A stretch of 64,000 bases of DNA from Bacteroidales bacterium UBA3754. Its GTDB lineage: Bacteria > Bacteroidota > Bacteroidia > Bacteroidales > UBA1715. Position 1 is the first letter of the stretch. The number at the start of each line of letters is the position of its first letter. Made by a program: the position numbers and the translations under genes. The notes under the pieces were generated by a model. It did no database searches. It was given only the letters and a program-made list of their open reading frames with translations, and was not told where the DNA came from. Below, one piece after another: positions 1 through 64,000 of the stretch. Where the stretch lies: assembly GCA_002371705.1 (NCBI GenBank), contig DFGI01000096.1, forward strand, positions 9,755-73,754. Direction: 5' to 3'.

Positions 1-393
1 GAAGAAGTTTACAATTTTATTAAATCATGCAATTATTATTTTATTGCAACAACCGAAGGAAACCAACCTCGTGTGCGTCCGTTTGGAACTGTCAATATTT
101 TTGAAAACAAGCTCTATATACAAACTGGGCACAGTAAACGTATAGCAAAGCAAATCGCTGAAAATCCTCATATTGAAATCTGCGCATACAACGGCACAAC
201 CCAATGGATTCGTGTGGAAGCAACAGTAGCGGAAGATTCCCGCATTGAAGCAAAGAAATCTATGCTTGACGCATATCCATCATTACAGAAAATGTACAGC
301 GCAGAAGACGAAAATACCGCGGTTTATTATTTGAAAAACGCCACCGCTTGGTTCAATTCATTTACAGATTCAACCAAAACGGTGACATTTTAA
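1..393 (+). CDS. pyridoxamine 5'-phosphate oxidase-like FMN-binding family protein (5' end outside window)
   Basis: Frame 1 is open from nt 1 (EEVYNFIKSCNYYFIATTEGNQPRVRPFG...) and runs into the listed ORF 73..393. Size and the GNQPRVRPFG / HIEICA segments resemble the PNPOx split-barrel family. The family call is from memory of motifs. Confidence 0.5.
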   Translation, partial: EEVYNFIKSCNYYFIATTEGNQPRVRPFGTVNIFENKLYIQTGHSKRIAKQIAENPHIEICAYNGTTQWIRVEATVAEDSRIEAKKSMLDAYPSLQKMYSAEDENTAVYYLKNATAWFNSFTDSTKTVTF

Positions 394-398
394 TTAAT

Positions 399-1577
399 TT
401 ATACCGAAGCAGTTACGGCAATTCTATAAATATTTTCAATATCCTTCGCTTTTAGATGGACAAAACCGCCCGTTTCGCCGTCGCCAATGCCGAAGGTTGC
501 CACTAATTTCGGAATATCGGACTCTTTTGCGCCCAGCTGATCGAAGTTTATTGGCATTCCAATACTTACAAGGAATTTGCGGAAACAGTTGATACCTTCC
601 TTGGCGGTTACTTCGGGATTTGCAAAATTCATTTGACAGCCCCAAACCCGCGTTGCCACTTGAGCAAAACGCATCACGTTGTGGTTCATAACATATTCCA
701 TCCACGACGGCATAATAACTGCCAAACCAGCACCGTGGGCACAATCATACAACGCCGATAATTCGTGTTCTATGCCGTGGCTGTTCCAATCCTGCTCACG
801 ACCAACCCCTACAATATTATTATGAGCAACCATTCCAGCCCACATTATATTGGCACGGGCATCGTAATTGTTCGGATCAGCAATCACACGCGGAGTTTCT
901 TTAATCATAGTAAGCAACAAAGCCTCACACAAACGGTCGGTTACTTCAACCTCAGTTGTATTTGTAAAATAGCGTTCAAAAATATGCGCCATAATATCAG
1001 TTGCGCCACACGCTGTTTGATATGCCGGCAATGTGCACGTTAACTGCGGATTCAAAATTGAAAATTTTGGGCGAAGGCAATCACCACCCGCACCACGTTT
1101 CAACATTCCGTCCTCCTTTGTGATAACAGAATCGCCAGAACCTTCGCTACCAGCAGCAGCAATTGTCAGCACAGTTGCAACAGGTAACGCTTTTTGCGGA
1201 GATTTTCCACTATAGAAATCCCAAAAATCGCCATCGTACACAACGCCCATGGCAATCGCCTTAGCGGAGTCGATAACCGAACCACCACCAACGGCAAGAA
1301 TGAAATCAACGCCTTCGGCACGACAAATTTCTATGCCTTTATACACCAACGAATCGTGCGGATTCGGCTGAACGCCACCAAGTTCCACAAACGAAATGTT
1401 CGCATTCTGCAACGAAGTTTTCACTCTATCAAGCAAGCCTGATTTTTTCGCTGACGACGAACCAAAATGAATCAAAACTTTGGAACCACCATATTTTTTC
1501 ACATACGTTCCACACTCGTTTTCCCTATCTTTCCCAAATACAAATTCGGTAGGACTATAAAAATTAAAATTCTGCAT
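399..1577 (-). CDS. iron-containing (group III) alcohol dehydrogenase, butanol dehydrogenase-like
   Basis: The internal ATG at 1577 gives MQNFNFYSPTEFVFGKDRE. The GGGSVIDSAKAIA dinucleotide motif and the His-rich metal-site segments (DIMAHIFERYF, HGIEHELSALYDCAHGAGLA) are typical of Fe-ADHs. The 20 codons upstream of that ATG look non-native. Confidence 0.85.
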   Translation of the reverse strand: MQNFNFYSPTEFVFGKDRENECGTYVKKYGGSKVLIHFGSSSAKKSGLLDRVKTSLQNANISFVELGGVQPNPHDSLVYKGIEICRAEGVDFILAVGGGSVIDSAKAIAMGVVYDGDFWDFYSGKSPQKALPVATVLTIAAAGSEGSGDSVITKEDGMLKRGAGGDCLRPKFSILNPQLTCTLPAYQTACGATDIMAHIFERYFTNTTEVEVTDRLCEALLLTMIKETPRVIADPNNYDARANIMWAGMVAHNNIVGVGREQDWNSHGIEHELSALYDCAHGAGLAVIMPSWMEYVMNHNVMRFAQVATRVWGCQMNFANPEVTAKEGINCFRKFLVSIGMPINFDQLGAKESDIPKLVATFGIGDGETGGFVHLKAKDIENIYRIAVTASV

Positions 1578-1716
1578 ATTGTTATCTTTTGCTACAAATC
1601 TACATAAAATTAACAAGTAAAACATTTTTTCAGACAAGATTCAAACGAAAAATATACGAATATCATAAACTTGCATTTTCCCACACGAAATCGGATTTTC
1701 AATCGTTCTATTTTTA

Positions 1717-1724
1717 TATTTTTG
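1717..1724 (+). promoter_or_regulatory. Bacteroidetes -7 promoter box (TATTTTTG) for dsbD-like gene
   Basis: Matches TAnnTTTG and ends 16 nt upstream of the ATG at 1740. Confidence 0.4.
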
Positions 1725-1739
1725 TACAAAGTTGAATAA

Positions 1740-3806
1740 ATGAAAACTCTAAAATTAGTTCTAAGCATACTTCTGTTCCCCGTTCTTGCAATTGCACAAA
1801 CTGCGGATTGGAACATTTTCTATTCCACGGAAAAGGTCAACAAAAACCACTTTGAAATCGTAATGAACATAACGATTCCGCAGGATTTCCACATGTATAG
1901 TTTCGACCAAGTTTCGGGCGGACCAATTGCGGCAAAAGTTGACTTTGAACTTCCCGACGGAATTGAAAAAGTTGGTGGATTAGTCATTCGTGCCGGCAAA
2001 GTTGATGAGTTTTTTGACGACATTTTCGGAATAAACATTCGTCAATTCAGCACGCACACAAAATGGGCACAAGAATTTGTCGTTACAAAAGACATCGAGC
2101 CATGCGAAATAAAAGGGACCTACAGTTACCAACTCTGCAAAGACGACGGATATTGCCTAAATCCATTCCCCGAAGAATTTACAGTGCAAATTCCTGCTTA
2201 TACAATACAGAAAAAAGTTGATGAAGTTCCTGAAAAGAAAACAGAACAAATCAACACAACTAAAATCGATACAATCGTTGAACAGACAGAAAATCAAGAC
2301 TCCGCATTAGTTTTAGATACGCTCGGCACAACTGAAGAAACAATTATACAACAAGAAGAAGCGCCACAAACGGAATCCCGCTCGTTGTGGATGATTTTTC
2401 TATTAGGATTCTTGGGCGGAATCCTCGCATTCCTTACTCCATGCGTATTTCCAATGGTTCCAATGACAGTGAGCATGTTCCTGAAACGCGACAAACAACA
2501 CGCCCTCCGCGACGTGCTGATTTATGGTTTGTCTATAGTGGTGATTTTTGTCGTACTTGGTTTGTGCATCACGTTGCTTTTCGGAGTTGACGCGCTCAAC
2601 AAACTTTCCACAAGTCCGGCGTTCAATATGGTGTTCTTCTTTGTGTTCGTCATTTTTGCAATCTCGTTCTTCGGAGTATTCGAACTAATGTTGCCGACAA
2701 GTTGGATAAACTATTTCGACCAGAAAGCCGACTCTTCGAAAGGATTTATGAGTATATTCTTTATGGCGTTCACGTTGGTTTTGGTGTCTTTCTCCTGCAC
2801 GGCCATGATAATTGGGACATTACTCGTGGAATCTGTCGTTTCGGGCTCTCTCATAGGACCAATGGTGGGAATGTTGGGGTTTGCTGTTGCACTTTCACTT
2901 CCATTCATCGTATTCGCCGCCATGCCATCGCTCCTTTCTTCGCTTGCAAAATCGGGAGATTGGATGAACGACATTAAAATCTCGTTGGGCTTCATTGAAT
3001 TAGGTTTCGCAATGAAATTCATTTCCAAAGCCGATTTAGTTGCTGGCTGGGGAATATTGCCACGCGATTTATATATCGGTATTTGGATTTTGTTATCAAT
3101 AATATGGGGATTGTGCATTCTTCGCGTGATTTGTTTAGGTCACTGCACACGAAAGCCGTTGTCAAAACAACGAATTGGATTTGCGGCTATTATTTTCGCA
3201 TTCACCATATACCTTATCCCAGGATTTCTTGGGAAACCACTTGACCTCATCAGTGGCTGGCTTCCCCCAATGAATACGCAACACATTCATATTCTGTCGA
3301 ATACGGAAGAAACAAATATTAACACAAATAAAAAATATGCCGAATTATTCCACTCACCATACGGAATTGACGGCTACTACAATTACGAAGAAGGATTGGC
3401 GCACGCAAAAGCGGAAAACAAGCCAATTTTATTGGACTTCACAGGTTTAGGTTGTGAAAACTGCCGAAAAATAGAAATGAACGTTTGGGCAAAACCCGAA
3501 ATTCTCGAAATTATAAAAAACGACTACGTGCTAATTTCGCTTTATCTTGATTCCCGCGAACCTCTTGATAGTTCGCTTATCCGTGAAGAACAATACGGAG
3601 GAAAAACATACAAAATCAGAACCATTGGCGAACATTGGAGCATTTTTATGATGAAAAACTACCACGGTCTTATGCAACCATACTATGTTTTGCTTTCGCC
3701 TGACGGGAAAAAACTCTGTGAGCCAATCACATACGATGAAGCAAAAGATGTAGAAAAATACAAGAAGTTTCTTGATACTGGATTAGAAAAAATGAAAGAG
3801 AAATGA
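1740..3806 (+). CDS. dsbD: protein-disulfide reductase DsbD family (N-terminal periplasmic domain, CcdA-like TM core, C-terminal thioredoxin domain)
   Basis: 688 aa with a signal peptide and a multi-TM core carrying the FLTPCVFPMVP motif. A second membrane Cys lies in SFSCTAM. The C-terminal thioredoxin fold has LDFTGLGCENCRKIE (CxxC). Confidence 0.8.
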   Translation: MKTLKLVLSILLFPVLAIAQTADWNIFYSTEKVNKNHFEIVMNITIPQDFHMYSFDQVSGGPIAAKVDFELPDGIEKVGGLVIRAGKVDEFFDDIFGINIRQFSTHTKWAQEFVVTKDIEPCEIKGTYSYQLCKDDGYCLNPFPEEFTVQIPAYTIQKKVDEVPEKKTEQINTTKIDTIVEQTENQDSALVLDTLGTTEETIIQQEEAPQTESRSLWMIFLLGFLGGILAFLTPCVFPMVPMTVSMFLKRDKQHALRDVLIYGLSIVVIFVVLGLCITLLFGVDALNKLSTSPAFNMVFFFVFVIFAISFFGVFELMLPTSWINYFDQKADSSKGFMSIFFMAFTLVLVSFSCTAMIIGTLLVESVVSGSLIGPMVGMLGFAVALSLPFIVFAAMPSLLSSLAKSGDWMNDIKISLGFIELGFAMKFISKADLVAGWGILPRDLYIGIWILLSIIWGLCILRVICLGHCTRKPLSKQRIGFAAIIFAFTIYLIPGFLGKPLDLISGWLPPMNTQHIHILSNTEETNINTNKKYAELFHSPYGIDGYYNYEEGLAHAKAENKPILLDFTGLGCENCRKIEMNVWAKPEILEIIKNDYVLISLYLDSREPLDSSLIREEQYGGKTYKIRTIGEHWSIFMMKNYHGLMQPYYVLLSPDGKKLCEPITYDEAKDVEKYKKFLDTGLEKMKEK

Positions 3807-4354
3807 AAAAATTTGTTTTACAAATTATATTAATTGTCATGGGGTTATCTTTCTTAAATTCCTCAAGTCCAAGTACTTGCAAGGTTCATAAGGGTACGTC
3901 AACTTATAGTAGCGACGTTATCTGCAACCTTAAAGATAGTAAAATATACAAAGGTGATTCTTCCTATTCCAGCGACGTACTTGTAACTATCAGAGACAAA
4001 AAGATTTACGAAGGTAATTCCTCGTATAGCAGCGACGTACTTTACACTATTTCCGATAGAAAAGTTTACAAAGGAAACTCCAGTTACAGCAGCGACGTAC
4101 TTTACACTATTTCCGATGGAAATGTTTACAAAGGAAACTCCAGTTACAGCAGCGACGTAGTTTGCACAATTCGCAACGGAAAAATGTACAAAGGTAACTC
4201 CTCGTATTCGAGCGATATTATTTGCAATTGGAAAAAGGGCAAAGTTTATGAAGGTACGTCGTCCTATTTAAGCGACGTTCTTTACACAATAAGCGACAAC
4301 GTAAACATTGCCGAATTTATAGCAATCTGGCACGTGGTGAATTATGTGTATTAA
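3803..4354 (+). CDS. secreted repeat protein, seven 20-aa repeats (K-[IV]-Y-K-G-x-S-S-Y-S-S-D-V-L-x-T-I-x-D-x), unknown family
   Basis: The ATG overlaps the dsbD stop (ATGA at 3803..3806). There is an N-terminal hydrophobic signal (MKKFVLQIILIVMGLSFL). The repeat stays in frame throughout. Confidence 0.7.
   Translation: MKKFVLQIILIVMGLSFLNSSSPSTCKVHKGTSTYSSDVICNLKDSKIYKGDSSYSSDVLVTIRDKKIYEGNSSYSSDVLYTISDRKVYKGNSSYSSDVLYTISDGNVYKGNSSYSSDVVCTIRNGKMYKGNSSYSSDIICNWKKGKVYEGTSSYLSDVLYTISDNVNIAEFIAIWHVVNYVY
3881..4300 (+). repeat. coding tandem repeat, 60-nt period x7
   Basis: Repeats 3-5 are nearly identical at the DNA level (cagcgacgtactttacactatttccgat.gaaa.gtttacaaaggaaactccagttacag). Confidence 0.85.
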
Positions 4355-4359
4355 TCACT

Positions 4360-5142
4360 TTACTTTTTATAATACAATATCGTCCGTTCTTGTCGCATAT
4401 CGGGACGGTTTGCCATTGAAGTACGTTTAAAAATCCAATTCCCTTTTTCGTCAAAACCATAAGTCATCATCAATGAATCAGTCGCTTGGTCGTCCCAATA
4501 ATGTATAACTTTGGTTTGCAATGCTATACCATGATAAGTGGTATATTCTGTTTTACTTATCAGAATAGACTCATCGTATTCTAAAATCGCTGACAAATTA
4601 CCAGCTGAATCGTACTCATAATCAAAGCGTTGTGCGAAATTACCGCCATTTTGATAATTGATTCTATCCTCTTGTTGCACATCCTTTCCCTGAAATGCAT
4701 ATTTCCATACAAACAAAGTATCCTTGTATGGTGATACTATCACACCTTTGGTTCTATTTCCCTCAGAATCATACTCATAACACACTCTTTTGCGAAATGT
4801 TCCAACCTTATCGTATTCTTTTATTTCAACAGGTAGGCTGCCGATATACGTATATGTCCGCTTCAATTCCAATGAATCACCATTATATATTTTCAATGAT
4901 TGGACAAATTTTCCATTGTATTGATATTCAATATTTCGTCCCCTCATTTTTTCTGACAACAACATACCATCCTTGTTGTAGGTCACTACTATATCATTTG
5001 TATTCGATTCCGTATTTCTATACACTATCTGACGCACAGGTCCCTGCACTTCATAAACCTTGTAATCAGTTTCAAACTCTTGTTCTGAAGAACAAGAAAT
5101 TAACGTCAAGACGGGCAACAACAAGCCAACAAATTTCTTCAT
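4360..5142 (-). CDS. lipoprotein with YD/RHS-like short repeats, unknown function
   Basis: The internal ATG at 5142 gives MKKFVGLLLPVLTLISCSSEQ (lipobox) and avoids overlap with the murF stop at 5150. YEYDSEGN and YEYDSAGN motifs are present. Confidence 0.6.
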   Translation of the reverse strand: MKKFVGLLLPVLTLISCSSEQEFETDYKVYEVQGPVRQIVYRNTESNTNDIVVTYNKDGMLLSEKMRGRNIEYQYNGKFVQSLKIYNGDSLELKRTYTYIGSLPVEIKEYDKVGTFRKRVCYEYDSEGNRTKGVIVSPYKDTLFVWKYAFQGKDVQQEDRINYQNGGNFAQRFDYEYDSAGNLSAILEYDESILISKTEYTTYHGIALQTKVIHYWDDQATDSLMMTYGFDEKGNWIFKRTSMANRPDMRQERTILYYKK

Positions 5143-5149
5143 ACAAACA

Positions 5150-6436
5150 TTATAAAACATCAACAACAACCTCCAATTTAACGCCACGGGAACCCTTTAT
5201 CAACACTGTGGAATGTTCAATTGGTTTTTCCTTCAAATATGATTTCAAATCCTCCGAAGTAGCATAATAATTCGCAGACAGCCAATCTACACGAGGCCAT
5301 TTACCGACCAAATTGATAGATGGGATTGATGAATTCTGCAACAATTTTAAAATTGAAAGATGTTCATTTTCCGAAGCCTCGCCCAATTCAAACATTTCGC
5401 CCAGAATCACACATTTGTTTTCCGCATCCATAGAGATAAATGTTTCCAACGACGCCCGCATACTTGTTGGATTTGCATTATAGGCATCCATTATCAACGT
5501 GTTTTTTGCTGTCTTCTTCGTCTGCGAGCGATTGTTAGATGGCACATATCCCTCAATCGCCGTTTTGATTTGTTCCATCGTCACACCAAAATATGAGCCA
5601 ACAGTGGCTGCTGTCAACATATTCTTAGCATTGTATTCTCCATATAATGACGAATGAATATCAATCGTTTTTCCGTTATGTTCAAACGAAAATGCGGCAT
5701 AAATCGAATTATCCAACATCTTCCCCTTATAGTCTGTTTCCGAATTAAACGAATATCGCACCATATTTTTTACCCCACGCAAGTTTTGTGTAAGGTTCTG
5801 ATTGTCAGCATCTATAAATATAGTTCCATTTACAGAAGCGATAAATTCGTATAGTTCAGTTTTTGTTTTTATGATATTTTCAAAACTACCAAAGCCAAGC
5901 AAATGCGCTTTTCCCACGTTAGTTATCAAACCATGCGTAGGCATCGCAATATTCACCAAAGTTTTTATTTCGCCAGGATGATTCGCCCCCATTTCAACCA
6001 CCGCAATTTCTATTTGTTTGGTGATAGACAACAACGTAAGAGGAACACCAATATGGTTATTGAGATTGCCTCGTGTATATTCAACTTTATATTTTTGCGA
6101 CAAAACCGAAGACACCAATTCTTTAGTTGTAGTTTTTCCATTAGTGCCTGTTATACCAATCACTGGAATATTCAGTTGTTGCCGATGATATCGGGCAAGG
6201 TCTTGTAGGAATTGCAACGAATCATTCACATAAAAGCACGACTCCGACGCCATCGATTCATCATCCACAATTGCACACACCGCGCCTGATTCTATAGCTT
6301 TGCGTGCATATTGGTTTCCATCAAAATTTTCGCCTTTTAAAGCAATAAAAATAGAACCTTTTGTAATTGTTCTCGTATCGGTGGAAATATGTGGATATTT
6401 CACAAAATACGATTCATAAAATTCTTGAACTGTCAT
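5150..6436 (-). CDS. murF: UDP-N-acetylmuramoyl-tripeptide--D-alanyl-D-alanine ligase
   Basis: 428 aa with the Mur ligase P-loop GITGTNGKTTTKE and the DAYNANP motif. Confidence 0.85.
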   Translation of the reverse strand: MTVQEFYESYFVKYPHISTDTRTITKGSIFIALKGENFDGNQYARKAIESGAVCAIVDDESMASESCFYVNDSLQFLQDLARYHRQQLNIPVIGITGTNGKTTTKELVSSVLSQKYKVEYTRGNLNNHIGVPLTLLSITKQIEIAVVEMGANHPGEIKTLVNIAMPTHGLITNVGKAHLLGFGSFENIIKTKTELYEFIASVNGTIFIDADNQNLTQNLRGVKNMVRYSFNSETDYKGKMLDNSIYAAFSFEHNGKTIDIHSSLYGEYNAKNMLTAATVGSYFGVTMEQIKTAIEGYVPSNNRSQTKKTAKNTLIMDAYNANPTSMRASLETFISMDAENKCVILGEMFELGEASENEHLSILKLLQNSSIPSINLVGKWPRVDWLSANYYATSEDLKSYLKEKPIEHSTVLIKGSRGVKLEVVVDVL

Positions 6437-6449
6437 AATAACATCGTAT

Positions 6450-6476
6450 AAAAAAAAAGCCCCACAAGGGGGCTTC
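6450..6476 (-). terminator. intrinsic terminator after gldJ
   Basis: The minus strand reads GCCCC-loop-GGGGC followed by T9. Confidence 0.6.
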
Positions 6477-6493
6477 CTTAAATTTAACTAAGA

Positions 6494-8011
6494 TTAATAT
6501 GCTACTGGACTTCCCACACGAGTCATCGCGCAACGGAAACCTATATCATCTGTAGCTTTTGATTCATCCAAGAAACGGCGTGAACCTGGAGCCAAGTAGT
6601 AAGCTCTATCTCTCCAGCTACCACCTTTATACACACGTGAGTGGTCGTTAACCAAAGTGTACCAACCTGTTTCTGAGTACAAATCTTCGTCAGACAAATT
6701 CTTTTGTTGATACATCAAGTTTGAGCCATATGTTCTTGTTGAGTCGTCAATTTCTTCATTGAAATCAATACTTGACATTTGGTCACCATCCAAGAAGTTG
6801 ATGTTATCTGCTTGACGGTAGTTCATTCTTCCGTAAGCATCAGCAACACTGATATCTTCTTTTACCATGTGGCCCAAAGAGTCAACTTCCACGAATGTTC
6901 CCTTATCGGCACCGTCTTCTTCAGTATATTTTTGGAACACGTTACCACGGAATGGTCTGAATTCATCAACATCAGCAGCTGAATTAGCACGATACACATC
7001 CAATACCCATTCGTTAACGTTACCAGCCATACAGTACAATCCGTAATCATTTGGCCAATATGACAATACAGGAGCGGTAATGTCGGCCATATCATTCAAA
7101 CGACCAGCAACACCCATTTGGTCACCACGAGCACGAGTGTAGTTCGCCATCATTTGACCACGTTCGTGAACGCTCGGGTTACGCAATTGATGACCATTCC
7201 AAGGATAGATTCGTCTTTCATAAATACGTTCATCAACAGAGTTACCGATGATAGCCAATGCTGCAAATTCCCATTCAGCCTCTGTCGGGAGACGATATTT
7301 AGGAAGAATGATACCATCTTCCTCGCGTACTATACGAGTTCCATCAGCATTTGATGGGTTATAGTCGTGCAAATTAGAGTTTACAGAACCTTCATACAAG
7401 TGATTCATATATGCTTCAACATTGAAGTTGTCGGCACCTAATTGTTCATTGTTTTCGTTCAACACACCTTCACGGATCAAAATACGTTCGTTCACACGGT
7501 CAGTACGCCAAACGCAATAATCATTTGCCTGCAACCAGCTAACACCAACAACTGGATAGTTTTGGAATGCAGGGTGACGCAAATAGTGTTGTACATAAGG
7601 TTCGTTGTAGCTCAAGCGGCTTCTCCAAACCAATGTATCAGGAAGTGCTGCCCAATACACACTTGGTTCTTCAGCGAACACACGCGTAATCCAGTACAAA
7701 TATTCACGATAATCAAGGTTACGTACTTCAGTTTCATCCATATAGAATGACGAAACACTCACCTTACGTGCAACATTGTTCCAGTCGTACATTACATCCT
7801 GTTGAACACTACCCATCGCGAATGAGCCACCCTCAACCAACACCAAACCTGGTCCAGTTTCTTGTTCATAGAAATCATCATACTTCTGGAAACCTCCATT
7901 CTTTGAATCATTGTAGTTCCAACCCGTTGTGGTGGAAACTTCATCAGCACAAGAACTCATAATGAAAAGTCCTGCGATTGCCGAATACATCAGAAGATTC
8001 TTAATATTCAT
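6494..8011 (-). CDS. gldJ: gliding motility lipoprotein GldJ (FGE-sulfatase/SUMF1-like domain)
   Basis: 505 aa with the lipoprotein signal ...GLFIMSSCADE. FGE-sulfatase-like segments are present (GGSFAMGS, GLYCMAGNVNEW, VYKGGSWRD). The gene sits next to porP/sprF, porU and porV. Confidence 0.7.
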   Translation of the reverse strand: MNIKNLLMYSAIAGLFIMSSCADEVSTTTGWNYNDSKNGGFQKYDDFYEQETGPGLVLVEGGSFAMGSVQQDVMYDWNNVARKVSVSSFYMDETEVRNLDYREYLYWITRVFAEEPSVYWAALPDTLVWRSRLSYNEPYVQHYLRHPAFQNYPVVGVSWLQANDYCVWRTDRVNERILIREGVLNENNEQLGADNFNVEAYMNHLYEGSVNSNLHDYNPSNADGTRIVREEDGIILPKYRLPTEAEWEFAALAIIGNSVDERIYERRIYPWNGHQLRNPSVHERGQMMANYTRARGDQMGVAGRLNDMADITAPVLSYWPNDYGLYCMAGNVNEWVLDVYRANSAADVDEFRPFRGNVFQKYTEEDGADKGTFVEVDSLGHMVKEDISVADAYGRMNYRQADNINFLDGDQMSSIDFNEEIDDSTRTYGSNLMYQQKNLSDEDLYSETGWYTLVNDHSRVYKGGSWRDRAYYLAPGSRRFLDESKATDDIGFRCAMTRVGSPVAY

Positions 8012-8041
8012 AACTTTCTTTTTTTAATTTCACTTCTATAT

Positions 8042-9037
8042 TTAAAACGTTGGCGCTTTTACCGCCTCGAATTTTTTCTTTTTCTCCCGACAATCAAATT
8101 GATACCCGAACGATACCTCATGTGTATCAAATTGTTTTGACGAGTTTATTGTCATATCACAATTATAGGCAAATCTAAACCTTTTTTCAACAATACCAAC
8201 AAAAAATGCGAAAGAATTTTCATTCTTGGGTAAAATTTGTCGATACGATGCCCCAATTTGCACCATCCATTTTTGTAAAATCAATCCTGCCTGTGCGTAC
8301 GACGAACAACCTCCAATTACCACATTTACAGACGGATAGAACAACAAAAGATACTCTTTCATATAGGCTTTTGTCGTGGAAAATTTTGCCATTCCGTGAA
8401 ATGAAAAAATTCTTGGAAATAAATTCGCATTTTTTGCATCACGGCTGACATTTCCTTGTAAATTTTTGATGCTCATACCTGCATAAAACACATCATTATA
8501 CACCAAAACGCCAAATTCCGAGTTGAAATTATGCCGAATATCCGTATCTAAAATCTCACGGGTTGTACCATATCCATTATCAAAAACGTGCAACATATCA
8601 GGGAAAACGAGGTCGGAATAGTCGGATTTTTCATAAACATATCCCGCCGCCAATGATGTTTTCATATATAAATATTTTTGTAGGCGGAATGTTCTTGCAT
8701 AAATCGCCATCAATTCTGTTTCGCTGAAAACGCCGTTCTGCACATCATGCAACAAAGAAAAACCACAACTTCCAAGCGACTGTTTCATATCAACATCGAA
8801 CGACACATACGCCGTGGAATAACGAGCTTGGGAAAAATTTTTCGAGCGATACGAGGAAAAAACATGAGGACACGACGTGGTTCCAACAAACGCAGGATTC
8901 AAATACACATAATTATTGTATATCTGGGTAAATTCGGCAATTTGCGCCGAAATATCCATTGTACATATAATAATGTACGAAAAAAAAACTATCAGTACTT
9001 TTTTCGTTCTCAAGATTTGAATATTTTTACGTGCCAA
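8042..9037 (-). CDS. PorP/SprF family type IX secretion system membrane protein
   Basis: 331 aa. It has the N-terminal QIYNNYVYLNPAFVG motif characteristic of PorP/SprF, a beta-barrel-like alternating pattern and a terminal F. The start is uncertain because the longest ORF overlaps the porU longest ORF. Confidence 0.7.
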   Translation of the reverse strand: MARKNIQILRTKKVLIVFFSYIIICTMDISAQIAEFTQIYNNYVYLNPAFVGTTSCPHVFSSYRSKNFSQARYSTAYVSFDVDMKQSLGSCGFSLLHDVQNGVFSETELMAIYARTFRLQKYLYMKTSLAAGYVYEKSDYSDLVFPDMLHVFDNGYGTTREILDTDIRHNFNSEFGVLVYNDVFYAGMSIKNLQGNVSRDAKNANLFPRIFSFHGMAKFSTTKAYMKEYLLLFYPSVNVVIGGCSSYAQAGLILQKWMVQIGASYRQILPKNENSFAFFVGIVEKRFRFAYNCDMTINSSKQFDTHEVSFGYQFDCREKKKKFEAVKAPTF

Positions 9038-12000
9038 AAATACTAAAGGTATTTTATTTACGTATTCTTTTAAATTTTATTTTACAAATAGTGCGAATTC
9101 TAACCCGTCACAGAGCGTTTTTCTCAACTATCACAGCATTGTTTTCAATGCTGACAGCCAGTTTTGCGCAGTCGGCGTTGCAGAGCGGAACGTGGGCAAA
9201 AGTATCGGTCACAGAATCAGGAATCTACAAAATCACATACGAAGATTTGGCAGAATGGGGATTTTCCGACATAAACTCGGTTGCTGTATATGGGAACGGA
9301 GCTGGACCAAATTCATTGATGAACACAACCGACATTCCCGACACTCTGCACCCAATTGCAATTTCTGTTGTTACAGGAAACGACGCCGTATTCAACTCGG
9401 GGGACTACATATTATTTTACGGTCAATCGCCAAATGTATGGACATTCGACGCCAATCAAAAAACATTTTCGCACAAAAAAAACAGACTGAGCGACAAGAA
9501 TTATTATTTCATAACAACGAATAAAAAACCGATAATCATTTCAGAATCAGAAAGTTCCGATGCAGCCACAACATCATCGAATAGCTACGACAATCTGCAA
9601 TTCTACGAAAAAGACGATGTGAACCCAATTTCATCGGGACAAAATTATTTTGAAAGCGTTTCTTCCGAAAAATCTGTGCAGTTCCCCACTCCGTATGCAC
9701 TTTCAAACGCTACGGCGACTATTGCGTTTGCGGCACGGCATTCATCGCAGGCAAACGTATCTGTCACTATCAACGACGAATCAATGGAATCATTGCTATT
9801 TTCGCCAACAAATTCGAACAAACCATACGCACGGCTTCAAGCAAAAACATTTTCATTTTCCCCCAAAGAAAAAAACTCCATCACGCTCAAATTGAAATAT
9901 TCGGGAGCAAGCAGCCGAGGCTACTTGGACTACGTGGAACTCCGCACCCGTTGCGCATTGCAAATTGACGGAAACGAGCAACTGATTTTCAGGGATGTCG
10001 AATCCATTTCAAATGGAATATGCTCATACACAATACGTTCATCATCGTCAAAAACAATTTGGGACATCACCAATCCTGAACAACCAATAGCACTCAAATC
10101 TTCGTTCACAAATGGGAACACTCAATTTTCGGCAGACTGTTCCACACTTCACGAATTCATTGCATTTTCAAAAGATTTCAAGTCAGTAAATTTCGAAAAA
10201 ATTATTGACAATCAGGACATTTTAAAAAACTCAAACATTGATATGCTTATTATCGCAAATCCAATGTTCAACGAACAAGCAAACAGACTTGCCCAATTAC
10301 ACACGACCATCGACAAATTCACATGCGCAGTGGTTTCACAAGAGGAAATCTGCACAGAATTCGCAGCAGGCAGGAAAGACGTGGCAGCACTTCGCGACTA
10401 CATCCGCTACATTTACATTCGTGGCGGGAAAAAACTGAAATATGTGCTTTTGTTCGGTGATGGCACATTTGCCAACAAAACAATTGATTTCAACGGGCCA
10501 TACATCTTCACATTCCAGACAAAAGAAACGCTCAACGAGGATTACTCTCTTTGCTCCGATGACTTTTTCGGATTGCTTGACAAAAATTCTGGCGTAAAAT
10601 CAAACGACACGTTTGTCGGCGAACTGAAAGTTGCAATTGGAAGATTGCCCGTCACGACAAAAAGTGAAGCGGAACACATCACCGACAAAATAATTCAATA
10701 TTCCACCAATCCATTGTATCGTGGCGATTGGCAAAATTACCTTTGTTTTCTTGCCGACGATGCCAACGAAAATCAGACAACACACATGAACGATGCGGAT
10801 TTATTATGTACATCCATCACAAAATCATATCCACAGTTCAATTTTGACAAAATCTACGCCGACGCATACAAACAAGTCCGCAGTAGTGCCGGCGAACGTT
10901 ATCCCGATGTGGTTAAAGCTATAAACGACAGGATTCAGAAAGGCTGTCTGATATTCAACTACAGCGGCCATGGCAATGAAACCCGAATGATGGCAGAATA
11001 CGCCGTGGAAGCAACCGCAGTTGAATCATGGAAAAACACCACCAAATTACCATTTTTCATCGCCGCAGCATGCAACATTGCCCACTTTGACTACAACGGG
11101 ACTTCGCTTGGTGAAAAATTGCTCACACAAAAAAATGGCGGCGGCATCGGCATCATCAGCGCAACACGTTATTCCTATGCCTCGGCGAACTACACGCTCT
11201 GCGACAATATATATAAGTATATTTTTGACTTAGATACGCTCCAACAACCTCGAACCATTGGCGAAGCATTTTTATTGGCAAAAGCGAACACTGCTAACGA
11301 TATGTACCAAAACAAACGAGTGTATATTCTGCTCGGCGACCCAGCCCTGCGACTTGCCGTACCGAAATATTCCATTGCAATAGATTCCATCAACAACATA
11401 CCTTTTGCCGAATTCAACGACACAATCAAAGCGTTATCCACACTGCAAATTTCTGGTCATATTGAAACCCCAGATGCTCAAATAGACGACAAATACGATG
11501 GGATTCTCTCAATAAAATTATTTGATAAATCACAGTCCATCACCACATTAGGAAACGACAAGAATGATGTGATTACATTTGATTCATACACAAACACTCT
11601 ATTTCAGGGAATGGCGAGCGTACAAAACGGAAGGTTTTCATTTTCCGCAATATTGCCCCAGGACATTTATTATTACAACGGCAAAGGGAAACTCAGCCTA
11701 TACGCAACAAACGACAGCATTCAAGCCGCTGGAGCATTTTACGATTTGCTGATAAACGAAAGTTTAACTTCGGAAGACGATGATTTTTCTGGTCCAACAA
11801 TTTCAATGTACCTCAACGAAAAGAATTTCACCAACGGTTCAATGACAAACCAAAACCCAACATTGCGAATTTTTGTTACAGATTCATCAGGCATCAACAT
11901 TTCCAATGCATCAATCGGACATAGCATAACACTAACAATTGACGGTGATGAGTCAAACCAAATCACCCTCAACGATTTTTACTATGCCGATTTGAACACA

Positions 12001-12444
12001 TATACCTCTGGTTCAATAGAATACAAATTATTAGACCTTGCCGAAGGAGAACACACACTAACATTGACCATGTGGGATTCGTACAACAATCCGTCAGAAA
12101 TGGAAATAAATTTCTATGTAGTTAATTCAAAGGACGTTACAATCAAAAACGTATATAATTACCCCAATCCGATGAAAGATATCACCTATTTCCATTTCGC
12201 CCACAACCAAGCGGGAAACGAGGCCAAAATCACAATAAAAATATATGACCTTTCTGGGAATTTGGTTCGATCCTTTGTAACGGAAAAAACAGCATCAGGA
12301 TTTCTTGATACCGAATTATTTTGGGACGGGAAATCGGCAAACGGTTCCCAGATGCAAAACGGCATTTATCCATATACAATTGAAATTCAAACAAATACAG
12401 GAGAAACGCAATGGTCGGAACAAAAAATTTTATTGGCGAAATAA
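9031..12444 (+). CDS. porU: type IX secretion system sortase PorU (C25 gingipain-like peptidase family)
   Basis: ~1130 aa, immediately upstream of porV. The central peptidase-like region includes MLIIANPMF...VLLFGDGTF...NYSGHGN. The C-terminal beta-sandwich ends in an IYPYTIEI-type CTD-like segment. The true start may be the GTG at 9091, which gives (M)RILTRHRAFFSTITALFSMLTASFA-QS as a plausible signal peptide. Confidence 0.8.
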   Translation: MPKILKVFYLRILLNFILQIVRILTRHRAFFSTITALFSMLTASFAQSALQSGTWAKVSVTESGIYKITYEDLAEWGFSDINSVAVYGNGAGPNSLMNTTDIPDTLHPIAISVVTGNDAVFNSGDYILFYGQSPNVWTFDANQKTFSHKKNRLSDKNYYFITTNKKPIIISESESSDAATTSSNSYDNLQFYEKDDVNPISSGQNYFESVSSEKSVQFPTPYALSNATATIAFAARHSSQANVSVTINDESMESLLFSPTNSNKPYARLQAKTFSFSPKEKNSITLKLKYSGASSRGYLDYVELRTRCALQIDGNEQLIFRDVESISNGICSYTIRSSSSKTIWDITNPEQPIALKSSFTNGNTQFSADCSTLHEFIAFSKDFKSVNFEKIIDNQDILKNSNIDMLIIANPMFNEQANRLAQLHTTIDKFTCAVVSQEEICTEFAAGRKDVAALRDYIRYIYIRGGKKLKYVLLFGDGTFANKTIDFNGPYIFTFQTKETLNEDYSLCSDDFFGLLDKNSGVKSNDTFVGELKVAIGRLPVTTKSEAEHITDKIIQYSTNPLYRGDWQNYLCFLADDANENQTTHMNDADLLCTSITKSYPQFNFDKIYADAYKQVRSSAGERYPDVVKAINDRIQKGCLIFNYSGHGNETRMMAEYAVEATAVESWKNTTKLPFFIAAACNIAHFDYNGTSLGEKLLTQKNGGGIGIISATRYSYASANYTLCDNIYKYIFDLDTLQQPRTIGEAFLLAKANTANDMYQNKRVYILLGDPALRLAVPKYSIAIDSINNIPFAEFNDTIKALSTLQISGHIETPDAQIDDKYDGILSIKLFDKSQSITTLGNDKNDVITFDSYTNTLFQGMASVQNGRFSFSAILPQDIYYYNGKGKLSLYATNDSIQAAGAFYDLLINESLTSEDDDFSGPTISMYLNEKNFTNGSMTNQNPTLRIFVTDSSGINISNASIGHSITLTIDGDESNQITLNDFYYADLNTYTSGSIEYKLLDLAEGEHTLTLTMWDSYNNPSEMEINFYVVNSKDVTIKNVYNYPNPMKDITYFHFAHNQAGNEAKITIKIYDLSGNLVRSFVTEKTASGFLDTELFWDGKSANGSQMQNGIYPYTIEIQTNTGETQWSEQKILLAK

Positions 12445-12495
12445 TTTTTTATATCCAAACAATAATCAACCGTTTTTCAAGTTTATAAAAAAACG

Positions 12496-12503
12496 TATAT
12501 TTG
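12496..12503 (+). promoter_or_regulatory. -7 promoter box TATATTTG upstream of porV
   Basis: Exact TAnnTTTG, 22 nt upstream of the ATG at 12525. Confidence 0.4.
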
Positions 12504-12524
12504 CATAATTTATTTATTAAGACG

Positions 12525-13727
12525 ATGCGACGGATTCTATTAACAATACTCTCTCTTATGATGGGCACAGCGCTGTTTGCCCAACAAATTGATACAGACA
12601 AAAGTGGTTCTCAAAGCACAGGTCAAGACCTAACAAAATACAACGTAATCACAACAGCGGTTTCGTTTCTTACCATCACACCTGACTCACGAAGCGGTGC
12701 AATGGGAGATGTTGGAGCCGCAACCACACCCGATGTGTGGGCACAACACAGCAACGCCTCAAAATATGCGACTTCAGACGACGATTTCAGCGTAGGACTT
12801 TCATACACGCCATGGTTGTCGAACTTAGGAATAAAAGACATTAATTTGATTTATCTTGCTGGCTACAAAAAGCTTTCAAAAAAAGAAGCTGTTGGCGCAT
12901 CGCTATGCTATTTCTCATTAGGCGACATAGAAGCGTACGATGAAGATGGTAACCGCGCAGGAATCACAATTTCGCCCCAAGAATATTCCATAGATGTTTC
13001 ATACTCACGCTATTTGGCCGACAATTTTGTTATGGGTATGACAGGACGCTTTATATATTCAAACCTAACTGGCGGAACATTAGAAAATTACCACGCAGGG
13101 AAGGCTGTAGCCGCCGATATTTCCGGAACGTATTTCAAGGAATTCAAATCGACGATGCCTGGTTTGTTGACCGCTGGATTCAACATTTCGAACATTGGTT
13201 CAAAAATATCATATTCAAATGACAACAAAGACTTTATTCCTGCTAATCTAAAACTTGGATTGGGTTACAACATGGATATTGACCAATATAATAAACTTGG
13301 TGTATATTTCGATGTAAACAAACTGCTGGTTCCTACTCCACCAATTTACATTAAGGACAGCAACGGCAATATATCAGAAACCAAAGGGAAAGACAATGAA
13401 GTATCGGTGCCACAAGGTATTTTCCAATCGTTCTATGATGCGCCAAACGGATTCAGCGAAGAGATGAAGGAATTCACATTGAGCATAGGCGCCGAATATT
13501 GGTACAACCAACAATTTGCCGCTCGATTGGGATATTTCAACGAAGCCGATACGAAAGGAGACAGAAAATATTTCACAGCTGGTGCTGGACTACGGTTGAA
13601 TATCTTTGGATTGGATTTTTCATATCTGATTCCTGTTAACGGCAAAAATTCGCCATTGGCAAACACATTCCGTTTTTCCATCACATTTGATTTCGAAAGC
13701 ACAGGAAATTCAAACTCTAAACGATAA
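12525..13727 (+). CDS. porV: type IX secretion system outer membrane channel protein PorV (LptO)
   Basis: The ATG at 12525 gives MRRILLTILSLMMGTALFAQQ. The ITTAVSFLTITPDSRSGAMGDVGAATTPD motif is typical of PorV, and the protein is a FadL-like barrel of ~400 aa. Confidence 0.8.
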   Translation: MRRILLTILSLMMGTALFAQQIDTDKSGSQSTGQDLTKYNVITTAVSFLTITPDSRSGAMGDVGAATTPDVWAQHSNASKYATSDDDFSVGLSYTPWLSNLGIKDINLIYLAGYKKLSKKEAVGASLCYFSLGDIEAYDEDGNRAGITISPQEYSIDVSYSRYLADNFVMGMTGRFIYSNLTGGTLENYHAGKAVAADISGTYFKEFKSTMPGLLTAGFNISNIGSKISYSNDNKDFIPANLKLGLGYNMDIDQYNKLGVYFDVNKLLVPTPPIYIKDSNGNISETKGKDNEVSVPQGIFQSFYDAPNGFSEEMKEFTLSIGAEYWYNQQFAARLGYFNEADTKGDRKYFTAGAGLRLNIFGLDFSYLIPVNGKNSPLANTFRFSITFDFESTGNSNSKR

Positions 13728-14206
13728 TGAAAATCCGAATTGGTCAAGGATACGACGTTCACCAATTAGCTGAAGGATTACCATTTGTATTAGGAGGCGT
13801 GCATATTGAGCATAGCCACGGCTTGGTTGCCCACTCTGATGGTGACGTGCTTCTCCACAGCATTTGCGATGCGATTTTGGGCGCTGCGGCAATGCGCGAC
13901 ATTGGCTATCACTTTCCCGACAACAGCAACGAATTCAAAAATATAGACAGCAGAATTTTGCTTCGAAAAACCAAAGAGTTAATCTCGGCAAACGGTTGGG
14001 AAATTGGGAACATTGATGCAACAATCTGTCTGCAAAAGCCAAAATTATTACCACACATTCCACAAATGTGCAAAAACATTGCCGACGACCTACAAATTGA
14101 TATTTCAGATGTGTCAGTAAAAGCAACAACAACTGAAAAACTCGGTTTTGTTGGTCGCGAGGAAGGAGTTGCAGTTTTTGCCGTAGCATTAATACAAAAA
14201 CAATAA
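13727..14206 (+). CDS. ispF: 2-C-methyl-D-erythritol 2,4-cyclodiphosphate synthase
   Basis: 159 aa with IGQGYDVH and HSDGDVLLHS motifs. The start overlaps the porV stop (TAATG). Confidence 0.9.
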   Translation: MKIRIGQGYDVHQLAEGLPFVLGGVHIEHSHGLVAHSDGDVLLHSICDAILGAAAMRDIGYHFPDNSNEFKNIDSRILLRKTKELISANGWEIGNIDATICLQKPKLLPHIPQMCKNIADDLQIDISDVSVKATTTEKLGFVGREEGVAVFAVALIQKQ

Positions 14207-14210
14207 TTGT

Positions 14211-15221
14211 ATGAATTCAATTTTGAAATATACCATAATTCTCTCGTACGTGTTGTTCAGCCTGACATCATGCAAAAACGGCATTGGGGGCAGTTCAATG
14301 ACGGGAGAGCCAGGAGAATTGTTGGTTGTTATCAATGATGAATACAAGAATTCGGAAACTGGAGAACAAATCTGTGCTGTGCTCAACGAAGAAGAAATTG
14401 GTCTAACACAATCAGAATCACCATTTTCAGTTTTACTTATCAGTCGGAACAATTTTTCCAGCACATTCAGAAATTACCGAAACATATTGTTTCTTGATGT
14501 TGATAAAAAATTCACCAAACCACAAATCCAATACCGCAAAGACCTTTGGACACAACATCAAGCGTATGTGAGCATAGGCGCTGGCAATGCGGAGGAACTG
14601 AAAGAGGTTTTGAATATAAAAAGAAGCAATATCATAGAATATTTTATCCAAGCGGAAATTGAGCGCTACCAGCAACTCTACAAGCAAGCGAACAATCAAA
14701 TTGTAGAAAAAAGCATTAAAAAACAATTTGACATCAACATTTCCGTTCCCGTTGGCTACAATGTCAATAAAACAGCAGATGGTTTTATGTGGATTTCACT
14801 TGAGTCAAAGGTTCATAGTCAAGGACTTATCATTTACGAACGTCCATATACCGACACCGCGCAATTCAACAAAGCGAATTTGCTTAATTATCGGGATTCC
14901 ATTGTAAAAATCCACATTCCTGGTCCTACCGAAGGGAGTTTTATGACGACGGAATACATTCTTCCCACTCAATATAAAGTCGGGAAATACATTTTGGATG
15001 ACTTCACCGTTGAGTTGCGTGGAAAGTGGCGTGTGGAAAACGATTTTATGGCGGGACCATTCACCAGTTACACATTCTGCAATCCTGGGAAAAACAAACT
15101 CATAACAATCGAGGGATACGTGTATTATCCGAACAAAGAAAAGCGAAACTTTATGCGACAATTACAAGCCATCTGTCGTTCGGTTTATTTTGACAAACAA
15201 GTTGACAAAACAGCAGAATAA
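14211..15221 (+). CDS. lipoprotein, DUF4837-like (tentative)
   Basis: 336 aa with lipobox LTSC. The GEPGELLVVIND segment and overall size recall the Bacteroidetes DUF4837 family. This is recalled from memory and not searched. Confidence 0.45.
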   Translation: MNSILKYTIILSYVLFSLTSCKNGIGGSSMTGEPGELLVVINDEYKNSETGEQICAVLNEEEIGLTQSESPFSVLLISRNNFSSTFRNYRNILFLDVDKKFTKPQIQYRKDLWTQHQAYVSIGAGNAEELKEVLNIKRSNIIEYFIQAEIERYQQLYKQANNQIVEKSIKKQFDINISVPVGYNVNKTADGFMWISLESKVHSQGLIIYERPYTDTAQFNKANLLNYRDSIVKIHIPGPTEGSFMTTEYILPTQYKVGKYILDDFTVELRGKWRVENDFMAGPFTSYTFCNPGKNKLITIEGYVYYPNKEKRNFMRQLQAICRSVYFDKQVDKTAE

Positions 15222-15230
15222 TTATTCGAT

Positions 15231-16085
15231 ATGAATATTGCGAAATATTTTTCACTCATAAAATTTTCCCATACAATTTTTGCGTTACCGTTCGCCGCAA
15301 TCGGATTTTCGTTGGCTGTATGGTACGCCAATTATCCGTTTGAATGGAGATTGTTGCTCTGTGTGCTTCTTTGTATGGTATTTTGCCGCTCAGCCGCAAT
15401 GGCGTTCAACCGTTTAGTTGATTACAAATTCGACAAAAAAAACGAGCGCACCGAAAACAGAGAAATTCCAGCAGGCGTTATTTCCCCAAGAGCCGCATTG
15501 ATATTTGTAATTCTGATGTCGCTTCTATTTATAGCAACCACGTGGTTCATCAACAGACTTTGTTTTTTTCTATCACCTGTTGCTTTGGCGGTTGTGTTAT
15601 TTTACTCCTACACAAAACGATTCACCTCGTTGTGCCACTTTTTTTTAGGCATAGGTCAGGCGTTAGTGCCAATTGGCGCATATATAGCCGTTTCCGCTGA
15701 ATTTGCGATTATTCCCATCATTTTTTCATTTATTGTGTTGGGATGGATGGCTGGTTTTGACATCATTTATGCACTACAAGACGAAGAATTCGACCGTCGG
15801 GAATCCTTGCACAGCATTCCCGAACGATTAGGAAGAAAAAACGCTCTCCGTGCCTCAATTGGTATTCATGTTGTAACCGCGATACTTGTTGTAATTGTAG
15901 GTTTTATTGCTGAATTTTCATGGTTGTATTGGATTGGTTCCGTTTTATTTATTGGTTGTTTGATATTCCAACACACAATAGTTTCACCAAACGACATCTC
16001 GAAAGTAAACCTTGCATTCAGCACGACCAATGGATTTGCGAGCATAGTTTATGCCACATTTACCATTGCAAGCCTATTTGTTTAG
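15231..16085 (+). CDS. UbiA-family prenyltransferase (4-hydroxybenzoate polyprenyltransferase-like)
   Basis: 284 aa with ~8 TM helices and two Asp-rich motifs (NRLVDYKFDKKNERT and DIIYALQDEEFD). Confidence 0.75.
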   Translation: MNIAKYFSLIKFSHTIFALPFAAIGFSLAVWYANYPFEWRLLLCVLLCMVFCRSAAMAFNRLVDYKFDKKNERTENREIPAGVISPRAALIFVILMSLLFIATTWFINRLCFFLSPVALAVVLFYSYTKRFTSLCHFFLGIGQALVPIGAYIAVSAEFAIIPIIFSFIVLGWMAGFDIIYALQDEEFDRRESLHSIPERLGRKNALRASIGIHVVTAILVVIVGFIAEFSWLYWIGSVLFIGCLIFQHTIVSPNDISKVNLAFSTTNGFASIVYATFTIASLFV

Positions 16086-16561
16086 TTTGCACGCTCTATA
16101 GAAAGAGAAAACGAAACGATCCCGAACAACGAATCCTGATGCGAATCCAATGCTAATTCAAAGGTATTCAATCCTTTACGGAACGAATTGGCATAGAACA
16201 AAGTTTGCTGCAATTCCACCAAACTATCGGAACGCATTAAGCCAATCGGTTGGAATTTATTGTTATACAACGGAATAGCTATTGGAATAGAAACAGACTC
16301 ACCGTATGGAGAACGATACCCCAATTCGAGCGGCAATTGAAACGCCGACACCGTTGGTTCATGAACAACAGACAGCACCACATTATATAACTGGAACGTA
16401 TCAGCGGTATTCTCAAATTCAAATCGAGGATGTTCGTTTTTAGTAAGAAGATTATTTTCGAACGCATACGTTTTTTCATACGCAACATCCTTACCCTCAC
16501 ACGATTGAAACAACACAGACACCAATCCGACAAATAGTCCTATATAACAAAACTGTTTCAT
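16082..16561 (-). CDS. gldH: small lipoprotein, possibly gliding motility lipoprotein GldH
   Basis: 159 aa with lipobox LFQSCEG. Size and the context of other gld/por genes fit GldH, but sequence recognition is weak. Confidence 0.4.
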   Translation of the reverse strand: MKQFCYIGLFVGLVSVLFQSCEGKDVAYEKTYAFENNLLTKNEHPRFEFENTADTFQLYNVVLSVVHEPTVSAFQLPLELGYRSPYGESVSIPIAIPLYNNKFQPIGLMRSDSLVELQQTLFYANSFRKGLNTFELALDSHQDSLFGIVSFSLSIERAN

Positions 16562-16601
16562 ATTCTTGAATTTTTCGCGGTCAAAGATACAAAATCAATT
16601 A

Positions 16602-19600
16602 TTACCGAACTAACACTTTTCGTACTTGCACTGAACCTTCTGGAGATATTAGTTTAACAATATACACACCCATTGTTGGCATATAGTATTCAACATCAAT
16701 ATCAGGAGATTTCGATGTAAAGTGGGTAATTTCACCTACTGGATTTATGACATAAATATCGTAGTCCTTTACGTATTTCAATATGATATAATGTGGTATT
16801 GTATAAAGTTGTAGTTCAGTGTTTTCAATCTTACGGAACCGAGCTTCCAATTCCACATCTTTCGTCATCATAATATTGCGGACCGTATCAGTGTTGCCAT
16901 CGCTCCATTCAATAAACTCATATCCTTCCGCCGCTTGTACAGAAACCACCGCAACCTGCATAAAGTCGAAGATGCCATCTCCTGTCACCACACCTGCGCT
17001 ATCATCGCTGAGTTTCAACGTAAGTTGATATTGTTCAGGAACAAAGTTAGCAATTATCAGCGTATCGCTCAACACGGTAACACGTATGGTGTCGGTGGTT
17101 TGACCTGTTGACCAACCGCCCAATTTATAGCCATAAATTGGGTTAGCAACTAATTCTGCATCAGACTGATAGCTATACAAACCAGCCCCTTCGACCGTTC
17201 CAAAATATGAATCATTGACCGACAATCGAACTTCATACTCTATTGGAACAAAATTAGCCACCAGATTAGTAGATGCCTTAATCCTATAGGTGCGCAAAGC
17301 AACGGTGTCGCCATCGCTCCACGAATCAAAGCGGTAGCCTTTTTCTGGTACAGCGGCAATTTCAATATCGGAGCCATATTCATATGAGCCGCTACCATCA
17401 ACGCTTCCCATAGATTCATCGCTGCTATACAATGAAAGTTCATACACAATAGGTTTGAAACGAGCTTCGTATGTTGTATCTTCCACCACAACAATGCGTC
17501 GCTTCATATCAACCACGCCATCGCTCCATTCAATAAATTCATATCCATATTTACAACGTGCCTCTATCACCGTATCCACATTTATGTTATACACGCCTGC
17601 GCCGAACACTTCACCATAATTTTCATTATTAACTGTAAGTGTCACAGTATATTGAGTTGGTTTGAACACAGCCATAAACGTAGTATCATTCACAATTACA
17701 AATTTGCGGGTTGCATTTGTGTTTCCATCATCCCATTTCACAAACTCAAAGCCATCGCGAGGTTCTGCAGTTAGCGTAACCATAGAATTATAATTGTAAC
17801 TTCCCACACCAGCAACGGTTCCCATCAACACATCGTTAGTCATAGCCGATACGATGAATGTTTTCGGTTTAAAATATGCCGTATCATACATATCGCCATT
17901 CATGACAAACGTTTTCTGCGTATTTTTCGAGCCATTTGCCCATTGATAGAATTCATACCCTTCGTTTGGAACAGCTTCAACAGTAACTTCGGAATTGAAG
18001 TCATACAAATCGTAACCGCCTTCTATATAGCCGAAATTTGAATTATTCACAGCTATTGAAATGCTGTATTGCAATGGTTCGAACAGTGCTTCCACAGAAT
18101 AATTTTTCAATACGGTCAACTGACGAGGATTTTGCATCACACCATCGCTCCAACGAACAAAATGGTAGCCATAGTTTTCAACCGCACGCAATTCCAACGA
18201 ATAATTGTAATCGTAGATTCCGCCTCCGTCCACGTAGCCATAAGCGACATTGTTTGCAGTTGCCGTAATGCTGTATTTTGCAGGCGAGACAGTATATTGC
18301 GCAACGTAGGTTTCTGTTTTCGTTACAGGCGAGATATCATGGTTCCATCCTTTGAACGTATAACTTGACGCAGCATCGGTAGCCCGTTTTGGCGTTTCAC
18401 CATCGTACAAAGGCATATCACCATAATTCAGCACAGAAACTTGCAACATAGTCCCATCGTAATTCTTAAACGACACAACATATTGGTTCACCACAGTATT
18501 GTAAGTAATTGTATATGTTGCATTTCCAGTAACAGATTCAAGTTCAGGCGACCAGCAACAGAACGAATATGAATATTGTTCATTGCCAACCTTCGCAGGA
18601 ATCTCTTCGGTGAATGTTGGCATTTCGCCATAATGCGCCATTTGTTTCAACAGCACCGTTGTGCCGTCTTCCGACATAAAATTCACAAGATACGTTTTCG
18701 GTGTTTTTGCATAAACAGCCGTATAAGTTGCTTCCGTCGTTACCGGTTGCAAATCGGGCGACCAACTTTCGAACGTGTATGAATATTTGTCGTCAGCCAA
18801 TTTTGTTGGAATCGGACACGTTGGAACAGAACGATAATTGAATTCTGTTTGCTGCAAAATCGTACCATCTTCATCCACAAATGTAATCACATACATATCC
18901 GATGCAAGCATATAGGTTGCCGTGTAAACCGCATCGCCCACAACCTTAACAGGAGTAACATTCCAACCCGCAAACGTATATACATTGCCAACATCGTTTG
19001 GCTTTTGAGGCAAAGCGCCATCATACGACGGCACTACCCCATATTCGTACGATGATTGCTGGAGAACCGAACCATCTTCGTTTTTGAACACGACAGTATA
19101 GGTATTCGCAACAGACTCATACATAGTCGTATAGGTCTCATCGCCAACGACAGGAACAATCGTTTTGTTCCAACCAATAAAAGCAAACGATTCTCTTTCA
19201 GAACCCATTTTTGTTGGAACTGCTCCGTGGTATTCAGGCATTTCGCCGTATAATACTTGTGTATTCTGCAATTCTGTGCCGTCTTCATTAACAAACGCAA
19301 TTGAATATGTATTTGTAATTTCCGAATATTGTGGACGATACGTTGTTGCTGCGTTAACTGGAGTTATCGCAGGATTCCATCCCTCAAACGAATATGTGAA
19401 CTGCTCATTTGATGGTTTTGTTGGAGCATTGCAAGTTGGCAACGAACCATATTCATATTCACCGGAAGCAGAAAGCTTTTCGCCATTTTCATCTTCAAAT
19501 GTTATAGCATACTTCCGCAATGATTGTGAGAATCGAGCCGTATATACCACATCGGCAGTAACAACTTCCACTGGTTTATCCCACCCAATAAATGTGTAAA

Positions 19601-22600
19601 CATATTGTTCCGTTGCTGGTTTTGACGGAGTTGGCACCGAAAGTTTTTCTCCATAAGCAAATACACCCGAACCATCGAGCATGGTACCATCCTCCTCAAC
19701 AAATTTCACCGAATACGTATTCAGATGTTCCTTAAACACAGCGTAATACGTTGCCGCACGTTCCACAGGTATTAAATCAGGCGACCACGAATCGAACTCG
19801 TAGGAGAACTGCGCATCGGCAACACGTGTTGGAGCATAACACGTTGGCATTGCTCCATACGGGACGTCAGTACGTTGCAAAATTTGGTCGTTGTAGTTTT
19901 TAAACGTAATTTGATACAATTGAGTTTCTGTCGTGTATGTTGCAATATATTCCGCATCATCAGTAACTTTCACTAATTCAGTATTCCAACCTGCAAACGT
20001 ATAAGTCACACCCTCTTCGCCAACCTTGGTTGGATATTGATTTTCGTACGACGGATACGAGCCAAACGGCATTTCCGACGATTGCAAAACCTCGCCATCC
20101 TCGTCTTTAAATGTAACCACATATTTATTTGTAACTTGCATAAACACAGCGATATAAGTTGTATTTCCCGTCACAGCGACAATTGTTTTATTCCATCCCG
20201 TAAATTCATACGAATACTGCGCGTTGCCTTCTTTCTGCGGTGTTTCGCCTACATATGCCGGATACGTGCCGTATGTTTCATCGGTGCGTTGCAATTCTGT
20301 TCCATCTTCGTTGGCAAACACAACCGAATACGTTCTTTCCGTTGCGGAATACGATGCCTTGTATGATGCGTCAGCTGTAACCTCAACCAGCGACGGAGTC
20401 CATTCCTCAAATAAATACTCATATTGGTTGTTTGAAGCCTTCGTTGGATTTTCCATAGATGGCATTTGACCATAATCGTATATGACAGAAGCAATTATCG
20501 AATTATCGTCATCTAAGAACGAAACGGTATATTGATTTGTTGATTGAACATATGTAGCTGTATAAACCGCATCAGCAGCGACTTCAATCACGTGATAGTT
20601 CCATCCCGCAAACGTATATGAATACTGGGCTGTTGGTGCTTTTGTCGGTGCTGCACAGACAGGTTTCTCACCATATTCATATTGCTGCGATTGCAAAATT
20701 GTTCCATCATCATCCTTGAATGTTACGAGATATTTTTTCTTCTCTGACTTGTATGTTGCTGTATATGTCTTGTCTTCGGTAACTATTGTTGGTTTTGGAT
20801 ACCACGAATCAAAATCATACGTATATTGAGCATCAGCAAGTTTCGATGGCACGGCACAAATTGGCATAGCTCCATATGCAAAATTCGACTGTTGCAACAC
20901 CGAACCATCGTCATCAACAAATGTGATTTCAAACATTGTGGTCGCATCGGTGAATGTTGCCGTATAAACCGCATTGTCGGTTACACGCGATGGCACCACG
21001 TTCCAACCCGCAAACGAATACGTCTTACCATTTTCGCTTGGTTTCGTAGGAACTGCACCTACGAACGATGGATAATTTCCGTATGCGACCTTAGAAATCT
21101 GCAAAATGTCGCCATTATAATTTTTGAAAATTACGGTGTATTCATTCACAGACTCCGTAAATGTAGCAGTATAAACAACATCGCATGAAACATCAACCAG
21201 TGGTTTGTTCCAACCAGCAAACTCATACGAATATTGCATTGTTGATGGTTTTGACGGCGTTTCGCCTTCATATACTGGATGTGAGCCATACAGAACATTC
21301 GATGACTGCAATTCCGTACCATCAGCATTGTTGAATTTTACCACATATTGATTTACAACCACGTCATATTCAGCCCGATAGGTTGCATTCGCAACAACTT
21401 CGGAAATTGCGGGCGTCCAGCCTTTGAATTCATACGAATATTGTGCGGTTGACGATTTTTCTGGTGCAGCGATTGTTGGCGTTGCTCCATACGCATATTC
21501 CATTGTTGAAATCACCGAATAATCCTCATCAACAAACGTAATGGTATATTTCCGTTCTTGTTCAACAAATGTAGCGGTGTAAACAGTTTCACCAGTTACT
21601 TTTGTTATGGATTTATCCCAACCGTTGAACACGTACGAATATTGGTCAGTTGAAGATTTTGTTGGCATTGCACCTGAATATGTTGGCATTGCGCCATATT
21701 CATATTCCCGTTTTTGCAAAATAGTTTCACCATCTTCGTCAACAAATGTTACAACATACTTATTGGTGATTGCCGTGTATGTCGCAAAATATTCCGCATC
21801 GAACGCAACCGCCGTAAGTTCCGGAGTCCACGAATTAAAGACGTATGTATAGCGAACATCGGCGTTTCTTGTCGGAATCGGACACATTGGCAAAGCACCA
21901 TAACCGAATTGTGAAGTTTGAAGAATTGTGTCATTATAGTTTCTAAAAATTATGGTATAACTATTTGTACTCTTGGTAAATACAGCAGTATAAACCACAT
22001 CCTCAGTTACTACATCAATAGTTTTATTCCACCCGACAAAACTGTATTCATATTCCTCGTCGGCTGGTTTTGTTGGCACCGCCTCGTTGTACGAAGGAAT
22101 TGTGCCGTACGCAACATTCGATGACTGCAACACTTCTCCGTCAAAATTTTTAAACGTCACAAGATACGTATTGATTGATACTGAATACGTTGCGACATAT
22201 ATTTCGTCACCAACCACAGCACGGATGGTCTTATTCCATCCTGCAAATTCATACGAATATTGTGCAGTTGCCGATTTTGTTGGTTCAGCACCTTCGTACA
22301 ACGGCATTGCGTTATATGCCACAGTTGAACGTTGCAAAACAGATCCATCGTCGTTTTTGAACATAATTTCATAGGAATTCACTGATTCAGAATACGTTGC
22401 CTTATACACTGCAGTTCCTGTTACTTCTGCCACAGCTGGCGACCAGCCATCGAATGTGTATGTAAACTGTGCAGTCGCGTCTTTTTGCGGAGCTACGCAA
22501 CTTGGCATTGCACCATATTCATAATCCTGCGCAAAAATTTTATTGCTGTTTTCATCCACAAATGTAATTCTATATGAATTAGTTACGGCACGATACGTTG

Positions 22601-25600
22601 CCGTATAAGTGGCATTTTCTGTTACCGGAACCACAGCAGGACTCCAACCGGCAAACGAATATGAATACTGCGCTGTTGATAATTTTGTCGGCACGGCAGT
22701 TGAAGGAATTGCTCCATACTCATATTGAGCCGAAGCTAAAACAGTTTCGCCATCTTCATCAACAAATGTTATAGTGAACGATTTCTTATGTGCTTGATAC
22801 GAAGCAACATACGATTCTGCTCCATCTACTTCGTGCAGCTCAGGATGCCACGCTGCGAACGAATATGTATAGCGTTCATCATCGTCTTTCGTTGGATTAC
22901 TGCACGTTGGCATTGCCCCATACACAAAATCAATCTTATGCAACAAAGTAGTTCCATCTTCATCATAGAATGAAATCGGATATGTGGTTGTTTCGTCGGA
23001 ATACGTTGCCACATATTCCATATCGGCGGAAACTGGGGCTATTGGCACATTCCAACCTTTGAACAAATAATTGTTACCCGCTTCCGATGGACGAGCGGGA
23101 ATTTCACCATTATACGAAGGAATTTCGCCATATGCGACCTGCGACGACTGCAACACGGTGCCATCGTAGTTTTTAAATGTGATTTCATACGAATTTGTTG
23201 TTTTACTGAACGTTGCAACGTATGTGGCATCGCCCGTAACAGGAATTATTGTTTTATCCCATCCATCAAATTCAAATGTATATTGTGCTGTAGCATCTTT
23301 TACGGGCGTTTCGCCTTCATACAACGGCATTGCGCCATATTCATAGTCCATTGATTGTAATTCTGTATTGTCATCGTTTACAAACGAAACATTGTATTTT
23401 CTTGTAACTTCCTCATATGTCGCCACATACACAACATTTTCAACGACTTCAGATATTGTTTTATCCCATCCGACAAAATTGTATGAATACTGAATTGTCG
23501 ATGCTTTCACAGGCGTTTCACCCTCATACAACGGCATTGTACCATATTCAACCAAAGATTTCTGTAATTCCCCCCCATCTTCATTTTCAAAAATCACAAG
23601 ATAACTATTCACTGTTGGCGTAAATACAGCAACATACGTGTCGTTGCCAATCACCGTTGCAATTGGCTTGTTCCATCCAATAAACGAATATGAATATTGG
23701 GCTGTAGATGCTTTGGTAGGCGTTGCCCCTGTATAAACAGGCATAGTTCCATATTCATACGATTTCGACAACAATGTAGTTTCACCATCCTCGTCAAGGA
23801 ATGTTACCACATATGAATTACGTTCTGCTGAATATTTCGCAGTATAGGAAGCATCACCAGTTACAGGCTTAATAGTTGGTATCCACGTATCGAACGAATA
23901 GGTGTATTCCGCGGTGGCTGTTTTTACGGGAATAACGCCCGTATATACTGGAGTTGCGCCATATTGCAATTCAATTGAACGTAGTTCTGTTGTGCCATCT
24001 TCGTCGTAGAACGTGATAGTGTATGAATTCAACGAATTTGAATACTGTGCGATATAGACTGCATCGGTATTTACGGCTGTCAAAGCATTATCCCAGCCAA
24101 CAAATGTATATGTATTTTCGTCATTTGCAGGACGGATTGGCGTTGCTCCTGAATACACTGGGACTGCCCCATATTCCACCTGCGACGATTGCAATTCCGT
24201 TCCATCGTAGTTCTTAAATACAACAATATATTTTTGTAAGTTGGCAGCAAACGTTGCTGTATAGGTCACATCACCAACAACAGGAACAATTGTTTTATCC
24301 CAACCATCAAACGTATATTCATATTGTTCTGTTGAAGCCTTTACTGGCGTTGCGCCCGAATATACTGGCGTTACGCCATACGCTACATCTTCAATTTTTT
24401 GAAGTTCATCACCATTTTCATTTTTGAATGTCACCACATAAGTATGAACATTACTTTCGTATGTTGCTGTATATGTTGCAGTTCCATCAACTGGAACCAC
24501 AGCAGGACTCCATCCTGCAAAATTGTATGTATATTGCGCTGTGGCAGCCTTCGACGGCTCTTCACACGATGGAGTTTCGCCATATTCTACAGAATAACGC
24601 TTTAATTCTGTACCATCCTCATCTTTGAAAATAATAATATAATCGTTGACGGTTGCCCGATATGTTGCCAAATAAGTTGCCGCACCAGTAACTGGCACAA
24701 TTTCAGAGTTCCATCCATCAAACAGATATGAATATTGGGCAGTTGATGCCTTTATAGGCGTTGCTTCCACGTAAATTGGCGTTGCCCCATACTCGACCTC
24801 GGAAGATTGGAGAATTGTAGTTCCGTCTTCATCAACAAAATCAATCACATACGTATTTTTAACCGCACGATAGGTTGCCACGTACGAAGCCGTACCCGTA
24901 ACTTTTTCTATTGCTGGCGACCAACCGTTGAATGTATAGGTATATTCAGCAGTTGCCGCTTTCTGCGGATTTTCGCAAATTGGCGTTGCGCCATACACAA
25001 ATTCATCATCTTGCAAAACTGTTTCGCCATCTTCATCATAGAATGTTATAACATATTTATTGGTTGCGTTCGAGAATGTTGCCGTATAAACCGCATCGCC
25101 CACAACCGCAACAGGGTCAACATCCCAACCAGCGAACGAATAAGTATTTATGCCGTCGGTTGGTCTTGTTGGCATCGAACCAGAATACGATGGAATTACG
25201 CCATATTCCACTTCGGCTGACTGCAACTCCGTACCATCATAGTTTTTGAAAACAATCGTATAACTATTTGTGTGTATGGTATATGTGGCTGTATAAACCA
25301 CATCTTCGGTAATTGGAACAATTGTTTTGTTCCAACCTTTGAATACGTATGAATATTGCGCAGTAGCAGATTTTGTTGGCGTTTCGCCAGAATACACTGG
25401 CAGTGTACCATATTCAAGTTGTTCTAATTTTTGTAATTCTGTACCATCCTCATTTTCAAACACAGCATCATACGTATTTACTTCGGCCGCATACATTGCC
25501 GTGTAGGTTATATTTCCTGTAACTGCGCCAATTGCCGGCGACCAACCATCGAACACATAGGTGTATTGCGCAGTAGCCGCCTTTGATGGTGGTTCGCACG

Positions 25601-28600
25601 AAGGTGTTGCCCCATATTCATACACCTGTTCTTTCAATTTCGACAAATTCTCATCAACAAACACAACAGTGTAGGAATTAACTGTTTCGGAATATACTGC
25701 CGTATAAACCACTGCGCCCGTTACCGCTACAATTGGCTTGTCCCACCCTGCGAAAGAATAGGTATATTGCGCTGTGGCAGTTTTCTCTGGCGTTGCTTCT
25801 ACATATTCAGGCATTTCACCATATGCCACATTCGAAGTTTGCAAAACTTTCTCTCCATCTTCGTCAACAAATTTCACCAAATATGAATTTGTGATTGCAT
25901 GATACGAAGCCGTATATGACGCATTTTCAGTGACTTGTGCTATGGCAGGTGTCCATGCTTCAAACGTATAAGTATATTGCGCCGTAGCCTCTTTCGTTGG
26001 TGTTTGACACGTTGGTGTTTCGCCGTAGGCTACATTTTTTTCTTGCAGCACGGTCGTTCCATCCTCATCATAAAATGTTATGTGATAAGAATTTAGCGAT
26101 GGTGTATAAACAGCAACATATTCTGCTGTTCCGTCAACTTTCACAATCGTATTGTTCCAACCTGCAAACGAGTATGTGTATTGCGCAGTAGCAGATTTTG
26201 TTGGCGTTTCACCCACATACGATGGCATTTCGCCATAATTCACATCGCTTGACTGCAATATAGTTCCATCCTCGTTTTTAAACGAAATGATGTATTTATT
26301 TACTGTTGCCGTATATGTTGCCGCATAAACTATTGATTCTGTCACGTTTGCAATGGTTTTATCCCAGCCATTAAACGTATAGGAATATTGCGCTGTAGCA
26401 GCTTTCGTCGGGGTTTCGCCTGAATACACAGGTTTTACACCATACGCCACATTTGATGACTGCAATTCCGTACCATCTTCGTCTTCAAACGTCACAAGAT
26501 ATTCATTTACGGTCGATTCAAAGGTCGCAGTGTAAGTAACAGAACTCGTCACAGCAATAATTTCTTTATTCCACCCCGCAAACGAGTATGTATATTGGGC
26601 AGTTGCCGATTTTGCAGGCGTTGCGCCTGAGTACACTGGCATTGCTCCAAATGCAATCTCGCCAGACTGCAACACTGTGCCATCTTCATTTTTGAATGTT
26701 ACAACATACGAATTTACCGTTTGATTGTAGGTTGCCGTATAAGTAGCATCTCCTTCAACCTCAACAATTTCCGTATTCCAATCCGCAAATGTGTATGTGT
26801 ATTGCGCAGTAGGCGATTTTACTGGCGTTGCGCCACTATACGACGGCATTTCGCCATAATTCACTTTGCTTGATTGCAACACGGTTCCATCTTCGTTTTT
26901 GAAGGTGATTGTATATTTGTTCAACGTTGCCACATACGTTGCTTTATACGTTGCCTCTCCAGTAACAGCCGCCACTGTCGGTGTCCAACCGTTGAATGAA
27001 TATGAATATTGAACAGTTGATTCCTTCGTCGGTTCATCACATGTCGGCATTGTGCCGTACGCAAATTTAGATGATTGAAGCACAGAATTGTCGTCGTCCA
27101 CAAACGTGATTGTGTATTCTTTCACAGTTGACACATACACCGCCGTATAAACAACCGCCCCCGTTACGGCAACTATTTCCTTGTTCCAACCATTAAACGA
27201 ATAAGAATACTGCGCATCGGCTGATTTTTCTGGCGTTGCACCAGAATACACAGGCACCATGCCGTATGCCACATTGCTCGACTGCAATACAGTTCCATCC
27301 TCGTTTTTGAAGGTTACCGCATATTCCCGAAGTGACGATGCAAATGTAGCTGAATATACTGCCGATGACGACACCGCCGTTATTGTCGGTGTCCAACCAT
27401 TAAATGTGTAGTCGTACTGCACAGTTGATGTCTTAGTAGGCGTAATTCCAGAATATTCAGGTGTTGCGCCATAGGCCAACAGCAACGATTGAAGCGTGGC
27501 ATCTTCATTTTTAAACGTGATAGTATATTGATTTACAGTTGAATTGTATGTAGCTGTGTAAACAGCGTCACCCGTAACATCCGAAATTGTTTTGTCCCAA
27601 CCAGCAAACGTATATGTATATTGGGCAGTAGCATCTTTGGTTGGCGTTGCTCCACCATAAGTAGGCTTTTCGCCATAGGCAACCTGTGAGGACTGCAACA
27701 CGGCTCCATCTTCGTTTTTAAACGTGATGGTATATGAATTTACCGTAGCATTGTAAGTTGCCGTATAAGTGGCATCGGCGGTAACATTCACCACGGTCGG
27801 CGACCAAGCCGCAAACGTATAAGTGTATTGCGCCGTAGCAGTTTTTGTTGGAATTTCGCACGATGGGAGCGACAAATAATCGTATGATGACGATTGCAAT
27901 TCACTGCCATCGTCGTTTTTAAACACAATCGTATATTGATTTATTGCAAATGTCGCTTCATACGAAGCATCACCCGTAACTGTAATAGTACGCGAATCCG
28001 TTGCCACAGCGTCGTTCCACGCCACAAAGTGATAGCCGACTTTCGGTGTTGCCGTCAACGTAACCGAACTGTTGTAGTCGTATGTTCCGCCACCAGAGAC
28101 AGTTCCCATAGAATTGTCAGCACTTGTGGCTGTAATTTCATATGAGTTTAAGCCAAAATTCGCCGTATAAGTGGCATTGCCCAACACAAGCACATCGCGC
28201 TCTGCTGGTGCATACACATCGTCTTCCCAATTTAGGAAATGGTATCCTGTTTTGGCAACCGCCCGTATAGTTGTAGTTGTATTGTAGTCGTAAGTACCTC
28301 CGCCAGAAACAGTTCCACGATCATTATCACTCGAAACGACAGTGATTGTGTATGGAATCGGAGCAAATTCAGCAATATAGTTGGCATCGGCAGAAATACT
28401 GGTGAGCGTGCGGGTACGATTAGTATTACCATCATTCCATCTCACAAAGCTGTAGCCCGGATTTGGCGTGGCCTCCAACGTGGTTGACGCACCAGTTTTG
28501 AATGTTCCATAACCACTGCACGTTCCCATTGCCGCATCGTTCGGAGTAGCCGTAATTTTATACGTATTTACAGCAAAAAAAGCAACATACGTAGCATCAC

Positions 28601-30110
28601 CAATCGCAATAATCGTATCCTTCAACGTGGTACAACCATCACTCCATTCTGTAAAATGATATCCTGCTTTAGGTGTTGCCGTTGCTATTATTTGAGTTCC
28701 ATAATCATACTTATTCTGATTTGCCGTTGGCGAATACGAAACTGTTCCCATTCCCGTGTCATTCGACTTTATGGTAATAGTTTGTTTTCCCGAAGCAAGC
28801 CGTGCCGAATACGTTGTATTGCCCGTAACCCTCACACGACGGGGATTTTCGGTATTTCCATCCCCCCATTGAGAGAACTTCAGACCATGCCCTGGTTCAA
28901 TTGAAACCGAAATTTCTATTGTATCGCCATAGTAGTATGTTCCAGCTCCATTCACGGTATAGTACGAAGTCACATCTCTAAAATTCACCCTTGTAGTTCC
29001 TTTCTCCGTAGAAATAGTGTACTGTTTTGGGGTAAAAATTGCGGTATAGTTATACACTCCGTTTACCTCAACGTGGAAATCAATATTATCGTCGGTAATT
29101 CCCGCACCATCATCTTCCCAGTGGTCGAATATACCATGAATAGTTGGTTCGGCAGTAACTTGAGCCATATAATGCTCGCAATCAGCTTGTTGCGTGGTTA
29201 CCACAGTACCAAGTTCAGTATTATTTGTGGCTGTGTTCAATGTAATAACTGGCGATTCGGTAAAACCACCTGTCGCATCGGAATACGAGCCCCAATTTCC
29301 ATTTGCGCCAGTGTAGGAAGAACCAGCATCGCACGGCACATAAATAAACTGCAACGACGTTCCAATCAAATCTTTTGCCAATGTTGGCGGCGTGTCGGCC
29401 TTGAAAATCAACGTGGTAAGTTTCGGACAATTATCAAACACGCCATAGTCAATATTAGTCATTGATACAGGTACTGTAATCGACTCAACATTCTGTTGGG
29501 CATACACAGCATCAGTTGCCATTTTCGAAACCCCATCGGGAATCACATACGTCGTAATTGGATTATTGTCTGGCATTTTCACAATCGTTTCCATATCGGC
29601 TGTGTAAATAATACCATCAATAACAGCAAAACAAGTATTGCCATCTTCCAAGTGAATAAGCCGTAATTTAGGACAGTCGGTCACCCAACGGTCCTGAATT
29701 GTGCATACGCCAGAGCCTATGGTTATTTCCTCCATATTCGAACAGCCACGGAACGCCTCATACGAAATTTTTGTAAGCGACGGCGGCATCGATATAGAGG
29801 TAAGATTATTGCATTGGTAAAATGCCGCATTACCGATGGATGTCACACCATTTTCAATCACAACTGACTTTATACTTGTTCGGTATCTATACCACGGAGC
29901 ATTTCCGTTGCCACGGCAACCATAATCCCAATTACCATGGTAATTTCTCATAGTACCAGTACCATAAATCGTTAAAACACCCGACTCCGTATCAAGAGTC
30001 CACTGAATTGCACCTATCGTTCCCGTGTATATAGTAGCTTGCACCGCCAACCAACCAAACACAATACAAATTGCGGTACAGAATGTTCGTAAAAATCTAT
30101 TCATAGTCAT
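16602..30110 (-). CDS. giant T9SS-secreted surface protein, 4502 aa: signal peptide, BspA-type LRRs, divergent InlB B-repeats, 47 tandem ~69-aa Listeria-Bacteroides-like modules, second InlB-B block, T9SS C-terminal sorting domain
   Basis: A single uninterrupted 13.5-kb ORF. LRR_5-like segments occur at residues ~75-250 (GVTSIGNAAFYQCNNLTSISMPPSLTKISYEAFRGC). GYxFxxWxDG modules occupy residues ~290-725 and 3946-~4430. The last ~75 aa (IYVINPVGEI...GVYIVKLISPEGSVQVRKVLVR) look like a type A Por_Secre_tail. Confidence 0.9.
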   Translation of the reverse strand: MTMNRFLRTFCTAICIVFGWLAVQATIYTGTIGAIQWTLDTESGVLTIYGTGTMRNYHGNWDYGCRGNGNAPWYRYRTSIKSVVIENGVTSIGNAAFYQCNNLTSISMPPSLTKISYEAFRGCSNMEEITIGSGVCTIQDRWVTDCPKLRLIHLEDGNTCFAVIDGIIYTADMETIVKMPDNNPITTYVIPDGVSKMATDAVYAQQNVESITVPVSMTNIDYGVFDNCPKLTTLIFKADTPPTLAKDLIGTSLQFIYVPCDAGSSYTGANGNWGSYSDATGGFTESPVITLNTATNNTELGTVVTTQQADCEHYMAQVTAEPTIHGIFDHWEDDGAGITDDNIDFHVEVNGVYNYTAIFTPKQYTISTEKGTTRVNFRDVTSYYTVNGAGTYYYGDTIEISVSIEPGHGLKFSQWGDGNTENPRRVRVTGNTTYSARLASGKQTITIKSNDTGMGTVSYSPTANQNKYDYGTQIIATATPKAGYHFTEWSDGCTTLKDTIIAIGDATYVAFFAVNTYKITATPNDAAMGTCSGYGTFKTGASTTLEATPNPGYSFVRWNDGNTNRTRTLTSISADANYIAEFAPIPYTITVVSSDNDRGTVSGGGTYDYNTTTTIRAVAKTGYHFLNWEDDVYAPAERDVLVLGNATYTANFGLNSYEITATSADNSMGTVSGGGTYDYNSSVTLTATPKVGYHFVAWNDAVATDSRTITVTGDASYEATFAINQYTIVFKNDDGSELQSSSYDYLSLPSCEIPTKTATAQYTYTFAAWSPTVVNVTADATYTATYNATVNSYTITFKNEDGAVLQSSQVAYGEKPTYGGATPTKDATAQYTYTFAGWDKTISDVTGDAVYTATYNSTVNQYTITFKNEDATLQSLLLAYGATPEYSGITPTKTSTVQYDYTFNGWTPTITAVSSSAVYSATFASSLREYAVTFKNEDGTVLQSSNVAYGMVPVYSGATPEKSADAQYSYSFNGWNKEIVAVTGAVVYTAVYVSTVKEYTITFVDDDNSVLQSSKFAYGTMPTCDEPTKESTVQYSYSFNGWTPTVAAVTGEATYKATYVATLNKYTITFKNEDGTVLQSSKVNYGEMPSYSGATPVKSPTAQYTYTFADWNTEIVEVEGDATYTATYNQTVNSYVVTFKNEDGTVLQSGEIAFGAMPVYSGATPAKSATAQYTYSFAGWNKEIIAVTSSVTYTATFESTVNEYLVTFEDEDGTELQSSNVAYGVKPVYSGETPTKAATAQYSYTFNGWDKTIANVTESIVYAATYTATVNKYIISFKNEDGTILQSSDVNYGEMPSYVGETPTKSATAQYTYSFAGWNNTIVKVDGTAEYVAVYTPSLNSYHITFYDEDGTTVLQEKNVAYGETPTCQTPTKEATAQYTYTFEAWTPAIAQVTENASYTASYHAITNSYLVKFVDEDGEKVLQTSNVAYGEMPEYVEATPEKTATAQYTYSFAGWDKPIVAVTGAVVYTAVYSETVNSYTVVFVDENLSKLKEQVYEYGATPSCEPPSKAATAQYTYVFDGWSPAIGAVTGNITYTAMYAAEVNTYDAVFENEDGTELQKLEQLEYGTLPVYSGETPTKSATAQYSYVFKGWNKTIVPITEDVVYTATYTIHTNSYTIVFKNYDGTELQSAEVEYGVIPSYSGSMPTRPTDGINTYSFAGWDVDPVAVVGDAVYTATFSNATNKYVITFYDEDGETVLQDDEFVYGATPICENPQKAATAEYTYTFNGWSPAIEKVTGTASYVATYRAVKNTYVIDFVDEDGTTILQSSEVEYGATPIYVEATPIKASTAQYSYLFDGWNSEIVPVTGAATYLATYRATVNDYIIIFKDEDGTELKRYSVEYGETPSCEEPSKAATAQYTYNFAGWSPAVVPVDGTATYTATYESNVHTYVVTFKNENGDELQKIEDVAYGVTPVYSGATPVKASTEQYEYTFDGWDKTIVPVVGDVTYTATFAANLQKYIVVFKNYDGTELQSSQVEYGAVPVYSGATPIRPANDENTYTFVGWDNALTAVNTDAVYIAQYSNSLNSYTITFYDEDGTTELRSIELQYGATPVYTGVIPVKTATAEYTYSFDTWIPTIKPVTGDASYTAKYSAERNSYVVTFLDEDGETTLLSKSYEYGTMPVYTGATPTKASTAQYSYSFIGWNKPIATVIGNDTYVAVFTPTVNSYLVIFENEDGGELQKSLVEYGTMPLYEGETPVKASTIQYSYNFVGWDKTISEVVENVVYVATYEEVTRKYNVSFVNDDNTELQSMDYEYGAMPLYEGETPVKDATAQYTFEFDGWDKTIIPVTGDATYVATFSKTTNSYEITFKNYDGTVLQSSQVAYGEIPSYNGEIPARPSEAGNNYLFKGWNVPIAPVSADMEYVATYSDETTTYPISFYDEDGTTLLHKIDFVYGAMPTCSNPTKDDDERYTYSFAAWHPELHEVDGAESYVASYQAHKKSFTITFVDEDGETVLASAQYEYGAIPSTAVPTKLSTAQYSYSFAGWSPAVVPVTENATYTATYRAVTNSYRITFVDENSNKIFAQDYEYGAMPSCVAPQKDATAQFTYTFDGWSPAVAEVTGTAVYKATYSESVNSYEIMFKNDDGSVLQRSTVAYNAMPLYEGAEPTKSATAQYSYEFAGWNKTIRAVVGDEIYVATYSVSINTYLVTFKNFDGEVLQSSNVAYGTIPSYNEAVPTKPADEEYEYSFVGWNKTIDVVTEDVVYTAVFTKSTNSYTIIFRNYNDTILQTSQFGYGALPMCPIPTRNADVRYTYVFNSWTPELTAVAFDAEYFATYTAITNKYVVTFVDEDGETILQKREYEYGAMPTYSGAMPTKSSTDQYSYVFNGWDKSITKVTGETVYTATFVEQERKYTITFVDEDYSVISTMEYAYGATPTIAAPEKSSTAQYSYEFKGWTPAISEVVANATYRAEYDVVVNQYVVKFNNADGTELQSSNVLYGSHPVYEGETPSKPSTMQYSYEFAGWNKPLVDVSCDVVYTATFTESVNEYTVIFKNYNGDILQISKVAYGNYPSFVGAVPTKPSENGKTYSFAGWNVVPSRVTDNAVYTATFTDATTMFEITFVDDDGSVLQQSNFAYGAMPICAVPSKLADAQYTYDFDSWYPKPTIVTEDKTYTATYKSEKKKYLVTFKDDDGTILQSQQYEYGEKPVCAAPTKAPTAQYSYTFAGWNYHVIEVAADAVYTATYVQSTNQYTVSFLDDDNSIIASVIYDYGQMPSMENPTKASNNQYEYLFEEWTPSLVEVTADASYKASYSATERTYSVVFANEDGTELQRTDETYGTYPAYVGETPQKEGNAQYSYEFTGWNKTIVAVTGNTTYIAVFMQVTNKYVVTFKDEDGEVLQSSEMPFGSYPSYENQYPTKVGEEGVTYTFAGWNTELVKVTDDAEYIATYTTETQLYQITFKNYNDQILQRTDVPYGAMPTCYAPTRVADAQFSYEFDSWSPDLIPVERAATYYAVFKEHLNTYSVKFVEEDGTMLDGSGVFAYGEKLSVPTPSKPATEQYVYTFIGWDKPVEVVTADVVYTARFSQSLRKYAITFEDENGEKLSASGEYEYGSLPTCNAPTKPSNEQFTYSFEGWNPAITPVNAATTYRPQYSEITNTYSIAFVNEDGTELQNTQVLYGEMPEYHGAVPTKMGSERESFAFIGWNKTIVPVVGDETYTTMYESVANTYTVVFKNEDGSVLQQSSYEYGVVPSYDGALPQKPNDVGNVYTFAGWNVTPVKVVGDAVYTATYMLASDMYVITFVDEDGTILQQTEFNYRSVPTCPIPTKLADDKYSYTFESWSPDLQPVTTEATYTAVYAKTPKTYLVNFMSEDGTTVLLKQMAHYGEMPTFTEEIPAKVGNEQYSYSFCCWSPELESVTGNATYTITYNTVVNQYVVSFKNYDGTMLQVSVLNYGDMPLYDGETPKRATDAASSYTFKGWNHDISPVTKTETYVAQYTVSPAKYSITATANNVAYGYVDGGGIYDYNYSLELRAVENYGYHFVRWSDGVMQNPRQLTVLKNYSVEALFEPLQYSISIAVNNSNFGYIEGGYDLYDFNSEVTVEAVPNEGYEFYQWANGSKNTQKTFVMNGDMYDTAYFKPKTFIVSAMTNDVLMGTVAGVGSYNYNSMVTLTAEPRDGFEFVKWDDGNTNATRKFVIVNDTTFMAVFKPTQYTVTLTVNNENYGEVFGAGVYNINVDTVIEARCKYGYEFIEWSDGVVDMKRRIVVVEDTTYEARFKPIVYELSLYSSDESMGSVDGSGSYEYGSDIEIAAVPEKGYRFDSWSDGDTVALRTYRIKASTNLVANFVPIEYEVRLSVNDSYFGTVEGAGLYSYQSDAELVANPIYGYKLGGWSTGQTTDTIRVTVLSDTLIIANFVPEQYQLTLKLSDDSAGVVTGDGIFDFMQVAVVSVQAAEGYEFIEWSDGNTDTVRNIMMTKDVELEARFRKIENTELQLYTIPHYIILKYVKDYDIYVINPVGEITHFTSKSPDIDVEYYMPTMGVYIVKLISPEGSVQVRKVLVR
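18276..27935 (-). repeat. coding tandem array: 47 modules of 67-70 aa (consensus YTITFKNEDGTVLQSS.V.YG..P.YSG.TPTK.ATAQYTYTFAGW.K.I..VTGDAVYTATY....N.)
   Basis: I delimited the modules by hand at residues 726..3945 of the 4502-aa ORF. Modules 13-47 (18276..25472) follow a 5-module order. Confidence 0.85.
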
Positions 30111-30262
30111 ACAAATCTAATGTGTGCATATAAATTCACACAACAAACCAAGTTCGTAAATATATGACTATTTTGTCAAAAATGCAATATTTTGGAAGTG
30201 AAAATATACAATGTTCAAAGTTCATTTTTTCTTCAGTCTATTTCAATTTTCCAAAAAAAGAT

Positions 30263-30270
30263 TATTTTTG
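30263..30270 (+). promoter_or_regulatory. -7 promoter box TATTTTTG upstream of the tRNA-Leu pair
   Basis: Matches TAnnTTTG and ends 11 nt before tRNA position 1. Confidence 0.4.
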
Positions 30271-30281
30271 CACGTCTATTT

Positions 30282-30365
30282 GCTCGAATGTTGGAATTGG
30301 TAGACAAGCATGTTTCAGGAGCATGTGTCTTCACGGACATGCGGGTTCGAGTCCCGCTTCGAGCA
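30282..30365 (+). tRNA. tRNA-Leu (anticodon CAG)
   Basis: Acceptor GCTCGAA pairs with TTCGAGC. The anticodon stem is CATGT/GCATG with loop TTCAGGA. There is a long variable arm, and the T arm is GCGGG-TTCGAGT-CCCGC. Confidence 0.9.
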
Positions 30366-30382
30366 CACAGAGTTCTTTATTT

Positions 30383-30466
30383 GCTCAGGTGTTGGAATTG
30401 GTAGACAAGCATGTTTGAGGGGCATGTGGCCATTAGGCCGTACGGGTTCAAGTCCCGTTCTGAGCA
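30383..30466 (+). tRNA. tRNA-Leu (anticodon GAG)
   Basis: Acceptor GCTCAGG pairs with TCTGAGC (one G-U pair). The anticodon loop is TTGAGGG. There is a long variable arm, and the T arm is ACGGG-TTCAAGT-CCCGT. Confidence 0.9.
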
Positions 30467-30471
30467 CTGCA

Positions 30472-30506
30472 AAGCCTTGTAGGTACAAACTTACAAGGCT
30501 TTTTTA
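30472..30506 (+). terminator. intrinsic terminator after the tRNA-Leu pair
   Basis: The stem AAGCCTTGTA pairs with TACAAGGCTT across a 10-nt loop, followed by T6. Confidence 0.7.
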
Positions 30507-30520
30507 TAGGAATTAACACA

Positions 30521-31564
30521 ATGGATTCTCAAATATATATAGGTCTGATGTCGGGCACGTCGGTTGACGGGCTGGATATGTGCGCAGCAACTTTTCAAAA
30601 CAAAAACTACGAAATCATTGCGGCGGAAACGTGTTCCTATCCTGAAGATTTGCACAAAAAATTGCTCAACGCACACTTGTTAGGTGCATCGGAACTGGCA
30701 CAACTCCATATAGACTTTGGCACATTCTGCGGACAAAAAGTAAAAGAATTCATCAGCAAAAAACATATAAACGCTTCATACATAGCAAGCCACGGACAAA
30801 CGGTGTTCCACACGCCACACACAGGACTCACACTCCAAATTGGCTCAGGGGCGCATATCGCCGCCGAAAGTGGCATCTCCACCATCTGCGATTTCCGAAT
30901 CCTCGATGTGGCTATGGGCGGACAAGGCGCACCACTCGTACCAATTGGCGATGAACTGCTATTTTCTGAATATGATTATTGTCTCAACATTGGTGGGTTT
31001 GCAAATGTTTCCACAAATGAAAACGGAACTCGAATCGCATGGGACATTTGCCCAGCAAACATCGTGCTGAACGCATTTGCCAAAACCTTCGGACAAGAAT
31101 TCGACAAAAATGGGGAACTCGGGCAAAAAGGAACAATACACACCAAATTGCTTGACGCACTCAACGCATTGCCGTTTTATACCGAACAAGCACCCAAATC
31201 ACTCGGACGGGAATGGGTTGAAACCAACATACAACCATTAATACAAAGCGCTAATATTAGTATTGAAGACGCAATGCGCACCTACTACGAACATTGCGCA
31301 ACACAAATCGGAAAAAATCTACAAAAAGTGAATTCCAAGACACTTTGTACCGGCGGAGGCGTGAAAAACACATTTTTAATGCACCGAATCGCCCGACACA
31401 CAAACTCCACTCTCATCATTCCCGACACACAATTAATCGACTACAAAGAAGCGTTGATTTTCGCATATTTAGGCTATCTGCGAATCAACCACCAACCAAA
31501 CTGCTTGGCTTCGGTAACTGGAGCAAAACAAAACGTATGTGGAGGTGTTGTTTGGGAAGTGTAA
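30521..31564 (+). CDS. anmK: anhydro-N-acetylmuramic acid kinase
   Basis: 347 aa with N-terminal IGLMSGTSVDGLD and a GGGVKN motif near the C-terminus. Confidence 0.85.
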   Translation: MDSQIYIGLMSGTSVDGLDMCAATFQNKNYEIIAAETCSYPEDLHKKLLNAHLLGASELAQLHIDFGTFCGQKVKEFISKKHINASYIASHGQTVFHTPHTGLTLQIGSGAHIAAESGISTICDFRILDVAMGGQGAPLVPIGDELLFSEYDYCLNIGGFANVSTNENGTRIAWDICPANIVLNAFAKTFGQEFDKNGELGQKGTIHTKLLDALNALPFYTEQAPKSLGREWVETNIQPLIQSANISIEDAMRTYYEHCATQIGKNLQKVNSKTLCTGGGVKNTFLMHRIARHTNSTLIIPDTQLIDYKEALIFAYLGYLRINHQPNCLASVTGAKQNVCGGVVWEV

Positions 31565-32755
31565 CTACAACATTCCCAGCACATACGCCAAAGCAAGACC
31601 AATATACGTTCCCACTGCATAGCCAACCAAACCAATAGCCAATCCACTCACCAGAACCTTCTTGTTGCCCATAGCCCCCACTACTGGCGGAATAAACGGA
31701 GGGGAACACAGTAGTCCTATATTCGCAACCACAAACAAATCTCCCTCAATTTTGAAAATCTTACAAACTATAAAGTGCAGAAGAATGGAAACAAGCAACA
31801 CAAACAGCACAAAATACACAAGTGTGACTATTGTCGTACGCAACATATAAAAATCGAACTGCGAGGCAACAACCACGCTGAACATAAGAATCAGCACCAT
31901 TCCCATTTCGAACGTTTTCGGCAATTCCCTGATTTTCCTGCAAAACGAAGCACAGATTGCCAATGTCGTTACAGTTACAGTCACCACCATTTCGTTGATG
32001 CCTCCACAAACCGCATACGAAAGCCCGACTCCCACACCAACAAATGCAAGCGCAAGCAGTAGCGCTACAATAATTTTGGGGAGAATTTTCCCCGACAACA
32101 TTCCGCTATAATCCTCCACATCGGTGATTTTCACCGATTCAGTCATATCCGACTCCACCGTTTTTGATTCATACGGCAGTAATTTACGAAACAAATGGTA
32201 TCCACCACCCACAATAAACAAAATCAAAGGAAATGTAATCAACATTTCTATGGTAAGCAGACAAGTCATTATTGTGGAATCAATATGCAAAGAGGCGCCA
32301 AGTGCCGCAAAATTCATAGTTCCTCCTGTGTAAATTCCAATCATCATTGCTGCCAAATCCGAAAAATTTTCAATTCCACAATCCCGAAACACGAAAAATC
32401 CCGAACATACAGCCACCACCACCGCAAACAATCCTCCCACAAGCGCAATAATAGTTTTTGGTAACGATTTCGCCCACATTCGAAAATCAGAACTGAGCAA
32501 CATCAACGGAATTGCCAATGGAACCGTGCAATCCATAATCCACTTTTGAATACTGCGCATTGTCTCAGCCTCGGCACTACCCGACTCAAACACCGTCAAA
32601 TTTGATAGGGATAGCACTATTCCCACCGCATACGCCATAATAACTGTACCAACCTTTTGCGCCCAACTCCATTTCTGAAACGCCCAAACAATAAGCATCG
32701 GCATACATAAATATATGAAGACAATGAATCCTATCCGCATTACATTTTTTTTCAA
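31565..32755 (-). CDS. polytopic inner-membrane protein (DUF819-like, tentative)
   Basis: 396 aa and hydrophobic throughout (~10-12 TM). The family name is only a recollection. Confidence 0.45.
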   Translation of the reverse strand: MKKNVMRIGFIVFIYLCMPMLIVWAFQKWSWAQKVGTVIMAYAVGIVLSLSNLTVFESGSAEAETMRSIQKWIMDCTVPLAIPLMLLSSDFRMWAKSLPKTIIALVGGLFAVVVAVCSGFFVFRDCGIENFSDLAAMMIGIYTGGTMNFAALGASLHIDSTIMTCLLTIEMLITFPLILFIVGGGYHLFRKLLPYESKTVESDMTESVKITDVEDYSGMLSGKILPKIIVALLLALAFVGVGVGLSYAVCGGINEMVVTVTVTTLAICASFCRKIRELPKTFEMGMVLILMFSVVVASQFDFYMLRTTIVTLVYFVLFVLLVSILLHFIVCKIFKIEGDLFVVANIGLLCSPPFIPPVVGAMGNKKVLVSGLAIGLVGYAVGTYIGLALAYVLGML

Positions 32756-32907
32756 AAGTACACGATTTTCACTATTTCAAATCAAAACAATAAATTTCTA
32801 TAAAAAAAATCGCGCACAAACTAAAATTTTTCAAACTGATTATCAACCACTTACAAATTTTCTTAAAATTTTTACCTATCAACACGGTAGGTTAAAGGAT
32901 TTTTATA

Positions 32908-32915
32908 TATATTTG
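32908..32915 (+). promoter_or_regulatory. -7 promoter box TATATTTG upstream of metY
   Basis: Exact TAnnTTTG, 49 nt upstream of the ATG at 32964. Confidence 0.4.
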
Positions 32916-32963
32916 CAATGTCAAATTAAACGAAAACGATAGATTATAAAATAGGAGGTTATT

Positions 32964-34253
32964 ATGAGCGAACAGAAGTACAAATTCGAAACATTACAGT
33001 TACACGTAGGTCAGGAACAAGCAGATCCGACATCGGATTCACGAGCAGTTCCAATTTATCAAACAACATCGTACGTGTTCCACAACTCAAAGCACGCCGC
33101 CGACCGATTTGGTCTTGCCGATGCAGGAAATATTTATGGTAGATTAACAAACTCAACGCAGGATGTGTTGGAAAAACGAGTAGCAGCATTGGAAGGTGGC
33201 GTTGCCGCTTTGGCTTTGGCTTCTGGTGCAGCAGCAATCACTTATACCATACAAGCGCTGGCTCAAAAAGGCGACAATATTGTTGCTCAAAAAACAATTT
33301 ACGGTGGTTCATACAATTTACTTGCGCACACGTTGCCACTTTACGGAATCGACACCACGTTTGTTGATGCGCACAACCTTTCTGAAGTTGCCCAGGCTAT
33401 CAAACCAAACACAAAAGCAATTTATTTGGAAACATTGGGGAATCCAAACAGCGATATTCCTGATATTGACGCAATTGCGGAAATCGCCCACAAAAACAAT
33501 ATTCCACTTGTTATCGACAATACCTTCGGAACACCGTATCTCATCCGCCCAATCGAACACGGAGCCGACATTGTGGTTCATTCCGCCACAAAATTCTTAG
33601 GTGGCCACGGCACAACGCTTGGCGGTATCATAGTTGACAGCGGTAAATTTGATTGGAAAAAAGCAGGAAAATATGCACCAATTGCCAATGCAAATCCAAG
33701 TTACCACGGAATTTCATTCGCCGATGCTGTTGGACCAGCCGCTTTCGTAACATACATCCGTGCAATTTTGCTCCGCGACCAAGGTGCGGCAATCAGCCCA
33801 TTCAACGCATTCTTATTGCTCCAAGGCGTGGAAACACTTTCTCTTCGTTTGGAACGCCACGTTGAAAACACGAAAAAAGTTGTTGCATATCTAAAAAGCA
33901 ACCCATTGGTGCAAAAAGTAAACCATCCATCGCTTCCAGAGCATCCTAACCACGCATTATACGAACGGTATTTTCCAAATGGTGGCGCAAGCATATTCAC
34001 TTTCGAAATAAAAGGAGGTAAAGAAGCTGCTTGGAAATTCATCGACAACTTAAAGATTTTCAGTCTTTTAGCAAACGTTGCAGATGTAAAATCGTTGGTA
34101 ATCCACCCTGCTTCAACAACTCATTCACAATTAAGTGACGAAGAACTTGCAGACCAAGGAATTACACAAGGTACAATTCGTCTTTCAATCGGAACAGAAC
34201 ATATTGACGATATTATCGCCGATCTGGAAACTGGATTCCAAGCAATACAATAA
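32964..34253 (+). CDS. metY: O-acetylhomoserine aminocarboxypropyltransferase (O-acetylhomoserine sulfhydrylase)
   Basis: 429 aa of the Cys/Met-metabolism PLP family. The PLP-lysine motif HSATKFLGGHG is present, and the N-terminus FETLQLHVGQE is typical of MetY/MetZ. Confidence 0.85.
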   Translation: MSEQKYKFETLQLHVGQEQADPTSDSRAVPIYQTTSYVFHNSKHAADRFGLADAGNIYGRLTNSTQDVLEKRVAALEGGVAALALASGAAAITYTIQALAQKGDNIVAQKTIYGGSYNLLAHTLPLYGIDTTFVDAHNLSEVAQAIKPNTKAIYLETLGNPNSDIPDIDAIAEIAHKNNIPLVIDNTFGTPYLIRPIEHGADIVVHSATKFLGGHGTTLGGIIVDSGKFDWKKAGKYAPIANANPSYHGISFADAVGPAAFVTYIRAILLRDQGAAISPFNAFLLLQGVETLSLRLERHVENTKKVVAYLKSNPLVQKVNHPSLPEHPNHALYERYFPNGGASIFTFEIKGGKEAAWKFIDNLKIFSLLANVADVKSLVIHPASTTHSQLSDEELADQGITQGTIRLSIGTEHIDDIIADLETGFQAIQ

Positions 34254-34302
34254 CAGAAAAACAAATAACTCATATTTCATAACTAATAACTCTTAAATAA
34301 TT

Positions 34303-35235
34303 ATGGCACAGATATTTAAATCAGCAGATCAGTTAATAGGACACACTCCCCTATTGGAACTCACACATCTTGAACAAGCATATAATCTTGAAGCAAAGAT
34401 TTATGCAAAATTGGAATATTTCAATCCTGCCGGCAGCGTGAAAGACCGTATTGCAAAGGCAATGATTGACGAAGCGGAAAAGTCGGGTAAACTCAAGAAA
34501 GATTCGGTGATTATTGAACCGACAAGTGGAAACACTGGTATTGGACTTGCAAGCGTTGCGGCTGCACGCGGCTACCGAATCATCATCACTATGCCAGAAA
34601 CGATGAGTGTGGAACGCCGCCAACTTATGAAAGCCTATGGTGCGGAATTGGTTCTTTCCGATGGCACAAAAGGAATGAAAGGTGCTATTGCAAAAGCACA
34701 GGAATTAGCAGATTCTATTCCAAATAGCTTCATTCCAGGCCAATTCGTAAATCCAGCCAATCCAAAAGCTCATTTTGAAACCACTGGACCTGAAATTTTT
34801 GAGGATACCGACGGAGCTGTTGATATTTTCGTTGCTGGCGTTGGAACTGGTGGAACTATCACAGGCGTAGGCCAATATTTGAAATCAAAGAAAGCAAGCG
34901 TAAAAGTAATTGCTGTTGAACCAGCCACATCAGCGGTACTTTCAACGGGCGTTGCTGGAGCCCACAAAATCCAAGGTATTGGCGCAGGTTTCGTTCCCGA
35001 TGTGCTCGACACAAAAATCTACGATGAAATTATTCCCGTGCAAAACGAAGATGCCTTTGCCACTGGGAAAGAAATTGGACACAAGGAAGGCGTGTTGGTT
35101 GGTATTTCGTCGGGAGCGGCTGTATGGGCAGCCTTGCAAGTAGCAAAACGTCCCGAAAATAAAGGGAAAAACATTGTCGTATTGCTTCCCGATACTGGCG
35201 ACCGTTATCTTAGCACTCCATTATTCGCTGACTAA
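34303..35235 (+). CDS. cysK: cysteine synthase A (O-acetylserine sulfhydrylase)
   Basis: 310 aa with the PLP lysine in NPAGSVKDR, plus TSGNTG and [10 protein letters not shown] motifs. Confidence 0.9.
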
Positions 35236-35316
35236 CAGGCAGTTTCAATTGTTGAATGCAAAAAGAATCGCTGCAAGGCTTGTGGTGATTCTTTTTGCGT
35301 TTTGTAAATAGTTACG

Positions 35317-35324
35317 TATCTTTG
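35317..35324 (+). promoter_or_regulatory. -7 promoter box TATCTTTG upstream of the Rrf2 gene
   Basis: Exact TAnnTTTG, 22 nt upstream of the ATG at 35346. Confidence 0.4.
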
Positions 35325-35345
35325 TATGATTTTTAAAAATTAAGA

Positions 35346-35783
35346 ATGATGATTTCAACACGCGGCAGATATGCGATTAGAGTGATGATAGACTTGGCGG
35401 AACAAGGTTCGTCAAATTACATCCGCTTGAAAGACATTTCCGAACGACAAGACATTTCCCTAAAATACCTCGAAAGCATTACCACAATGCTTTCCAAAGC
35501 TGGTTTAATCGACGGCGTTCACGGACGCGGCGGCGGTTACAAACTCAACAGAACCCCTAACGATTACACTATTGGTGAAATTCTCCGCATTACCGAAGGA
35601 ACGCTCGCTCCCGTAGCCTGCTTGGGTTGTGACGCAAAATACTGCGAACGCGAACCTATATGCAGAACACTTCCAATGTGGAAAGAATTATACCAAACCA
35701 TAAACTCGTTTTTCGACAATTATACTCTTGCCGATTTAATAAAAAAATCTCCTGAATTGGGATATTTCAACGCTTCGCTGTAA
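35346..35783 (+). CDS. Rrf2 family transcriptional regulator with a Cys cluster
   Basis: N-terminal STRGRYAIRVMIDLA winged-helix signature. The Cys cluster is CLGCDAKYCEREPIC (C-x2-C-x4-C-x5-C). Confidence 0.85.
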   Translation: MMISTRGRYAIRVMIDLAEQGSSNYIRLKDISERQDISLKYLESITTMLSKAGLIDGVHGRGGGYKLNRTPNDYTIGEILRITEGTLAPVACLGCDAKYCEREPICRTLPMWKELYQTINSFFDNYTLADLIKKSPELGYFNASL

Positions 35784-35836
35784 ATCATCTTTTATGGCAT
35801 CACTTTTGCATTGGTTATAGAAAAAATTTTAGAGCT

Positions 35837-36334
35837 ATGAAACAGATTCGTACAATTTTAATCTCGTCAATCGCAGTTATAACTACCTTTTTGACAACAA
35901 GTTGTGAAAGAGAATACATCACAAAAGAGTATATCTCGGAATATTACAACGGTGCAAAAGTTTATACAAGGGAATACGCCATCCAAGGCAAGGATTGGCA
36001 AGTTGGCCACTACGACAATGGCAGAACGTATCTCTACGCTGAATGCGACAATCCCGACATCACCGACAATGTGATGAAAAACGGTGCCGTGTTAGGCTAT
36101 CTTTGGTTCACCTACGACATTGAGAAAAACGCAAGTTCTTGGAATCTAATGCCGTATGTATATCCTTACACGTTCCAAAACGACGAAGGCAATTCTATAA
36201 CTATTGGCGAAAACACTCGTTTTGAATACGAAAAAGGAACCGTGGTTTTCGTTGTGGAGGATTTGGATGGGTTTGAACCCGACGCAATGACCGATGAATT
36301 AATCTTCAAAGTCGTGGTGATTGAGAATTATTAA
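35837..36334 (+). CDS. hypothetical lipoprotein
   Basis: 165 aa with signal and lipobox LTTSCERE. I recognised no family. Confidence 0.55.
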   Translation: MKQIRTILISSIAVITTFLTTSCEREYITKEYISEYYNGAKVYTREYAIQGKDWQVGHYDNGRTYLYAECDNPDITDNVMKNGAVLGYLWFTYDIEKNASSWNLMPYVYPYTFQNDEGNSITIGENTRFEYEKGTVVFVVEDLDGFEPDAMTDELIFKVVVIENY

Positions 36335-36348
36335 TCCATAACTTTTCA

Positions 36349-36356
36349 TACATTTG
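36349..36356 (+). promoter_or_regulatory. -7 promoter box TACATTTG upstream of the FGGY kinase gene
   Basis: Exact TAnnTTTG, 28 nt upstream of the ATG at 36384. Confidence 0.4.
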
Positions 36357-36383
36357 TATTGTACAATAATTAATGTGTGAAAG

Positions 36384-37865
36384 ATGTATTTTTTAGGTTT
36401 CGACATTGGAAGTTCTTCGGTAAAAGTTTCGTTAGTCAACGCTGAATCAGGAAATTGCACTGCTTCAGCGTTTTATCCCAAACAAGAAATGCCCATTATT
36501 GCCAAACAAATTGGCTGGGCGGAACAAGAACCCGAAGAATGGTGGAAAAACCTAAAAATGGCTTTGGCGGAAGTTCTCAATACTGCACAAATCAACGTTA
36601 AAGAGATTTCAGCAATCGGTATTTCATACCAAATGCACGGTTTAGTGTGTGTTGACAAAAACAAAAACGTGCTTCGTCCTGCCATCATCTGGTGCGACAG
36701 CCGTGCGGCAACCATTGGCGATTCTGCATTCAATGCAATGGGAAAAGATCATTGCCTTTCGCATTTTCTGAACAGTCCGGGAAATTTTACCGCGTCGAAA
36801 CTACGATGGATTAAGGAAAATGAACCTGAAACATACGAGAAAATCCACAAAATAATGTTGCCTGGCGACTACATCGCGATGAAACTTTCGGGCAAAGTGC
36901 AGACAACCATCAGCGGTCTTTCCGAAGGAATTTTGTGGGATTTCAAACAATGTGAGCCAGCCCAATCGCTTCTCGACCATTATGGCATAGATTATTCTCT
37001 GCTCGCCGACATTGTACCTACGTTTGGAAACCAATGTAAAATTAGCGAACAGGCAGCAAAGGAGTTGGGTTTGCATACCAACATAACCATCTCGTACCGT
37101 GCCGGCGACCAACCAAACAATGCGTTGTCGCTCAACGTGTTGAATCCAGGTGAAATTGCCACAACGGCAGGAACATCGGGCGTGGTGTATGGCGTGACCG
37201 ACGAAATCAAATATGACCCGCTTTCGCGCGTAAATACATTTGCTCATGTAAACTACACCAAGGAACAAAATCGATTGGGTGTATTATTATGTATCAACGG
37301 AACGGGCATAATGAATTCTTGGATTCATAAAAACATTTGTTCCACAACAACATACGACGAAATGAACCGTATGGCGGAAACTGTTTCAATCGGTTCCGAC
37401 GGACTTTCGGTGCTTCCGTTCGGAAACGGAGCAGAACGAGTTTTGCAAAACAAAAATGTAAACGCTTCGGTTGTCGGTCTCAGTTTGACGAAACACACGA
37501 CAAGCCATCTCATCCGTGCCACGCACGAAGGAATTGCGTTTTCGTTTCACTACGGAATGGAGATAATGAAAACCATCGGCATCAATCCGTCGGTAATTCG
37601 TGCAGGCAAGGCAAATATGTTTTTAAGCCCGATTTTCCGAAGCACGTTGGCAAGCATTTCGGGAGCGACAATAGAACTCTACAACACCGATGGTTCGGTA
37701 GGTGCAGCCCGCGGAGCTGGAATCGGATTAGGCTTCTATACAAACGCCGAAGAAGCATTTGCATCGCTACAAAAAATTGCAGTCATCGAACCCGATGTGG
37801 AAAATTCAACTGCGTATCAAGATGCCTACAAACGATGGTCTGAAGCCATAAATCTCAGATTGTAA
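36384..37865 (+). CDS. xylB: FGGY-family carbohydrate kinase, xylulokinase-like
   Basis: 493 aa with N-terminal FLGFDIGSSSVKVSL (actin-fold phosphate-1) and WAEQEPEEWW. The GTSGVVYG and GAARGAG motifs are present. Confidence 0.65.
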   Translation: MYFLGFDIGSSSVKVSLVNAESGNCTASAFYPKQEMPIIAKQIGWAEQEPEEWWKNLKMALAEVLNTAQINVKEISAIGISYQMHGLVCVDKNKNVLRPAIIWCDSRAATIGDSAFNAMGKDHCLSHFLNSPGNFTASKLRWIKENEPETYEKIHKIMLPGDYIAMKLSGKVQTTISGLSEGILWDFKQCEPAQSLLDHYGIDYSLLADIVPTFGNQCKISEQAAKELGLHTNITISYRAGDQPNNALSLNVLNPGEIATTAGTSGVVYGVTDEIKYDPLSRVNTFAHVNYTKEQNRLGVLLCINGTGIMNSWIHKNICSTTTYDEMNRMAETVSIGSDGLSVLPFGNGAERVLQNKNVNASVVGLSLTKHTTSHLIRATHEGIAFSFHYGMEIMKTIGINPSVIRAGKANMFLSPIFRSTLASISGATIELYNTDGSVGAARGAGIGLGFYTNAEEAFASLQKIAVIEPDVENSTAYQDAYKRWSEAINLRL

Positions 37866-37869
37866 CAAC

Positions 37870-37900
37870 AAAAAAAAGGACGGAATCACTTCCGTCCTTA
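37870..37900. terminator. bidirectional intrinsic terminator between convergent xylB-like and SPFH genes
   Basis: An A-run is followed by GGACGGAA-TCAC-TTCCGTCC and then T-rich sequence. Confidence 0.65.
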
Positions 37901-37921
37901 CCTATTTTTAAAAAATAAGGA

Positions 37922-38902
37922 TTATTTCTTCTTTGAATTTTCAATTACCGACATTGCAGTGGCAAGCACGCTGCTTACGTCCGTCATATTTTGCGGAATA
38001 ATCATTGTGTTGTTTTCCTTTGCCAACTTGCCAAATTCATTCAAATACTGTTCGGCAATACGCAAGTTCACCGCCTCTGTACCATTCTCAGAACCGATTG
38101 CAGCTGCAATTTCGCGGAGACCCGTAGCGGTTGCACGGGCAATTTGTTCAATTTCACTCGCCTTACCTGCGGCTTCGTTCACACGACGTTGCTGTTCACC
38201 TTCGGAACGGGCAATCAACTCTTGCTTGTCGGCATTAGCCACGTTGATTTTTGCCTGCATTTCACCTTCGGATTTTGCAATCAATTCCTGACGGGCAGCC
38301 TCTGCCGCATTGATTTTCGCTTGTTTCGCACCTTCGGATTCTGCGATAATGGCACGTTTTTCACGTTCGGCACGCATTTGCTTTTCCATCGCGTCCTTGA
38401 TGCTTTGCGGAGGCGTAATGTTCTTTACTTCGTAACGGGTGATTTTGATTCCCCACGAATCGCTTGCCTTGTCAACAGCAGAAACGATAACAGAATTAAT
38501 AGAATCACGTTCCTCGAATGTCTTGTCGAGTTCCAATTTACCAATCACACTACGCATAGTGGTTTGTGCCAATTGAATTGATGCAAACGCATAATTATCA
38601 ATACCATACGAAGCGTTTTTTGGATCCATCACCTGAAGATACATAATACCGTCAACCTCAACGGAAATGTTATCACGGGTGATACACGTCTGCGAAGGCA
38701 CATCGATAGCCTGTTCTTTCAACGAATGTTTGTATGCCACACGGTCGATGAACGGGATAATAATGTGGAAACCAGCCAAAAGCGTTTGGTGGTATTTACC
38801 AAGACGTTCAACAATATACGCCTCGCGCTGAGGCACGATTTTAAGACTTCCAGTAAGGACAAAGAATGCAAGAATGCAGACAGCAATAAGAAATGTTACC
38901 AT
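37922..38902 (-). CDS. SPFH/band 7 (stomatin/paraslipin-like) membrane protein
   Basis: 326 aa with an N-terminal TM helix and the SPFH core (IVPQREAYIVERLGKY...). The C-terminus is an Ala/Glu/Lys-rich coiled coil. Confidence 0.85.
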   Translation of the reverse strand: MVTFLIAVCILAFFVLTGSLKIVPQREAYIVERLGKYHQTLLAGFHIIIPFIDRVAYKHSLKEQAIDVPSQTCITRDNISVEVDGIMYLQVMDPKNASYGIDNYAFASIQLAQTTMRSVIGKLELDKTFEERDSINSVIVSAVDKASDSWGIKITRYEVKNITPPQSIKDAMEKQMRAEREKRAIIAESEGAKQAKINAAEAARQELIAKSEGEMQAKINVANADKQELIARSEGEQQRRVNEAAGKASEIEQIARATATGLREIAAAIGSENGTEAVNLRIAEQYLNEFGKLAKENNTMIIPQNMTDVSSVLATAMSVIENSKKK

Positions 38903-38926
38903 AGTTTTAAATTTTTAATATATGTA

Positions 38927-38934
38927 CAAATGTA
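38927..38934 (-). promoter_or_regulatory. -7 promoter box TACATTTG for the SPFH gene
   Basis: The minus strand reads TACATTTG, 25 nt upstream of the ATG at 38902. Confidence 0.4.
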
Positions 38935-38975
38935 GGAAATGTTTTGAAACAAACCTCATTCGAATATATATTTTG

Positions 38976-39005
38976 TTGTAGAGACGATATGTATCGTCTC
39001 TACAA
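38976..39005. repeat. REP-like palindrome TTGTAGAGACGATA-TG-TATCGTCTCTACAA
   Basis: 14-nt inverted arms, 5 nt past the stop of the 2083-aa gene. No T-run follows on either strand. It is related to the palindrome at 45293..45320. Confidence 0.75.
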
Positions 39006-39009
39006 GGGA

Positions 39010-42000
39010 TTATTCCACAACAATCTTAAAAATTTGTTTGCCAACCGTCACGATATACACTCCGTCAAGTTTTATTGAGAATGCGTATTCGTCAAGGTCT
39101 TGGGCTGAAGTTATTTTTTGTCCATTTATGTTGTAGATGGTTGCTTCTGCACGTTCTGCATTTTTCACGTGGATTGTCTTTCCTATTGCATAAACTTCAA
39201 CATTTGATGTCAAATCGGCAATTGCATCTGGAATGTCAATATTTTCAGCTTCGGCAATATTGGAAATAGCCAACGCAAACGGTCCCGATTCGGCTTTCAG
39301 GAATTGAGTTTTCGGATTTACCACTTCGGGCAGTTTTACGCCGACGTAGTATGAAATCACGTTGCTGATTGCCGTATCGACAGTGTATGACGTGAAGTTT
39401 GCCGAAAGTGTTGCCAAAGTATCGACAAGGATTTTGCCGTTTTCTTTGTGTTTGCACATCACTATAAACGACTCGTAATCAATACCTTCGTATGCGTTCC
39501 AAATCAGGTTCGTCTGATTTTTATTCTCCTCGGTGTCGGCACCGGCAACTTTGGCAATGTGCATCGTGGTGTGATGCTCGCTCATCTCGGTTTCCTCGCC
39601 GCACACGTCGGTTACGGAAATCTTGTAACGCCACGGCTGAATGTTCGGGTCGGCTTCTTCATCTTCGTAAACGCTTAATTCTGAATATTTTACTTGAGCT
39701 ATTTCCTCAAACACGTCTTTCCTTTCCGATTCACGGTAAATCGTGTAGAAATCAATCAAATCGGTGTTTTCCTTCAACCAAACCACCAAGTTCTTGCCCG
39801 TTTGTTCGCTCACGGTCACGAGGGCGATTTCGGGCTGTTTCAACGGAATTGAAGGAACGGTTACGTCCAATGTTGCGGTACAATTGTTTTCGTCGGTCAC
39901 AACCAGAGTGTAGTCGCCTGCACTGACATTTACCAAATTCTTGCTTGAACGGCCATTGTTCCAATGATAGATAAGATTGTCGTCGCCACTGATGATTACC
40001 GCACCACTTTTTTCATTGCAGGCGGTAGAAATGATATTAGAGATAGTAACGACGGGCGCATCTGGCTCTACCAACGTGAAGTTGTCGCTGATTGAACAGC
40101 CAGTTTCGGTGTTGGTTATCACAACGGAATAGTCGCCTTCTGCAAGGTTGGCAACGTTTTGCGTAGTTGCCTCGTTGCTCCAAGCAAATGAGGCGTTTTC
40201 GGCACCTGTCAAGGTAATTGAGATTGCACCGTCGGCGTTGGAGCAAGTAGGATTTTTGATTTTTGCCGACAGCTTCATCTCTTCTGGTTGTGACACCGTG
40301 TAAGTCTTTCTGTATGTACAATTTTCGTCATACGAGATTACGACTTCGTAGTTTCCTGCCTGTATATTTCGTATTGTGTCCTCGGTGGAAGTCTCATTTG
40401 TCCATTGCGTAGTATATTGACTCTCGGCGTTCGTCACCTTCAGGGCGATTTCGCCGTCGCTTTCGCCGAAGCAAGACACGTTTGTGATTGTTTCCTCAAC
40501 TTGAATGTTGCAAGCCAAAACAACTGTTGCCGTCGCCTTCACCGTGTTCTTCTCGCCGTTCGGAAGGGTTGCCGTCACCGTAATTTCCGCCTCGCCTTCG
40601 TATTCATACACAGTAAGGAACAGTTTGCCGTCACTCACCGTTGCCGCTACCACGTTTGGAGCGGAACTTGCGGCACTGTATGAAATTTCACTACCTTCGG
40701 TAGTGACGAAAAGGTCGGTAAGGTCGATTGGAGCAGCTTCTCTTTCTGTTTTTAGCGTTGGGATTTCGAGAACGCCACTGATTTGAACTTTCTCTTTCTC
40801 CTTGAAGTTGGCAACCAATGTCGTGTCTTTCGTCACCGTCAGCTGTATTCTCTCGTCTTTCAGCTCTCCGTTGTTCCAGCCGATGAACTCGTAACCTTCG
40901 TTGGCAACTGCCTTCAGCGTCGCAGTCGATTTGTATTCAACATAACCTTCGCCTGTGACGGTTCCCATAATCTTGCTGTAATCAACGGAAACTTTGTACT
41001 CGTTGATAGTCCATTTGGCGTAGAACGTCTTGTCGCCTGTTTCGCCCGACAAGATTGACAATATGGTTGAACCGATATACGACGAATTGCTGTACCAGCC
41101 AGCAAATGTGTAGCCCTCTTTGGTAACGTCGGTCGGCAAGGTTGCGCCTTTGCCGTATTCGTAACGTTCTATATTTTGTTCTTCGGCGATTGTGCCTTCG
41201 TTGGTTACAAGAGTTACGTTATAAGTGTTTACAATCCAATTTGCATAAAATGCTTTATTACCGAGTTCGACCGACGAAATCATTGCAACGCGTTCGCCTT
41301 CAAATTCGGCATTGTCGTACCAGCCGTCGAAGGTGAAACCTGTTTTTGTCACATCGCTTGGAAGAATTACGGTCGTGCCATAGATGTAGTTTTTCACATT
41401 TCCGTTGTTGATTGTTCCACCGTTTGGTTCGAACGTGATTGAATATGAATTAACAAGCCAATTTGCATAGAAGGCCTTCTCGCCGATTTCGGTTGAAGAG
41501 ATTGATTGAACGGACGAACCGAGATATGACGAGTTGGTGTACCAGCCGCCGAACGTGTAGCCGTCTCTCGTAATATTTGTAGGCAAGGTTGCTCCTTTGC
41601 CGTAGGTGTATCGTTCCACATTGCCAGAATTGATAACGCCACCGTTGGTTTCGAGAGTTACTATGTACGAATTCACGTTCCAGTTAGCATAAAAGGTGAG
41701 ATTTCCCGTCTTCGACTCGGAAATGCGTGTGACGCGTGCCGTTGCGCAGTCCTTGTCGGCGTACCAGCCATCGAAGGTGTAGCCAGTCTTGGTCACGTCG
41801 GACGGGAGCGGAATGCCGTAGCCGTAGGTGTAGTTCGCCACGTTGCCCGAGTTGATTGTTCCGCCATTGGTTTCGAGGGTGACAGTGTAGGAATTCACAT
41901 TCCATTTAGCCCAAAATTCCTTGTCGCCGATTTCGGCTGACGAAATTGCCTGCACTGCTTCGCCTACATACGCCGAATTGGTGTACCAGCCGCCGAAGGT

Positions 42001-45000
42001 GTAGCCCTCGCGTGTAGGAACAGGCAGTGTGATTTCGCTGCCTATGCGGTAGGTGGCGGGAACGTCGTCGTCGCCAATGGTGCCGCCGTTGTAGTTGAGC
42101 GTGATGTCGTAGTCAACCACGCTCCAGTCGGCCCAAAATTCGCGTTCGCCAAATTCGGTTGTGGAAATAAGCGTGACGGGGTTGCCCGTGCGTTGTTCGT
42201 TGTCGTACCAACCACGGAACAGATAGCCACGTTGCGTAACGTCGGCTGGAAGAACCACACCCACGGTGTAGGTGTAGGACTCAACCACCACGTTGTTTAT
42301 AGTACCGCCGTTAGTGTGGAACGTGATTGGATAATCCTGTTCCTTCCAGCGGGCCCAGAACTGCTTGTCGCCCAAGTCGGTGTCGGTGATTTCGGTGAAT
42401 GCCGACCCGATGAAGCTTGAATTGTCGTACCAGCCGGCAAAGTCGTAGCCAGTCTTTGTCACATTTGAAGGAAGCTCCGTGCGTTTGCCGTATTTATAAA
42501 GCACCACGTTTCCGCTGTTGATTGTGCCGCCGTTGGTGTGCAAGGTCACAAAGTAGCCGTTTTCCTCCCATTTTGCCCAAAATTCCTTGTCGCCGAACTC
42601 AGCCACGGAAACCATGCTCACCGCGTCGCCCTCGCAGAGTTCGTTGTCGTACCAGCCGGCGAACATGTGGCCGTCGCGCTCCATATTGGAGTACGACGGA
42701 AGAACAGCACCCACGCCGAAAGTGTAGTTCGCCACATTGCCCGTAATGATGGTTCCGCCGTTTTCGTGGAGCGTAATATTATACGTTATAGGGTTCCATT
42801 TTGCATAGAATGTCTTGTCGCCGTATTCCGACGAGGCGATTTTTGTGACAGCCGTGCCCGTGCAGTTCACGTTGGCGAACCATCCGCCAAAGGTACATCC
42901 GTCCTTCTCGATGGCGGGAAGCGTGACTTCGGTGCCGTAGTGGTACGAAGTGGCGTAGTCGTCGGTGGTGATGGTTCCGCCGTTGTTGTTGAACGAGATA
43001 ACATAGTCGCGAACCGTCCAGAAGGCGTAGAGCGTAATGTCGGACGTGTTTTTATAGCGTGCCACAGCCGATTTTCCCTCATACGTATAATATTGTACGC
43101 CGCCGCCGTTCTCCTCGGTGAAATATCCGCCGAAGGCGTATCCAACGCTGTCGGGACAGATAACGACCTGCAACGGTGCGTCGTAGGTCGCCTCGATTGA
43201 AGCCGTGCCGAGCGTGGTCGGCTCGCCTTGGCTGAATGTTACGGTGTAGGTGTTAGGTTTCCACACGGCAAAGAGTTCCACCACCTCGTTGTTCACGTCG
43301 GTGAGGTTCTTCACGCTCTGACCGTCGGTGTAGGTGATTGACGACGCCTGTGCGGCCGTAGCCCAGCCGAGGAACTCGTAACCCGTGCGGGTGTAGGTGT
43401 TCGCAGCAAGCGGCGACTCGGCGTCGTAGGTGCAGGCGCTGTTAGGCATCGCCTCGGAATCGTCGGCACCGGCGGGATTGTATGCTATGTAGTAGGTGTT
43501 TGTGGTCCATTTTGCGTAGAAAGTTTTGTCGCCCATATCGGTGGCGCCGATGGAATAGACGGGCTCGCCCGTGAGTTCGGCGTTGGGGTACCAGCCGTAG
43601 AACGTGTAGCCGGGCTTTTCAAGCACGGGGAGTTGCAGGGCGGTGCCATAGACGTGCGTAGTCACGTCGATGTCCGACGAAAGTTCCGCACCGTTGCCCA
43701 CGAGCGTCACCTTGAACTGTTTCGGGCTCCATTTTGCATAGAAAGTCTTGTTGCCCATATCGGTGGGATAGATTTCCGTCACGGGGCTTCCCGTGAGGGA
43801 TTCGTTGGCGAACCAGCCCTCGAAGTTGTGGCCGGGCTTTTCGATGTTGGTAGGCAGCGTGGCTCCCACCGAATAGGTGTAGCGGCTGAAATTGCCGTCG
43901 ATTATGGTACCGCCGTTAGGATTGAGCGAAACGGCGTAGGTGGGATACATTTTGAAGTTTGGCACGGAATTGTTCGCCGAAATTGACGAAACCGAGGCGG
44001 CATTGCCGCACGCGTCGGTAACGGAGCCGTTGATGCCCGTAACCTTCACAGTTCCCGTGATGCCCGAAGCTGATGTGGTTGTGAGGTCGGAGTAGAACAC
44101 CAGCGTGTTGGTGTTGAGACCGCAGGCATAGTTGAACGAGAACGACCGCGAGCCGATGCTGACCGATGCGCCCGAAACGTTGCCCGTGACTGGTTCGTTG
44201 AAGTGGACAGCCACATAGAGTCGTTCGCCGCTGGTGTAGATGCGGCTGACGTTCGTCGAAATTCCCGTGACGACAGGGGCGGCGTTGTCTTGTACCCTTA
44301 CATTTGCCACAATATTTGATAAATCGGCACCTACTGTCTTTATTCTAAAGCCAATATGCTTTGTAGGGTCCATATCAACAAACCACTCGTAATCACTGGT
44401 AGAGTAATGAGTTATGTAATCCTTGTTTAAGTAAGAATCAACAGAACCAAAACCACCATTAAACTGACTTTGGGTTGGAAACGTATATGTTTTATAATAA
44501 TTTGCACTTGAAGCATACCAATCACTAAAAAACTCATTACATAAATTTGCCTCTAATCCCGAAGGTTTGTATCTTTCGTCCCAATAATAAGATAGGTTAT
44601 AATTCCGTTTGATGACACCTATTTCACTTGCATTACCATCCAATGTAATCCCAACGCCTTGTAAGGTTGTAGATTCAGTCACATAACGAAGATAATACGT
44701 CATTTGCACCTGAAAATCGTATTTCCCCGTTTGGTCGGAGAAAGTATAATAATCTTTTGTAATACCAGAGAATGCATCACCCATGGCAGAATTGCATGTA
44801 AAATCATACTGATTATAACCTAAAGATATATCATCAGTAATTTTCTGTGCTTGAGTAGTGTTAATATCGCTTGCCGAGATAACTGTAGCGTCGTCCCACC
44901 AGCCAGTGGAGCGAGGCGTGTTGGCCATGGAGTTGTTGTGAATGCAGAAATAGAACAGCCGCGAGATGCCCGCCTCGAGATTAAATTTATCAATGGAAGC

Positions 45001-45261
45001 AACGGAATAAAGCGGCACGGTAACGATTTTGGAAGATTCGCCTTTTGCAAATTCAAACCGTCCAGCAACGTCCTCGTAGTGAATGCCCGCCACGGCGCTG
45101 CCGCTCTGCGTGTAGTATTCCACCCAGCTCGCCGCCGAAGCGTCGCTACGCGAAATGGTGAACACGTTTCCTCCCGAAACCGAGACGGTGAAGGAGTCGG
45201 GGTCGGCAAAGGCGGCAAGGGCCATTGCCATGAGAATGAATAAGGTAGATATTTTTTTCAT
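39010..45261 (-). CDS. large T9SS-secreted adhesin-like protein, 2083 aa: Calx-beta-like N-terminus, 13 Listeria-Bacteroides repeats plus 1 InlB-B-like repeat, 3 SprB repeats, FN3-like region, T9SS C-terminal sorting domain
   Basis: Signal peptide MKKISTLFILMAMALAAFA. A Calx-beta-like segment reads GSAVAGIHYEDVAGRFEFAKGESSKIVTVPL. Repeats of the type Y.VTL.TNGGTI...GYTF.GWY....FYA.W are present. SprB-type units read C.G..DG.I...with Y..QW/F.W/YHW. The tail is VYAIGKTIHVKNAE...GVYIVTVGKQIFKIVVE. Confidence 0.9.
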   Translation of the reverse strand: MKKISTLFILMAMALAAFADPDSFTVSVSGGNVFTISRSDASAASWVEYYTQSGSAVAGIHYEDVAGRFEFAKGESSKIVTVPLYSVASIDKFNLEAGISRLFYFCIHNNSMANTPRSTGWWDDATVISASDINTTQAQKITDDISLGYNQYDFTCNSAMGDAFSGITKDYYTFSDQTGKYDFQVQMTYYLRYVTESTTLQGVGITLDGNASEIGVIKRNYNLSYYWDERYKPSGLEANLCNEFFSDWYASSANYYKTYTFPTQSQFNGGFGSVDSYLNKDYITHYSTSDYEWFVDMDPTKHIGFRIKTVGADLSNIVANVRVQDNAAPVVTGISTNVSRIYTSGERLYVAVHFNEPVTGNVSGASVSIGSRSFSFNYACGLNTNTLVFYSDLTTTSASGITGTVKVTGINGSVTDACGNAASVSSISANNSVPNFKMYPTYAVSLNPNGGTIIDGNFSRYTYSVGATLPTNIEKPGHNFEGWFANESLTGSPVTEIYPTDMGNKTFYAKWSPKQFKVTLVGNGAELSSDIDVTTHVYGTALQLPVLEKPGYTFYGWYPNAELTGEPVYSIGATDMGDKTFYAKWTTNTYYIAYNPAGADDSEAMPNSACTYDAESPLAANTYTRTGYEFLGWATAAQASSITYTDGQSVKNLTDVNNEVVELFAVWKPNTYTVTFSQGEPTTLGTASIEATYDAPLQVVICPDSVGYAFGGYFTEENGGGVQYYTYEGKSAVARYKNTSDITLYAFWTVRDYVISFNNNGGTITTDDYATSYHYGTEVTLPAIEKDGCTFGGWFANVNCTGTAVTKIASSEYGDKTFYAKWNPITYNITLHENGGTIITGNVANYTFGVGAVLPSYSNMERDGHMFAGWYDNELCEGDAVSMVSVAEFGDKEFWAKWEENGYFVTLHTNGGTINSGNVVLYKYGKRTELPSNVTKTGYDFAGWYDNSSFIGSAFTEITDTDLGDKQFWARWKEQDYPITFHTNGGTINNVVVESYTYTVGVVLPADVTQRGYLFRGWYDNEQRTGNPVTLISTTEFGEREFWADWSVVDYDITLNYNGGTIGDDDVPATYRIGSEITLPVPTREGYTFGGWYTNSAYVGEAVQAISSAEIGDKEFWAKWNVNSYTVTLETNGGTINSGNVANYTYGYGIPLPSDVTKTGYTFDGWYADKDCATARVTRISESKTGNLTFYANWNVNSYIVTLETNGGVINSGNVERYTYGKGATLPTNITRDGYTFGGWYTNSSYLGSSVQSISSTEIGEKAFYANWLVNSYSITFEPNGGTINNGNVKNYIYGTTVILPSDVTKTGFTFDGWYDNAEFEGERVAMISSVELGNKAFYANWIVNTYNVTLVTNEGTIAEEQNIERYEYGKGATLPTDVTKEGYTFAGWYSNSSYIGSTILSILSGETGDKTFYAKWTINEYKVSVDYSKIMGTVTGEGYVEYKSTATLKAVANEGYEFIGWNNGELKDERIQLTVTKDTTLVANFKEKEKVQISGVLEIPTLKTEREAAPIDLTDLFVTTEGSEISYSAASSAPNVVAATVSDGKLFLTVYEYEGEAEITVTATLPNGEKNTVKATATVVLACNIQVEETITNVSCFGESDGEIALKVTNAESQYTTQWTNETSTEDTIRNIQAGNYEVVISYDENCTYRKTYTVSQPEEMKLSAKIKNPTCSNADGAISITLTGAENASFAWSNEATTQNVANLAEGDYSVVITNTETGCSISDNFTLVEPDAPVVTISNIISTACNEKSGAVIISGDDNLIYHWNNGRSSKNLVNVSAGDYTLVVTDENNCTATLDVTVPSIPLKQPEIALVTVSEQTGKNLVVWLKENTDLIDFYTIYRESERKDVFEEIAQVKYSELSVYEDEEADPNIQPWRYKISVTDVCGEETEMSEHHTTMHIAKVAGADTEENKNQTNLIWNAYEGIDYESFIVMCKHKENGKILVDTLATLSANFTSYTVDTAISNVISYYVGVKLPEVVNPKTQFLKAESGPFALAISNIAEAENIDIPDAIADLTSNVEVYAIGKTIHVKNAERAEATIYNINGQKITSAQDLDEYAFSIKLDGVYIVTVGKQIFKIVVE
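40789..43938 (-). repeat. coding tandem array of 14 ~75-aa Listeria-Bacteroides/InlB-B type repeats
   Basis: Residues 442..1491 of the 2083-aa ORF, delimited by hand. Confidence 0.8.
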
Positions 45262-45292
45262 ATTTGTTTATTTTGTATGTTTCGTTTTTTAT

Positions 45293-45320
45293 GTAGAGAC
45301 GCGATTAATCGCGTCTCTAC
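45293..45320. repeat. REP-like perfect 28-nt palindrome GTAGAGACGCGATTAATCGCGTCTCTAC
   Basis: It lies 32 nt upstream of the start codon of the 2083-aa gene. It shares the GTAGAGACG...CGTCTCTAC arms with 38976..39005. Confidence 0.75.
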
Positions 45321-45397
45321 GAAAACGGGTGCAAGATAAAAACATTTTTCGTTACAAGGCACCAACGCGTTGTGTATTTTTACAGCCCGTTTTTTCT

Positions 45398-45429
45398 GTT
45401 ACTTTCTGTCTACAGCGACAGAAAGTAAC
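45398..45429. repeat. hairpin repeat GTTACTTTCTGTC-TACAGC-GACAGAAAGTAAC
   Basis: 13-bp stem, preceded by TTTTCT and followed by CAAAGA. It is a paralogue of the hairpin at 46509..46538. Confidence 0.7.
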
Positions 45430-45594
45430 CAAAGAACGCCGGCGACGCTGCATTCTCGCTAAAAATCTTCTCTCTCCGCTAAACTCTCGGGGATGGCTCC
45501 TCCCACAAGCCAACGCCGCCAAGCCGAGAATTCTTAACGCTCCGTTCAAAGATTTTCTTAACGCTCACCTGCAAAGTCGCAACGCTATCGTTAC

Positions 45595-45724
45595 GTGAGA
45601 GAAAGAAGAAAGATGATAATTGCTATTGACAACGGGGGAAAATGGTTGTATATTTGCGTCGTTCTTATGTATCAACATAAAGGCGTAAGCCCTGAACCAT
45701 TCGAGCAGCAGCCGATTAAGTTCG
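45595..45724. repeat. 130-bp conserved block, copy 1 (3' flank of nuclease-like paralogue A)
   Basis: Differs from 46728..46857 at 5 positions in my hand alignment. Confidence 0.85.
45626..45656 (+). promoter_or_regulatory. near-consensus promoter TTGACA-17nt-TATATTTG, copy 1
   Basis: TTGACA lies at 45626..45631 and TATATTTG at 45649..45656. It fits both the sigma70 -35/-10 pair and the Bacteroidetes TAnnTTTG box. Confidence 0.5.
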
Positions 45725-45786
45725 TGCGAATCTTTGGCTACGGCAAGAAGATTCAAAAAAAGGATTCTTTAGAATCCTTTTTTTAT
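45663..45786 (+). ncRNA. candidate ~125-nt small transcript convergent with paralogue A (predicted, boundaries approximate)
   Basis: Bounded by the promoter at 45626..45656 and the terminator at 45754..45786. There is no conserved ORF. Confidence 0.3.
45754..45786. terminator. bidirectional intrinsic terminator (A7-AGGATTCT/AGAATCCT-T7) overlapping the stop codon of paralogue A
   Basis: The stem lies at 45761..45778, flanked by an A-run and a T-run. Confidence 0.6.
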
Positions 45787-46475
45787 TTACGTTTATTCCA
45801 GAGTTTCAGGAACGTGTTCTCAAAATCGTTTGCCAATGCGGCATCTCTATCAATAACTATCAAACGTTTTCCTTTAAACAGAAACAAATATTGTAAAGAA
45901 CTGTTAGATTCAAATCCACATTGAATTTCTTTCTTTAAATAGCGGGCATTTTTTGTTCCAATGATGTCAATCACAAGTCTGTTGGACTGCTCACAACCTT
46001 TCTCAATCAGATGGTCGAGGGAATTTTTGCCGTCGAGGGTTTTGCCTTCCACATAGTAGAGTTTGTTATTCTGTCGCAGGACAAAATCCGCACTTTTCGT
46101 TGATGTGGGATTCGACAGCAGAAAGACATCGAACTTGTTTACCACGAGTTTCTGGGCAATTACAAGATTCTTGGGCATTTCGCCAGAAAGAAGAATGTCG
46201 TCGTACTGGCTGATGTTCAAGCCATAGACGGCATTTTCGGGTGTTGAATACCGTTTTAACACCTGAAACTCAGGGTTTTCCACTATCCATTGCAAAACGG
46301 AGACTTTTTCCTTATTCGTCGGGCATGCGTAATAATCCTTGATTGCCTTGTTGATTGACGTGCCCGCATACGGCGGTTTTTCGGTCGGCCTATACTCGCC
46401 AACCGACTCTGCCACAATATTATCTTGAATGGAATCCTCACTGTTTGGATTCTCATACGTTACGACTATTTCCAT
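45783..46475 (-). CDS. hypothetical protein with PD-(D/E)xK-like D-x12-E-x-K motif, paralogue A (230 aa)
   Basis: The internal ATG at 46475 gives MEIVVTYENPNSEDS, matching paralogue B. The upstream 25 codons of the listed ORF run through a hairpin repeat. The motif is SADFVLRQNNKLYYVEGKTL. Confidence 0.7.
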   Translation of the reverse strand: MEIVVTYENPNSEDSIQDNIVAESVGEYRPTEKPPYAGTSINKAIKDYYACPTNKEKVSVLQWIVENPEFQVLKRYSTPENAVYGLNISQYDDILLSGEMPKNLVIAQKLVVNKFDVFLLSNPTSTKSADFVLRQNNKLYYVEGKTLDGKNSLDHLIEKGCEQSNRLVIDIIGTKNARYLKKEIQCGFESNSSLQYLFLFKGKRLIVIDRDAALANDFENTFLKLWNKRK

Positions 46476-46479
46476 AGGG

Positions 46480-46487
46480 CAAAGATA
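46480..46487 (-). promoter_or_regulatory. -7 box TATCTTTG only 4 nt upstream of the paralogue A start codon (leaderless or very short leader)
   Basis: The minus strand reads TATCTTTGCCCTATG. The same arrangement occurs at 47608..47615. Confidence 0.35.
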
Positions 46488-46508
46488 TGGAAATAATGCG
46501 GATTTTCT

Positions 46509-46538
46509 GTTACTTTTTCTCTTGAAAGAAAAAGTAAC
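46509..46538. repeat. hairpin repeat GTTACTTTTTCT-CTTGAA-AGAAAAAGTAAC
   Basis: 12-bp stem, preceded by TTTTCT and followed by CAAAAA. Confidence 0.7.
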
Positions 46539-46727
46539 CAAAAAGTTCAAGACGGACCCGCTCGGCTAAAAATCAACTGCGTTCTGCTAAAGGCGTTGAA
46601 GTGCCGCACTATCGTATGACACAGGGTATCGTTACAAGGCACCAACGCCTTTTACGCTGCACTTCGTTGATTTTTTTCACGCCTCTCGGCTCAGTCGGAG
46701 GATCGTGCTGACAGAGATTTTTGTTTA

Positions 46728-46857
46728 GTGAGAGAAAGAAGAAAGATGATAATTGCTATTGACAACAGGGAAAAATGGTTGTATATTTGCGTCGTTCTTA
46801 TGTATCAACATAAAGGCGTAAGCCCTGAACCATTCGAGCAGCCACCGATTAAATTCG
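46728..46857. repeat. 130-bp conserved block, copy 2 (3' flank of nuclease-like paralogue B)
   Basis: See 45595..45724. Confidence 0.85.
46759..46789 (+). promoter_or_regulatory. near-consensus promoter TTGACA-17nt-TATATTTG, copy 2
   Basis: TTGACA lies at 46759..46764 and TATATTTG at 46782..46789. Confidence 0.5.
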
Positions 46858-46925
46858 GGAAATCTGCCACTACGGTGAAGCAAGATTATTAAAGGGAGGT
46901 CTAACTCCCTTTATTTATTTTTATT
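46796..46925 (+). ncRNA. candidate ~130-nt small transcript convergent with paralogue B (predicted; alternatively the 30-codon sORF 46800..46892)
   Basis: Bounded by the promoter at 46759..46789 and the stem-loop plus T-rich tract at 46891..46925. Confidence 0.3.
46891..46925 (+). terminator. intrinsic terminator AAAGGGAG-GTCTAA-CTCCCTTT + T-rich tail, overlapping the stop codon of paralogue B
   Basis: 8-bp stem followed by ATTTATTTTTATT on the plus strand. The minus strand has only a weak T-run. Confidence 0.5.
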
Positions 46926-47603
46926 CCATACCGTTTTGAATGACTTTAAAAATGTTTTTGCCACAAACATCTTCTTTGATACTTGTATCAACCGAGATCC
47001 TTTCAGCAAAAAGATTTCTTGTAGCACTGGATAAGACTCGAAAGCATTTTTTATTTCTTTCATTATATAATTCGTTTTCGTGGTTCCAATTATATCTATT
47101 ACAAGTCTATTTGACTGTTCGCAACCTTTCTCAATCAGATGGTCGAGGGAATTTTTACCGTCGAGGGTTTTGCCTTCCACATAGTATAGTTTATTATTCT
47201 GCCGCAGCACAAAATCCGCACTTTTCGTGGATGTGGGATTCGACAGCAGAAAGACATCGAACTTGTTTGCCACAAGTTTCTGGGCAATTACAAGATTCAT
47301 GGGCATTTCGCCAGAAATAAGAATGTCGTCGTACTGGCTGATGTTCAAGCCATAGACGGCATTTTCGGCTGTTGAATACCGTTTTAACACCTGAAACTCA
47401 GGGTTTTCCACTATCCATTGCAGGACGGAGACTTTTTCCTTGTTCGTCGGGCACGCATAGTAATCCTTGATTGCCTTGTTGATTGACGTGCCCGCATACG
47501 GTGGTTTTTCGGTCGGCCTATACTCGGCAACCGGTTCTGCCACAATATTATCTTGAATGGAATCCTCACTGTTTGGATTCTCATACGTTACGACTATTTC
47601 CAT
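46911..47603 (-). CDS. hypothetical protein with PD-(D/E)xK-like D-x12-E-x-K motif, paralogue B (230 aa)
   Basis: Same length as paralogue A. The N-terminal ~174 aa are nearly identical, and the C-terminal 56 aa match at 23/56. Confidence 0.75.
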   Translation of the reverse strand: MEIVVTYENPNSEDSIQDNIVAEPVAEYRPTEKPPYAGTSINKAIKDYYACPTNKEKVSVLQWIVENPEFQVLKRYSTAENAVYGLNISQYDDILISGEMPMNLVIAQKLVANKFDVFLLSNPTSTKSADFVLRQNNKLYYVEGKTLDGKNSLDHLIEKGCEQSNRLVIDIIGTTKTNYIMKEIKNAFESYPVLQEIFLLKGSRLIQVSKKMFVAKTFLKSFKTVWNKNK

Positions 47604-47607
47604 AGGG

Positions 47608-47615
47608 CAAAGATA
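47608..47615 (-). promoter_or_regulatory. -7 box TATCTTTG 4 nt upstream of the paralogue B start codon
   Basis: The minus strand reads TATCTTTGCCCTATG. An ATTG lies 20 nt upstream of the box. Confidence 0.35.
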
Positions 47616-47753
47616 TGGAAATAATGAGAAATGCTCAATGCGGAATTATGAAAATAAAGAGATTCCTCACTACGCTACGCTTCGTTCGGAATTACGGCCG
47701 AAGGGAAGAATCTCTTCAAAAAAAGGTGGAGTTTTTATTGAGAAAGGTAAAAA

Positions 47754-48185
47754 CTACTTTTTCTCCACCGTCAGTTTTATACTTTCACGGCTGGAAATCA
47801 CAACAGTCTCACCTTTATGAATTTCATCGGAAGAAAGTGCTTCCCATTTGGAACCTTTGAATTCCACTTCGCCACGACCATTGGTGAAATCGGTAAGCGC
47901 AACGGCTGTTTTGCCTATATATTCATCGGCAAGTTCATCACCACTTTCCTTTGAATTGTTGAAGAATCGATTTCGGAGCATTTTTCTGAAAACCAGCAAC
48001 AAAACCACCGAACTTACCACAAACACAATAAGTTGACCTTCAATTTGTAGCGAAGGGAAAATCCAAGCGGCTATGCCCGTAAGCAACGCGCCACATCCGA
48101 AAAACAGCACGATAAGTCCCGGCAGGATAAGCTCCAATGCCAATCCAATCACGCCGCACAACAACCAAATGGTAACTACGCTCAT
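47754..48185 (-). CDS. NfeD family membrane protein
   Basis: 143 aa with N-terminal TM helices followed by an OB-like soluble domain (GKTAVALTDFTNGRGEVEFKGSKWEALS...GETVVI). Confidence 0.75.
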   Translation of the reverse strand: MSVVTIWLLCGVIGLALELILPGLIVLFFGCGALLTGIAAWIFPSLQIEGQLIVFVVSSVVLLLVFRKMLRNRFFNNSKESGDELADEYIGKTAVALTDFTNGRGEVEFKGSKWEALSSDEIHKGETVVISSRESIKLTVEKK

Positions 48186-49048
48186 TATCGAATCATTTGT
48201 TCAATTGGACACACAAGAATGCCTTCGGCACCAGCTTCGCGGACTTTCTCAATAATATCCCAGAAGTCGTCTTCGTTTATCACCGAATGAACCGAGCTCC
48301 AGCCTTCTTCCTTGAGCGGCATAACCGTCGGGCTTTTCATACCCGGAAGTAATGCAGTAACTTTGTCGATAGCCGAATTTGGCACGTTCATCAAAATATA
48401 TTTGTTGCTCGAAGCGGCTTTCACAGCCTCAATGCGGAGCATCCATTTATCAAGAATTGCTTGTTTTTCGGCAGACAGATGTTTGTTTCCGATAAGAGCT
48501 GCTTCTGATTTATAAATAGTCTCAACTTCCTTCAAACCATTGCTGAGCAACGTTCCGCCTGTGCTTACAATATCGCAGATTGCGTCGGTCAAACCGATAG
48601 TAGGAGCAATTTCTACAGAACCGCTGATTTCGTGAATTTCGGCTTTCACATTGTTTGCGTCAAGGAATTGTTGCAAAATTCGTGGATACGAAGTCGCAAT
48701 GCGTTTCCCTTCCAAACTATGTATATCGGTGTAATCAAATGCGTTAGGAACTGCGATTGACAAACGGCATCCCGAAAATCCAAGTTTTTTGATGATGTTC
48801 ACATCTTCGTTTTGCTCGTCGATTTCGTTCATTCCCAAAATACCAAAATCAGCGACACCGTCGGCCACGTAGCCAGGAATATCGTCGTCGCGGAGGAAAA
48901 GAATTTCCATCGGGAAATTGAACGCCTGCGTTTTCAAACGGCTTGAGTTAGAAATGAATTTAATGCCACAGTTCTTGAGCAGCTCGATAGTTTTTTCGCT
49001 CAATCTGCCACTTTTTTGAATCGCTAATTTGATTACTTCTTGTTCCAT
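48185..49048 (-). CDS. hisG: ATP phosphoribosyltransferase (long form)
   Basis: 287 aa beginning LAIQKSGRLSEKTIELL, with a DIVSTGGTL motif and a C-terminal regulatory domain. The stop overlaps the nfeD start (TAATG). Confidence 0.85.
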   Translation of the reverse strand: MEQEVIKLAIQKSGRLSEKTIELLKNCGIKFISNSSRLKTQAFNFPMEILFLRDDDIPGYVADGVADFGILGMNEIDEQNEDVNIIKKLGFSGCRLSIAVPNAFDYTDIHSLEGKRIATSYPRILQQFLDANNVKAEIHEISGSVEIAPTIGLTDAICDIVSTGGTLLSNGLKEVETIYKSEAALIGNKHLSAEKQAILDKWMLRIEAVKAASSNKYILMNVPNSAIDKVTALLPGMKSPTVMPLKEEGWSSVHSVINEDDFWDIIEKVREAGAEGILVCPIEQMIR

Positions 49049-49119
49049 ATTTTTATCTTTTCAAAAAAAAAGGCCTGCCTGAAGCAAACCTTTTTATGTC
49101 TTCAGTTATTTTCCGAGAA

Positions 49120-49143
49120 TTATATTGAATGATGATGAATCAT
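49120..49143 (-). promoter_or_regulatory. candidate His-rich leader sORF MIHHHSI* upstream of hisG
   Basis: The minus strand reads ATG ATT CAT CAT CAT TCA ATA TAA, ending 71 nt upstream of the hisG ATG. Confidence 0.35.
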
Positions 49144-49160
49144 TTTCGTTTTTGTTTGCA

Positions 49161-49168
49161 CAAAATTA
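49161..49168 (-). promoter_or_regulatory. -7 promoter box TAATTTTG upstream of the His-codon sORF and hisG
   Basis: The minus strand reads TAATTTTG, ending 17 nt upstream of the sORF ATG. Confidence 0.4.
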
Positions 49169-49207
49169 TAAAAAATAGTTAGATTACAATTTTGAGGACG
49201 AAAAATT

Positions 49208-50059
49208 TTACAAAAGCAGTATTTGTTTCTCGAAAAAATAATATGGTTTTCCAACAGCGCCAAAACCTTCGTAAAATCGTCGCACGCCGTCAATTTCCGA
49301 TCCCTCAAAATCAAGAATCATATTTGAGCCAGCATATTTACGAATCAGTGTGTCAATTAATAAGAACATTGCAGAATATTTCTTGCCCAATACTGAACTT
49401 GCAGGGAACAAATAATACAATCGGGACTTTGTTTTCAAAAAAATAGCGACGGCATATTTCTCTTCTCCACGACGAACTTCATAAACTTCACTTTCACAAG
49501 CGTTTACCAAGGTTCTTATTTGTTTCTCGTGTTGAGTATAGTTTTTTTGTTCATCCATCGTAAAGAAAAATTGCAACACAGAGTCAACACTGTTTGTTTG
49601 CACGCATTCCAAATTGTTTTCCTGTGCTTTTTTACAATTACGGCGAGCATTTTCAGAATACGCAGAAACCAAATCGGCGTATGATTTTGACAAATCGAGA
49701 GTGTAATTCCATCGTTGTTTTTCCGAGCCAAACAACGGCATTGACAAATTAATCCGTATGCTTTTGAATTTGAGAATTTCTGTACGGAACAAATTTAATT
49801 CATTCGGCAACAACGACCGTTGAGAATATATGCTGTATTGTTGCGAAAAAATTGGTTGAACAAGATATTTCAAACATACTTTTCTTTTCACCGGCAACGG
49901 CATCACCGCTTCGTAATCGTTGAGAATCAAGCCATGCCAATCGGGACAGACAATAGTAAGAAACGTTGAGAGAGCATACACATCAGCACAATGAGAACAT
50001 TGCACCAACGCGTCCCATTTTTGTTTATCAATTGCGCTATTGTGTAATCTGCGAATCAC
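49208..50059 (-). CDS. GNAT/FemAB-like acetyltransferase-fold protein (tentative)
   Basis: 283 aa. The N-terminal ...IDKQKWDALV... segment and overall layout recall BioF2-like/FemAB-type acyltransferases. Recognition is weak. Confidence 0.4.
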   Translation of the reverse strand: MIRRLHNSAIDKQKWDALVQCSHCADVYALSTFLTIVCPDWHGLILNDYEAVMPLPVKRKVCLKYLVQPIFSQQYSIYSQRSLLPNELNLFRTEILKFKSIRINLSMPLFGSEKQRWNYTLDLSKSYADLVSAYSENARRNCKKAQENNLECVQTNSVDSVLQFFFTMDEQKNYTQHEKQIRTLVNACESEVYEVRRGEEKYAVAIFLKTKSRLYYLFPASSVLGKKYSAMFLLIDTLIRKYAGSNMILDFEGSEIDGVRRFYEGFGAVGKPYYFFEKQILLL

Positions 50060-50424
50060 CGTTTTCTATCACGTTTTTTAGCAGCCCGTTTGCTTTTGAG
50101 CGGCGGTTTATGATGATTATACGCTTCAGATTTCTTTTTATCCTTTTTCATTTTTTTACGCGTCTTTTTGTCCTGAATTTCTTTGTGATGTTTTCTATAT
50201 TCTTTATCCTTTCGATTTTCACGGTGACGCATCATCCGCTGCTGTTCCTTGTCGCTTGGCTGGCTTTGCATTATCTGCGTTTCCATCCGTACTTCCTCTT
50301 CCAACTCCTCGTCATATTCCGCTGCGTCATCTTTCGGGATAAACGCCTTTTTTCTTCCCCCTTGTGCTTCCGCAACCGACCACGACAGCACAACTAAACT
50401 TACAATAAGAATTAATCGTTTCAT
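50056..50424 (-). CDS. secreted Lys/Arg/Glu-rich low-complexity protein
   Basis: 122 aa with signal peptide MKRLILIVSLVVLSWSVAEA. The stop overlaps the next start (ATGA). Confidence 0.5.
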   Translation of the reverse strand: MKRLILIVSLVVLSWSVAEAQGGRKKAFIPKDDAAEYDEELEEEVRMETQIMQSQPSDKEQQRMMRHRENRKDKEYRKHHKEIQDKKTRKKMKKDKKKSEAYNHHKPPLKSKRAAKKRDRKR

Positions 50425-50463
50425 ATAAATTTATATTTTTACAAAGGTAAAAATTTGGTTGAG

Positions 50464-50919
50464 ATGCATAGCAAAAAATACATTTTTGGGCTGATTATTT
50501 GTGTTTTATTGACGAATTCCTGCAAAAAGCACGACAATCCTGTGCCTGTCACAAGTCTTACATATACAATTTACAATATCGAAAGCGATCCACGTTATGA
50601 AAGTCTGCGAACGCCCGACGGTTCAGCAATATTGGAATGTGGGACGCTTTGCGCTGGCTATAATTGCAACGGAGTGATTATTTACCGCCAGAAAACCGCT
50701 GGTTCCGTTGACGATTTCCGAGCTTTTGACCGCACGTGTACGCACGAGGCAAATGCCTGTGCAATGGAGATTGATAAAAACTGGTCTTTTATTTTGAAGT
50801 GTCCGTGTTGTGGTTCGGAATTCAATATGAATGGCGGATATATGGAAAAAGGACCCGCAGAGTATCCGCTACGGGAATTCAATTGTGATTTTTACAATGG
50901 AGATTTGCGAATCTACTAA
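50464..50919 (+). CDS. Rieske-like lipoprotein with variant cluster motif (C-x-H ... C-x-x-C)
   Basis: The ATG at 50464 gives MHSKKYIFGLIICVLLTNSCKK (lipobox). The motif is CTHEANAC...KCPCCGSEF. Confidence 0.55.
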   Translation: MHSKKYIFGLIICVLLTNSCKKHDNPVPVTSLTYTIYNIESDPRYESLRTPDGSAILECGTLCAGYNCNGVIIYRQKTAGSVDDFRAFDRTCTHEANACAMEIDKNWSFILKCPCCGSEFNMNGGYMEKGPAEYPLREFNCDFYNGDLRIY

Positions 50920-51623
50920 TTTGCCTTTATCAATTCTTCCATTGGTATGTCGGTAAGTTTTGTGATTTGTTTGAAAACATAAAACATAACGAACACCAAT
51001 ATCAAGGTACAGGGGACAGCAATCACAGGAAAGCTCAAGCCCGTCAGTCTTCCTATTTCTGCCGTATAGGCTTCCGTTCCCGGCTGGCTTTGAAGTAAAA
51101 TGCGTGCCAGGGTAAAATTCAGTACAGACGACAGCAAAAACGAGCCAACAACCCAATACGAAGCCTTACGGAACATGGTGTCGAATTCCTGTTTTTTATT
51201 TCGCTCGGCTAAAACCGTATTCACACGTTCCATATCAACAACATCTTCATTGAACAACAGAGTAGATACAACGTTTCGGTTGAGTTTTATCGAAATGAAA
51301 ATAAATATTGCTATCACAAGAGGAACAGACGCTTCTTTTATCGCCAACAAAAGAGGATTTAGTTCCAACAGGCCAAACGTGCCAGTCAGCAACACGCTCA
51401 CAAATCCCAAAACGGAAATAAAATTAACTTTTTTAGAGCGGAAAAAATCAGCAATACCATAGCCTAACGGAAAAAGCAAAGCAATTGCCAAGCTATATTT
51501 TGGACCTAACGCAAAAGTACCTTCGGTTCCATTCATTTTTGTCATTATGATTACAGGAATCACAATGTTACACAATAAGTTAAGTAAAATATTTTCCTTT
51601 TTTTTTCCGCTTGTTTGTTCCAT
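50916..51623 (-). CDS. integral membrane protein (about 6 TM), family uncertain
   Basis: The listed ORF start (51653) lies inside the terminator hairpin of the upstream operon. The ATG at 51623 gives MEQTSGKKKENILLNLLCNIVIPVIIM. The ATG at 51635 is an alternative start. Confidence 0.55.
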   Translation of the reverse strand: MEQTSGKKKENILLNLLCNIVIPVIIMTKMNGTEGTFALGPKYSLAIALLFPLGYGIADFFRSKKVNFISVLGFVSVLLTGTFGLLELNPLLLAIKEASVPLVIAIFIFISIKLNRNVVSTLLFNEDVVDMERVNTVLAERNKKQEFDTMFRKASYWVVGSFLLSSVLNFTLARILLQSQPGTEAYTAEIGRLTGLSFPVIAVPCTLILVFVMFYVFKQITKLTDIPMEELIKAN

Positions 51624-51634
51624 AACTATAGGCA

Positions 51635-51666
51635 TAAAAAAAGCACCTTCCATTTCTGGAAGGTGC
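51635..51666 (-). terminator. intrinsic terminator ending the SusC/SusD operon
   Basis: The minus strand reads GCACCTTCCA-GAAA-TGGAAGGTGC followed by T7. Confidence 0.7.
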
Positions 51667-51683
51667 CAAGTTAGAATCTTCGA

Positions 51684-52667
51684 CTATTCTGCTTCAATAG
51701 CTTTAAATGTATAGTCTTTAGTATATTGGGTGCCCTCAACTAATTGAGTCTTATCGTTTGGATATGCAATATAACCTTTTGAATCAACTCCCTCATCACC
51801 AATAGCTTTGTCAGCATAGCTGTTTAAGTAGCCTTCCTTAACAGCACTTTGCGAAGCCAAAGTCAATACAGGTGATTTAGTCAAATCAACTGTCCACGCA
51901 TATTGTTTATTTCTAACGTTATACGTGAAAGTTCCTTGATCAGAGAACGGAATACACTTGTTGACTTTCAATGTTATTTCACATTTTGACACATCCAAGC
52001 CTTTGTTATATGTAACAATAATACCTGGAGTTTCATAGTCAACTTCGTAATCGCCACCCGTTTTATTGGTTGTGGAAATTTTTTTAGATCCAATTTTGAA
52101 TTGAATTGCGTAGTTTTTTCCACCACCTTCATTATATGGGTCATTCATATCCCACAAATCTGTTTGAGTGTCAACCACTTCAATTGAGTATGGACCAGCC
52201 TTAATTTCCTTATATTCACCCGATTCGTAATCATAGTTACGAGCGGTACAATACATTTGGAAAGGCGAAGACGATGGAGATATCGAGTTGAAATTATATG
52301 TTTTCATAAAACGACCTTTACCATCGCGAGTTGACAACGCAACACCAGTTGCTTTTTTTGCAACATTGTTTACTGTGTCTTTTTTCAAATCGTCAGATAG
52401 CTCTCTGTCTTCATACGCGTGTCCTGGTTCTCCAGTCCAAACCACATAGGAATTTGCAGATGCATCATTTGCAACAAAGCATATCTGGTCGCTTAATTCA
52501 ATTGTCTTAGGATTCTTGCTTGCCTTCGACAAGTCAATCATATTTGCAGAATAATCAGAATAGTAGTACCAAGAGAAATCTGCCGATTCTGGTTCTTTTA
52601 CGTGTTTACACGATGTAATACCTGCAATTACGAATGCTGCTATTACTGCTATACTATATTTTCTCAT
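51684..52667 (-). CDS. PUL-associated surface lipoprotein (SusE/F positional analogue), unknown family
   Basis: 327 aa with lipobox ITSCKH, immediately downstream of susD. Confidence 0.55.
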   Translation of the reverse strand: MRKYSIAVIAAFVIAGITSCKHVKEPESADFSWYYYSDYSANMIDLSKASKNPKTIELSDQICFVANDASANSYVVWTGEPGHAYEDRELSDDLKKDTVNNVAKKATGVALSTRDGKGRFMKTYNFNSISPSSSPFQMYCTARNYDYESGEYKEIKAGPYSIEVVDTQTDLWDMNDPYNEGGGKNYAIQFKIGSKKISTTNKTGGDYEVDYETPGIIVTYNKGLDVSKCEITLKVNKCIPFSDQGTFTYNVRNKQYAWTVDLTKSPVLTLASQSAVKEGYLNSYADKAIGDEGVDSKGYIAYPNDKTQLVEGTQYTKDYTFKAIEAE

Positions 52668-52687
52668 ATCAATTTCCTCCTATTTTA

Positions 52688-54412
52688 TTAATAACCAGGA
52701 TTTTGTTTCAAATTACCACCCGAATGAAGAATGATTTCAGCCTGTGGAATTGGCCAACGGCCCTTTGTAGCTGGGTTATATTGGAATGTATTCCCAGCGA
52801 TATCCTCAGTTCTGAATTTGTCAGTTAAATCCCAACGAACCAAGTCCCAGAAACGTTCTGCTTCACCATACATTTCAACACGACGTTCATTTTGAACTTT
52901 AGCCAAATCAATTGAAGTCAAGTCGGCTGGAGTAGCAGCTTCAGCATACGTATAGCAGGCAGAAGTTGTTCCCGATTTTGTGTAATCAATTGTTCTCGCA
53001 CTCTTACGAGCTCTTTCACGCAACTTGTTTACCAATTGAAGAGCAACATCATCATGTCCTGATTGAACACCTGCTTCAGCAGCAATCAACAGTACATCAG
53101 CCCAACGAAGAATGATGTTATTCTTTCCTGAACATTGAGAGTTGTTTCCGCTATTGCAGAGCAATGTACTCAATTGACTCTTCTTCATGTTGTAGTAACC
53201 AGTTGACCAGTCAACTTTTCCAATAGCATACCAGCCTTCACCATTACCAAAGTTAGTTGGCTTAATCCAAGCTGCGGTATCCAAATTCAAACGAGTGATT
53301 GTGCTGTTGATAGTTCCATTACCGTGAGGAGATGCGACAATCATAGTTGCGCGGGCATCACCATCTTCAAACGCATTCAAAAGATCTTGAGTTGGCATTG
53401 CAAAACCATACCCTAAACCATCTTGCAATTGTTGTTCTTTCTTGTCAGCATTCCAATAGTAACGAGGAGCGACATACAAAGGAAGAATTGAGCCATCACC
53501 TTGACGACCGTATTGAGAACCAGCTATATGCTGAACAGACAGAATCACTTCTTTGCTTTGTTCAAAAGATTCTCCGTAGATATCGAACACATCTTGATAG
53601 TGTGATTGCAATGCATAACGAGAGCCATCAGCTTCTTTATACAAATCATAGGCTGTGTTGAATGCCTTTTCAAAATCACCAGATGTACTACAGAAGTTTG
53701 CTCTGTACAAATACGCTTTTGCCAAGAATGCACGAGCAGCACCGTTTGTTACTTTACCAGGAGCAGAAGCGACCATTGGAAGATCATCTTTAATTGCCTC
53801 CAACTCTTTAATAATAAAATCGTACTGTGCACGAACTTGTTTATTACCTTCTTCATCATCACCATCCTGGCGGTTTCCTAAATCAGCAGCATCAGCCACA
53901 GAAACAGATTTTTCACTGAGAATAACTGGACCAAAAACCTTAGTTAATTGAAAATAATACCAAGCGCGAAGGAAACGAACTTCAGCACGCATTCTTTTGT
54001 GTGCGGCAGAAGACTTACCCTCGGTGGAATTAAGCATTGCGTTTGCACGTGCAATTGCAATATAACCAGCATCCCAAACACCAGTCATTACAGTACTACG
54101 GTCTGTAGCTTCAAACACAGCCAATTGACCACTTTTATCCCAGTCATCACCAGTTTTATATGTAGCTAATGCATTTGCGCCACCACGCTCAAAATCGTCA
54201 CTACAAATATCACCAATTTTCCATAAGAATTCATCATGCATTTCGAACCAACCAAGCGGGTCGTAGATTGCATTTACCGCCAACTGACATTGGTCGGGGT
54301 CATTATAATAGGTTGCGCTACTGGAAACTCCTAGAGGATCCTTCGTTATAAAATCTTCGGTACAAGAATATAACCCTAACGCAGCGATTAATACTATTGC
54401 TATTCTTTTCAT
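52688..54412 (-). CDS. susD: RagB/SusD family nutrient uptake outer membrane lipoprotein
   Basis: 574 aa with lipobox GLYSCTE. TPR-like helical segments are present (RFLRAWYYFQL, FLAKAYLYRA). It follows susC directly. Confidence 0.85.
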   Translation of the reverse strand: MKRIAIVLIAALGLYSCTEDFITKDPLGVSSSATYYNDPDQCQLAVNAIYDPLGWFEMHDEFLWKIGDICSDDFERGGANALATYKTGDDWDKSGQLAVFEATDRSTVMTGVWDAGYIAIARANAMLNSTEGKSSAAHKRMRAEVRFLRAWYYFQLTKVFGPVILSEKSVSVADAADLGNRQDGDDEEGNKQVRAQYDFIIKELEAIKDDLPMVASAPGKVTNGAARAFLAKAYLYRANFCSTSGDFEKAFNTAYDLYKEADGSRYALQSHYQDVFDIYGESFEQSKEVILSVQHIAGSQYGRQGDGSILPLYVAPRYYWNADKKEQQLQDGLGYGFAMPTQDLLNAFEDGDARATMIVASPHGNGTINSTITRLNLDTAAWIKPTNFGNGEGWYAIGKVDWSTGYYNMKKSQLSTLLCNSGNNSQCSGKNNIILRWADVLLIAAEAGVQSGHDDVALQLVNKLRERARKSARTIDYTKSGTTSACYTYAEAATPADLTSIDLAKVQNERRVEMYGEAERFWDLVRWDLTDKFRTEDIAGNTFQYNPATKGRWPIPQAEIILHSGGNLKQNPGY

Positions 54413-54429
54413 ATTATTATGCTATTTTA

Positions 54430-57400
54430 TTAGAAACCTAAATTAACACCAAACACAACAGATCTTGCTTGTGGATATGAACCACGGTCAACACCTAACT
54501 CAGGTCCTTCCCAATTCATAGCTTGGTTGATACCAATTTCTGGGTCGAAACCTTGGTATTTCGTGAATGTCAACAAGTTTTGACCTTGCACATATACACG
54601 CAATGTTCTCAATTTGATTTTTTCTACGATGTTTTCTGGCACTGTATATCCCAAAGTAACATTTTTCAAACGGAAATATGAGCCATTTTCCACGTATGCG
54701 GAGTTTGGATAATATGTTCCAGTGAACCATTCACCTTTAGTTGGTTCTGTTGAACTTGTATTGTCTCTTGACCACACATCCAAACGACGGGTAGAAAGGT
54801 TAGAACCAAGAGAACCAGCTCCACCATCCAAATAATATTTAGTGTTGTTGAAAATCTCGTTTCCTGCTACACCTTGGAATGACATGCTGAAGTCGAATCC
54901 ATAGAATGATGCATCAAAGTTGAAACCATACGTAAAGTCAGGGTTTGGATTACCAATACAAGTGATATCATTTGTCGTGATTTTACCATCACCATCTACA
55001 TCAACAAGTTTGTAATCACCCAATTTTGCGTTGCTTTGTGAAGAATTGTTGATTTCTTCATAGCTTGAGAAAACGCCATCAACTTTGTAGCCCCAGAAAG
55101 AAGCGATTGGATAACCTTCCAATGTTCTACAAGCATAAACGTCAGAAGAACGACCGATGTTACCACCATACAATGTTGTTCCTCCAAGTTCAGTAACTTC
55201 ATTATATGTATGAGAGAAGTTACCACCTACGCTATACGTCAACTTATGTTTGTTGCCTTCTGCCCCAAAATCTTTGTTATTTCGGTAAACCAAACCAACT
55301 TCATAACCTCTATTCAATATCTTACCAGCGTTCACTGTTGGATTTTTCTTATCGCAACCTACGACAGCTGGAACTTGCAATTTCACCAAGTTGTCAACGT
55401 TGTTTTTGATAAAGTAGTCGAAGTTGAACATCAATTTATTGTCCCAGAAACTAATGTCTGTACCAAAATCCCAGCTGGTAGCCTCTTCCCAGTGCAATTC
55501 GTCATTTGCTACACCATCAACAACAACACCATTAACTGTTTTGCCACCGAAGTTGTAACCAGATTCCTGGTCAGCAACCATACTTGCCACAAACAAGTAG
55601 TTACCGATATTTTCGTTACCGATTTTACCCCAACCTACACGGAATTTACATAAGTTAATATTCTTCTTCAAGAATTCGTTGTTATAGAAGAATGGTTCCT
55701 TGTTGATTTTCCATGCCAAACCAAGAGATGGGAAATATCCGTATTTATATTGCGAACCGAAACGAGAAGAACCATCTCGACGAACAGTAAAGTTCATCAA
55801 ATATTTATCGCGGAACGAATATTCCATACGACCGATATATGAAAGCATTGAGTGTTCATTAGGAGCTTGCCATGTTTCTGACCAAACGCCCTTGTCAGCA
55901 CTTTCACCTGAAATCACATAGTGTTGAAAATCTTCTTTACCAACATTTTCCACACGTGTCATATAAGTATCTTGGAAGTCATACAAAACTTCATGACCCA
56001 ACAAGAAACGGAATGAGTGGTTAACCAACGAAGAATCTGCATTGTACAATTTAAACGCATACGTCAATGTATTTGACAAGCTCCAGTTGTAACCGCCTTG
56101 CACAGTATTTTCGATATATGAAACACCATTATTCTGAGTTGTTGACACGAAATAAACTGGTTGGTAAACTTTTTCTTCGTTACCCCATTTTCCATAGTTG
56201 AATTGAGATTTGAATTCCAAACCATCCAACAAGAAATCCAATTTATAGTTCATCCAAGCACCAGCGCCAACACCGTAACCTGTTTTAGTATCATTTTTAT
56301 ACTTCAATTCAACCTCAGGGTTACCAAAGCTCTGTCCTGAATATGCCGATGCAGGGCTCAAACCTCCTTTTACCGTTGGGTCGAAAATCAACGCAAGACC
56401 AAGTGGAGACTGCTCGATACCAGCTTCATTCACCTTTCTTTGTGAATTTTGGCTGTAACCAATGTTTGCGCCAATGTCCAAACGTTTATTTACTTTATAC
56501 ATTGCTTTTGTTCCGAAATCATAACGGGTATAGTTTGTTGTTCTTACAATACCGTCCTGATCTTGGTAACCTGCGCTTATTGACCAAGAACTTCTTGCAG
56601 AACCACCATCAGCTGACAATCTATATTTTTGAATTGTAGCTACGCGGAACACTGTATCTTGCCAGAAAGCATTTCCATTGTCATAACCAGTTGGATATGT
56701 TCCCATTTTTTCAACGAATTGGTCCCCAGTAAGCACATCCATTTTCTTCCATGCTTGTTGCACACCTTTATATCCGTCAAAATTGATATTAACATATTCA
56801 TAATCTTCAACTTGGTTACCACCTTTTGTTGTGATGAGCACAACACCGTTAGCACCACGGGCGCCATAAATAGCACACGAAGAAGCGTCTTTCAAAATTG
56901 TCAACGATTCAATGTTTCCTGGGTCTCCACGATATTCATATCCTTGAGGAACGCCATCCACAACGTACAATGGGCGTGCATCACCCGTAGTACCACGACC
57001 ACGGATAACGATATCCATTGCAGCACCTGGAGTACCCGAGTTAGAAGTCACACTCACACCTGGAGCCTTACCTTGTAACGCTTGGTCAACCGCAAGTACT
57101 GGCGCTTTTGTAAGTTCCTCACCTGCAAGCACCGCTGGAGAACCAGTTGCGTCTTCCAATTTCACAGCCGCATAACCAATTTTCACAACAGTTTCCATTT
57201 GAACGGCATCAGGTTTCAACGAAACATTAAATGTTCTTTGACTACCAACTTTCTTTACTTGTGTCGCATAACCAACATAAGAAAATTCAAGTTGCGAATC
57301 AGCACTTTTCACCGATAGCGTCCACGTTCCGTCCAATTCTGTGAATGTCCCATTAGTAGTTCCAAGCTCAGCAACCGATGCCGCAATAAGCGGTGCGCCC

Positions 57401-57513
57401 TTGGTATCGGTCAACTTACCTGAAACTGTGATTTGTGCACTAACAGTTCCAACAGAAAAAAACGCAATCAAAAAAAAGACAATGCTCTTTTTTTGTTTGA
57501 AGATTTTTCTCAT
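54430..57513 (-). CDS. susC: SusC/RagA family TonB-linked outer membrane protein
   Basis: 1027 aa. An N-terminal carboxypeptidase-regulatory-like domain reads ITVSGKLTDTKGAPL. The plug has IESLTILKDASSCAIYGARGANGVVLITTKGG. The terminus is ...VFGVNLGF. Confidence 0.9.
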   Translation of the reverse strand: MRKIFKQKKSIVFFLIAFFSVGTVSAQITVSGKLTDTKGAPLIAASVAELGTTNGTFTELDGTWTLSVKSADSQLEFSYVGYATQVKKVGSQRTFNVSLKPDAVQMETVVKIGYAAVKLEDATGSPAVLAGEELTKAPVLAVDQALQGKAPGVSVTSNSGTPGAAMDIVIRGRGTTGDARPLYVVDGVPQGYEYRGDPGNIESLTILKDASSCAIYGARGANGVVLITTKGGNQVEDYEYVNINFDGYKGVQQAWKKMDVLTGDQFVEKMGTYPTGYDNGNAFWQDTVFRVATIQKYRLSADGGSARSSWSISAGYQDQDGIVRTTNYTRYDFGTKAMYKVNKRLDIGANIGYSQNSQRKVNEAGIEQSPLGLALIFDPTVKGGLSPASAYSGQSFGNPEVELKYKNDTKTGYGVGAGAWMNYKLDFLLDGLEFKSQFNYGKWGNEEKVYQPVYFVSTTQNNGVSYIENTVQGGYNWSLSNTLTYAFKLYNADSSLVNHSFRFLLGHEVLYDFQDTYMTRVENVGKEDFQHYVISGESADKGVWSETWQAPNEHSMLSYIGRMEYSFRDKYLMNFTVRRDGSSRFGSQYKYGYFPSLGLAWKINKEPFFYNNEFLKKNINLCKFRVGWGKIGNENIGNYLFVASMVADQESGYNFGGKTVNGVVVDGVANDELHWEEATSWDFGTDISFWDNKLMFNFDYFIKNNVDNLVKLQVPAVVGCDKKNPTVNAGKILNRGYEVGLVYRNNKDFGAEGNKHKLTYSVGGNFSHTYNEVTELGGTTLYGGNIGRSSDVYACRTLEGYPIASFWGYKVDGVFSSYEEINNSSQSNAKLGDYKLVDVDGDGKITTNDITCIGNPNPDFTYGFNFDASFYGFDFSMSFQGVAGNEIFNNTKYYLDGGAGSLGSNLSTRRLDVWSRDNTSSTEPTKGEWFTGTYYPNSAYVENGSYFRLKNVTLGYTVPENIVEKIKLRTLRVYVQGQNLLTFTKYQGFDPEIGINQAMNWEGPELGVDRGSYPQARSVVFGVNLGF

Positions 57514-57586
57514 ACATTTATTTTTTTAGTTTAACAATTATTTATTCTATCTTTAGAGTGATTTTATACCATCTACAAAAGACGGA

Positions 57587-57594
57587 CAAATTTA
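57587..57594 (-). promoter_or_regulatory. -7 promoter box TAAATTTG upstream of susC
   Basis: The minus strand reads TAAATTTG, ~74 nt upstream of the ATG at 57513. Confidence 0.35.
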
Positions 57595-57637
57595 TGAAAA
57601 GATTCTCATTCCCAAAAAGAAAAACAGGAAATTTATA

Positions 57638-60600
57638 CTATCTATCCAAACATTTTAGCAACAATTCTTGTAAATCGCTGGTTTTATACGGTTTAGCAAT
57701 GTAATAATCACATCCTGCGTCGAAACATTGGAGTTTGGCATCGTAACTGCCATATAATGTTTGCGCAATAATCGGAACAGCTTTGTTTTGCTTTCTAATG
57801 GCCAGAGCAGCCTCAAAGCCATTCATTTTAGGCAGCTGCACATCAAGCAACACTGCATTTATTTTTTCTTTATTTTGAGTGTATTTTTGAACGACATCTT
57901 CCCCATCAACGGCACGAATCATCTCAATTTTAGTCGGGAGCAGGCTTTCCTGAATAAACGAAAAACTCGCATCATCGAAATCGCCAACCAGCACTGTTTT
58001 ATTCGACCAATCATACTCCACAACAATTGGTTCGTCAACAAATTCTTTTTCTGCGATTTTGCTGTTTTCGGCAACCTTTTCAATCAAATTCTTTGGTGTA
58101 CGTTCTTCGGCAAGCAACACCATAAGAATTTCTATCGCGATAACAGTACCTTTTAAATTCGTTTCGTAACGTGAAAATTGGCGAACCGTGCGCATCAATC
58201 CATCTTTCGCAATAATTTTGAAATCAGCAAATTCCGGCATTTTACCTTCCAGCATCATACTGCGATATTTTTTTATATCCTTGCGCAGTTCCGTCGGGAG
58301 TAAATCTTTTAATGTAATTTGACCTTCCTCAAACTCAACATCCTCATAGCCAGTCAATTGTAACACTGACGGACTAACATATTCCACTTTTTCAGACGGC
58401 AATTGAATCTTGAAGACCACATCACGAACATTGTTTTCATACAAATCGACTTTGCGTTTCAACAACAGTTTGTCTTTATTCAGTGTAACGGTTCGTTGTT
58501 TCAATTCGTGGATTAAATCGTCGTTTTTTTGGATTTTCGCCAACAAAATCGAAAGACGTTTTTCCAACCCTGCCCGTTGTTGCTCTGCTTCGGAACGTTG
58601 GCGCGTAGCCGCATCGCGTTGCAATTTCATTTGAACATTTTGTAACTCAATCTGTTCCGTTTTTCGTTTAATGTCCTGCATACGCAAAGCGACCTGTTTT
58701 CGTAAAATATTTCGCATTCTGACAATACGGCGCATTCTACGAATAAAAATATAACAAATCACAGCTATCACCAGCAAAATAAGAACTACATAAAACCAAG
58801 TGTGTTCCCACAAAGCCTTTCTAATATGTATATGCAATTCTATCTCCGAATCGGATTTGTTGGTGAGATGTTTTACACAAAAGACATAATCGCCACCCTG
58901 TAAATTGGTGTATGTCACCTCATTATCATTATGAAGCAAAAACCAATTATCGTTCAAGCCAACCATTCGATACAAATAATCTACAGGATAAGAAGCATCA
59001 AAATAAAAATCAGAGAATTTAAATGACAAATCTTTCACCTTATATGGTAAATTCAGATAATATTTTCCATCTTCATACGAAATATCGTACTCATATTTCG
59101 GGGAAAAGATTGATTCCCCGTGCACCATGATGTCTGTCAATCGTAGCAGATGTGATGTATCGTCCGAGACATAAACTGGCACCGAAATTGACTTCAAACC
59201 ATTGTCGGTTCCTAACAAAAGCGACTGCTGATACACGAAAAACGAATTTCGACGGATTTCACCTTTATTGATAGACGAAAGCAGCTGAAAATTATTTTTC
59301 CGAGAATCAAACAGATACAAATATTTCGATGTAATCAGTAACATTGAACTATCGGATTGCGGAACGATGCCACACACGGCGGAATTATTGGCTGTTTGCA
59401 CATTTTGCAACGCAATAATCGTATCACGAATCTCATCGTAGTGACTCAATCCTTGCAATGAGCCAAACCAAACCACACCGTCTTCAGCCTGCGAAATGCT
59501 TGTCACCACAGAGCTTCGCATACCAGGGAATTCATCAAAGCGATAAATTTTAGTGGTTCCATTCGGCAAGACTTTAGAAATGCCATAATACGAGCCTATC
59601 CAAATATTTTTTTCGGTATCTTCAAAGAAACAAGTTGTTCCATTGCACGAAATAGTTAAAAAGCCATCGCCCTCGTAGCCTGTATAATGACGGACAAATT
59701 CCGCCCGTTCTTTATTGAACACAAACACACCATTCTCGTAAGTACCGATCCACAAATTTCCTTGGCTATCAACAAAAAGTGACGAAATATCTTTTGACGG
59801 GACGTGTGCTAATTGTTTCTGAAAAGCTAACGCTCCTGTTTTTTGTGACAATGCAAACACTCCATTTGTGTATGTTCCAATCCAAATATATTCGTCATCT
59901 GAGCATAAGGCTGTCACCACATTATCGAATGTATTTCCTTGTATGCCAGTTTCGTATGTGTAGTTTTTCACTCGTTTTGCTTGTTCGTCATACACAAATA
60001 AACCTCCCCCATCGGTACCAGCGTAGGTTTTTCCTGCTTTTTGAATTATAGAAAGAACTTTTTGCGTTTTTATTTGATCTGCGAAAGCTCCATTTTCCTC
60101 TAAATCAAACGTTTGCGACAACCGCACCGTCACACCACCAAACGAATGTCCAATCCATACATTCCCAAAACTGTCTTTATATACCGTGTTGCAATTTTTG
60201 TTAATCAAGTGCGGCATTTCAACAGGTTTTGGGGTTGCATTCAGCTGCAACTCGAAGATTCCCAACGAGCGCATCCCAAGCCACAGCACCGAATCTGAAA
60301 TCTGTTCCACATCGTTTACAAATGTATCTTCAAGATTTCTTAACCGATACGATGATACCAATACATTATTATTATATATTTCAATCAAACCATCGGCATA
60401 ACACACACACAAGCGATTTGCATCGAGATATTTCACAACCGTGACTGCCGCCGATTTCCGAGCAATAAAATTTGTGGAACCATCGTGCGACAGAAAATAG
60501 ACCTGTCCCTCTTTATTTCCAACCGCAATTCGGTCACTATCAATCAAATCAATTGACGAAACAAAACTATTTGATTCCACATTGTCGGCTGAAACAATCC

Positions 60601-61087
60601 GTAACGTATCATTTCCTCTTTCGGCAAAATACACATATTTATCGTCGGTTTGCACATAGCAGCCATCTAAAACAGGAAACACGCGGAGCGCAGGTTTCAT
60701 ATTCACTTTGCCTAACACATCATAAAAATGATAATGCTCAAATTCACCAGAAACCGGATTGTAGCAATCCAGTCCTGACATTGTCCCAATCCAAATATGT
60801 AGGCCATCGAACGTATTTACCGAGTTCACAAAATTGTGTGATATGCTGTGGACATCGTTCGGACGAGTTTGGAAAACCTTATAATAAAACCCATCGTAAC
60901 GAACCAAACCATTCTCGGTCGCAATCCACACAAATCCCTCTCTATCCTGCACAATTTGATGAATGTTTCCGTTTATCAATCCATTGTCAACAGTAATTTG
61001 CACAACTTTCGACATAGGCTTCGCCTCTACACGGGAAAACATCCCAAGTAGCACCAACACAAGCCATATTTTCGTCACTAAACGCAC
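57638..61087 (-). CDS. HTCS-like sensor: periplasmic two-component-regulator propeller + Y_Y_Y domain, TM helix, coiled coil, PAS-like domain, C-terminal receiver domain; no HisKA/HATPase and no HTH recognised
   Basis: 1149 aa. Repeated W[IV]GT..G[LV] propeller blades are present. The TM helix is WFYVVLILLVIAVICYIFI. The receiver has LLDVQLPKMNG...AQT...AKP (acceptor Asp, Thr, Lys). Confidence 0.7.
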   Translation of the reverse strand: MRLVTKIWLVLVLLGMFSRVEAKPMSKVVQITVDNGLINGNIHQIVQDREGFVWIATENGLVRYDGFYYKVFQTRPNDVHSISHNFVNSVNTFDGLHIWIGTMSGLDCYNPVSGEFEHYHFYDVLGKVNMKPALRVFPVLDGCYVQTDDKYVYFAERGNDTLRIVSADNVESNSFVSSIDLIDSDRIAVGNKEGQVYFLSHDGSTNFIARKSAAVTVVKYLDANRLCVCYADGLIEIYNNNVLVSSYRLRNLEDTFVNDVEQISDSVLWLGMRSLGIFELQLNATPKPVEMPHLINKNCNTVYKDSFGNVWIGHSFGGVTVRLSQTFDLEENGAFADQIKTQKVLSIIQKAGKTYAGTDGGGLFVYDEQAKRVKNYTYETGIQGNTFDNVVTALCSDDEYIWIGTYTNGVFALSQKTGALAFQKQLAHVPSKDISSLFVDSQGNLWIGTYENGVFVFNKERAEFVRHYTGYEGDGFLTISCNGTTCFFEDTEKNIWIGSYYGISKVLPNGTTKIYRFDEFPGMRSSVVTSISQAEDGVVWFGSLQGLSHYDEIRDTIIALQNVQTANNSAVCGIVPQSDSSMLLITSKYLYLFDSRKNNFQLLSSINKGEIRRNSFFVYQQSLLLGTDNGLKSISVPVYVSDDTSHLLRLTDIMVHGESIFSPKYEYDISYEDGKYYLNLPYKVKDLSFKFSDFYFDASYPVDYLYRMVGLNDNWFLLHNDNEVTYTNLQGGDYVFCVKHLTNKSDSEIELHIHIRKALWEHTWFYVVLILLVIAVICYIFIRRMRRIVRMRNILRKQVALRMQDIKRKTEQIELQNVQMKLQRDAATRQRSEAEQQRAGLEKRLSILLAKIQKNDDLIHELKQRTVTLNKDKLLLKRKVDLYENNVRDVVFKIQLPSEKVEYVSPSVLQLTGYEDVEFEEGQITLKDLLPTELRKDIKKYRSMMLEGKMPEFADFKIIAKDGLMRTVRQFSRYETNLKGTVIAIEILMVLLAEERTPKNLIEKVAENSKIAEKEFVDEPIVVEYDWSNKTVLVGDFDDASFSFIQESLLPTKIEMIRAVDGEDVVQKYTQNKEKINAVLLDVQLPKMNGFEAALAIRKQNKAVPIIAQTLYGSYDAKLQCFDAGCDYYIAKPYKTSDLQELLLKCLDR

Positions 61088-61089
61088 AA

Positions 61090-62163
61090 TTATCTATAAA
61101 CCTTACGCAGATAAACCAACGTTGCTCCAAATTTGTATTTTTCAAACGAAGCATCCTGATAAAAATACTGCGGATAATCTCTATCCAAACATCCACGAAT
61201 TTTTGCCTTTAGAATGCCATTTCCCACACCATGGATAAACACTATTTTTTCAATGCCATCGGAAACCGCCTTCACCAATTCACGTTCAAATGTTTGTAAC
61301 TGTATATCAAGCATTTCCGAAGATTTCATTTGTTCAGGATTATCAACCAACTCGTGGATATGAAGGTCTATTTCCCGAATTTTCTCCTCTTTTTTCACCA
61401 TAACTGGTTGTTTTTCAACCACATTTTTCGTCTGCATTGATTCGGCAATCTGCCTCGGCTCTATATTCCGCAATAACTCCTGTTCCTTTTTATATTGTAT
61501 ATCAGCTGCATCATACACCGAAATCACATACGCATCTTCATCAAAAAAATCGTTTACGATGAAAACCCCTGGTTTGTAAAATTTCACGGGATTAATCGCA
61601 ACTTGCACATCCACAGCGTTTTGCATCGCATATTTCTTATTTTTGAAATATACTGCCTGACAATGCAAGCGCTCCATTTTTGAGATTTCCTCATACGAAA
61701 TCTGTGCTATCATATATTTGGAATTCGCTTCGAGCAAACCTGAATTTATGCGGGAAACTTCATTGCCATCTTCTGAAGACAAAACATATAATATATGGTA
61801 ATTGCAATCATTTATCAGATACAACTCAAACAAACTGGAATCTTTTGCATTGCGAACAAACGCCATAAACAACTGAGGAATTTCGTTACCTTCAATGTCA
61901 TCGTCTTCAATAGATTCGTCAATTTCTATTGGGTTTTGAGGAGCAGATGGCACAGAATTCGAACGGGATTGTTCCTGTTTTTCAGGACGTTCTATCAAAA
62001 TCAATTCATTTTCACGAACAGGAACAATAAATCCTGATTCGTCAACAATTTCAACAATCATTGGGCTCACAATCTTTTGAACCACACCGCCACCAACATC
62101 GTTAAGATAGCGAACAACGTCTCCAACTTGGAATTTCATCGCTTCATTTTTTTTGCACTTCAA
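61090..62163 (-). CDS. Smr/MutS2-type small MutS-related domain protein (DUF2027-like N-terminus)
   Basis: The C-terminus IDLHIHELV...KIVFIHGVGNGILKAKIRGCL is a Smr domain signature. Confidence 0.7.
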   Translation of the reverse strand: MKCKKNEAMKFQVGDVVRYLNDVGGGVVQKIVSPMIVEIVDESGFIVPVRENELILIERPEKQEQSRSNSVPSAPQNPIEIDESIEDDDIEGNEIPQLFMAFVRNAKDSSLFELYLINDCNYHILYVLSSEDGNEVSRINSGLLEANSKYMIAQISYEEISKMERLHCQAVYFKNKKYAMQNAVDVQVAINPVKFYKPGVFIVNDFFDEDAYVISVYDAADIQYKKEQELLRNIEPRQIAESMQTKNVVEKQPVMVKKEEKIREIDLHIHELVDNPEQMKSSEMLDIQLQTFERELVKAVSDGIEKIVFIHGVGNGILKAKIRGCLDRDYPQYFYQDASFEKYKFGATLVYLRKVYR

Positions 62164-62197
62164 AAGTACGTACTTTTGTCAAAATTTTTACGAAAAA

Positions 62198-63412
62198 ATG
62201 ACAATGAACAACAATTTGTCAAAAATAAGCGATTTTTCGTACGATTTACCCGACGAAAAAATTGCGAAGCATCCGCTTCCAAACCGCGATGAATCAAAAT
62301 TGCTGATTTGGAAGCAAGGGGAAATCATTGATGAAACGTTTTCCAATTGCATAAAGTACCTCCCCCAAAATTCACTTGTGATTTTTAACGACACGCGGGT
62401 AATCCATGCACGCATCATTTTAACTAAATCCACAGGCGCACGCATTGAGATATTGTGTTTGGAACCGTTTGAACCCCACAACTACGAGCAATCGTTTGCC
62501 CAAATAGGAAAATGCTCGTGGAAATGCGTTGTCGGCAATGCGAAGAAATGGAAAAACGAGCCATTACAGGCTGTTATTCAAGGCAATAACGACATTCATT
62601 TTCTGGCACGAAAAGAAAATCAAACCGATGATGGATTTATAGTAAGTTTTGAATGGGACAGTAACCATACGTTTAGTGAGATTCTCGAACAAATTGGAAA
62701 GATTCCAATTCCTCCCTACCTCAACCGCGAATCCGAAGCAAGCGACAACGACCGCTACCAAACTGTTTATGCTGAGCACAACGGTTCTGTTGCAGCCCCA
62801 ACAGCAGGCCTACATTTTACGCCAAATGTATTAGAGAAGTTCAAGACCCAAAATCTGACCATTGGAAAAGTCACGCTACACGTAGGCGCAGGCACATTCA
62901 AGCCTGTGAAAACAGAAAGTTACACCGACCACGTTATGCATCAAGAATTGTGTATTGTGCAAAAATCTTTAATTGACAAGATTATCAACCATTTACCATA
63001 CATCACAGCCGTAGGGACCACTTCCGTTCGGACATTGGAGTCACTTTATTGGAACGGAGTAAAACTTGCGACAAACCCAACAGCCGACATTAATCATCTT
63101 TCCCAATGGGAAGCATACGAATTGCCTCAGAATATTTCTGTGAAAGATGCGCTTCAAGCAATTGTAAATTATATGGAAATCAACCATTTAAATGAATTAC
63201 AATACTACACGCAAATTATGATTACGCCATCATACACATTTAAAATTGTACGTTCAATGTTTACCAATTTTCACCAACCACAAAGTACTCTGCTACTGCT
63301 AATTAGCGCATTTGTTGGCGATAATTGGAAAACTATCTACAAACACGCATTGGAACATGATTACCGTTTTTTAAGCTACGGTGACAGTTCGCTCTTGTTG
63401 CCAAACGAATAA
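62198..63412 (+). CDS. queA: S-adenosylmethionine:tRNA ribosyltransferase-isomerase
   Basis: The ATG at 62198 gives MTMNNNLSKISDFSYDLPDEKIAKHPL. The motifs YQTVYA, GSVAAPTAGLHFT, VGTTSVRTLES and FHQPQSTLLLL are present. Confidence 0.9.
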   Translation: MTMNNNLSKISDFSYDLPDEKIAKHPLPNRDESKLLIWKQGEIIDETFSNCIKYLPQNSLVIFNDTRVIHARIILTKSTGARIEILCLEPFEPHNYEQSFAQIGKCSWKCVVGNAKKWKNEPLQAVIQGNNDIHFLARKENQTDDGFIVSFEWDSNHTFSEILEQIGKIPIPPYLNRESEASDNDRYQTVYAEHNGSVAAPTAGLHFTPNVLEKFKTQNLTIGKVTLHVGAGTFKPVKTESYTDHVMHQELCIVQKSLIDKIINHLPYITAVGTTSVRTLESLYWNGVKLATNPTADINHLSQWEAYELPQNISVKDALQAIVNYMEINHLNELQYYTQIMITPSYTFKIVRSMFTNFHQPQSTLLLLISAFVGDNWKTIYKHALEHDYRFLSYGDSSLLLPNE

Positions 63413-63440
63413 AAAAGGCAACCGTTCGGTTGCCTTTTTC
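63411..63440. terminator. bidirectional terminator between convergent queA and thioredoxin-like genes
   Basis: AAAAAA-GGCAACCG-TT-CGGTTGCC-TTTTT. Confidence 0.65.
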
Positions 63441-63442
63441 AA

Positions 63443-64000
63443 CTATTTCTTTTTCGCCGCTTCTTTTGCATCCTTTTCTAACTCGTGGTTTAGCAAATCA
63501 ACCACGGTTTCGGGCGGAAGACGCTTCGCTATGATTTTCCGTTCCTTATCAAGAACATATACAACCGGCGTACTATATATATCGTAGTTTGTTCGGAAAT
63601 TTGTATTCTGATACGGGTCGAACACATTTATGAAGTCGAACATATCTTGTTCGGCAATGAACTTTTTCCATTTCTCCATATCGGTTTGAGTATAAACCAT
63701 AAACGATTCCACTCCTTTTTTCTTGAATTCGTTTTCGCGGTATAGTTTATGCCATTCAGGAACTATTTTCTTACAATGACCGCAATCGGTGTCCCAGAAA
63801 TAAATTACCACGTATTTCGATTTCACCATACTGAGTCGTGTCCAGCCCATATTTTCGTCAAGCGTGTCCTGTCCCATTTTATACACAAGCATATCGCTTG
63901 CATGAACACCAATTTGATTGTTCACCATCTTTTCATAACGGTCTTTTATTTTGTTCATATATGCGGTATCGTTCGCCACACGAGCAGGAATATGGCCATT
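63443..64000 (-). CDS. thioredoxin-fold thiol-disulfide oxidoreductase (TlpA/AhpC-TSA-like), N-terminus beyond window
   Basis: The frame stays open to nt 64000. The motif FWDTDCGHCKK supplies the CxxC. Confidence 0.7.
   Translation of the reverse strand, partial: NGHIPARVANDTAYMNKIKDRYEKMVNNQIGVHASDMLVYKMGQDTLDENMGWTRLSMVKSKYVVIYFWDTDCGHCKKIVPEWHKLYRENEFKKKGVESFMVYTQTDMEKWKKFIAEQDMFDFINVFDPYQNTNFRTNYDIYSTPVVYVLDKERKIIAKRLPPETVVDLLNHELEKDAKEAAKKK

Follow-up and report, generated by a model that had tools for sequence, protein, structure and literature searches.

Predicted structured small RNA genes beside genes for a predicted CdiA-CT-related nuclease domain in chromosomes and phages of Bacteroidota

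Layout of the tandem locus

The window, a stretch of 64,000 nucleotides from Bacteroidales bacterium UBA3754 (contig DFGI01000096.1), carries two minus-strand genes, A and B, flanked by nfeD/hisG on one side and by a surface-protein gene on the other. Each encodes a 230-aa protein that has no MuF domain, and both ORFs were recovered at the coordinates given in a preliminary description of this DNA. That description found no partner next to the genes, and for proteins this stands. On the other hand, a predicted RNA gene adjoins each nuclease gene: the conserved 130-nt block at the 3' side is most of a convergent gene for a structured small RNA. The features of the locus are as follows.

45783..46475, minus strand: nuclease gene A, 230 aa counted from an internal ATG
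46911..47603, minus strand: nuclease gene B, a 230-aa ORF
46480..46487, minus strand: -7 box of gene A, TATCTTTG
47608..47638, minus strand: promoter of gene B, TTG-N20-TATCTTTG, by pattern match
45626..45656, plus strand: promoter of small RNA A, TTGACA...TATATTTG
46759..46789, plus strand: promoter of small RNA B, TTGACA...TATATTTG
45661..45792, plus strand: small RNA A, ~130 nt, predicted start and end
46794..46922, plus strand: small RNA B, ~125 nt, predicted start and end
45755..45784, no single strand: terminator A, bidirectional and intrinsic, common to gene A and small RNA A
46890..46913, no single strand: terminator B, common to gene B and small RNA B, from inverted-repeat and terminator scans
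45725..45994, minus strand: variable cassette A (codons 161-230, terminator and hairpin P4 of the RNA), with blocks of ~96% identity on either side
46858..47122, minus strand: variable cassette B, 99% identical in the reference MAG (L008) and in L046

The -7 box of gene B ends 4 nt ahead of the ATG, and the mRNA is therefore predicted to be leaderless or nearly so; in about 50 family loci the same box lies at -12 or -15 from the ATG. Gene A has no -33 TTG at the expected distance from its box, since its homology with copy B begins only at 46498. The RNA A promoter agrees with the Bacteroidetes pattern TTG-N20-TAnnTTTG and also with 11/12 of the sigma-70 consensus. Terminator A is a perfect 14-nt inverted repeat that the terminator scan detects on both strands, and terminator B overlaps the stop codon of gene B.

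Recounting the alignments of the two copies gave the same mismatches as reported earlier, namely 21 of 504 nt in the upstream block (45995..46498 versus 47123..47626) and 5 of 130 nt in the downstream block (45595..45724 versus 46728..46857), and likewise 23 identical residues among the 56 at the C-terminus. The 265-270 nt that separate these blocks are 57.7% identical. At the protein level, A and B share 168 of their first 174 residues and are 83% identical overall. By the Nei-Gojobori method, pS and pN were 0.14 and 0.016 over codons 1-160 and rose to 0.72 (saturated) and 0.39 over codons 175-230, and the mosaic is no effect of chance. Because synonymous sites are saturated in the divergent part, the mosaic reflects recombination: the conserved and divergent parts differ in age and not in selective pressure alone. 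Codons 161-174 hold nine synonymous and no non-synonymous differences, and this places the DNA breakpoint near codon 160, upstream of the first amino-acid differences there.

The replacement of a cassette by recombination, as had been proposed, was also seen across strains and loci. The 3' 210 nt of the gene fall into discrete types that recur in other strains and loci (the A-type cassette also in L043, L071 and L044), with 97-99% identity among members of one type and ~60% across types, while the 5' 480 nt remain 95-98% identical. The cassette is larger than the C-terminal tail to which it had been confined, as the terminator and hairpin P4 of the small RNA are swapped with it. In classical polymorphic toxins the whole toxin domain is exchanged, whereas in A and B the catalytic residues stay in the conserved part, outside the cassette.

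A simple tandem duplication was rejected because at this locus the reference MAG has a B-type copy only and other strains have an A-type copy, and because the 5' part of the reference copy (L008) is closer to A than to B. We propose that recombination between family members takes place in two conserved stretches, the 5' coding part and the 5' part of the RNA gene, and that such events would exchange a single cassette made up of the final 70 codons, the terminator and hairpin P4. A and B would then be alternative population alleles of one locus, both of which are stacked in tandem in the window strain. The picture of tandem arrays drawn from this locus holds for the window and L011, with remnants in L012 and L058, and does not extend to most copies, which are dispersed singles. 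Each genome has 4-8 stand-alone nuclease copies.

The nuclease domain and its phage relatives

The gene B protein consists of an acidic disordered tail (aa 1-37), a helical region (aa 38-100) and a predicted PD-(D/E)xK core. This fold had been assigned earlier from the layout of the motif, and the invariant residues, the modeled core and the structural matches all agree with the assignment. D130, E143, K145 and Q163 are invariant in 54 homologs. In the AF2 models (pLDDT 82.6 and 88.1), D130 opens strand beta2 and E143-x-K145 falls within beta3 of an alpha-beta-beta-beta-alpha-beta core (H102-112, E116-119, E129-135, E138-147, H153-161, E166-171). Two parts of the protein are basic, the core (aa 100-150) with a net charge of +3.9 and the C-terminal 40 residues with +6.1.

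When a domain-only model was submitted to Foldseek, the top match was CdiA-CT(II) of Burkholderia pseudomallei 1026b, a tRNase (PDB 4G6V, chain 4g6v_A; probability 1.00, TM 0.49), and almost all the matches after it were PD-(D/E)xK proteins (YaeQ, Hjc, SfsA, HincII, RecU and a splicing endonuclease). The whole-protein search was contaminated by acetyl-CoA carboxylase matches, which the domain-only model cleared. The sole Pfam family matched by the nuclease proteins was CdiA_C (PF18451 / cd13442), with 24.1 bits for gene B and 17.5 bits for the other window protein. At E<=0.01 this family was matched by 30 of the 54 members, and the distant relative P0184 scored 28.2 bits, above the curated cut-off of 26.6. 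PADLOC, NCBIfam and PHROGs searches returned weak noise only. Family-level statistics are weak: the window proteins lie below the Pfam cut-off, the best Foldseek E-value is 2.4e-3, and the PDB sequence-profile search gave no relevant match, only spurious ones to ribosomal protein L23. The invariant residues and the models show A and B to be stand-alone copies of a predicted PD-(D/E)xK nuclease toxin domain, whose nearest solved relative is CdiA-CT.

CdiA-CT is delivered by a type V secretion protein and is neutralized by the CdiI protein, which is encoded immediately downstream. The window domain shares its PD-(D/E)xK toxin domain and, through this relation, the variable C-terminal toxin domain common to other polymorphic-toxin families; it differs by the extra helical region at its N-terminal side and has 15% identity to 4g6v_A. 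Members of the window family are stand-alone or fused to MuF, and an RNA gene lies downstream of them, not an immunity ORF.

The link to polymorphic toxins that had been suspected earlier gains from phage proteins in which the same domain forms the end. The family profile aligns with the final 130-190 residues, at the very C-terminus, of phage proteins 311-1227 aa long, and the long homologs contain Phage_Mu_F and/or Gln_amidase domains. Homologs with Phage_Mu_F, P0190, P0216 and P0184 among them, are encoded downstream of portal genes; where the sequence extends over both the terminase and the portal gene, the phage toxin gene follows them, and elsewhere it follows the portal gene alone. These architectures show the predicted nuclease domain to be the C-terminal warhead of MuF-type capsid-borne polymorphic toxins in Bacteroidota phages.

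MuF polymorphic toxins of temperate phages were described by Jamet et al. 2017 (PMC5576092), who already list the CdiA-CT domain type among their C-termini, and Bacteroidales examples by Alexei et al. 2024 (PMC11699363). Such toxins usually have a small immunity ORF next downstream (PMC5576092, PMC11699363). Consistent with these reports, some of the MuF homologs also have Gln_amidase and a small conserved ORF next to them. The window genes, on the other hand, are chromosomal, multicopy and outside any phage packaging module.

The small RNA and its coupling to the nuclease domain

The conserved 130-nt block holds the RNA promoter and the 5' two-thirds of the RNA gene. RNA A is predicted to fold into a 5' domain (a hairpin at 45665-45680 and a GNRA hairpin at 45682-45691), hairpin Px (45712-45725, loop UUAAGU) and hairpin P4 (45728-45754, capped by C(UACG)G), with the terminator following directly. 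In RNA B the 5' domain and Px are as in RNA A, while P4 (AAUCUGCCAC-UACG-GUGAAGCAAGAUU) and the terminator are different. Fold z-scores were -4.9 and -5.3 (RNA A, -4.85). P4 has double compensatory changes at all ten of its ten pairs, and its covariation score of 0.571 compares with 0.257 +/- 0.02 for shuffled alignments (0/500 reach it) and 0.06-0.28 for slid controls. The Px stem covaries as well, from CCG/CGG to CCA/UGG, beneath a nearly invariant UUAARU loop, and the sole hypervariable single-stranded stretch is a linker of 4-6 nt. Together these data show the predicted RNA structure. The 5' domains (types T1-T5) and the P4 bulges do not fit one column-wise structure.

The RNA was assigned to the plus strand because of its promoter, its U-tail and its tetraloops (GNRA, UUCG and UACG), all of which are on that strand; the G-U versus A-C counts (42 versus 31) are not decisive by themselves. 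Stops occur in all three frames in 43 of 62 distinct RNAs, as expected of a non-coding gene. We rejected a small protein encoded in the block (plus-strand ORF MIIAIDNGGKW...): the RNA promoter lies downstream of the start of this ORF, neither of the ORF's ends is conserved, and in RNA types T2 and T3 every frame is interrupted by stops. In the window, Rfam detected no family at gathering score except two tRNAs elsewhere, and between 45200 and 47800 it returned noise only at E<=10. The predicted RNA is therefore a previously undescribed family that no Rfam model detects.

Across the family, the block is 85-95% identical beside genes that share 65-70% DNA identity, and the 5' domain of the RNA varies very little even where protein identity has fallen to 45%. 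We therefore attribute the 96% identity of the block in the window to selection on the RNA and do not take it as evidence of a recent recombination flank. In the model of the preliminary description, A and B were partnerless, protein-only effectors whose C-terminal tails are swapped between passive conserved flanks. The nuclease fold, the cassette swapping and the polymorphic-toxin relation of that model are all confirmed; yet the stretch that it took for a 3' flank is itself a gene, with a promoter, a terminator and covarying structure, and is more conserved than the coding sequence, so that as a full account the model is scarcely credible.

Among 88 gene copies with an intact 3' end, the -7 box of the RNA promoter was at the expected place in 77. 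The other 11 comprise distant relatives, two frameshifted copies and copies cut off by a contig end; all four of those inspected carry the RNA, three with variant boxes. Seen from the RNA, 89 of its 94 copies adjoin the 3' end of a family gene and the other five are beside degraded or tandem copies. When IMG/VR was searched in reverse with an RNA 15-mer as the only seed, there were ten matches with RNA context, and a nuclease domain was adjacent in all ten. A plasmid collection gave no match.

Among phages, the RNA follows the toxins L093-L096 and the distant toxins L129 and L130 of Mu-like phages; it also occurs in the cultured Riemerella anatipestifer phage vB_RanS_PJN03 (ON245412.1), in which both the protein and the RNA region are unannotated or labelled 'hypothetical'. 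The pairing is thus kept across chromosomal stand-alone genes, SPP1-like phages, Mu-like phages and a Flavobacteriales phage, at protein identities down to 30-40%. Wherever the sequence around a locus reached far enough, in chromosomal copies, uncultured phages and the cultured phage alike, the predicted RNA gene adjoined the nuclease domain.

It could be argued that the RNA is an independent regulatory RNA or the end of a mobile element, which hitch-hikes with the nuclease and serves an unrelated function. The unit does have sharp edges common to unrelated genomic contexts, is repeated within each genome, and has REP-like palindromes beside some copies. This explanation is nonetheless very improbable, as the pairing survives all the chromosomal and phage contexts listed above and neither the ~850 kb of sequence retrieved nor the viral scan seeded with the RNA yielded an RNA copy away from the domain.

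Possible roles of the RNA

No conserved ORF was found downstream of the nuclease gene across the family, and no protein gene accompanies the modules in the window or any other stand-alone module; the small immunity gene that lies downstream in a polymorphic toxin-immunity pair is not present at the window genes. A 76-77-aa protein occurs only beside toxins that also bear Gln_amidase and in none of the stand-alone modules, so that the RNA tracks the nuclease domain whereas this protein goes with Gln_amidase. By its position, the predicted RNA gene is where the immunity gene of a polymorphic toxin would be, an arrangement reported for MuF toxins in neither PMC5576092 nor PMC11699363.

The most likely role of the RNA, judged from sequence, is that of the toxin's antidote. 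In this proposal, each 0.9-kb unit would be a two-gene toxin-antidote module in which the RNA neutralizes the nuclease and whose cassettes recombine. We infer toxicity, RNA expression and neutralization alike, and we hold this explanation as a whole to be somewhat favored. [quoted passage not shown] The chromosomal copies could then have a role in addiction or abortive infection, or could store antidotes to the toxins of incoming phages.

The type III systems (ToxIN, CptIN, TenpIN) likewise combine a nuclease toxin with a structured non-coding RNA and occur in phages and chromosomes, and neutralization by RNA binding, which is a feature of theirs, is proposed here by analogy. Their toxins have the ToxN/AbiQ fold in place of PD-(D/E)xK. 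Their antitoxin is a tandem-repeat array that lies upstream on the same strand, in one operon with the toxin, and is processed by it, whereas the RNA described here is single and unrepeated, has its own promoter, and is convergent and downstream.

Another possibility is that the small RNA is a cis-encoded, type I-like regulator, which limits how much toxin is made and does not inhibit the protein; convergent transcription and the ~30-nt overlap at the terminator would then set mRNA stability, termination or read-through. Every locus, phage or chromosomal, has the convergent layout with a single bidirectional terminator, and this invariably shared terminator counts against the antidote reading in that it hints at some cis or antisense element. 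There is also precedent: convergent RNAs overlap at their 3' ends in several Bacillus type I systems and in the par locus of pAD1 (RNA I/RNA II), where toxin mRNA and small RNA likewise share a bidirectional terminator. RalR/RalA, as cited in PMC5576092, provides a DNase toxin controlled by a small-RNA antitoxin.

However, duplex energies of the RNA body with the whole toxin mRNA are like those of shuffled controls (z about 0), and the mRNA start region gives no signal either (mean z 0.12). The shared terminator is the only complementarity between the two transcripts, whereas type I RNAs pair extensively with their toxin mRNAs; the toxin here is also a 230-aa enzyme and not a short peptide as in the type I systems compared. 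A type I-like regulator would leave unexplained ~95 nt of conserved covarying structure with its tetraloops and invariant hexaloop, as well as a 5' domain that hardly changes while the proteins diverge, and we regard it as unlikely. Because the RNA body lacks complementarity to the toxin mRNA, protein binding is favored over an antisense mechanism.

The RNA could instead be a cofactor in a ribonucleoprotein, where it would activate, target or scaffold the enzyme or aid capsid loading. The RNA is co-inherited with the domain in all architectures and is well structured, and the protein surface is basic, all of which would suit such a role. On the other hand, the 4-6-nt linker leaves no variable unstructured segment of guide length, the RNA gene sits where an immunity gene would, and a stand-alone cytoplasmic nuclease toxin without any inhibitor would be hard to tolerate. 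Known relatives such as CdiA-CT reportedly act without an RNA cofactor. We consider a cofactor role decidedly improbable.

Within the antidote proposal, one-to-one specificity between the C-terminal cassette and P4 was rejected as a clean rule, since the same P4 pairs with different C-termini. The 5' types of the RNA correlate best with protein loop 121-125, and nearest-neighbor concordance is similar for the core and the C-terminus; this association is a lead only, for which clade structure may account. No clean co-variation of protein and RNA exceeded what linkage or clade structure could produce, and this counts against the antidote reading. That the structured RNA directly inhibits the PD-(D/E)xK domain as an immunity factor, in MuF phage toxins and chromosomal modules alike, is a tentative proposal to which we give slightly less than even weight. 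If true, this would be, in the literature searched, the first case of a polymorphic toxin with an RNA as its immunity factor, and would found a class of RNA antitoxin that is new in toxin fold and gene layout relative to types I and III. The chromosomal arrays would then be a recombining repertoire of antidotes and toxins in the arms race between phage and host.

The locus is a natural example of modular recombination in which a single cassette covers the protein C-terminus, the shared terminator and a hairpin of the predicted partner RNA. Because a cultured phage-host pair carries the module (vB_RanS_PJN03 and Riemerella anatipestifer), the system is directly testable. Polymorphic toxins, including those of the phage MuF type, have been thought to be neutralized by small immunity proteins, and searches for immunity look for ORFs; here an unannotated gene for a predicted structured RNA takes the place of the ORF, in chromosomal copies and in several types of phage. 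If this RNA is the antidote, RNA antitoxins would gain a new toxin fold and a new gene architecture, a new RNA family missed by every Rfam model would be defined, and toxin genes that seemingly lack an immunity partner would be explained.

Mosaic structure of the two nuclease genes

The preliminary description reported two minus-strand open reading frames of 230 aa each, and both are present in the window:

45783-46475, minus strand: nuclease gene A (starting at an internal ATG)
46911-47603, minus strand: nuclease gene B

Its hand counts for the two copies were reproduced: 21 of 504 nt are mismatched between 45995-46498 and 47123-47626, 5 of 130 nt are mismatched between the 3' blocks at 45595-45724 and 46728-46857, and 23 of the 56 C-terminal residues are identical. 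The first 174 residues agree at 168 positions, and the 265-270 nt between the blocks are 57.7% identical. Comparison of A and B gave pS 0.14 and pN 0.016 for codons 1-160, and pS 0.72 (saturated) and pN 0.39 for codons 175-230. The conserved and divergent parts of the genes differ in age, not in constraint alone. Codons 161-174 carry nine synonymous changes and no non-synonymous change, which places the DNA breakpoint near codon 160. From codon 161 the divergent stretch runs through the stop codon and the terminator to the end of an RNA hairpin, P4; identity returns at a second hairpin, Px.

A and B were compared with homologous loci. The 5' 480 nt of A, B, L008 (from RGIG6246, the reference MAG matching the window), L004 (at another genomic locus than A and B), L040 and L043 are mutually 95-98% identical, regardless of the 3' cassette attached. 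The 3' 210 nt sort into discrete types, with identities of 97-99% inside a type and about 60% from one type to another.

Cassette types among the homologous loci
A type: A, L043, L071 (L044 at 86%)
B type: B, L008, L046
L004 type: L004, L040
L005 type: L007, L041, L042

At this locus, the reference MAG carries a B-type module (the ~0.9-kb nuclease/RNA unit) and no other. In other strains (L043 and L071) an A-type module lies directly upstream of the same large surface-protein gene, and the window strain has both. L008 is itself a mosaic: over the 5' part it resembles A (97.9%) more than B (95.6%), and over the 3' part it matches B (99%). The cassette types, their strain distribution and the L008 mosaic therefore indicate that A and B are alternative alleles, stacked in tandem here. 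They have been shuffled by recombination inside the conserved parts of the coding sequence and of the RNA gene. The earlier proposal of cassette replacement by recombination is right; however, selection on the RNA accounts better for the identity of the 3' blocks than recent exchange does. Tandem pairs are also present in L011, and remnants of such pairs in L012 and L058, although the majority of copies stand singly. The modules occupy many intergenic sites; their edges are sharp across homologous loci, and no transposase was seen with them.

Several features of the surroundings were recorded. The nfeD and SPFH/Band_7 genes, which are usually adjacent partners, are about 9 kb apart in the window (37922-38902 and 47754-48185). 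The gap holds the two modules and the gene for a 2083-aa Flg_new/SprB-repeat surface protein (39010-45261), and it looks like an insertion into the nfeD-SPFH operon. A REP-like perfect palindrome, GTAGAGACGCGATTAATCGCGTCTCTAC, lies at 45288-45325 and also in locus L001 (5917-5945, 6913-6941 and 11220-12277), where copies lie on either side of the module, with many more in its vicinity. Further hairpin repeats in the window are at 45391-45436, 46503-46544 and 47657-47716. At L005 (7123-9989) a stand-alone module adjoins a small HicB-like ORF and genes for a HIRAN-domain protein and a WYL/WCX regulator, which points to a neighbourhood of the defence-island kind. Elsewhere in the window, two tandem plus-strand tRNA genes (30282-30466) come after a minus-strand ORF of 4502 aa (16602-30110).

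The nuclease domain and its phage relatives

A search of 5.8 billion proteins identified 187 relatives, all of them "hypothetical" proteins of about 227-230 aa from uncultured Bacteroidales of the rumen or gut, with several per genome. In a scan of species-representative genomes, RGIG6246 had four copies (L008 at 98% identity) and another MAG had eight. An alignment of 54 members showed that D130, E143, K145 and Q163 are invariant, and that family-wide residues 38-150 are well conserved and residues 150-230 variable. The AlphaFold model (pLDDT 82.6) comprises a disordered tail (aa 1-23), a helical region and an alpha-beta-beta-beta-alpha-beta core, with D130 on beta2 and E143 and K145 on beta3. 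A fold search with the whole protein was noisy. For a domain-only model of aa 97-230 (pLDDT 88.1), the best match was 4g6v_A, the CdiA-CT of B. pseudomallei 1026b (probability 1.00, TM 0.49), and almost all matches below it were PD-(D/E)xK enzymes (YaeQ, Hjc, SfsA, HincII, RecU and a splicing endonuclease). The invariance of D, E and K in the 54 members and the domain-only matches agree with the PD-(D/E)xK fold first proposed from the motif, and the predicted assignment of the window proteins to this fold is solid. In Pfam, the window proteins matched CdiA_C weakly, at 24.1 and 17.5 bits (cut-off 26.6), and 30 of the 54 family members matched it at E<=0.01; membership of the CdiA_C family in particular is likely, with weak statistics.

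Residues 1-37 (47493-47603 and 46365-46475) form an acidic disordered tail with a net charge of -4.4 and pLDDT below 50. The tail is present on the stand-alone proteins and absent from phage-fused forms, and it could be an autoinhibitory or nucleic-acid-mimicking segment. The catalytic core (net charge +3.9) and the C-terminal 40 residues (+6.1) are basic. In almost every copy the -7 box upstream of the gene (47608-47615 and 46480-46487 in the window, and at ~50 family loci) ends 4-7 nt ahead of the ATG, implying toxin mRNAs with no leader or almost none.

When 1.84 billion cluster representatives were searched with a profile, 260 proteins matched. In many of these the profile (positions 38-227 or 95-227) aligns with the very C-terminal end of a longer protein (311-1227 aa) that has a Gln_amidase domain ("papain fold toxin 1") just upstream of the nuclease domain and/or an N-terminal Phage_Mu_F domain, the latter sometimes split by inteins. 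One such phage protein, P0184, is above the CdiA_C cut-off. The genes of the long proteins come after terminase and portal genes where both are visible, or after portal alone. By domain content and position they are therefore MuF-type phage polymorphic toxins in the sense of Jamet et al. (PMC5576092). That paper already includes the CdiA-2 tRNase domain (cd13442) in its list of MuF C-termini; MuF-type toxins of Bacteroidales have been described by Alexei et al. (PMC11699363). The suspected link to polymorphic toxins is thus confirmed by the same domain at the extreme C-termini of phage MuF proteins. In the window, the domain stands alone and is chromosomally encoded. The two proteins are new stand-alone members of a known toxin-domain family that is CdiA-CT-like and MuF-associated. 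A cultured phage, vB_RanS_PJN03 (ON245412.1), encodes after its terminase and portal genes a 578-aa protein whose C-terminal 190 residues share 41% identity with the window protein. We take its host, Riemerella anatipestifer, from the phage name, as the record names none. Inteins or Hint domains also split a phage terminase (L094, 1242-3368) and the MuF toxins P0133, P0190 and P0216.

A predicted convergent small RNA gene

Between the window and homologous loci, the 3' block is 85-95% identical even beside genes with only 65-70% DNA identity. Alignment of the downstream regions showed, on the strand opposite the nuclease gene, a promoter, ~95 nt of hairpins and a terminator, in this order:

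45626-45656 and 46759-46789, plus strand: promoters of small RNAs A and B; TTGACA-17-TATATT (11/12) and TTG-N20-TATATTTG
45755-45784, found on both strands: terminator common to nuclease gene A and small RNA A
46890-46913: terminator common to nuclease gene B and small RNA B

The preliminary description noted no adjacent protein partner; the conserved 3' flank is a predicted RNA gene with a promoter, covarying structure and a terminator. The predicted RNA is about 125-130 nt long, with its start 5-7 nt past the TATATTTG box (near 45661 for A and 46794 for B) and its end at the terminator. The RNA consists of four parts: a 5' domain, Px, P4 and the terminator. The 5' domain occurs in discrete types (T1 in 31, T2 in 29 and T3 in 14 of 77 copies), each with a GNRA- or UUCG-capped hairpin. 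Px is a short hairpin with a covarying stem (CCG/CGG, CCA/UGG, CCGA/UCGG) and a nearly invariant loop (UUAAGU/UUAAAU), and P4 is a 9-10 bp hairpin capped by C(UACG)G. Across 31 sequences, 10 of 10 P4 pairs changed on both sides and 90% of cells were paired; the covariation score was 0.571, as compared to 0.257 +/- 0.02 in shuffles (0 of 500 reached 0.571) and 0.06-0.28 in slid-partner controls. Individual sequences also folded much more stably than shuffles (z -4.85 and -5.26). Of 62 distinct RNAs, 43 contain stops in each of the three frames, and there is no family-wide open frame; judged by its sequence, the region is non-coding. It matched no Rfam family. Counts of G-U and A-C (42 vs 31) did not decide the RNA strand, which we assigned from the promoter, the tetraloop motifs and the U-tail. 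The Px hexaloop UUAAGU (45716-45721 and 46849-46854) includes the palindrome UUAA, which could permit loop-loop RNA dimerisation.

The RNA and the nuclease domain occur together. The RNA promoter was at the expected distance from 77 of the 88 gene copies with an intact 3' end, the remaining 11 being contig-end truncations, two frameshifted copies and distant relatives. Four of these 11 were inspected (L087-L089 and L092, the last at 30% identity) and carry the RNA, three with variant -7 boxes and one cut at the contig end. Among RNA copies in all fetched DNA, 89 of 94 are at the 3' end of a family gene and the other five adjoin frameshifted copies or tandem-copy remnants. The RNA is present at each of the four phage toxin loci L093-L096, and the PJN03 toxin gene is followed by the same RNA gene, unannotated. 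At L129 and L130, which carry distant Mu-like phage toxins, there is an equivalent but shorter convergent RNA with a -7 box, hairpins and a terminator common to it and the toxin gene. A reverse search of IMG/VR seeded only by the RNA 15-mer CCGATTAAGTTCGTG gave 31 matches. Ten had RNA context, all with the nuclease domain adjacent; the other 21 were chance matches with neither. No orphan RNA was found in ~850 kb of fetched DNA, whose loci were mostly protein-fetched, or in this one RNA-seeded viral scan.

Among protein segments, the flexible loop at residues 121-125, just before catalytic D130 (47229-47243 in copy B), shows the best correlation with the type of RNA 5' domain: it reads [TS][SN] with T1, K[AG] with T2, and [RH][TN] with A121 for T3. 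This correlation could reflect protein-RNA co-evolution or simply clade signal.

Possible roles of the RNA

The stand-alone modules have no conserved protein neighbour beside them, and the RNA gene occupies the position of a polymorphic-toxin immunity gene. After some phage toxins, a conserved protein of 76-77 aa is encoded beyond the RNA gene (L093 vs L094, E 3e-16).

Locations of the 76-77-aa protein
L093: 2295-2528
L094: 8812-9042
L037: 4838-5041
L088 and L089: ~3590-3810

Where the toxin is fully visible, homologues of this protein occur only beside Gln_amidase carriers (L093 type, L094, L037 and L088/L089); L106, whose toxin protein is cut by the contig end, is also matched. They were never found beside stand-alone modules, L095, L096 or PJN03. 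Thus, the protein goes with the deamidase domain, as the RNA does with the nuclease domain. This distribution would fit two toxin domains with two antidotes, with the 76-77-aa protein as a candidate immunity protein for the Gln_amidase domain.

On this genomic context we lean towards an antidote role for the RNA. The convergent layout and the common terminator, seen in every case, would also suit a cis or antisense regulator of the nuclease gene. We give a regulator of this kind a lower probability. The body of the RNA is complementary neither to the toxin mRNA nor to its start region; classical antisense control is therefore unsupported. That the RNA serves the nuclease as a cofactor appears more doubtful still. 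For an antidote, the favoured mode is one in which the RNA would inhibit the nuclease protein by direct binding, as in type III systems; the immunity position, the tracking of two domains by two partners, the missing complementarity and the basic protein surface favour it.

The module differs from type III systems in its toxin fold and RNA organisation, and from type I systems in toxin size and in having no RNA-mRNA complementarity. In full-text literature searches, no paper was found that described a polymorphic toxin with an RNA as its antitoxin or immunity factor. This is probably a toxin-antidote module with an RNA antidote and, if direct RNA immunity is true, the module would approach a new class.
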